DNA of 56,549 bases, filler included, from Jimgerdemannia flammicorona (lineage: Eukaryota): the NCBI GenBank assembly GCA_003990765.1. It is 3 parts of 3 records of this genome, joined end to end, with 100 filler letters (N's around TTAATTAATTAA, not from the genome) between each part and the next. Parts side by side here need not be neighbours in the genome. Positions count along the whole stretch, not along the records: positions 37,770 to 56,549 come from RBNJ01002118.1; 2 more parts are not named here. One strand, 5' to 3'. The first letter of the stretch is position 1, and each line of letters begins with the position of its first letter. Under the pieces are notes generated by a model. That model saw only the letters and a program-made list of their open reading frames with translations, was not told the origin of the DNA and did not search any database. This document shows positions 1 through 56,549 of this stretch, one piece after another. A program made the position numbers and the translations under genes.

Positions 1-460
1 CTCCCCTCCCATCCCGACATCACCCGAAAAGCAGTCACCTACGCCAGAACCGCGCTCGCCGGGAAGCTCGCCAAAGCCAGAGGGCCCCACCACAGGCACC
101 GAGGACCTGCAGGTAACCTACACTGAGTACTTGACGCCCAAGGTTGGCCGACTCCCTACGTAGCCCGAGACACACCGAGACAGCACCTTGTTGACGACGG
201 CAAAAGGAAGAAGGCACCGCACCAAAACGGATGCACTCCAGACGCAGCCGAAGACACCAGAAACCGCGAAAAAGTGGAGAAGACACCGATCCGACACCGA
301 TAAAGGGGCAACTCATCACCATTGTCCTTCTCCCACCATGCCCATGCAGGCACAGCAAACCAACCCGAGGTAGAGGGGGTAATAATAGGGGAAAGGGGAC
401 TCGGAAGGTCGCCTACCAAACCTTGTGACCGGTAAGGTAGCGGAGAAAGGTGGCTGAGCC
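1..460 (-). mobile_element. 5' part of a non-coding poly(A) retroposon (SINE-like), copy 1, truncated by window start
   Basis: Colinear with 19644-20104; both copies end at the same point (GGTAAGGTAGC(G/A)GAGAAAGG(T/A)GGCTG) in unrelated flanks; this copy keeps most CpGs. Confidence 0.65.
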
Positions 461-469
461 AAACTATGT

Positions 470-1615
470 CTAGTAGTCTCAAGAATATGAGATTCATAAG
501 TATAACAATGTTAAGTTATTATATAAACTATGTAAGAGATTATATGATATCAAATAAGCAGCAAGGCTATAGAACTAAAAAGTCAATAAATATCTTCAAT
601 ATAATATATTTCAGTATTTTAAAGTAAATATATATATATATATCAAATATTATAATAATAGAGTAACTTATATAGATATCTTAATAGATGATATTATCAT
701 TATTATAATCAGAAACAAGGTCAAAGAAGTCAAAGCAGTATTATATCAGAAATTCAAAATAATAGATATAGGTAATACTTCTTATCTTCTGGATATTTTA
801 ATTATATATAACAGAAAGACATACACTATATATCTATCTCAGATAATATATATTAAATATATATAGAAATAATTTAATATATGAGATTTCAAGTCTATTG
901 AAACTCCTATAGAAAGATTGATAAGACTAAAGAAACCCAAAATAATACCTAAGATAAATAATATCTTATATTGATAAGCAGTAGAATTTCTTATATATCT
1001 TATGTATAAAATAAGACCAAAAATCTACTATAGAGTAAACAAAGTAGTGTAATACTTATCTTACTATAATGAGTAGTAGTTAAGTATATACATATTCAGA
1101 TATATCAAAGATATAATAAACTATATACTCAGCTTAGAGAGTAATAAGGAGCATTAGGAGCCTATCTAGTACATAATATAAATTAGACTGTAATTTAGAT
1201 AACATATAGTCTATGATTAGATATCTTTTTAAATTTAGTAAAGAAGAGACTATATCTTGGCAAATATATAAGTAATCTTCAGTAATAATATTATCTATAT
1301 ATATAAATAGAGTTTTAAATATTATTAACAGTAATAATAGAAGCTATATAACTTTATAAATTACTAAAAAAAAATTGGAATTCACTCTCTATACTACTCT
1401 AATAAGATAATCAGTCTATGACAGCTTTAGTAAAGAACTCTATACACTATACTAGAATGAAGCACATCAATATTCAGTACTATTTTATATATAAATATAT
1501 GAAAAATAGCACTATATATCTGAAATATATCTCTATGAAATACATAATAGTAAACTTATTGATAAAGTCTCTTCTAAGGCCAAAGTTCAGAGTCTGTAAG
1601 AATTGGAAATTATAA
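470..1615 (+). pseudogene. pol: Ty1/Copia pol relic (RT and RNase H), extremely AT-eroded
   Basis: Degenerate Copia motifs: ILIDDIII (YVDD), KFKIIDIG..SYLL, YLSQ..YI, AVEFLIYLM..IRP, and ALVKNSIHYTRMKHINIQYYFI (cf. LAKNPVHHARTKHIDIRYHFI). Confidence 0.8.
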
Positions 1616-1806
1616 GACTTTATACTATTAACTAAGAGTCAATAATGTCTACTAGATAATATCTAGAGATATTTTATAAGAACTATATTTAATGAGTAAT
1701 TATAGTAATAATTCAGAAGATAATAGAAATTTTGTAGAGTACTAAAGAGTCTCTTTTAATATTAAAACCAATATTAGATCTAATTTGTAATTTTTACAAT
1801 ATTCAA

Positions 1807-4265
1807 TAAAGTATTCTTTCACATAAATAAAATATATATAAGATAAACTAAATAGACTATATCTAGAGTAAACTGAGTAGAATGTATATATGATGACTTA
1901 ATGAATATAGGTTATACCTAATCAGATGCTGATGTAAGCTGAGTTAATGGGTTTGGTGAATATAGAAGTATGTGCTCATTTGTATAAAGCAAAGGGGCCA
2001 TCTTTTTATTATATCTAACTAACAGAAAAAGGTGAGAGAGGTTATGTAAAACTAATGGTAGAAAAACTAATTAAGTTGCTGATATGGTCTATATATATAA
2101 TTGAATATTATGCATACTCAGTTACTAAAGGAGTATATAAATATTTACTGAAACATACTAATTATTTGCCACTAGAGCTGGTATTTAAAAAACTGGAGAA
2201 CTGAGACTAAGCTAAATATTATATATAATATCTGAATAGAGACTAAGCTCAAAACTTATTAGTACTATTGATTATATGAGAAGTTTCATATATAGCTCCA
2301 GCTACTTTGCTAAAGTTTGAACTATATTCGTAACTCTAAAAAAGTATCCTTTCATACAAATAAAATATATACAAAGTAAACTAAATAGACTATATATAGG
2401 GTGAACTGAGTAGAATATATATATAGTGACTTAATGAAATAGGTTATACCTAATCAGGTACTGATGTAAGCTAAGTTAATGGATTTTGTAAATATAGATA
2501 TATATGCTTTATAGGTCCACTATTTACATATAGTAAAGGAGTTAATACTATAGGTTTGGAGTGATCAGACTCCTAAATTAGATATTATCTACCATTATTA
2601 TTGGCCAAACCCATGACCCACTGATAATCAGAGAGGGGAAGAGTGGCCACCATCATAGTCATTTGAGATAGAATGTAGTATAAGTTACAAATAGAGCAAA
2701 GAAAGGCTACCAATTTCCAATGGCCTGCCAATTGAATAATATAGTCGGAATAGTCTGCTGAAACTAGTAAGGTAGCACCATTGATGTAGAATGAGTAGCT
2801 ATAAATGTCAATGGTCAGAGAAGTGCTGACTAATGGGAATCAGATGGTATCAATGAAAGTTGTCTAAGATAGGAACTGTAATAGGCTTAGAATCAGTAGG
2901 CTGAGTGGGAAGTATCTGTAATATATTGTTAACTGTGATATAAGTACAATAGAATATACTCTGAGTTTACTAGTTTTTGTACATCATAGATGTAAAGACC
3001 AAAAAGAGCAAGTATTGATAGAATCTCAATATTGACAAAAATAAGAGTGACTTGCCTACTATACTGGATTAAACTTCATATCATCAGGAGTAGTAAGTTT
3101 ACCAATCTATATGAGACTATAGAATACTATATAAGTAGCTATTTACACTATTACACTAAATGATAAATAAAGTTGAAGAGTGCTCTAAATTTTTCAAAAA
3201 TGTTGACAGATAATAGAACAGTATTTCTATAGTTGAGAGGATAGTGGAGGGTGGGCCTAGATAGACTTGAGAATAGTGTCAAAAAGGAGAAGTATGAACT
3301 ATTGTAGTTGGAGGCTATACCAATGGGCAACCTAGTAAGTAGTAATATTGTAGAAGTAGTTTTTGATGGTTGTGTGAGATTTTCTATTATTTACAAGCCA
3401 CTATATCCAATGACTCAATAGATCATCTTACAGCAGAATGATAATTATCTTAATAATATTGTAGGAGTCCAGGAAATAGTAGAAGAAGTTGATGCTAGAG
3501 TACTAGTTATCTGTTTGGAAATAGAATCACTGATAGAGATAGATGTTGAATTGATGGCTAAGCTATAAAGAGATATAATCAAAATAAGTAGTAGATTCTG
3601 AGAGTAGAGAGAGAGAGAACTACAGAATAGTTTAGTTTGAATATTGAATCCTGAATCCAGATAAAGAAGAATAATGTAATATAGTAAATTATTTATAAAA
3701 GAATAGTGATAAGCTCAACTACTAGTCAATGCTTCAACATAGAATTGGCTATCACACTAAAGGATGATATACTGTAAATAAAAAAATATAAGTATACTTA
3801 TTATCTAAGAGATGGATTATTATTGAGAGGGTATTAAGATAAAAGTCCATATATTTAATTAATGGAGTAGGGGGGGTGTTTTTTGAAAGCTTGAGGGAGA
3901 GATCAAACTGCTTAGCTATAGTATAAAATTATATATATAAGATGAGCATACTGGCCAGTATGGTCACATAGATGTGGAGTGAAGATGACTGACAAGAGGG
4001 TGCTAGTGGTGAGTCCATAGAGAATGCTGGTAGACTTGTAGCTTAATTTGGAGCAGATTGCTTAGTTAGCTATATAATAAGTATAGGTAATAACTGTTTG
4101 ATAAGAGTTACTTCAGCTTACTCTAGTAGCTATAGGAGTTTGGACTCTTAATCTAGATAGTATATATTCAACCATGCTACCAGTACTACTTTTTGACTAT
4201 CAACTGATATAATTTTATATAAATGAAGTCAGTCTTTAATATAACTCTGCTTAAGATATCTACTA
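1807..4265 (-). mobile_element. Degenerate, internally deleted Ngaro-type tyrosine-recombinase retrotransposon (relative of 13088-17987)
   Basis: Direct repeats ~1807-1975 and ~2338-2507 flank an A-type segment ending GTTTGAACTATATTCGTAACTCT, as in the complete element; YR C-terminus YSFYINGATLL..IIQLAGHWK at ~2620-2870; RNase H remnant IIL*CDSQFYVEALTS at ~3720-3780. Confidence 0.75.
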
Positions 4266-4759
4266 TTTTCAAGTTTACTAATTTAGGAGAATTTGTACCA
4301 AAACTGAATATTTACCAAAACTGAGTTATCTGCTAAATAAAGTTATCTGCTAACTCACTTATTAAGAAATTTTACCAAATTTACTAAATTATATTAAAGA
4401 TTATCATACTAGAAATTATATAAGAAAATCTACTTACAAGAGTGTTATATTAAAAATTATATACTTTTGGAGATCATTATACTATATAGAGACTATTATA
4501 GAATTTAAATAAGAATTCACTCATATTATATAAAGACTATTATATAGAAATTATATAAGAAATCTACTTGTACTATATAAAATTATCTACCATCACTTAT
4601 AATATAAATTACTACTATACTTGAGAACTATTCAAATAAGAAAATTGACCATTATATTCAGACTTGACTATTATACTACTAAATATTAATAAAGATACCA
4701 GGAATTATAGAATATTTTATTGCTTTTTAATAAAGTAAATAGAGGCGTAAGCTAAACTT

Positions 4760-6110
4760 CATCAACCTTGAGCCTTGTAATTTACCTCTATTAAGTCAGT
4801 ATATTATAGTACTCTAATAAGATGGTCAGGAAGAAACTTCTCTCTAGTGAGCAGAGTAATAGTTTTGAATATTTACTAACTGCTAAAGATATGATATCTG
4901 GAATACTATTTGGATTTCTCTAAATAAGTAGAGAGAAGATTGAAGAAGACTATGAAAGAATGTATAATAAGAGTAGTAATTACAGATCAGCTGGAAAATA
5001 ATAGTAATAAGGATAGAAAAATGGCAGTTTGAGACTGCTGGACCTTTAGAGGTATCTGAAGGTCTTAAGAGAATAGTAAGAGTGAAGGTTAGTAGACTTA
5101 GAGAAGGAGGGATAGAGCAGACTAGCTATGGACAATTGGAAAGTCAGGTTCTGCATCTGTGAGATAGAGTGAAAGAATCTTAGTAGTCTGCTTCAGGTAG
5201 AGTATATTAGTAAACTATAGTTTAAGAAATTTGGATAGAGTATATTAGAGGCCTAACTGGTTATGAGGCTTACTAGACCAGAGATAGAAAATTTTACAGA
5301 TTCTAAGAGAAAGTGGTGAAGGCTGAAGTTGCTATAGATTGAGAGTAAGATCCTATAGAAGTATTCACTAAAGGAGACTATAGAGTGGATGAGAGTGGGG
5401 TCTTTAGAGAGATAGCCAGTTAGCTGGCAGAAGGTTGAGATTAATGAGACTTGAGAGTAAAATAGGATATAATAGTAGATAGATGCCTTATACATATAGA
5501 TAGTACCTCTTAGATATTAAGTGATATAGTAGTAGTTTCTGAGAAGAAATATGATACTGAGTTATAGGACAGATTGAATAGATACTGAGGGCTATAGAGA
5601 TTGTGAGTAGTATATTGAGCTACAAAAAGAGAAGGTACAGATGCCAAAGTATATTTCGGCTAATTGCTCAAAAGTTAATGAGGTTTTAAGTAGTTTGGAG
5701 ATATATTGGGCAGGAGAGCTAGTGAGGTTGTTGGGCTGGTAGTCAGGAGGCAATTGGTGAGAGAGGTTTACAACTTATGGAGTAGTTTTGGCCAAATTCT
5801 TAGTATTTAAATACTAATGGCTGCTCACTAGCAGTGGGTTTTTGATAGGAGACAATAGATGAGGGTCAGAGAGTTGGTGGAAAGATAGTGATAGTTAGTG
5901 AGAGAAGTGGTCCAGGGGTGGTTGCTTCAGGGGAAGTAGGCTGGAAAAGGTACCCAGAAGAGGGTGAGGGAGTTTGTATTAAGGAGTGGTGACTGACTGA
6001 TACTTGATGACCATGGAGTACAATAGAAGGAGAGGGTTGACTAATGCCCATACTTGGGTAATTAGTCTGCTCTCACTTTGCTTAATTTGCTTCTGATGTG
6101 GCAGGAGGAC
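4760..6110 (-). pseudogene. Possible heavily eroded LINE ORF2 N-terminus (APE endonuclease) and ORF1 tail
   Basis: Only faint motif traces in APE order on the minus strand (LNI ~5615, FFSET ~5535, SRYHIFSS..LPDH ~4900-4825); CpG-depleted like neighbouring TEs. Confidence 0.3.
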
Positions 6111-6296
6111 TTTCAGTTGTTTATAGAAATGTATAGATAATAAAGTGTCTTAGCACTTGTGAAAAAAAATAAAAAATAAAAAATAAAAAAAACTCTTGTT
6201 GTGATCATCGCTTACTTTCCTTTTAACTTGACAAAAAGTAAGCGGACAACTGCTCATTCAAAATTCTCATTTTGAAACCAACCTCTCCAAAGCACC

Positions 6297-6990
6297 ATGC
6301 AGCCGCTATCTCAGCATTTCCTGTTTTTTGTCCTTGTCACCTGTGCTCTCCTTCAAGTCGCCTGTCTCACGATTACCAAGGATCTGCTACCTATGACACT
6401 TTTCCTAGCAGCGGTGTCGGCGACTGCTATCTGGGATAAAGGCAAGCGCAACGTCACGTATTACATGACCAGCGATGGTTTCGCGGTTATCGACGGTGAT
6501 ATCATCTACGACAACCGATCCGAATTCCAGGTCGCCGAGCGCCGCTGTAACGATCGCTACCCATCAAGGCGCCAAATGGCTCCGGATCGGCGCTCCGTTA
6601 CTCATTTACAAGATCGATCCTGCCTACCCTAAACCCAACTCAATTGTTGATGCTGCTATCAAGGCTTGGAAGGTCAAGACATGTGGGAAATTGATCTTCC
6701 GGCTCGCCACCCCCGCCGACAATTACACCTTGGTCAAAGGGACTCCTGGGTGTTTATCGTATGTTGAATGGGGCCCTGGAGTATATACGGCACATGAGAA
6801 TGGGACCTGATTTCGTCATCCCCGAAGCAGGTATGTAATTTGTTTTTGATTTTTAATCGAGCGGTAGTATATATAATAAATTCGTCCTCCCTCCCCTATT
6901 TTTATTTTATTTCCATTTCTCGGACAACAGAGCATGAGCTTGGATAGGTTATGGCTTGCATATAAACACCAACTGTCCGATCACGCATTG
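6297..6990 (+). pseudogene. Disrupted secreted astacin-family (M12A) zinc metalloprotease
   Basis: Hydrophobic N-terminus; propeptide DGFAVIDGDII; frameshift into KW..G..IYKIDP..AIKAWKVKTC..LIFR..GCLSYV; intron CAG|GTATGT 6831 to AACAG| 6930 joins EA-EHELG*; downstream GL..YKHQLSDH matches a mutated HExxHxxGxxHEHxRxDR; no Met-turn found. Confidence 0.75.
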
Positions 6991-7740
6991 CAGAACAAAA
7001 GGATGTCCTGATGGGCGATGATGACTTTTTCGCCAACCCAAAATTGGCCATCTGCCTCTTCACTTTAGCCATTTTGGTATTTTTCCATTCACCTCCTCAT
7101 TAATGACTTATATTGCCTTTTTCGATGCCATTTTCGATAGACTCTGGAAAGTTCGCTTAATGAATATCACAAGGTAGTGATTTTATTTCCTTTCCCATAT
7201 CCTCATTTGGGGGATGAATCGCTGCTCCGATTTATGCTGGCGTCTTGTGGACATCACACTTGTATAATCTCGCGCAAGCTCTACTATGTAGAACATTGTG
7301 AGCCTCATGATTGTTATATCGTGAGAGATGACGTCATCAGTTGAGCCACTGAAGCTGGCAATAATGAGGACTATCGCCAAGAAGATACTGGCTTTTCAAC
7401 ACGGTAGTCGTGATTCTGAGCGGAAATAGACTTTGTTCCCATAATATTAATATTACGACAACCTCTCTTTCAGTAAAACTACGGAGCTACGGTAGCGAAT
7501 TTTTAGGCAACGTTCAGTAGCAGCAACAATGCGCGGCTGGAATTTGTGACGTATCTATTACAAAAGATTATAATTACCTGTTCCTTGACTCCGCACGTGA
7601 ACAAACAAATAGTTCCGCTCTGGGCCTGATCTCTGAGTCAAAAATAGATATCAAAACCCCCCGAGATAGCTTTCAAATAATGCAGTTGCGTATCCTATCC
7701 GTATTCCCAAATTCAAAATCGGTACCGGCAAGCGAGCGAA

Positions 7741-7750
7741 ATATATAAAT
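7741..7750 (+). promoter_or_regulatory. TATA box of the BRI3/LITAF-like gene
   Basis: ATATATAAAT about 60 nt upstream of AACCATG at 7809, followed by a pyrimidine-rich leader. Confidence 0.55.
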
Positions 7751-7808
7751 GTCACACACACCCTGTCATTTTCTTCTTTCTTCACCGCCTTCCACGAAAC
7801 TCGCAACC

Positions 7809-8096
7809 ATGTCCGCTCCCGTCCAACACGGTTACCCTCAGTCCATGGCTGTCCCCGTTCAATGCGGTTACCCTCAGCTCTCAAAGCCCATGAAAGAGTC
7901 CCCGGACCAGGACGTTCATGTCATCACCCATGGCGTCTGCTCCAAAGGCGGCTTTCATGCGATCCAGAAGGACTATGACTACTGCGGCAAGGTCCTCTCC
8001 GTCTTGTTCTTCCCCATCGAAGCGCTCTGCTGCGTCGTGATGTCGAGGAACAAGTGCGTTAAATGCGGCACGCACATCCATATCATGTACCTATGA
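7809..8096 (+). CDS. Small BRI3/LITAF-like membrane-associated zinc-ribbon protein (95 aa)
   Basis: Repeated PVQxGYPQ N-terminus, then CxKGGFH, hydrophobic GKVLSVLFFPIEALCCVVM, then CVKCG, the BRI3 (DUF2367) layout; GC3-rich codons; good start context at 7809 (ORF track start 7749 lies in the TATA box). Confidence 0.75.
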   Translation: MSAPVQHGYPQSMAVPVQCGYPQLSKPMKESPDQDVHVITHGVCSKGGFHAIQKDYDYCGKVLSVLFFPIEALCCVVMSRNKCVKCGTHIHIMYL

Positions 8097-11000
8097 TATT
8101 GTGTAAAAATGTACATATTCTATTGTGTAATCTTGTGTACATACGACATTGTGTATTATATTGTAATATATATCCATTTAACCAGTTTGACTCAAAACGT
8201 ATTAAAAGTTACATATGCTCGCAGAGAGCGCCACTGTTTCCCCCAGCGTACAAAATCTTATCCACGAAATCCGCCTATACACGGATAGGGAACCATCAAG
8301 TTATTTTTTCAATTTTCTGAAAAATAATTATTCGACAAATGGCCGTCAATGAAGCGAGTTATCTGTATCCCTCCGCAGCGTAGGGGAACGGTTTCGAAAT
8401 TCAAAACTCATGCGATAACGTCTTTCCTAAAACAAAATTCGGCGTTAGTATACGCGTCGTATGACGTCTCCGAAAATAATCCAATCGCGGTTAATTTTAG
8501 AGTATCAAAATTTGGCGAGGTTTACGTGATTATTTATCAAGACAGGATCTCCATATTTGTCGCTGTCACGTCGTCACCCTAAGTTTGGACAGTTGACGCG
8601 TCAACTTGATTCCAAAATGGTTGCCTTCTACATTCTTGTACGAAGCGTCGTCTATCAAACCAGGACAAAGTTCATTGTGACACGGTATCTAGCAGTAGAG
8701 TACCTTAGCGGAGGCATCAATATTGAACAGGTCACTTCTGACCCGTTGAAACTCAAGACCATGATGTCCTTCGCTTGCTTTCGTCATGTAAAAAAGTCAG
8801 TATAATTGATCTACGACAAAGTTAAATTATAACAACGTGACCGCGATAACGAGATCGCCATGACTTATTTGTTCTCCGACCTTGTGACACGATAAAAAAA
8901 AAAAAAAGGTCTGCTTTGGCCTGACCGCCTATTGTAAGTAAAGGAATTGCTTAATATTGTTGTCTCGACCTAGAGGTTTTCTCTGCCGAAAATCCTAATA
9001 GTGACGTCCTTCCTTCTACGAAGGTATTTGTCTATGTTGCATCTCATGATATCTTTGTCATCCTTTCGATTCGTTGCATTCGCTAGGGTCTCCCACTCGA
9101 TAACTAGCAGAACCCGCAGGGGTCCTATAAACAGGCAAATTATTAAAAGATGTTGCTCGTGGTATTTTTGTCGTTCGATGTGAAATATAGATAGCTATAT
9201 ATTCCTATGCACTAGACCGCATTTGTTAACAGGGGTCCTTAAAACGCCTGTGCTCTTCTTGGGGCTTAGATTTATTATGTAACAATTTTCGAACGTGATT
9301 CTTTTTCGTCGACCTCATTCTATAGTTCTGTCGTATTCCTCTCGTCTCTAAGTGGAAAACTAATTGAATGTAGTAATTCCTAATCGCCGAGTTCTGACCG
9401 ATCGAGCCCTAGTTTCCATCGCCTATGATTTCGCGTAGTTACTTATTTTTTCTCTTTCTCGCCAAAAGTGTTTTATTGACTTCGTCCCTAAATAACTGCG
9501 AGTTTTATTGGTCAATTTATTTAGTTCAAAACGCGTGACCAATCGAGGATAAAATTTTTCTCAACACCCGCCCGTGCCAAAAACGGGAGACGATTCCCGA
9601 AATTGTTAGTCACCGCACAGCCCCGCAACATTGTTTTGGGAGGAATGTCGCCCTAAATATAAAATCTGGTCAGGGGTACTTGGGAAAATTTTTCATGCCA
9701 CACGCTACATTATGGAGAAATTTCGTTCAAAGGCAAAACGAATATTATTTAGGAATTACCCTTTTCGTAATAAAACTATTGGCTGACCACGTTGATAGCT
9801 CACCAAAACCATATGAAGATATAACCGTCGACTAAAGTTTGAATCGTTTGATATACACCATATTTTGATCGTTTGCATATTGGGGTACCGATTGAGAGGC
9901 TGCTCCAAGCACATCACATGCTCAGGAGATCTTTGCGATCTCGTCATTTCGTCGTTGTGATTATTATGGCGCGACGACCTCAAGTGGTAGCGGCATCGTG
10001 AGGATTCAGTGCTTTCGTGCCGACTTTGAAATTTATGCTGGGCTATCCACCTCCGATCAGTGGCGGTTTCGTGAGAATTCCACACCTTCATGAATACTGA
10101 CGCATGGTCAAATTAATAAGCGGCGGCTCCTGATGATAGGCTCCTGCCTCATCCCTCGGTCGTACAGTCGCGTTTCATTAAATGTCACACCACTACACTT
10201 GTCTTGTCGGCATTCCGACTGTCCGAATTTTCGTCTTCATAATCGGTCTCGCTGGTAAGATGTCGCGGGACTTACATCTGCTTTCGGCTTGCCTCGTTCT
10301 CGCTGTCCCTGACGTTACTAATTTGGCCCTTCTGTCTTTTTTCGCTGGCTCCATTCAACACCGTCCCTTTTCCTCTTCGCCGGAACGGATGGCTCCGTCT
10401 CCGAATATGCCTCGTGTTCTTCTGACTCCGTGGCGGCAGTTACGCAATTGGTGAACTCCGACTCAAATCCTCCTTTGGGTAGGGGGGGTGTTGGTCTTGA
10501 CGGAGCAATTTGACTTCTTGGATTTTTCTCCTGTGTCTGCGCATTGCTTTCCAAAACTGCCTTGTGATTTCGACGTTAGCTCATCCTGATAGGTGGACGA
10601 CAATATTTATGGTATGTCGATGCCGCCGCCGTAGATGTTATAGAACGAGGACAGCTGCTCGAATTGCGAATTGTCCATGCCCTTCGAGAAGGATATTTAA
10701 CGTGACAGCGTGAATGGTGGCGGCAGCGGCGGCGTCCTGGGTACGTGGAGGTAGGCTGTCCAGTAGGCAAGGGCCGAAGCACTCATGTCATAGTATATCA
10801 CCTTTTTGTGCTTGATTTGTCTCGGTCTTTATTTGGGTTACACGCCCATGATCGGCCGCGAGGCCATAGTCCAGGCACAAGGCCATGGTCCATGGTCCCC
10901 GCTCTGACCTGAGTCCAAGCTGTTTTGACCACCTTTAGATTAATGGCAGTAAATATTATAAACATTATAACCTGTTTAATGGTTTCGAAGATGGGCAGGT

Positions 11001-12398
11001 TTCATTCTTGGCTGTACCCCGTGCACATATTTATGCGACGTTATATCTGGTTCCAAGTCATATCCGTCGAGCCACCCCTTCGACTTTCCCCAACCTGCAC
11101 CATGACCGAAGCGCATCGATTATATTATAGTTTAACAAACTCGCCATTTACCCATCTGTAGTAAATCAATAAAAACGTTCGACGTTCTGAAGTCACGGAA
11201 AGTATGACCGATGCTGGTAATCAATGATGGGATCAAAAAGAAGGAGAGGACCTTAAGTTAAGGTTAAGCCACTATTGAAACAGGTGCTGGTAATCCGTCA
11301 GAAGATGTTGGAATCAGAGCACCAATCTACGAAACCTAGGGTAAGTGAAGTTGTGTGTAGGTTGTCGGAATAGGACATTCAGACATGGTAGAATCTCTAA
11401 GAAATCTGATTAGAACATACTTTAGCCTGGAAAAGTAAAACAAGGATAGGGGGACACCATGTCCCCGCCTCAGTAAATTGAATGATACAGGGACGGTCCA
11501 GTAGCCCGGTGGCTTACGTTTTGTCATGAGGATATGTTTCGTTCTACGTTCTGCGGTTCTACGATCTGCGGATAAACTTCATTCGGCGGTTCGATATCAG
11601 TCATCGTTGGGATTTATAATTATTGCTACGCGGTTTTTGTAAGACGCAGTGCACACCGATTAAGAATTCGGAATACAACTCCATAATCGTACCCACATTT
11701 TCGAATCTAAATATTAGGAATATCTAAACAACGAAATTCTGGCTATTGTGATCAGCTTGACTAGCAGGAAAAATAATAAATAAATAAAAATATTTCATAT
11801 ATATGATACTCACAATTTCGGATTTTTCAATATATGAACAGCATCCTCATGTATTTAAATTAGGAAGTATATTAAAGGTGCATTTTAATGATTAAAATAA
11901 ATGTCTTTAAATTGTATTTTTCAAATATTGAAAAGTATTTTTAGATAAATCAACTATTTATAAATAATTTTATTTTCTTACATATATTATTACATATGTA
12001 TCTTTATTTTGAATATAAGATTATTTATACAATAGATTATCTACTGCTACCTTATATGGTAACTTTTGACTATATTTGTTATAGTAATATATATATATAA
12101 TATACTTATATATATTATTACTATTTTTTATAAAATATACAATTATAGAAATTATAATTTCAGATTAACTCACAGTGAGATATGTAGTTCAGAGTCAAAA
12201 ATTTGTATGGATCTAATGTGATGAATCAGATATTAATGAGCCAACTATAGTTAGCCAATCAGGGTCAGATAAGCAAATTTGCTAATGAGGAAAAATAGTT
12301 ATTTCTATATAGAAAAAATGCAAAACCTCACCTAGAAAAAATACAGAAAAATATAAAACTTCAATGAAAATGAGTAGGTTTTGTTATCTTTGAGATAT

Positions 12399-12399
<1 letters not shown>

Positions 12400-12446
<47 letters not shown>
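12400..12446 (+). repeat. Poly(A) tract, 47 nt
   Basis: Pure A run; no recognisable retroelement body upstream. Confidence 0.9.
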
Positions 12447-12447
<1 letters not shown>

Positions 12448-12689
12448 CCACATTCTAGCAGATTAAGTATATCTTAATAAGAGTTATATAAGATTATTTT
12501 CACCAAGATATATAACTGAGATATACTAACTTTTATTATTATTTTTACAATCAAAAATTCATATTTATAAAAATAAATATATTGAGTATATTCTCAAGTT
12601 TCTAAAGTAATACTTATAATAATAGTTTGATATAGATTTATAAAAAAATTATATTATAATAATATCTTTTGTAAAAGGTAAGAAATTTT

Positions 12690-13080
12690 AATGAAAATCA
12701 ATAATAGTTATATTATAATTATACTATTTACTAATAAATAAATAAATATATATATAACTCAATTATATCTTTATATTAAAATAACTTTATAAGTTCATTA
12801 TATGAAGAAATTTGCAAAATTTAGTAAAATATATATAAATATTATATAACTATAGCTTAAAAGATTAAGATATATATATATCAATTTTATATAAATAAAG
12901 AACAAAGCACAAAGAGTAATAAATTTCAATATAGTTATATAGTAATTATACTATTTACTAATAGAAATATCATAATATCTTCATAAGTTTATATTGTAGA
13001 GAAATTTATAAAATTCAGTAAAAATATATATAACTATAGCTTAAAAGGTTAAAATATACTAATTTCTAATTATAGTTATA
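12690..13080. repeat. Degenerate AT-rich direct repeat (~230-bp period)
   Basis: ATAGTTATAT..TAATTATACTATTTACTAATA and TATATAACTATAGCTTAAAAG each occur twice. Confidence 0.55.
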
Positions 13081-13855
13081 TAATTTGCTCTAACAATGTC
13101 CCTGGGTGCACCAAAATTGGGTACTGTCAAAAAAAGGAAGATTGTACTGATTGAGTGAGAGGAACAAAATGGAAGAGAAGAAGAAGAGGATATCAAAATA
13201 AGCAACCAAGTGAATGTTGGGTTTGGCTAGGTAAAGTATGTACTTTCCAGGCCCACCCTCGCCTATGGCAAAGAAGACCAATCTTTATTCATATTTCACT
13301 AGGAATGGGAGAGAGGGGGTGTGAAAATAGCTTGAGAGCTACTACTAGAGATTAATGCTATATGAAGTACTGATGCTAAACTATTGTTTGATCTATTATT
13401 TGGCTAGATGATGAGGGGTGGGGCACACTATCCTGCAGTGAATAAAGGTACCCCTGAATTGTACTAAGTATACTACAGTTAGAGTAAACTGAAACAGACT
13501 GAAGCCCTGGCTAAAACTATACTATATATACTGAAACAGACTATTCTAGGCTCCTCCTGCCTCAGGGACTTTGCCGCAGTTTGAACTATATTCATAACTC
13601 TGACAACATCTCTGGGTACACCAAAATTGGGTACTGCCAAAAAAGAGAAGATTGCACTGATCAAGTAAGAGAAACAAAATAGAAAGGAAGGAGAAAGAGA
13701 TATCAAAATGAGCAACTAAGTAAACATTGAGTTTGGTTGGGTAAAGCATGTACTTCCTAGGCCTGCTCTCACCTATGGCAAAGAAGGCCAACCATTGCAG
13801 GCCTAAGGGACAGTTGAGGTTTTGCAAGCTACCACTAACTACTCATAGATGATAC

Positions 13856-24308: not shown

Positions 24309-26584
24309 ATAAATACTCTCTATATTGAGTATATTATAACCTTAGCTTTACTTTCCTCTCTCAAAAATAAATCAGTATTCTTATCCAAGAATTCCTAGAC
24401 TTAACTTATTAATGATTCTAAGTCTGATTAACTTGAGATATAAGTATAGTATTTTTCTTATACTTTATTAAAAATAATACTTATATAAGACCTATACTAT
24501 AGATACTTTGGAACTCAGTACTTTCTTAAGAACTCAGAACTTAGAATCAATAGTTACTATTAACTATATGTATATTTGCAATATATTAATTCTATCAGTA
24601 TAGTTTTATATATTAAAATTTGGTAGCAGTAAAAGTTACTTCTTACTTAAGAGTAACCTTCCTTTAAGAATCTACTATAGATAATTAGAACCAGTCAATA
24701 TCACTAATATTGTCAGTGATAGTCAAGAAGCATCTTTACTCTAAATACTCTCTGGACTTAAGCTAAATAATTCAACAGAATTATCATTGAATAGACTAGT
24801 GCTTAGAATAAATTAAATTAAATCAAATTTATTCTCAATTTGATTTAATTCAAAATATTCAAATTAAATTAAAAGTCAATTTGATTTGATTTAATTCAAA
24901 TTGAGGTCCAATTTAATTTAAAGCCTAATTTAAATCTAATTTTCAAAATTCAATATATAACTTAATCAAAATATAAATTTTAGCTTGTTTAATATATTTT
25001 ATTATAGAGAATCTAATATAATAAAGAATATTAAATTTAGACATACATATTTCTATTAAGTTATTATATTTTGAATTTGAGATAAATATTTTAAATTGAA
25101 TTAGACCTTAATTTGATTTGATTAAATTGAATTGGACCTCAATTTAATTTGAATTCAATTTGAATTCAAAAATTTCTAATTTAATTTGATTTGAATGACC
25201 CTCAATTTGATTTAATTTATTTAAAAGTACTAGAGTAAATTAAACCCTATACTAGCTAAGAGAAGTTTGATAAACTCAACAATGAATCTATCTAAGAAGT
25301 ATTTAACATATTTTTTACATATACTCAATAAAGAAATCTCTTATACTACTGAACTTAAGAAGAAATTCAACAAGTTAATTGATAGATACTTTTATGAGAA
25401 ATATATATAAAAATCTATTAAGACTATAAGCAAACATTTTCTAAACCTTCTCTCCAATAATTGCTACTATAAAGCCAAGACCTTCTGAACTATAAGAGAT
25501 ACTATAGCTATTAAAAGAAATTCCACTTCTATTATTGAATTCTCTATATATAAGTGAGACTAATTCAGTAACAAGAATTACAAACTACTAGACCTAGTGA
25601 GGCTTCTACCATATAATCCAGACCTAGGAGGATAATTGAAGAGATATATAAACTTAATATTAGTAGTCTTAGTACTGTTACAGAACTACCAATAAGAATA
25701 TCAAGTCTACTAAAAATTATAGTAGATTCAACAGTTACTCTATTAAGATTATTAGTCTATAAGCTCATCTATCTCAGTAATATTATAGAAAAGTCAACTC
25801 TAAATCATAATTGATACACTATAACAATAGAAGAAGAACTCTAACAATCTTACTAAATAAACAACAGAGATAGCAGAATGATATCTATAGATGATATATA
25901 AGATAGCAGTACTGGCTAACTAAGTAGTCATACTTACTTAAGCTCTTTGCCTCAGTATTAAAATAAATAAACTCACAAAAGACCTCTATCTTATACTATT
26001 TGAAGGTAAAATAGACTAAGTAATAATATTTATAAAATAAGTTGATATTAATTATTATATCAATAAATGAAATAACAATTAGAACTTAGATAGTACTCTT
26101 AATAGTAATAAATACTATGAGATTGAAGATCTCTATATAACTGTAGACTTATAAGTAGAAAAGTTACCATCTATTTTATAGACATAGCTACCCAGTAGTA
26201 GCATAATCTATCAGTATACTCTCTTATCTAGGAAACCTATATCAAAATTAATATAAGTAAAGAAGATAATGATTAATCTAACTATAAAGTCTATCTAGCT
26301 ACTGTAGATCTAAAAAAACTAATCATTCAATAGTTCTACAGCTCTGCTCACATTACTGAAACCAAAACTAAGCTCAAGAACCTTTGATTTTACAATGATA
26401 GAAAAGAGAATCTTGAAGTATTTGCTATAAGACTGAAAATTCTCCTAAATATTATAGAAGCAGAATAAAGCTAACAAAAATAGACTATAAATAAAACCTA
26501 AGCTACTTACTTCTTCAATACTATCTCCAGATAATTATTAGAAAAAATTTATAAATAAGAATGATTCTATAATTATCTATATGA
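24309..26584 (+). mobile_element. Old Gypsy relic related to family D (partial 5' LTR, PBS, long leader, gag)
   Basis: PBS TGGTAGCAG at 24621; gag-like LKKLII....ETKTKLKNL*FYNDRKENLEVF at ~26310-26430 resembles D gag LKQLII....ESQVKLRNLKFDVHGKEVFETF. Confidence 0.6.
24797..25232. mobile_element. hAT-like MITE, AT-eroded
   Basis: Termini TAGTGCTT...AAGTACTA; 8-bp flanks GAATAGAC/GAGTAAAT differ only by transitions; internal inverted repeat AATTGAGGTCCAATT/AATTGGACCTCAATT; arrays of ATTTGAAT-like motifs. Confidence 0.7.
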
Positions 26585-29500
26585 TGTAATATAGTGGTTG
26601 CTTAACCTTGGAAATATGTCAGATTTCTGTATCTTGAAAACTTGATCTTCTTTGACTCTGCAGAGTCCTCAGGATGCAGGGGTGGGTGAGTTTGAAGTGT
26701 ATCTGCCTGCAGGCTTACTAGTTTCTTTGCTTTCTCTTTGCTTTGAACTATTTTGATCTGAGGTTTATTCACTCTAAGATACTGGGTTATTTATATGAGT
26801 TTGCTAGCTATAAAGTAGCTAAGTAATAAGTCATTTTCTGCCAGTAGTAAATCTTTTACCATCTGTGAAGATTTCACCATCTCCCAAAACTTTGCCAATG
26901 GTAAAGTTTTTGTCAGTGGTAAAATATGACTGCTATTTGTAAGGCTAAGCTATATTTGGGAATCAGATTCATATACTATGATCAAATGTCTAATTCTCCT
27001 AATTTATATTACTAATTCAAATTGACCATCACAACTTCCTCTTGAATAGATAATTTATCTCTGAAGTATCCTATTCACTCAAACTCTCAGACTTCTATGA
27101 TTTGTATCTCCTTATATTGTGTGATTTATGCCATGACATTCTTCCAATATTGTCTCTTGATGCATCTGAAGTTGATTGGGGCTACTTCTCAAAAATGAGC
27201 TAGAGCTGGCTCATCATCTTTGAATAATTTGTGCACTCTTTTGGCAATTGTAATCTGAGTATAAGAGAGTTGACATTCCTTGATCTAGTCTTTTTTTCCC
27301 ATATTTGGCTTTGAATTCAGTAGCTGTCCTAAGCTAAAGTATTCTTGAAGCTCAGTCCAGTTCTAGTAGGTCTTAAAATACAAAATCCATAATAAGTGGG
27401 TCTGGACTATACTCTGGATGCTGTCAAAGGATTCCTCCATTGTGGGTGGCTCAGTAGAATACCACTATCTTTCTATGGCTCATTGGGCAGCACTTGTGAT
27501 CCTAAGGGCAGTTGTATTACTTTGTTGACTATTCATAGTACTTCTTGAGTCAGTTTTGATAGATGATAGTGGGAATAATTGTGCCTGAGAGTTTTCATAG
27601 CCAAAAGGTAGTTCCTTTTATATCTTACATGAGATAAGGTTCTTCTCACTTAGGCTTCAGTTTTCATGACCATGAAGCTTCTACTATATTCCAATACATC
27701 AGGACTTTGTCTCCTATCTTGATAATCTCCAGAGGCTTGTGAATCTTTTCCATATTATTCTACTGTAGTGTCTGCACCTTATTTATATAATTCTTGACCT
27801 TCTTTCTGATTTGATATAGTTTCTGTATCTCTATGTCTATGTGCTTCCATACAGTATTTTGATTGATTGATAGAGTTCCTTGAGAACTTTCTTCTCTGAG
27901 CAGTATTTTCTTAGGAGTAAAATGGATACTTTGTGATCAAATATCCTGAAGAGTAGATAATGCTATTAGCAGATAGTGATCCCAGTTTTCATAGTTATCA
28001 CAGATCTTGGCAATAACATTCTTGAGAGTCTTATTGGTTCTTTCTACTTGTCCATTTCCTTGAAGATGATATGCTATAGTCTGAATATGCTAGATCTTAT
28101 ACTTTTTGTAGAGAACCTCGAAGAACTGGTTCACAAATTCTGTTCCTCTGTCTGTAGTTACTTGTGTTATAGTCTTGAATCAGCAGATGATTTCTTTGTG
28201 GAAGAAATCAGTAATTGACTATACATTAGCTTTCTTGAGGGGTCCTGCCTCTATCTATTTTGTAAAAATGTCTATGATGATAATGATATATTAGTTACCC
28301 ATCAAGATCAGAGGTAGTGGGCCAATTATATCTATTAATATGTGGGCAAAGGGCACCAGTTCTATGTATACTGATTCTGAGGTCTGATTTCATTGGTCTT
28401 GTTTCTGTTTCTAGCATTTGTCACAGGTCTTGACAAATTGTCTGATATCTTCCTCCATTTCTGACTACCATATTGTTCTTCTTGCTTTATCATATATATT
28501 GATTCCTCCTAGATAGCCAAGTTTATATACTGATTTCATTGCTTGCTCCTTTTTATGTTCTGATATGACTAGTAGTTTTTCTTTCTTCAGTATTTCTCCA
28601 TTGGTTTTGAATTTTTTCCAGGTTCTGTTGATAATTGTTTGTGTCCATTCTTCCAGATGTTGGGGCATCTTTTGCTATCTCAGATATATAATGATTCTAT
28701 AGTAGAACTTCTTATTTATTATTGGTTTGTTGGTTGGGGGTCCTTCGGGGTATCTATGAGAGGGCATCTGCATTGGCATTGGTTCTTTCTGGGCAGTGTA
28801 CAATGGTTATGTCATATGCTTATAACTTCATGATTCATCTGGTATAGATTCCTTTAGATTGTCTAGTAGTCAGTAGCTAGGTGAAAGCACTGAGTGGTCT
28901 ATCTAAATAGTGAAGTGTCTTCTGGCCAAGTAGTAGTGGAACTTTTCTACAGTTTAGATAACTGTAAGGCACTCCAACTTATATGATTTATATTCTTTTT
29001 TAGCTCCTCAGATTCTATGGCTGAGGTATGTGATGACATACTCTACTTTGTCTATAATATTTTAGTGTAGTTTATTTCTTTTCTTTGTCTTTCTTCAGTA
29101 TTCTATAATCTTCCAGTACTTTCTGAATGCTTAGAAATTCTTTCTTGGTACTGAGTATTCTCTAGTACTTATTTAGCTAGTCACTGAATGTTCTGGAAAC
29201 TTATAGAACTTTATTTGTCATCATTTGTCATCTTCTTTGCTGAGAACTTTCCTCTTGGCATTTTCTTTTAATTTTCCAGATCCTTCTGGATTCTTCTTTC
29301 AGATCTTATATAAATATCTCCTTTGTTCTTATGAATAAAGTCTCAGAATATTTTCTCCCAGAAATCCTTTGAGAATACTTAAACTCTTGGGTATCTCTTT
29401 GAGTTACTTAGAACTACCAGAACTAGTCACTTTCTCATTTAGAAACTAGAATCATTATACTTGGTAGTAGTGGTTAAGTTACACCTAGCCTTATCAAGAC

Positions 29501-30589
29501 ACCTCTCAAGATATCAGTCACAATATTATAGAGGACAATGGGTGGAACCCTTTATACAGTACCTACAGTCCAGGCAATGCCTCATACAATCAGCAAGAAG
29601 AAGAGGAACAGCAAAACCCTACTCAGTCAAATGGGGCCATCGAGAGTCTTTTGCAGACTACATTAGCTCAGATTGCTCAACTTCAAGAACATATAGAAAG
29701 AAAGGAAAGCAAGGCCTCTGCCTATACCTCTGTATCTCTACTGATATCAATATATCTGATAGCAGTCACTATCAAGCCTCAGAAGTCTGACACTTTTGAT
29801 GGTCAAAGAGGAGGACTGTCTACTGATACCTGGCTTTTCCAATTGGAGCAATATGGAGAACTGATTAATTTGAAAGAAGCAACACTAGTCCAATTTGCCA
29901 CCACACTCCTCCAAGGGAATGCTACAATCTGATGGTGAAATCATGTCCAGAATACCAAATTCTCTAGCTGAATCAAGACCTGGGGTGAATTCTCTGATGC
30001 TATTCAAGACCAATTCAAACCAGTCAACAGCACCAAGGCTGTGTAAGACCATCTGGCAAATATCAAACAACTTAAGTCTATACAAACATATAATGTACAA
30101 TTCCTATCAATTCTGCTAGAATTACTACATATCACTGAAGACAAAAAGGTTGACAAGTACATCTGAGGCCTGAAAGGTCAAACCCAAGTTCATGTCAAAC
30201 TAGAAGAACCCAAGAACCTAGATACAGCAATGAAAATTGCTGATAGGTTTGATGTCATTACCTATGGTCACTACTTTGAACAGAAGAGACTACCTTTCAA
30301 TAATAACAACAATCACAAAAGAGAGAAACCCAAAGTCAGAACTGTTGGACCTGCCCCCATGGACCTAGATACTATTAACAAGAGCAAGAAAGGCAAGCTT
30401 ACACCCAAGAAAAAGGAGTACCTCAAGAAGGCTGGAGCCTGCTTCTTTTGCCATCAGCCTAATCACATTGCAACCAAATATTCCAAGAAAACTGCTGAAC
30501 CAAAGAGGATCCTGGTTCTGTCCAAAGACACTCAAGGTTAATCAGTTGAACAAGAAGTCATACTCAATTTCATATGAGTCAACCCCAAG

Positions 30590-33500
30590 GCCAAGAATAC
30601 AAAGTACTTCACCAAGATTGATTTCACCTCTGGGTATCACTAAATTTGAATCAAACCAGAAGACATACCCAAGACTGCTTTTATGATATCCTTTGGACTT
30701 TATGAATTTCTAGTCATAGCCTTTAGTCTCACCAATGTGCCAGCAATCTTTCAAGATCTCATGCAAACTATCTTTAAGGATCAGCTCTATATCTTTGTAC
30801 TTGTATACATTGATGACATTCTGATCTTCAGTAGCACTGAAGAAGAGCACCTCAAGTACATTGAACAAGTCCTCAAGATCCTCTGTGAAAACAAGCTCTA
30901 TGTAAAACTCAAGAAATGTGAATTTTTCAAGGATCAAGTTGAATACCTTGGATATATTATATCAGCCAAAGAAATTCAAGTAGACCCAAGAAAAATACAA
31001 GCCATTGAACAGTGGCCTGTACCAGCAAACCTCACTGAACTCAGGTCCTTTCTTGGTCTAGCTGGATACTACTATCAATTTATCAAGAACTTCTCTGGCA
31101 TTACAGAATCTTTGACAAATCTCCTGTGAAAGAAACCCAACTCTGACCTCTATGTTCCCTACATCTGGGATGCTTTCTGTCAACAAGCTTTTCAAGAACT
31201 CAAGAACTGCCTGACCCATACACCTGTTCTTAGAAACATGGACCCAAACTTGAAGTTTATGGTCACTATAGATGTATCTAACTTTGCCATTGGTGTAGTC
31301 ATTTCTCAAGATGATGGTCAAGGACACCAACCTATTGCCTTTGAGTCAAGAAAATTGTCCCCAGTAGAACAAAAGCTGGCTACTCATAAAAAGGAACTTC
31401 TGGCAATCATATATATCCTCAAGATCTGGTGATACTACCTAGAAGGAGTTGAGTTTGACATAATCACTAATCATAGGTCCCTTCAGTATATCAATACTCA
31501 ATCAATCCTTTCTCGCCAATAAGCCAAGTAGAGTCAACTACTTTAGATCTTTACTCCAAACATCATCTACAAGCCTGGCAAAACTCTGGTTGTATCAGAT
31601 ACACTTTCAAAAAGACCTGACCTTGCTGCAATTTTACAAGTCACCATGGTATCTGAATTCCTCAATAAGATCAAGAAGGCATATGAACAAGACCCTCTGG
31701 TTCTACAAAGGAATACCAAGGAATTCAAGAAAAAGCATATTTTTTTTTTTTTTTTTATAATCACTTGGACTCATCCTTTATTACACCCTTCTATCCTATA
31801 TAAATACAATGAACCCACCCCCTATCCAATCCCCCTAGGGAGGTCTCTCTCTCCTACTCCTTCAATACAATTCCCACCCTCTCACCACTCTGTTTATATA
31901 TTCTCACCACCAAACCATGCTGCCGCCCCCTAGAAGGACCCTAACCAATCCACCATCCAGTCAACAAATCTCCCAACAGCTCCTCCCACCTCACAACCTT
32001 CTTCTACAGGCTCATCTGCCACCCCTCCTCAAACACAAATAGTCAATATCCCACCAGACCCACTCAAACTGCTAACACCCACCTGACAGTGAGCCAACTA
32101 TCACCCACCCCCCCCCACCAGCTGAGATCTCAAGTCCTCCCAACAGCCCCCTTCACCTGCTGGTCTGTACTCTACACCCAGTCTATTCTCTATTTCAACC
32201 CAAAAGTCCCCCAAAATCTCACACTCCTCCAGCCAATGTTCCAGTATCTGTACCAAACCCCCACCTTGCTCTATATTATAACACTCCTCACAGTCAAAAT
32301 AGCCACCATCCACCAGATGTCCAGTGTGGAAATTCAACATGATATTCCTCTGCAGCATTCACCACCACACTACCCAGAACTTGGGGAGAAGCCACCACCA
32401 CACCTCAGCACTCCAAGACCAGATACCTGCCCAGTTCCACTCCTTGCCGATCCTGACTACCTGCCAACTGCTCAGCCAAAGGTCCTGGCCAAGACCCTGC
32501 TGACACTCCACTCCATCCCCAATATCAAAAGTAATAAGTGAAGTACCCCCCAGAAGCAGTCTATTCCATCACCACATACGAGGACCCCACAACACCTCCC
32601 CCTCATTGCCTTATCAGCGTAGACCAATTCAGTATACTCCATCAACTACTCCCTATCAAAAGCCCTTAAATCGCAGCCACCAAATTCCATTGAGCCCTAC
32701 CAAAGAGAGTAGATCTCCTGAGGACCCTTGGGGGGAGGTTCTCATCTTCTACACCTTCTGCATCAGAAGCACCCAACCCCCTCCCTATAGTTCAGCCACC
32801 CTCTTCAGCCACCAGGCTCACAAGTAGTGCAACCTCTTAGGGAAATCCACAAGGCCAAGACCTCTCCTGTCCACTGGTGTCACAAGAGTATCCCAACTGA
32901 TCTGGGACCTCCTCCCTGCCCAAATCCAATCCCTAGCTACCTTTGTCAGCCTCTTCACTACCCAAGCTGGGAAGTCTAGGTGGTATCCCACATACCACAG
33001 CTTGGGGAATTTAGAATTAATACCCACCCTGCTAGAGAGATATGGCAGCCTCCCCAACCTTGAAGGGCCTCCCCCCAAATAGCCACCCTACTCTCCCACT
33101 ATACTTGTGACAAGACAGAACTATATACAGAGAGGAAGATGCCCAGATACCATACCACCTCACTAGTAGGAACAATTGTTCCAATGACATCCCCACCCAC
33201 TAGTCCATTCCCTAGCACTATAGTCTCACACTTATGCTAGTTGAGCTTTGCCCCAGAGTAAACCTCATACCATTCCACTGTCTCCTTAAGTACCTGAACA
33301 TCCGCCACAAACCCAAGGCCAACCACTATATCATCTGCAAAGGCCCCCACCTTCCACACTATGTCATAGATAGAGAGCCCCCCTACCTTCTGGTGAATCC
33401 TATCCATTAATGGTTCTAATGAGAGAGCATAAAGAATAGGGGATAAGGGATCCCCCTGAGGAACCCCTCTTTGCAAGGTAAATGTCTGACTATGGTGACC

Positions 33501-35200
33501 ATTACACATCAGTACTACCTGACTGCCCTTGAGCAGATTTACCATAGAAGCCTGAAACCCAGGAGAAACACTAATACAATCCAACACCTTGCCCAGCCAA
33601 ACCCTCCAGACCCAGTCATAGGCCTTCTCCTGATCCAAAAAGACCAGCCTTCCATCCAGGCCACAAGCCCGGGCCCCTTCAATGACACCATGCACCCAAG
33701 CAGTCCCATCTCTAATAAGCCTGTCTCTAACAAAGCCCTGCTACTCCTCCCCCAGCACCTGTTGGGCAACCTTCTGCAGTCTGGTGACAACCACCTTAGT
33801 TACTATCTTTCTGTCCATGTCCAAGAGTATGATCGGTCACCAGGAAAAGCACACCATTAAGGACAACCTTGTGTACTATCAAGACAAAGTATATATTCCT
33901 GTCAACTCTGAACTACAGTATAAGATTCTTCATGAACATCATGATTCCCCACTAGCTGGTTACCTTGGAACTGAGAAGACCATCAAGAATATCCAATGAG
34001 ACTACTACTGGCCAAACATGCTCAAGAAAATCAAGGAGTATGTCTAAAGTTATGATCTTTGCCAAAGAAACAAGTCAAGCAACCAAGTACCCGCTGGTCT
34101 TCTGCAACCCCTGCCAATTCTAACCAAGAAGTTCGAACAAGTTACAATGGATTTCATTGTACAACTCCCATGAACCAAAATAGACTATGATGCTATTGTT
34201 GTGTTTATGGACCATCTCACCAAGATTACAATTGCTGAGCCAACTACAACCAATGCTACTGCCCCAGAAATTGCAAGAATCTTCTTCAAGACTGTCTTCT
34301 GCCATTATGGACTCCCCTAAGTAATTATCAGTAACCGCAACCCCAAGTTCATAAGCCACTTCTGGTAAGTACTCTTCAAGATCCTTGGAACCCAAATTGC
34401 TATATCTACTACCTTCTACCCCCAAACTGATGGACAGACTGAGTGAATGAACAGAACATTTGAACAAATACTCAGAAACTACATGTCTTATGAGCAAGAT
34501 GATTGGGACCACTATCTGACCTATGCTGAGTTCATCTACAACAATGCCACCTAATTATCAACTGGTCTTTCTCCATTTCAGCTACTTCACAGTCAAAACC
34601 CTGAGACCTCTATAAGCCTAGTCCCATTTCAGCAATCCAGTCACACACAAGTCTCCACAGCTTAGAACCTTATTGACAAAATGGATTCTCTTCTCAAGAT
34701 TGCCACTATGAACCTATAAAAGGCTCAGTAATACCAAGCTAAGTATGTAGATAAGAAGCAGTAAGATGTCATATACAATATTGATGATATAGTTCTACTC
34801 AAAGCTGATAACATCAAGGCTCAATCTCAAGTCAACCACCAGTCAGCTAAATGTACCTTGGACCCTTTGAGATTACTAAGCAAGTCTCTACCTGGTCTTA
34901 CTGTCTCAACTTGCCAACAATCATGTGTATATACCCAGTATTCCATATGTCACAACTCAAGGCCTGGAACCAGTTACCCCATACCCTGGCCAAATTCTGA
35001 CACTATCAGCACCAGTCATAGTTGAAGATCACATCAAGTATGAAGTTGAGAAAATCTTAAACAAGTGAGTCTGATACCATCATACAGAATACCTAGTCAA
35101 GTGGATAGGCTACTCTGAATATGATGCCACCTGGGAATCTGCTGCCAATCTCAAGAACTCCCAAGATCTCATCTAAGAGTTCAAGCAAAAAAGAACTCAT
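30590..35200 (+). pseudogene. pol: pol of element B (RT, RNase H, integrase, chromodomain), split by a LINE
   Basis: KYFTKIDFTSGYH, VYIDDILIFS, VTIDVSNFAIG, HEHHDSPLAGY, VTMDFI, PQTDGQTE, and YEVEKIL...YLVKWIGYSEYDATWE at ~35035-35190. Confidence 0.9.
31739..33839 (-). mobile_element. 5'-truncated L1/Tx1-like LINE inserted in element B
   Basis: RT motifs LDQEKAYD, RGVPQGDPLSP, AFADD; C-terminal CEEC..EHWLEEC; poly(A) tail (T run 31740-31756); eroded TSD AGAAAAAGCATAT / AGGAAAAGCACAC. Confidence 0.9.
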
Positions 35201-37104
35201 TGACTGCCCATGAGGTTCTTCCCTTAGATAGTAGATGACCTACTGTGCTGATCAGGTATATTATACATCAGGGCTCTCTAAGGAATATAGCATCAGAAAT
35301 AAGAGATATAGAAAAACCCTATAAATCCTGTAACCAATGAGGTTCAAACCAGTTCTCATCTAATCAAGATGATACTTTGGCCCTCACCTTATATAAGGAT
35401 GGCCAATCCTTACCAATGAGTTGATACATTTAATTTGAAGTTTCTTTTAGTCTTATTATTTGTTATGTGTAACTTTAAGAATTCAACAAGAATGTTGATT
35501 CTTAAGGAGGGAGAGATGTAATATTTTAGCATAGTTTATTTCTTTTCTTTGTCTTTCTTCAGTATTCTATGACCTTTCAGTACTTTCCAAATACTTAGAA
35601 ATCCTTTCTTAGTGCTGAGCATCCTCTAGTACTTATTTAACTAGTTACTGAATATTCTGGAAACTTATAGAACTTTATTTATCATCATTTGTCATCTTTG
35701 CCAAGAACTTTCCTCTTGGTATTTTCTTTTGATTTCCCAGATCCTTCTGGATCCTTCTTTCAGATCTTATATAAATATCCCCTTTGTTCTCATGAATAAA
35801 GTCTCAGAATATTTTCTCCCAGAAATTCTTTGAGAATACTTGAACCCTTAGGTATCTCTTCAAGTTACTTAGAACCACCAGAACTAGTCACTTTCTCATT
35901 TAGAAACTAGAACTGTTATATTGTCTTTCTTTTGGGCCAGGATGGTTTCTAGTCCTTGTGTGCTTGCATCTGTCTATAGGATGAATTCTTGAGTACAATT
36001 AGGTCTCCTGAGAATGAGTGCCTAGGTCAGTCTGATCTTGAGCTCATCAAATACTTATTGCTGCCTACCAGTCTATTGGAACTTTGTATCCTTCTTGTTG
36101 AGTTTGTAGATTGGACCTGCAATATTAGAGAATCCTTTAATAAATCTGCAATAGTAGGAGATAAGTCCCATGAAGGCTTGGGTTTTAGTAATAGTAGTGG
36201 GTCTTGGATATGCTACTACTGCTTATATCTTGAGGGGGTCAGTGTGTGTTCCATCTCAGTTGATGATATGATCAAGATAGGAGATCTCAATTTCTGTAAA
36301 CTTGTATTTCTTGAACTTGATGTAAAGGTCATGCTTCCTCAACCTCTCCATCATCTGCTGGATGTGCCACAGATGTTCTTTGGCTATCTTGCTATAGATG
36401 ATTACATCATCTATGTAAACCATCATCCATCTCTCCATATCATAGCAGAAAATTTTGTTCATTATTCACTAGAAGCTTACTGGTGTATTGTATATTCTGA
36501 ATGGTATTTGTAGGTAGACATAGATTCCATCTGGGGTGATGAAAGCTGACTTTTCACTTGCTGCTTCTGTGAGACTAATTTGGTAGAATTCTGAGTATAA
36601 GTCCAAGCTACTGTAATACTGTACTTCATCTCCTAGGGTTACAAGGATATTACTGATAAGGGGCAGTAATTGGTGATCTTTCTTAGTGACTAGGTTGAGT
36701 TTTCTGTAATTGGTGCAGAGCTTTGGGGTGAATTCTCCTGGCTTACTTCCTTTCTTTAGGGCCAATACAACTGGTGAGGCCTAAGGGCTGCTGGCTTTTT
36801 TTGATGATACTGGCTTCTTCTATCTACTTGATTTCTTCTCTAAGCCATTCATGGTAGGCTGCTGGAATGAGTCTTGCCTTCTGATAAATTGATTCCATGT
36901 CTCCTGTATCTATATCATAGTAGTAGTATGGGGTCTTTTCTTTGATATCCTTAAAATCTGTAGTAAGGACATTCTTGAATTCATAGAGTATCTTCTTGAG
37001 TTCTTTTTTGAGTGGAAACTCATTCCCAATAGTGTAGCTATGCTTGGTTGTGGTTTCCTCCTTCTTGTGATCCAGTTTAGTAATCTTGGTACTGGCAAAT
37101 ACTC

Positions 37105-37510
37105 TTCTTCCAGTGGATCTGAATCCTTTCCTTCCTCTTCTTATTTCCTCCAACTTCTTAACTTCTATAATCTTTGGTTGTAGAATCGAAAAGATCAACA
37201 TCTGCACCAATTAGTCCTTCTTTTTGATTGAGAATGGGATTGTAGGATAGTGATTCCTGGCAATAAGTAGAATTTCTCCAATATAGTCTAAGTCAATGAC
37301 TCCTCCTTCAATAGTAATTTCACTTTTAGTTAGGCTGCTTTTTATCTTGAAGATTCTGACATGGTCTTTTGATATAGTTATTTCCAAACCAGTTGTGAGC
37401 AAAGTAGTTATCTGGGGCTCTAGTATAGTTTCTTCTATAGTGACAATGTCTATTCCAGCTACATTTTCTGACTTGTATTCTGGTAGAACTGTATCTGGGT
37501 GAATATTCCA
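37105..37510 (-). pseudogene. dut: dUTPase domain of element A, directly upstream of RT
   Basis: Motifs VAGIDI, KSSL, GGVIDLDYIGEI, LVQML, RRGRKGFRSTG. Confidence 0.88.
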
Positions 37511-37631
37511 GATCTGACCTTGATTTCTTCTTCATCATTACTGTCCTCCAAGAGGGTCAGTGGTTCTTCTTTCTCCTCTTCTTTGGCCTGTTCCTCAAGA
37601 GCCTTCTGTCTTCTCTCATAGTAGATGTTTC

Positions 37632-37669
<38 letters not shown>

Positions 37670-37769
37670 NNNNNNNNNNNNNNNNNNNNNNNNNNNNNNN
37701 NNNNNNNNNNNNNTTAATTAATTAANNNNNNNNNNNNNNNNNNNNNNNNNNNNNNNNNNNNNNNNNNNN
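37670..37769. other. Artificial assembly spacer N44-TTAATTAATTAA-N44
   Basis: Identical to 18790-18889; preceded by a poly-T run. Confidence 0.97.
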
Positions 37770-39719
37770 CCCCAGACCTCAGAATCTCAGACTCGAACAT
37801 ATAAGAACATTCCTGAACACTTCTCCACAATACCCTTTACACAAATACTCCTAGTATAGCAATATCATGATTAGCAAATAAACCTATTCTATAACCCACA
37901 AACCACTCTTAAGTAAATCCGCTCCCTGTTAGGTCCTACTCCTAACCCTATTACGAAATTTCCTAATTGGGTATTGTCTGCAGTGATACGCGAATTCAAC
38001 TAAGCTGGTTTTAGTTTTTTAAACTTCCTGAAATACGGAAAATCCTGAACATCAAGAACTAGTCCAAAAAAAGGACTTTGGTTGAGATGTCAACCCGATC
38101 TTGAAATCAATAAGCATAGAGGACATACTCCATACAAAATTGATCTTGACCATAAGAAAACAGTCTTCCAGAATATCTGGAATATCCAGAAAACCTTTCC
38201 AGAACTACGTAACGGTTACCCTAAAAAGTAACCCTCTTACAACTTGGTAGCAGCGGTTTACAATCCAATTCTGCTTCAAGATGCTTCCTCACCCCACTAC
38301 AAACCCCTCTGCAAATTCCTACAAGTTGGTATAAAGCCCAACCTCTGAACTGGAATTTATCCGAACCATCTGACAATCTGGAGAGAATTGAATCTGACGT
38401 ACAAGGACAATTTGACCTCCACACCTGCAACAAGTGGGATAAACTTCATTCAAAGAAAGAAGTACTCAAGTTAAACCAGCAAATAGGTGAAACCCTATTC
38501 ACCGAACTCCTTGCACTACACCCAGCAAGTCAAGATGAAGAAGGTCTTATTGAAGCCTTCTTTACTCTTCTCAACAAGAGTTTTGTCAGCTCCACAAATC
38601 CGAGCGACCTAGGACAACCAGCAGCAGTCTTTTTAGCCTAAGTTCCTCACAAAGCCCAAGCCTCTGTAGCCAAGTGGCTCAACTCTACTGACTTTCACTG
38701 CACCAGTACTAAGACCGCCTTATACTACTGATTCCAGAACAGCAAGGCCTGCCATATTCTTAAAGAAGAAGCAAGAGAAACCCTTCATCTCCTACCTGAC
38801 CCCGAACCTGAAGCAGGCCCTGCTACAGCCCTACCTGAATCTGTAACCAATACTAAACCAGAACTTGACTTTGAATGAAGTCTGTCTGAAATCAGATATA
38901 CAACTGATTCTGTCTACTTTGATGCTGAGCAAACCCAATTACACGGAGACCAAACCGAAGAAGAGGAGGAGTATCTCAGTGAATTCGATCCCAGATATAC
39001 TACTGAAGGAGAAGCACCTCCATCAGGACAGAATACACCTACTCAGCAACAAACAGCTACCTATCAAGCCCTTACTCCAGATCCACAACTACTACTCCAG
39101 CAACTTACACAGACCCAAAGAACTCTATCACATTCTGCACCAGTACCTCAAGTAGTACGTAACACCACTACCAGCAGTCCAACCACCTCCAGTAAACAAC
39201 ATGGCGAACCAACAGATTCTTGACCTCACAGCCCAGGTAGTCATAATGGCAGCAATCATTACTGCCTTAGCTGAACAGACCTGATCTACCAAAAATCTGA
39301 GCCTACCTACCTTCAATGGTACTGCACAAGAAGTCCAAAGCTTCATTAGTGTAGTTGATACCAACTTCGAAGCCAATCAATGGACCAATGAGCGAGTTGC
39401 TGACCACATTCTGACAAACAATCAAGACCACACTCTGGAACAACTCTTTGCTATCACTACATCTGTAAGCACACAACCTCCAAGCCACTGAAATTACATG
39501 TAACCTCCGAACAAATCTGGAAATCACCTGCTTGATCACGAAGCTGAGTCAAACTGAAGTCACAGTGCATAAAGATGAGTCAATATGAAGTCACGGAACA
39601 CAAGATTTACACAAACGGAACCTTACCAATCAGGACCAAATGCATATATACCGAGCACCAAGACGCGTCAAATCAGAGAACCAAAACAAACAACAACCAC
39701 AACTTCCAAACACACAAAC

Positions 39720-40815
39720 ATGACCACTGAGATCTACAACTGTATCTGCACTGACATTTGGAATGCCATTGTCAACCAAGCCACACCCCCTCTGCCCCTC
39801 ATGAATATCCATAGCCTGGCACCCCTCTACTTCGTGGAAGCCTGATGGAATGCTCTGTATATGCTTAGCAAGGCCCACTGAATCGGACAAATCTCAAGCT
39901 ACTACCAGATCGACCACCTCCTGGAAGATATGGTGGAACACCACCATGATACAGACATTACCCAGATGTCTCAACACCAGAAGCTCATTGCCTGCAAACA
40001 TCGAGAACTCTTCTATGAGTACAGTACCATTATTCCCCACCTCCGAGTTACTACCAGCGAGATGGTTGCTACCCTGTCCTATGGCCAAATTGATGACATG
40101 ATACAAGAACTCAACCACAAGTACCTCAAGTACGTCAAAACCACAGATAGAACCTTCCCACACCCCAATGATCAAATCCTGCAAATGCCCCAAGTTGGAT
40201 ATGCTATGAAGGATGTCTACGATATAATCCACTTCGATGAAGACAAAGCAGAAGACAATGACTCCTCTGACACCAACATGAGCTCTAGCCAAGGATCTCT
40301 GCCAACCCTGATCACTCTACCAATCTTATCAATGAACTTACAACAGTTCATAACAGTATACAAGACTTATTGGGACAATGACCACTGGCATGAATACCAA
40401 CCCGCATTTATCCCCGACTACTTCAACTACAATGAAGAGACCAGAGAACACAACCTGTACCTCCAGACAACCCTCGAGATTGAACCAACCACTCCACCAC
40501 CTGAGTATGAGCGACCTGAACCACAACCACCAGCTTACTACAATCCTGCAACTCATAGTGCTATAACCTATAGAAGGTATGCAGACAGTGAATCTGACGA
40601 AAGTGAAGACAATATACCCATTCTTCGCCCACCAACCTTATCCAGCCTACAAGACAGACGATGCTATCCTGTGGGACAGAGACGAAGTCCCAATGTATTA
40701 CTACCTCAGTGAACAAGGAGAAGTAATCCATGAACCACTCTTCCTAGATGACTACTTTATCAGAGATGATGTCATCGATGGGGATGTCATCGAAGACTAC
40801 CCAGACAGCGCCTAA
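39720..40815 (+). pseudogene. LTR(U3)-encoded ORF of unknown function, copy 1 (consensus 365 aa)
   Basis: MTTEIYN...IEDYPDSA*; two TGA stops that are CGA in other copies; 2-nt deletion near 40636. Confidence 0.8.
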
Positions 40816-40993
40816 ACCCAGCAGTCATAGTATAGTTAGATTAGCATTGTACAACGTGACTGTGAACTGACTCAGCAGTCAGACGATCTCTTGACATGTC
40901 AGATCACACTTGTACTATGTGACTGCATTCCGACTCAGCAAAGCACTTAGTGCTACATCCATATCTAGCATAGTCCAGATAGCCCCTCACTAG

Positions 40994-41122
40994 TATAAAT
41001 ACCCTCTCCCCCAGATCTCAGAATCTCAGACTCAAATACACAAGAACATTTCTGAATACTTCCCTACAATATCCCTTTACACAAATACTCCTAGTATAGC
41101 AATATCATGAATAGCAAATAAA
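40994..41122 (+). promoter_or_regulatory. Main LTR TATA box (TATAAAT 40994-41000) and poly(A) signal (AATAAA 41117-41122)
   Basis: Conserved in the 3' LTR (~49254 and ~49355); position fits U3/R. Confidence 0.6.
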
Positions 41123-41462
41123 CCTATTCCATAACCCACAAACCACTCTTAAGTAAATCCACTCCCTGTTAGGTCCCACTCCTAACCCCATCACGAAATT
41201 TCCTAATTGGGTATTGTCTGCAGCGATACGCCAATTCAACTAAGCTGGTCTTAGTTTCTTGAACTTCCTGAAATATGGAAAACCCTGAACATCCAGAACT
41301 AGTCCGGAAAAGGACTTTGGTTGAGATGTCAACCCGATCTTGAAATCATAAGCATAGAGGACATACTCCATATGAAATTGATCTTGACCATAAGAAAACG
41401 GTCTTCCAGAATACCCAGAACTTCCAGAAAATCCTTCCAGAACTACGTAGTGGTTACCCTAA

Positions 41463-42440
41463 AAAGCAACCCTCTTACAACTTGGTAGTAGTAGTTTGCA
41501 ATCCAATTTCGCTTCAAGATGCTTCCTCACCCTGCTACAAAACCTTCTGAGAATTCCTACAAGTAGGTATAAAGCCCAACCTCTGAACTGGAATTTATCC
41601 GAACCATCTGCCAATCTGGAGAGAATTGAACCTGACATACAAGGACAATTTGACCTCCACACCTGCAACAAGTGGGACAAACTTCATTCAAAGAAAGAAG
41701 TACTCCGGTTAAACCAGCAAATAGGTGAAACCCTATTCACCGAACTTCTTGCACTACACCCAGCAAGTCAAGATGAAGAAGGTCTTATTGAAACCTTCTT
41801 TACTCTTCTCAACAAGAGTTTTGTCAGCTCCACAAATCCGAGCGACCTAGGACAACCAGCCGTTGTCTTTCTAGCCTTAGTTCCTCACAAAGCCCAAGCC
41901 TCTGTAGCCAAGTGGCTCAACTCTACTGACTTTCACCGCACCAGGACCAAGACTGCCTTATACTACTGATTCCAGAACAGCAAGGCCCACCATATTCTTA
42001 AAGAAGAAGCAAGAGAAACCCTTCATCAACTACCTAACCCCGAACCTGAAGCAGGCCCTGCTACAGCCCTATCTGAATCTGAAACCAATACTGAACCTGA
42101 ACTTGACTTTGAATTAAGTCCATCTGAAATCAGATATACAACTGATTCCGTCTACTTTGACACCGAGCAAACCCAATTACACAGGGACCAAACTGAAGAA
42201 GAGGAGGAGTATCTCACTGAATTCGATCCTGGATACACCACTGAAGGAGACACATGTCCATCAGGACAGAATACGCCTACACAGCAACAAACAGCTATCT
42301 ATCAAGCCCTTACTCCAGATCAACAACTACTACTCCAGCAACTTACACAGACCCAAAGAACTCCATCACACTCTGCACCAGTACCTCAAGTAGTACTAGT
42401 AACACTACTACCAGCAGTCCAACTGCCTCTAGCAATCAAT
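41463..42440 (+). other. AUG-less reading frame in phase with gag (~326 codons, one internal TGA)
   Basis: Same frame as the gag ATG at 42441; colinear frame in D1 ~38225-39200. Confidence 0.55.
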
Positions 42441-45400
42441 ATGGCAAACCAACAGATTCTTGATCTTACAGCCCAAGTAGCTATAATGGCAGCGACTATT
42501 ACTGCCTTAGCTGAACAGACCCGACCTACCAAAAATCTGAGCCTACCTACCTTCAATGGTACTGCACAAGAAGTCCAAAGTTTCATTAGTGTAGTTGACA
42601 CCAACTTCGAAGCCAATCAATGGACCAATGAGCGAGTTGCTGACTGCGTTCTGACAAACAATCAAGACCATACCCTGGAACAACTCTTTGCTACAACTAC
42701 AGCTTATATCTGCTGAGTTGTTACATTCTACAGAGGACCTGCCAAAGAATGGTGGTGAACTCTTCTGAAAAACCCCTCACATGGGATACCCAACCTGCAG
42801 TAGTTGCTCAGAATGCAGCAAACAATACCCCAGGATATGGAGCCCATCCTGCAGCCCCTGGACTCAAACAACTCATAATTGCTCAATACTGCAGCAAAAC
42901 CATGATTGCTGAATCTCAAGTAAAACTCCGCAACCTCAAATTTGATGTACATGGCAAAGAAGTATTCGAAACCTTCTATACAAACTTGAGTCACTCCTGA
43001 ACACTGTTGGCCTAGGATATATCGCCAATGATGAAGCATGAAATGGTACAAGAGCAGACCATTTATTCGATGCACTGCCTGAATGGCTTACTAGAAAAAT
43101 CCAAGAACAAGGCCGCCCAGTTGGTTGTGATCACCAACAATAGTGCCTGGTAAGAATCAAGACCATGGTCAAGCAAATCCTAACAGCTGGACCAATTCTG
43201 CCCCAAAGACAATTCAATAACAAGAAAAGGACTTGGACCAAGAAAGAAGAACCCAAGCATGAAGCATCCCGAGCTCCCTCCACATCCACCTCTTGGACAC
43301 CCAGAAATCATGAACCCACCCAGCCGAGTACCTTCAAGAAACTCACCAAAGGTGAAAGGAATGAACTTCAAAGAAGTGGAGCATGTTTCTATTACTGAAA
43401 GACAGGACATATGGCCAGTGCCTGCCCCAACCGAAAACCCCGAACAGCAACACAAGCAACTGTTACCACTCTTCACCACCTCAACAATCTGACTACCAGA
43501 ATACTGGACTTTGTCAAGTTAAGACAAACTACTAAAGCCCCAACCAAAGGAAGTCAAAAAGCAGCGGGATATGACCTGTATGCAGCTGAAGAAGCTACAG
43601 TTTCCAACCAAGAAGTCAAATAAGTCTATATAGGAATCAGTATCCAAATCCCTGAAGGACATGTTGGAAGAATATGCTGTCACAGCAGCCTAGCACTGAA
43701 AGGACTCTCAGTAGAAGGAGGAGTCATTGATGAAGATTACACAGGTGAAATCATTGTCCTCATTCGAAACCACAGTTGGACACCCTTCAAGATCCCTATT
43801 GGTTTCTGCATTGTCCAGATCCTATTTGAAAAAATCGAGTCAACCCTGACAGTCAAGGAAGTCCCTGAACTACTGCCCACCATCTGAGGATCCAAAGGAT
43901 TTGGTTCATCAAACAAGGCCCCAGCCCAACCTACTATGAGCAAAGAAGAACAATTCTACAAGAAGATCAAAGATGGATATGTACCAAGTGGCCGATGCCC
44001 TTATGGAATTGGAATGTACTCTTCCCGGATGATTGATGATTGCTTCTCTTGTGTCAATGAACTGGCTCAAAGAAGAACCAACAGAAGAAAGGCTCCTACA
44101 ACTGAAATCACCACTATCGGATCAGACAAACTGCTCACCCTTAAGGCTTTTGTCAACAGAGCACCTGTCAAGATTATGATAGACAGTGGTGCCTCAGGCA
44201 ACTTCATTAATGAAGAGACACCCAACAGACTCAAAGTCTTCACCTCCCCAGTACAGCAAACTCAAGCAGTTGCTACAGCTGATGGAACCTCACATGTTAT
44301 TAGCAAAGAAGTCCGCAATCTACCCTTCCGGATTGGCGACTACCGAGTGCATGTTACCCTCCAAATCATACCACTTTCCAACAATGAAATCATCCTTGGG
44401 ACTCTATGGTTAAAGCAAGAGAACCCCATGATTGATTGGGTAAACCATTCTCTGACCATCAAGAAAGGATGCCACAACTTCAAACTATAAGGTGAAAAGG
44501 ACCCACTCAACTCTAGTGACCCTGGACCAAAGATCACCCACATCAACAAGCTACAACTCAAGAAATTGGCCAAGAAATGCCCTCTCTTCGCCATCTCCAT
44601 CCGACCATCCAAAGGAGAACCTGAGAACTCCAAAAAAGATTTTTCCAAAGTTGACAGCCGTGTCAGACCACTACTCCAGAAATTCCGAGACATATTTCCA
44701 AAGAAGCTCCCGAAAGGCCTACCTCCCAAACAAGTAGTAGACCATGCAATCAAGACTATCCCAGACAACAAACCAGCCTTCAAGTCAATCTACCACATGT
44801 CTCTGAGGGAAATTGATGGACTCAAGAAAGAAATCGACGAACTCCTAGAACAAGGATTCATCAGACCTAGCATATCACCCTATGACGCACCAGTCCTCTT
44901 TGTTGTCAAGAAAGGAGGAGACCTACGAATGTGCATTGACTACCGCGATCTCAATGAACAGACCATCAAGAACTGTTGCCCACTACCAAGAATCAATGAA
45001 ATATTCAATAGACTTACCAACCCACAATTCATGAGCTCTTTTGACCTGCGAAATGGTTACTGGCAAATTGCCATGAAAGAAGAAGACATCTATAAGACAG
45101 CTTTCCGAACACGCTATGGACACTTCGAGTTCCTGGTTATGCCCTTTGGCTTAACTAATGCTCCAGCAACCTTCCAGACACTGATGAATACCATTCTGCA
45201 TCCATATCTGGACAAATTCATTGTTGTCTATATTGATGACATCCTAGTCTTCAGCAAAACCCTGGAGGAACATCTTGAACACCTTAAACTAGTACTACTG
45301 AAACTCCGAGAAAACCGACTCTTTTCAAAACTCAGCAAGTGCAAATTTCTTCTGAAAGAAATTCAATTCCTTGGACACATTGTTACTCCAAATGGAATCA

Positions 45401-47571
45401 AAGTGGACCCCAGCAAAATCTCTGCAATCAAAGATTGGCCCAGACCGAAGAAGCTAAAAGACCTCCAGTCATTCCTGGGATTAGCAAATTATTACAGGCG
45501 ATTTGTTGCCAACTCTGCTAAAATCACTACTGCCCTTATCCAAATGACCAAGCACAGCAAGAAACAAGAATAACCCTGGACCATGAAACAAGAGAAAGAC
45601 TTCAACAATCTTGTAAATTGGGGACACGAGCAAGATACTGCCTTTCAAGCACTGAAAGATGCCTTGATAACAACTCCAGTACTTCAAGTAGCAAACCCTG
45701 CCCTACCATACGAAGTCACTACTGATGCCTCTGACCTAGCTCTTGGAGCAGTGCTTATGCAAGAAGGACACTCTGTGGCCTACTACTCCTGCAAGTTCAA
45801 TGATGCCAAAATCAACTATGCAACTCACGAGAAGGAAATGCTAGACATTGTAGACACTCTGATCAAATAGCGACCATACCTAGAAGGAGCATACTTCATG
45901 GTATTGACTGACCACAAGTCATTAGTCAACAACAAGACACAGGCTACCCTTTCTCGAAAGCAAGCCAGATAGATGAAAGTCCTCACCAACTTTGACTACA
46001 AAATCCAGTACTGCCCTGGCAAGGAAAATATTGTTACCGATGCAATCTCCAGACTACCAATTGAAGAGGTTATCCAAACTCTGACCTTGGTTACCAACAC
46101 TATCATGGAACAAATCATCGTAGCATGTGTTGATGATAAAGAAGCTCAAGCACTCTAAGAAATCCTGAACAGTGATGATACTGACAAGCATACCTGGTAC
46201 AACCAATATCAACTCAAGGACAATACTATCTACTACAAGGATAGACTGTATGTTCCAAACTACCGAGACCTCCGAAGGACTATTCTATTTGAATATCATG
46301 ATGCCCCTACAGCTAGACATTTAGGATTTGACAAATGCTATGAAGTTATCTCCTGAAACTTCTATTGGCCCTGCATGGCAGATTAGCTCAAAACCTATAT
46401 TACTTCCTGTGATGCCAACCAACAAAACAAGTCCTCAATACTAGCAAAACCCAGCTTACTCCACCATATCCCGGTACCATCCACAAATTGGGAACAAATC
46501 TCTATGGACTTCATTGTACAACTACCCCGAACCAAGAATGAGAAAGATGCAATTGTTGTCTTTGTGGACTACCTCAGCAAACAAGCCTACTTTGTGCCTA
46601 CTACCACTACTGCAACAGCACCAGATATAGCCACACTCTTGTTCGACAACATCTTCCGCTATCATGGTCTTCCTAAGATCATTGTTAGTGACCGAAATCC
46701 GAAATTCACTAGCCATTTTTGGAAAGCCCTCCATGCACACCTTGGAACAAAACTTGCACTATCCACAGCCTTTCACCCAGAAACTGATGGCCAAACTGAA
46801 AGAATGAACTGAACTCTAGAACAAATGCTAAGGAATTATGTTTCCTACAGACAAGATGACTAGCATGAACACCTCACTGCAGTTGAGTTTGCCTACAACA
46901 ATAGTAAGCAAGCCTCTCTTGGAATGACTCCATTCTTCACCAACACTGTACAAAATCCAAACACCCTTTTGATGCTTATCCGAACTATCGAGGAACTCTC
47001 TAGAGTCGAAGCTGTTGAAGAATTCCTACTCCGAATGTGCAATCTAAGCCAGATTGCAATTGAGAATTTGTCACGAGCTCAAGAACAACAATCACAGTAT
47101 GTTAACCAACACTGCCGAGAAGAAACCTTTGACATCAGAGAAAAAGTTCTACTAGACATCAGAGGATACTGAGTTGACAACCTCAAGCACAGACTATCTA
47201 CAAAGCTGAACAGCAAGTTCATTGGACCATTGGAAGTCATCGCACAAGTCTCTCCAACCTCCTACAAACTGGCGCTACTAGATACCATCAAGATTCACCC
47301 AGTCTTTAATGTTCAATGTCTCAAGCGATACAATGACAATGATGATGAACTATTTCCAAACTGGACCACCAAACCACCTGCACCTGTTATCATTAATGAC
47401 TAAGAAGAGTACAAAGTTGAACAAATCCTCAACAAACACAGTAACAAGAACCACCCTGAGTACCTTGTCAAATGGAAAGGTTATCTGATCCATGATGCAA
47501 CTTGGGAACCCAAGACCAATCTCCAGAATGCTACTGACCTAGTTCAGGAATATGATTCCTTGAATAACTAG
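42441..47571 (+). pseudogene. D2 gag-dUTPase-protease-RT-RNase H-integrase-chromodomain polyprotein, disabled
   Basis: CFYY*KTGHMASAC knuckle; [75 protein letters not shown]; 43165-47571 all in one frame. Confidence 0.93.
43500..43915 (+). pseudogene. dut: dUTPase domain of D2, between Gag CCHC and protease
   Basis: AAGYDL, HSSLA, GGVIDEDYTGEI, IVQIL, *GSKGFGSS. Confidence 0.92.
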
Positions 47572-47967
47572 AACCAAATATTCCACACCTATCTGTATAT
47601 ACTATATATTATCCTCCCGAACATTATAATTATTGTAAACCAAACCAAGAACTCAGCAGAACAAAATTAGAAGGCCCTGATGAGGATGTCGAAAGCTAAG
47701 AAGGGGAGAGTTGTAAGCACACAATCTCCAAGCCACCGAAATTACACGTGACCTCTGAACAAATCTGGAAATTACCTGCTTGATCACAAAGCTGAGTCAA
47801 ACTGAAGTCACAGCGTACAAAGATGAGTCAATATGAAGTCACGGAATTCAAGATTTACACAAACGGAACCTTACCAATCAGGACCAAATGCATATATACT
47901 GAGCACCGAGATGCATCGAATCAGAGAACCAAAACAAACAACAACCACAACTTCCAAACACACAAAC

Positions 47968-49064
47968 ATGACTACTGAGATCTACAACCGTATCCGTGCT
48001 GACATTTGGAATGCCATTGTCAACTGAGCCACACCCCCTCTGCTCCTCATGAATATCCATAGCCTGGCACCCCTCTACTTCATGGAAGCCCAATGGAATG
48101 CTCTGAACATGCTTAGCGAGGCCCACCGAATTGGACAAATCTCAAGCTACTACCAGATCAGCCACCTCCTGGAAGACATGGTTGAACACCACCATGATAC
48201 AGACATTACCCAGATGTCTCAACACCAGAAGCTCATCGCCTGCAAACATCGAGAACTCTCCTATGAGTACAGTACCATTATTCCCACCTCTGAGTTACTA
48301 CCAGCAAGATGGTTGCTACCCTGTCCTATGGCCAAATTGATGACATGATACAAGAACTCAACCACAAGTACCTCGAGTACGTTGAAACCACAGATAGAAC
48401 CTTCCCACACCCCAATGATCAAATCCTGCAAATGCCCCAAGTTGGATATACCATGAAGGATGTCTACGATATAATCCACTTCGATGAAGACGAAGCAGAA
48501 GACAATGACCCCTCTGATGCCGACATGACCTCTAGCCAAGGATCTCTGCCAACCCTGATCACTTCACCAACCTTGCCAATGAACTTACAATAGTTCATAA
48601 CAGTATACGAGACTTATTGGGACAATGACCACTGGCATGAATACTAACCTGCATTCACCCCTGACTACTTCAACTATAATGAAGAGACCGGAGAATACAA
48701 TCTGTACCTCCAGACAACCCTCGAGATTGAACCAACCACTCCATTACCTGAGTACGAGCAATATGAACCACAGCCGCCAGCTTACTAAAATCCTGCAACT
48801 TATAGTACTGTAACCTATAGAAGGTATGCAGACAGTGAATCCAACGAAAGTGAAGACAATATACCCATCCTTCGCCCACCAACACCTTATCCAGCCTATG
48901 AGACAGGTGATGCTATCCTGTAGGATGGAGACAAAGTCCCAATGTATTACTACCTCAGCGAACAAGGAGAAGTAATCTGCGAACAACTCTTCCTAGATGA
49001 CTACTTTATCAGAGATGATGTCATGGATGGTGATGTCATTGAAGACTACCCAGACAGTGCCTAA
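47968..49064 (+). pseudogene. LTR(U3)-encoded ORF, copy 2
   Basis: Same protein; 1-nt deletion near 48284; stops at codons that are sense in copy 1. Confidence 0.8.
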
Positions 49065-49717
49065 ACCCATAAATAGCCTAGCAGTCATAGTATAGTTAGA
49101 TTAGCATTGTACGACGTAACTGTGAACTGACTCAGCAGTCAGATGATCTCTTGACATGTCAGATCACACTTGTACTACGTGACTGCATTCCGACTCAGTA
49201 AAGCACTTAGTGCTACATCCATATCTAGCATAGTCCAGATAGCCCCTCACAAGTATAAATACCCCCTCCCCCAGACCTCAGAATCTCAGACTCGAACACA
49301 CAAGAACATTCCTGAATACTTCCCTACAATATCCCTTCAATATCATGAATAGCAAATAAACCTATTCCATAACCCACAAACCACTCTTAAGTAAATCTGC
49401 TCTCTGTTAGGTCCCACTCCTAACCCCATCACGAAATTTCCTAATTGGGTATTGTCTGCAGCGATACGCCAATTCAACTAAGCTGGTCTTAGTTTCTTGA
49501 ACTTCCTGAAATACGGAAAACCCTGAACATCCAGAACTAGTCCAGAAAAGGACTTTGGTTGAGATGTCAACCTGATCTTGAAATCATAAGCATAGAGGAT
49601 GTACTCCATATGAAATTGATCTTGATCATAAGAAAACAGTCTTCCAGAATACCCAGAACTTCCAGAAAACCCTTCCAGAACTATGTAACAGTTATCCTAA
49701 AAAGCAACCCTCTTACA

Positions 49718-52700
49718 ATATTCTATGTCCACTGAGTTGTTACATTCTTCCAAGGACCTGCCGAAGAATGGTGGCAAACCCTTCCTGAAAAACCCCTCAT
49801 ATGGGATACCTGACCTGCAGTAGTTGTCCAGAATGCAGCAAACAATGCCCCAGGATATGGAGCCCATCCTGCAGCCCCTGGACTCAAACAACTGATGATT
49901 GCTCAATATTACAGCAAAACTATAATTGCTGAATCTCGAGTAAAACTCCATAACCTCAAATTTGATGTATATGGCAAAGAAGAATTCGAAACCTTCTGTA
50001 CAAAACTCAAGTCACTCCTGAACACTGTTGGCCTAGAATATATCACCAATGATGATGCATGAAATGGTACAAGAGCAGACCATTTATTTGATGCCCTGCC
50101 TGAATGGCTTACTAGAAAAATCCAAGAACAAGGCCACCCAGTTGGTTGTGATCACCAACAATGGTGCCTGGCAAGAATCAAGACTATGGTCAAGTGAATC
50201 CTAACAGCTGGACCAATTCTGCCTCAAAGACAATTTAACAACAAGGAAAAGACATGGACCGAGAAAGAAGAACCCAAGCATGAAGCATCTCGAGCTCCCT
50301 CCACATCCACCTCTTGGACCCCCCGAAACCATGAACCCACCCAGCCAAGTACCTTCAAGAAACTTACTGAAGGTGAAAGAAATAAACTTTGAAGAAGTGG
50401 AGCATGCTTCTATTGCTGAAAGACAGGACACATGGCCAGTGCCTGCCCCAACCGAAAACCCCAAACAACAACACAAGCAACTGTTACCGCTCTTCACCAC
50501 CTCAACAATCTGACTACCAGAATACTAGACTTTGTCAAGTTAAGACAAACTGCTAAGGCCCCAACCAAAGGAAGTCAAAAAGCAGCCAGATATGACCTGT
50601 ATGCAGCCGAAGAAGCTACAGTTTCCAACTGAGAAGTCAAACAAGTCTATACAGATATCAGTATCCAAATCCCTGAAGGACATGTTGGAAGAATATGCTG
50701 TCACAGCAGCCTAGCATTGAAAGGACTCTCAGTAGAAGGAGGAGTCATTGACGAGGATTACACAGGCGAAATTATTGTCCTCATCCAAAACCACAGTTGG
50801 ACACCCTTCAAGATCCCTATTGGCTTCTGCATCACCCAGATTCTATTCGAAAAAATTGAGTCAACCCTGACAGTTAAGGAAGTCCCCGAATTACTGCCCA
50901 CCATCCAAGAATTCAAAGGATTTGACTCATCAAACAAGGCCCTAGCCGAATCTACCATAAGCAAAGAAGAACCATTCTACAAGAAGATCAAAGATGGATA
51001 TGTACCAAGTGGCCAATGCCCTCATGGTATTGGAATGTACTCTTCCCAAATGATTCATGATTGCTTCTCTTGTGTCAACGAATTGGCTCAAAGAAGAACC
51101 AACAGAAGAAAGGCTCCTACAACTGAAATCACCACCATTGGATCAGACAAACTGCTCACCCTTAAGGCTTTTGTCAATGGAGCACCTGTCAAGATTATGA
51201 TAGACAGTAGTGCCTCAGGCAACTTCATCAATGAAGAGACAGCCAACAGACACAAGGTCTTCACCTGTCCAGTATAGCAAACTCAAGCAGTTGCTACAGC
51301 TGATGGAACCTCACATGTTATTAGCAAAGGAGTCTGCAATCTACCCTTCCAGATTGGCGACTACCGAGTACATGTTACTCTCCAAATCGTACTACTTCCT
51401 GACAATGAAATCATCCTTGGGACTCCATGGTTAAAACAAGAGAACCTCATGATTGATTGGGTAAACCATTCTCTGACCATCAAGAAAGGACACCACAACT
51501 TCAAACTATAAGGCAAAAAGGACTCACTCCACTCTAGTGACCCTGGACCAAAGATCACCCATATCAACAAGCTACAACTCAAGAAATTGGCCAAGAAATG
51601 CCCTCTCTTTGCCATCGCCATTCGACCATCCAAAGGAGAACCCGAGAACTCTGAAGAAGATTTTTCCAAAGTTGACAGCCGTGTCAGACCACTACTCCAG
51701 AAATTCTGAGACATATTCCCAAAGAAGCTCCCAAAAGGCCTACCTCCCAAACAAGCAGTAGACCATGCCATCAAGACTATCCCAGATACCAAACCAGCCT
51801 TCAAATCAATCTACCATATGTCTCTGAGAGAAATTGATGCACTTAAGAAGGAAATCGATGAACTCCTAGAACAAGGATTCATCAGACCCAGTGTATCACC
51901 CTATGGTGCACCAGTCCTCTTCGTTGTTAAGAAAGGAGGAGACCTGCGAATGTGCATTGACTACCATGATCTCAATGAACAGACCATCAAGAACTGTTGC
52001 CCACTACTGAGGATTGATGAAATATTCGATAGGCTCATCAACCTACAATTCATGAGCTCTTTTGACCTGTGAAATGGTTAATGTCAAATTGCCATGAAAG
52101 AAGAAGATATCTACAAGACAGCTTTCTGAACTCGCTATGGATACTTCGAGTTCCTGGTTATGCCCTTTGGCTTAACTAATGCTCCAGCAACCTTCCAGAC
52201 ACTGATGAATACCATTCTGCATCCATATCTGGACAAATTCATTATTGTCTACATTGACAACATCCTAGTCTTCAGTAAAACCTTGGAGGAACATCTTGAA
52301 CACCTTGAACTAGTACTACTGAAACTCCGAGAAAACCGACTCTTTCCAAAACTCAGCAAGTGCAAATTTCTCCTAAAAGAAATTCAATTCCTTGGACACA
52401 TTGTCACTCCAAACAGAATCAAAGTGGACCCCAGCAAAATCTCTGCAATCAAGGATTGGCCCAGACCCAGAAAGCTGAAAGACCTCCAGTCATTCCTGGG
52501 ATGAGCAAACTATTACAGGTGATTTGTTGCCAACTTTGCTAAAATCGCTACTGCCCTCACCCAAATGACCAAGTACAGCAAGAAACAAGAACAACCCTGG
52601 ACAATGAAACAAGAGAAAGACTTCAACAATCTTGTAAATTGGAGACCCGAACAAGATACTGCCTTTCAAGCACTGAAAGATGCCATGATAACCACACCAG

Positions 52701-54591
52701 TACTTCAAGTGGCAAATCCTGCCCTACCATACAAAGTCACTACTGATGCCTCTGACCTAGCTCTTGGAGCAGTGCTCATGCAAGAAGGACACCCTGTGGC
52801 CTATCACTCATGCAAGTTCAATGATACCGAAATCAACTATGCAACTTACAAGAAGGAAATGCTAGCCATCGTAGACACTCTGATCAAATGGCGACCATAT
52901 CTAGAAGGAGCACACTTCACTGTATTGACTGACCACAAGTCATTAGTCAACATCAAGACACAGGCTACCCTTTCCCGGAAGCAAGCCAGATGGATGAAAG
53001 TCCTCACCAACTTTGACTATGAAATCCAGTACTGCCCTGGCAAGGAAAATATTGTTGCCGATGCAATCTCCAGACCACTAATTGAAGAGGTTATCCAAAC
53101 TCTGATCTTGGTTACCAACACTATCATGGAACAAATCATTGCAGCATATGATGATGATAAAGAAGCTCAGGCACTCTGAGAAATCCTGAACAATAATGAT
53201 ACTGACAAGCATACCTGGTACAATCAATACCAACTCAAGGACAATGCTATCTACTATAAGGACAGATTGTATGTACCAAACAACCGAGACCTCCGAAGGA
53301 CTATCCTATTCGAATGTCATGATGCCCCTACAGCTGAACATTTTGGATTTGACAAATGCTATGAAGTTATCTCCCAGAACTTCTATTGGCCCCACATGGC
53401 AGAACAGCTCAAAACCTACATCACTTCCTGTGATGCCTGCCAATGAAACACATCCTCAACACTAGCAAAACCTGGCTTACTCCACCCTATTCCAGTACTA
53501 TCCACAAATTGGGAACAAATCTCTATAGACTTCATTGTACAACTACCCCGAACAAAGAATGGGAAAGATGCAATTATTGTCTTTATGGACTATCTCAGCA
53601 AACAAGCCCACTTTGTGCCTACTACCACTACTGCAACAGCACCAGACATAGCCACACTCTTGTTTGACAACATCTTCTGCTATCATGGTCTTCCTAAGAT
53701 CATTGTTAGTGACCGAGATCTGAAATTCACCAGCCACTTTTGGAAAGCCCTCCATGCACACCTTGGAACAAAACTTGCACTATCCACAGCCTTTCACCCA
53801 GAAACTGATGGTCAAACTGAAAGAATGAACCGAACACTGGAACAAATACTAAGGAACTATGTTTCCTACAGACAAGATGACTGGCATGAATACCTCACCA
53901 CAGTTGAGTTTGCCTACAACAATAGCAGGCAAACCTCTCTTGGAATGACTCCATTCTTTGCAAACACTAGACAAAATCCAAATGCCTCTTTGAGACTTAT
54001 CCAAACCACTGAAGAACTCTCCACAGTCGAAGCCATTGAAGAATTCTTACTTCGAATGTGCAATTTAAGCCAGATTGCTATCGAGAATTTATCGCGAGCT
54101 CAAGAACAACAATCACAGTATGTTAACCAACACTGCCGAGAAGAAACTTTTGATATTGGAGAGAAAGTCCTACTAGACATCAGAGGATACTGAGTTGACA
54201 ACCTCAAGCTCAGACCATCTACAAAGCTGAACAGCAAGTTCATTGGATATTTGAAGTCATCACACAAGTCTCTCCAACCTCCTATAAACTGGCGCTACTG
54301 GACACCATTAAGATTCACCCAGTCTTTAATGTTCAACATCTCAAGCAATACAATGAGAATGATAAAAAGCTATTTCCAAACCAGACTACCAAACCACCTG
54401 CACCTGTCATCATTAATGACCAAGAAGAGTATGAAGTTGAACAAATCCTCAACAAATGTGGCAACAAGAACTACCCTGAGTACCTTGTCAAATGGAAAGG
54501 TTACCCGATCCACAATGCAACCTGGTAACCCAAGACCAACCTTCAGAATACCACTGACCTAGTTCAGGAATATGATTCCTTGAACAACTAG
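49718..54591 (+). pseudogene. D1 gag (3' part)-dUTPase-protease-RT-RNase H-integrase-chromodomain, disabled
   Basis: Colinear with D2; [61 protein letters not shown]. Confidence 0.92.
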
Positions 54592-55090
54592 AACCAAATA
54601 CTCCACACCTATCAATATACACTATATATTATCCTCCGGAACATATAATCATTGCAAACCAAACCAAGAACTCAGCAAAACAAGACAAGAATACTGACCC
54701 TCTGGAAAAATAGCCAAACTGAAAGCAAGCCTATTCTCTCTGCACCACTGAACAAAATTAGAAGGCCCCAATGAGGATGTCGAAAGCTAAGAAGGGGAGA
54801 GTTGTAAGTGCACAACCTCTAAGCCACTGAAATTACATGTCACCCTCTGAATAAGTCACTGAAATCACACATGACCTCTGAACAAACCTGGAAATCACCT
54901 GCTTAATCACAAAGCTGAGTCAAACCGAAGTCACAGTGCACAAAGCTGAGTCAATACAAAGTCACAGAACACAAGATTTACACAAACAGAATCTTACCAA
55001 TCAGGACCAAATGCATATATACCGAGCACCAAGATGCGTCAAATCAGAAAATCAAAACAAACAACAACCAGAACTTCCAAACATACAAAC

Positions 55091-56187
55091 ATGACCACTG
55101 AGATCTACAACTGTATCCATGCTAACATTTGGAATGCCATTGTCAACTGAGCCACACCCTCTCTGCCCCTCATGAATATCCATAGCCTAGTACCCCTCTA
55201 CTTCGTGGAAGCCCGATGGAATACTCTGAACATGCTTAGCGAGGCCCACCGAATCGGACAAATCTCAAGCTACTACTAGATCAGCTGCCTCCTAGAAGAC
55301 ATGGTCGAACATCACCACAATACAGACATTACCCAGATGTCTCAACACCAGAAGCTCATCACCCGCAAACATCAAGAACTCTTCTATGAGTACATCACCA
55401 TTATTCCCCACCTCCGAGTCACTACCAGTGAAATGGTTGCTACCCTGTCCTATGGCCAAATCAACGATATGATATAAGAACTCAACTACAAGTACCTCAA
55501 GTATGTCAAAACCACAGACGGAACCTTCCAACACCCCAATGATCACATCCTGCAAATGCTCCAAGTTAGATACACCATGAAGGACATCTATGATATAATC
55601 CACTTCGATGAAGATGAAGCAGAAGACAATGATCCCTCTGACACTGACATGACCTCTAGCCAAGGATCTCTGCCAACCCTGATCACTCTGCCAATCTTCC
55701 CAATGAACTTACAACAGTTCATAACTACATACGAGACTTATTAGGACAATGACCACTGGCATGAATACCAATCTGCATTCACCCCCAATTACTTCAACTA
55801 CAATGAAGAGACCAGAGAACACAACCTGTACCTTCAGACAACCCTCGAGATCAAACCAACCACTCCACCACCCAAGTACGAGCGACATGAACCACAGCCA
55901 CCAGCACACTATAACCCCGCAACTCACAGTGCCGTAACCTATAGAAGGTATGCAGATAGCAAATCCAATGAAAGTGAAGACAATATATCCATCCTTTGCC
56001 CACCAACACCTTATCCGGCATACGAGACAGATGATGCTATCCTGTGAGACGGAGACAAAGTTCCAATGTACTATTACCTCAGCAAGCAAGGAGAGGTAAT
56101 CCACGAACCATTATTCCTAGACGACTATTCATCAGAGATGATGCAATCGATGGTGATGTCATCGAAGACTATCCAGACAGCACCTAA
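55091..56187 (+). pseudogene. LTR(U3)-encoded ORF, copy 3 (D1 3' LTR)
   Basis: Same protein; 1-nt deletion near 56126; mostly private stops. Confidence 0.8.
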
Positions 56188-56372
56188 ACCCATAAATAGC
56201 CTAGCAGTCATAATATAGTTAGACTAGCATTGTACGACGTGACTGTGAACTGACTCAGCAGTCAAATGATCTCTTGACATGTCAGATCACACTTGTACTA
56301 TGTGACTGCATTCTGACTCAGCAAGGCACTTAGTGCTACATCCATATCTAGCATAGCTCAGATAGCCTCTCA

Positions 56373-56549
56373 TAGTGCTCCTAACAAGTCAATTTAATCC
56401 GGATTGGATTCAGATTGATTCGGATTCGAATCGGATTCGAATCGGATTCGAATCAACCATTGTTTTGATTTCCAAATTAGACAATTAAATGTTTACATCA
56501 ATAATTTGATGAATAATCATCCAAATTTGATGATCTTGGTGTCATTTGA
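56373..56549. mobile_element. Left end of a younger hAT-like DNA element inserted in the D1 3' LTR
   Basis: LTR homology stops at CCTCTCA|TAGTGCTC; same TAGTGCT terminus as the MITE at 24797; tandem TCGGATTCGAA subterminal repeats with intact CpG. Confidence 0.6.

Follow-up and report, generated by a model that had tools for sequence, protein, structure and literature searches.

A candidate protein-coding gene within the U3 region of a dUTPase-bearing chromovirus from Jimgerdemannia flammicorona

Accessory genes set complex retroviruses apart from simple retrotransposons, and open reading frames (ORFs) that lie inside the U3 region of a long terminal repeat (LTR) are known mainly from vertebrate retroviruses. 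One such virus is mouse mammary tumour virus (MMTV), which carries a superantigen ORF, sag, in the U3 of its LTR. Similarly, foamy-virus Tas/Bel1 and HTLV Tax are the products of 3' regulatory genes that reach into U3.

LTR retrotransposons can also carry extra ORFs. These have been described between pol and the 3' LTR in the plant elements Athila, Grande, RIRE2 and Retand, as has the antisense gene brtn in the Botrytis element Boty (PMC7264820). In the parts of the literature drawn on here, extra ORFs 3' of pol—brtn included—lie in the internal region (PMC7264820, PMC8365987, PMC6431247). Among fungal Ty3/gypsy elements, the combination of a chromodomain and a dUTPase has been described in Postia placenta (PosPlaTy3), Phanerochaete and Tuber (Tmt1), and the legend of Figure 3 in the same article refers to an 'additional ORF with unknown function' in some fungal elements (PMC2864245). 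The portions of that article's text used here mention no LTR-internal ORF for the PosPlaTy3, Phanerochaete or Tmt1 elements. In searches of a library of open-access articles, we came across no LTR retrotransposon whose LTR contains an ORF.

The elements described below match PosPlaTy3, Tmt1 and the Phanerochaete elements in being Ty3/gypsy elements with a chromodomain and with a dUTPase within gag-pol. Like Athila, Grande, RIRE2, Retand and Boty, they carry downstream of pol a candidate additional gene without an assigned function, which the copies of the family retain. However, the additional ORFs of those elements are, in the passages cited above, placed upstream of the polypurine tract (with brtn in antisense orientation), whereas the ORF reported here is in sense orientation and lies wholly downstream of the tract, in the LTR. 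Like MMTV sag, it is a complete sense ORF of about 1 kb inside U3, present in both LTRs and copied at each replication. MMTV Sag, in contrast, is a type II membrane glycoprotein of a vertebrate retrovirus, while the protein predicted here has no hydrophobic segment and belongs to a chromovirus without env. The novelty of the locus is that it combines the additional ORFs of LTR retrotransposons with a retroviral type of gene placement in U3. We propose that the U3 ORF is an extra protein gene of a dUTPase-bearing chromovirus, and that its product may regulate the element's own expression; we put the probability of the gene reading at roughly 0.6.

Two nested chromoviruses with long LTRs

The window—the whole stretch of DNA analysed, 56,549 nt with filler included—consists of three parts from three records of J. 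flammicorona assembly GCA_003990765.1, joined end to end. The locus of interest occupies positions 37,770 to 56,549, which come from RBNJ01002118.1. The joins themselves appear as N44-TTAATTAATTAA-N44 linkers at 37670–37769 and 18790–18889.

Two sets of self-matches, from a BLAST search of positions 39001–42000 against the window and from a whole-window self-comparison, define an LTR of ~2.0 kb that is present in three copies and belongs to two nested chromoviruses (Table 1). The BLAST search aligned 39464–41480 with 47712–49718 (92% identity, 2030 columns), and a further self-match within the window paired 39482–40994 with 54853–56376 (89% identity, 1526 columns). The whole-window comparison added matches between 42705–47672 and 49724–54691 (91.6% identity, 4970 columns), and between 37770–39464 and 41009–42704 (92% identity, 1698 columns). 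The other LTR-like pairs found by self-comparison measure 286 and 405 nt, and the ORF-bearing LTR is therefore exceptional in the window. The ORF had been predicted to persist in solo LTRs; no solo LTR of the ORF-bearing family was seen within the window.

An arrangement of the three LTRs as a tandem array was considered and rejected: the younger element (39464–49717) sits in the gag of an older element (37770–39463 and 49718–56376). Two observations establish nesting. Firstly, the inner element is flanked by a 5-bp target duplication, ACATC/ATATT, in which three of the five positions match and both mismatches are C/T. Secondly, once the inner element is removed, the two parts of the outer gag join up in the same register as the gag of the inner element. 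The 5' LTR of the outer element is truncated by the contig join.

The original prediction assigned the repeat to a chromovirus, and the coding content of the elements bears this out. Pfam matches to an aspartic protease (PR; RVP_2, E = 1.2e-11, within 43936–44490), a reverse transcriptase (RT; RVT_1, E = 1.6e-36, within 44566–45573), an RNase H (RT_RNaseH_2, E = 1.1e-25, within 45583–45870) and an integrase core (rve, E = 4.4e-09, within 46504–46812) place the pol domains along 43936–46812 in the order PR-RT-RNase H-integrase that is typical of chromoviruses. A chromodomain (PF00385, 47404–47568, E = 2.2e-17) follows C-terminal to the integrase, again as in chromoviruses, and ends at the pol stop at 47569. 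The remaining chromovirus hallmarks are also present, namely direct LTRs with TG..CA ends, a polypurine tract, a primer-binding site and a short target duplication. The polypurine tract, AAGAAGGGGAGAG, stands immediately 5' of the TGTAAG that opens the LTR at 47712 and at 54803 (the inner element's tract spans 47699–47710); the CTTACA at the 3' end of the LTR, at 41479 and 49717, is the inverted complement of the LTR start; and the primer-binding site is of the usual TGG type. In addition, there is a dUTPase (PF00692, 43534–43911, E = 3.4e-30; E = 1.6e-11 for that of the outer element). As in the dUTPase-bearing fungal Gypsy elements, it lies within gag-pol, here at the N-terminus of Pol, after gag and before PR. 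Of gag itself, the inner element retains the remnant of a CCHC knuckle (43384–43425), which in the outer element is intact save for a stop codon at 50405. The element is a chromovirus (Ty3/gypsy) that carries a dUTPase.

Table 1. Positions in the window of the elements, their LTRs and the features of the U3 region.
Feature	Position	Strand	Details
Outer (older) element, 5' part	37770..39463	+	R-U5 end of 5' LTR (to about 38240) and gag start; begins at the contig join
Inner (younger) element, 5' LTR	39464..41479	+	2016 nt; TG..CA; termini TGTAAG/CTTACA
Candidate U3-internal promoter module	39545..39650	+	TGAGTCA at 39545 and 39576; TATATA at 39645
U3 ORF, copy 1	39720..40815	+	1096 nt; 2 internal TGA stops; 2-nt deletion after 40634
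Predicted main LTR promoter and poly(A) signals	40994..41122	+	TATAAATA at 40994; AATAAA at 41117; putative U3/R/U5 borders
Inner element, internal region	41480..47711	+	gag, dUTPase, PR, RT, RNase H, integrase, chromodomain, polypurine tract
Primer-binding site	41484..41495	+	TGGTAGTAGTAG (TGGTAG...); outer element's version TGGTAGCAGCGG
Inner element, 3' LTR	47712..49717	+	Self-match; TGTAAG start; CTTACA end
U3 ORF, copy 2	47968..49064	+	1097 nt; 6 internal stops; 1-nt deletion
Outer element, remainder	49718..54802	+	Rest of gag, dUTPase, PR, RT, RNase H, integrase, chromodomain, polypurine tract
Outer element, 3' LTR	54803..56376	+	Ends just before its TATA box; unrelated sequence beyond
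U3 ORF, copy 3	55091..56187	+	1097 nt; 5 internal stops; 1-nt deletion

An open frame shared by three LTRs

The same sense ORF had been predicted in all three LTRs, running from a CAAAC-ATG-ACC/ACT start to a TAA, with one private deletion of 1–2 nt in each copy. Both features hold in three of three copies, and the lengths of the copies are those that had been given. The alignment has 1098 columns, with the deletions at column 315 (1 nt, copy 2), columns 915–916 (2 nt, copy 1) and column 1037 (1 nt, copy 3).

The ORF occupies positions 257–1352 of the LTR; its ATG stands 256 nt inside the LTR and ~270 nt downstream of the polypurine tract. Since the tract is upstream of the ATG, the whole gene lies inside U3, and it ends upstream of the TATAAATA of the predicted main promoter. 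The site is 3' of pol, where retroviruses keep env, nef, sag or bel; the additional ORFs of LTR retrotransposons are located elsewhere, before the polypurine tract and within the internal region. Being in U3, the ORF is part of the 3' end of the genomic RNA and is copied by reverse transcription into both LTRs of each insertion; the duplication of the gene at every replication that had been claimed for it follows from this position.

None of the copies can be read through as it stands. Stops in the ORF frame number 3, 7 and 6 per copy (terminal stop included) and fall at 12 codon columns, only one of which—the terminal TAA, among 366 codon columns—is a stop in all three copies. The original prediction explained the internal stops as deamination products of codons that are sense in another copy. 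The second half of this explanation stands without exception, a sense codon being present in another copy at 11 of the 11 internal stop columns. The first half stands for 10 of the 11, which differ from sense by C>T or G>A (at codon 42, for example, the three copies read TGA/CAA/CGA); it fails at codon 274, where TAC/TAA/TAT requires a transversion. When each column is decided by majority rule, one internal stop is left in 365 codons, and a database protein, P0004 (see below), has Arg there. Transitions make up 149 of the 166 variable columns of the ORF. All three window copies are dead; each has one small deletion, and C>T and G>A transitions account for most of the decay. The alignment indicates that the frame was open in their ancestor.

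Could such a frame exist without a gene? The sense strand is strongly A+C-rich (GC skew -0.2 to -0.35, AT skew +0.13 to +0.29), so fewer stops are expected by chance; a fortuitous open frame on a T-poor, G-poor strand might then appear to be 'restored' simply because undoing any deamination removes stops. The failure of structure predictors to return a confident fold (see below) would fit this account. However, the other two frames of the same strand hold 12 and 17 stop columns common to all three copies, compared with no internal ones here (the antisense frames hold 3, 21 and 20). Nor does the restoration have to be assumed: at every internal stop column, at least one of the other copies does carry a sense codon. 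The codon usage of the frame and the two database proteins that independently read it, both described in the next section, speak against the account as well. Chance has no explanatory power for the shared open frame, the observation of which is confirmed, and we regard the absence of any gene here as extremely improbable.

Overall variability does not distinguish the ORF from its surroundings. Variable columns are not rarer in the ORF (166/1098, 15.1%) than in the rest of the LTR (58/440, 13.2%), and the density of transversions (17/1098 in the ORF versus 13/440 in the non-ORF LTR) does not differ significantly (P = 0.10). Equal variability would be expected from post-insertion decay, but it adds no support for the reading of the ORF as a gene.

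Two longer versions of the ORF were tried, of which the first was rejected and the second is not favoured. In the first, the frame would be an extension of pol: copy 2 of the ORF is in frame with the chromodomain, but at least two in-frame stops, common to all copies, lie between them. In the second, translation would begin at 39585. This adds 45 codons that are open in all three copies, but the ATG is missing in copy 3 and the added codons score -0.36 on the codon model described below; on account of this score, the ATG at 39720 is favoured as the start.

Some minor observations concern decay and coverage. The repeats of this genome show heavy decay by C>T and G>A transitions. Contigs from runs X1 and X2 carry the missing C behind 48282, at the site of the private 1-nt deletion of copy 2.

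Coding signal, relatives and constraint

That the U3 frame behaves as a coding sequence, as had been proposed, is supported by four kinds of evidence: (i) codon usage resembling that of pol, (ii) an excess of differences at third codon positions, (iii) two relatives with open frames, and (iv) a simulation of neutral drift.

To score codon usage, 1370 pol codons from these elements served as the training set of a codon model. In bits per codon, the ORF frame reaches +0.22 in copy 1 and +0.20 in copy 3; the other five frames range from -0.01 to -0.46 and the flanking parts of the LTR from -0.10 to -0.39. The score is above zero in six of six blocks along the ORF, which is to say that codon usage is pol-like throughout, and this signal is specific to the frame.

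The nested arrangement offers an internal standard for the distribution of differences over codon positions. The two LTRs of an element are identical at insertion, so that any difference found in just one of the inner element's LTRs represents neutral decay. These post-insertion differences fall 36/16/28 on codon positions 1/2/3 (n = 80). The differences that set the outer element's LTR apart, which also include divergence of active lineages, fall 26/10/47 (n = 83). The third-position excess of the between-element over the post-insertion differences is significant, on small counts (chi-square P = 0.02). Columns with a transversion or more than two states, likewise few, point the same way (1/5/11 on codon positions 1/2/3; n = 17; binomial P = 0.008).

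Searches among 1.84 billion representatives returned two convincing relatives only, P0003 and P0004. P0004 (128 aa) is 92% identical and opens with the same MTTEIYN; at codons 20, 42 and 54, which read TGA in window copies, it has Arg. P0003 (247 aa) is 64–65% identical and shares the C-terminal end of the window ORF; relative to copy 1, both of its two gaps are of whole codons. Its start corresponds to an internal Met (codon 115); this copy may be disrupted further upstream, or the gene may be shorter in its lineage. Blocks conserved between the P0003 lineage and the window (YQPAF.PDYFNYNE, EHNLYLQTT, PYPAYK.DDA.LW and YFIRDDVID) lie in the C half. No intact full-length copy of the U3 ORF was seen, and the two ends of the ORF are supported by different relatives. 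In simulations of neutral drift to 65% amino acid identity over codons 115–365, runs accumulated 3.9–4.7 stops on average, and the frame stayed open in 1 of 400 (kappa 2) or 9 of 400 (kappa 6).

The search for more relatives returned little. P0003 as query matched only itself among 81 candidates, and a search for shorter proteins gave only P0004 among 5 candidates. Scans for the relatives' DNA confirmed none of 188 pattern matches (metagenome contigs, an alignment as query), 92 matches (metagenome contigs, P0004 as query) or 134 matches (viral contigs, the same alignment as query). The family in the window is the only one in which the ORF is seen to reside in an LTR. Two weaker matches, P0005 and P0006 (E = 9e-8 and 2e-7; 436 and 2101 aa), are repetitive proteins in which 38–47 residues are matched repeatedly, and were set aside.

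A scarcity of relatives is what a lineage-restricted capture predicts. In such a case a single chromovirus lineage would have picked up a host gene, or part of some other mobile element, at its 3' end and would carry it as passive cargo; the openness of the ORF would merely reflect recent capture. LTR retrotransposons do capture ORFs downstream of pol, as recorded in the sections of PMC6431247 and PMC7264820 consulted. Against this, no host-gene relative was found among the 1.84 billion representatives or among 5.8 billion clusters, and the frame occurs in all three LTRs of two elements as well as in a lineage that, at only 64% identity, still reads through to the same stop. The match of its codon usage to that of pol and the third-position excess in the between-element differences are likewise at odds with passive carriage, which we regard as unlikely.

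The selected entity might alternatively be the nucleic acid, acting in cis as a U3 enhancer, as a region for packaging or RNA stability, or as a source of small RNAs, with the frame a by-product or dispensable. U3 regions do carry regulatory repeats, and TGAGTCA sites occur on both sides of the ORF; retrotransposon LTRs are sources of small RNAs in Botrytis, according to the portion of PMC8365987 drawn on here. But a cis-acting role gives no reason for 365 open codons, for gaps of whole codons between P0003 and copy 1, or for the third-position bias, and we consider it very unlikely.

A protein gene accounts for these features: it seems that active ancestors kept the U3 frame open under purifying selection. 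The reading of the ORF as an accessory gene is, as far as sequence reaches, supported.

The predicted protein, its expression and its possible role

The predicted protein has 365 aa and a net charge of about -41, of which -12 is contributed by the N-terminal half and -29 by the C-terminal half. Asp and Pro each make up 11% of the C half, and Glu and Tyr 9.5% each. The layout suggested by these data is an N half of ~170 aa that is helical (the helices come from an unreliable model), a variable acidic/Ser linker, and a conserved C half rich in Asp, Glu, Tyr and Pro. The AlphaFold2 model in question, with a mean pLDDT of 35.4, has helices to about residue 170 and little regular structure beyond; the Atlas model of P0003 has a pLDDT of 0.39. 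There is no signal peptide, membrane segment or hydrophobic stretch, and hydropathy over 19 residues reaches a maximum of 1.12. The protein is predicted to be cytosolic or nuclear.

Database searches agree with the original prediction that no Gag, Env or host domain is recognisable. Pfam gave nothing above threshold (best TIP120, E = 0.052, 13.8 bits against a cut-off of 25.9), the best match of a PDB profile search had E = 0.24, and the ESM Atlas returned no usable match. By these searches, the protein is an orphan without a known family. A relation to Sag, or to membrane-anchored glycoproteins at large, finds no backing in either the hydropathy profile or the Pfam and PDB searches.

Candidate expression signals surround the ORF. 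The two TGAGTCA motifs and the TATATA of the candidate promoter module lie 70–175 nt before the ATG and are kept in all three LTR copies, as is an A/C-rich leader with an A at -3. Over the window, the motif count is 20, compared with 11.8 expected. A further TGAGTCA is found downstream of the ORF, on the other strand. The ORF is probably expressed either from a U3-internal promoter or from a subgenomic RNA. In the route that we prefer, a small promoter inside U3 would drive the ORF, and the transcript would end at the LTR's own AATAAA; in the alternative route, expression would be from a spliced subgenomic RNA. No joint suggestive of a spliced subgenomic RNA was seen in the contigs of the runs, whose nature (RNA or DNA) is uncertain.

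The place of the ORF, its acidity and its aromatic-acidic C-terminus lead us to suggest that the product could regulate the element's own expression, at the level of transcription or RNA handling. By analogy with foamy-virus Tas or HTLV Tax, its acidic, aromatic-rich C half might form an activation or adaptor region. The resemblance to Tas/Bel1 and Tax lies in the placement of an accessory gene at the 3' end, in or close to U3, in an acidic C-terminal region and, here, in a possible internal promoter; neither sequence nor fold is similar. An acidic C-terminal region combined with an internal promoter would let the LTR be switched by positive feedback. We offer this specific Tas-like role as a tentative proposal, with the odds against it. 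The original prediction had named anti-silencing, drive or host manipulation as possible roles; the sequence singles out none of these.

A more elaborate version treats the LTR as a self-contained cassette, with a promoter in its first 256 nt, the ORF, and its own poly(A) signal. The product would then be an acidic, Tas/Tax-like activator or an anti-silencing factor that acts in trans on the main LTR promoter, and solo LTRs produced by recombination would go on providing it, as helpers of the entire family. This version is doubtful; if true, it would represent a retrovirus-style regulatory circuit in a fungal-type retrotransposon.

As a protein gene in U3, the ORF would bear on several wider questions. 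It would imply that, outside vertebrate retroviruses too, a 3' gene can become part of U3 when the polypurine tract is relocated, and it gives a concrete candidate for a regulator, or a factor that counters silencing, encoded by a retrotransposon. Solo LTRs outnumber full elements in many genomes. LTRs, solo LTRs included, would become potential protein-coding units that repeat masking hides from annotation, and annotation pipelines that assume LTRs to be non-coding would miss such genes.

Sequencing runs provide a few further observations. Contigs from X7 and X17, which are RNA only by guess and may be DNA, place a few short pieces over the 5' part of the ORF, with most depth on 41000–41551; as contigs, they carry no information on transcript starts, ends or levels. 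The only recurrent joint, 49250 to 41000, reflects continuity of the LTR across a cut made in it. The whole element is covered by contigs of the soil-metagenome run X1 and of runs labelled organism A and organism B; in X1, 8147 pieces fall on the element, 1017 of which are at least 99% alike.

Internal region of the D-family elements

The inner and outer elements of the window both belong to the D family (chromoviruses with an approximately 2.0-kb LTR carrying a 365-codon U3 ORF), and in both, a dUTPase domain is placed between the protease and the gag zinc knuckle (see table). In the inner element, which is nested in the gag of the outer one, the interval from the primer-binding site to the gag zinc knuckle (41481–43383) spans ~1.9 kb and contains long open stretches in one frame (e.g., 41496–41969, 157 aa). 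This interval is a gag or leader region of uncommon length; the open frame within it is without a Pfam match, and a further uncharacterised domain possibly lies inside. The sense strand is rich in A+C and low in T and G throughout the D-family region (38000–56549), a strong asymmetry with a GC skew of -0.13 to -0.35 and an AT skew of +0.12 to +0.29.

Interruption, tandem repeat and contig depth in the D-family LTRs

The outer 3' LTR is interrupted by a sequence beginning TAGTGCTCC..AAC.AGTCAAT, followed by short GGATTCGAATC-like repeats (56377–56549). In run X7, one of two small additional sequencing runs (X7 and X17, guessed to be RNA), a sequence much like it meets the LTR elsewhere, with a loose end at 41174. 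The sequence at 56377–56549 is probably a terminal part of a different mobile element, inserted more than once into D-family LTRs. Near the 5' end of the same LTR (54803–54870), the motif CCACTGAAAT.ACA is duplicated in tandem, over ~25–40 nt. Contigs from other runs show joints that 'go back' at the corresponding LTR place (47729–47753), and therefore the number of CCACTGAAAT.ACA repeats differs among copies.

In X7 and X17, R-U5 (41000–41551) has a far greater summed contig depth than other parts of the element: the bin 41000–41275 reaches 932 and 4579, respectively, versus 0–38 elsewhere in the element. The excess could come from a different repeat that has this part in common, or from short transcripts driven by the LTR.

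Contig joins and other LTR pairs

The window consists of at least three contigs chained via a six-frame-stop spacer, the two linkers being identical to each other. Consequently, the neighbourhood across each linker is not real, and the 5' LTR of the outer element is simply truncated by the contig end. Two further LTR-like repeat pairs are found in the window; these are short LTRs of the ordinary kind, unlike the 2-kb D-family LTR.

Coordinates of domains, linkers and repeat pairs in the window
Feature	Position	Strand	Details
dUTPase domain	43534–43911		inner element; E = 3.4e-30
dUTPase domain	50717–50932		outer element; E = 1.6e-11
Linker N44-TTAATTAATTAA-N44	18790–18889		
Linker N44-TTAATTAATTAA-N44	37670–37769		
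LTR-like repeat pair, 286 nt	13322–13603 / 17702–17987		spacing 4.4 kb
LTR-like repeat pair, 405 nt	29055–29459 / 35519–35920		spacing 6.5 kb
RT and integrase remnants	33237–33695, 34114–34545	minus	between the two repeats of the 405-nt pair
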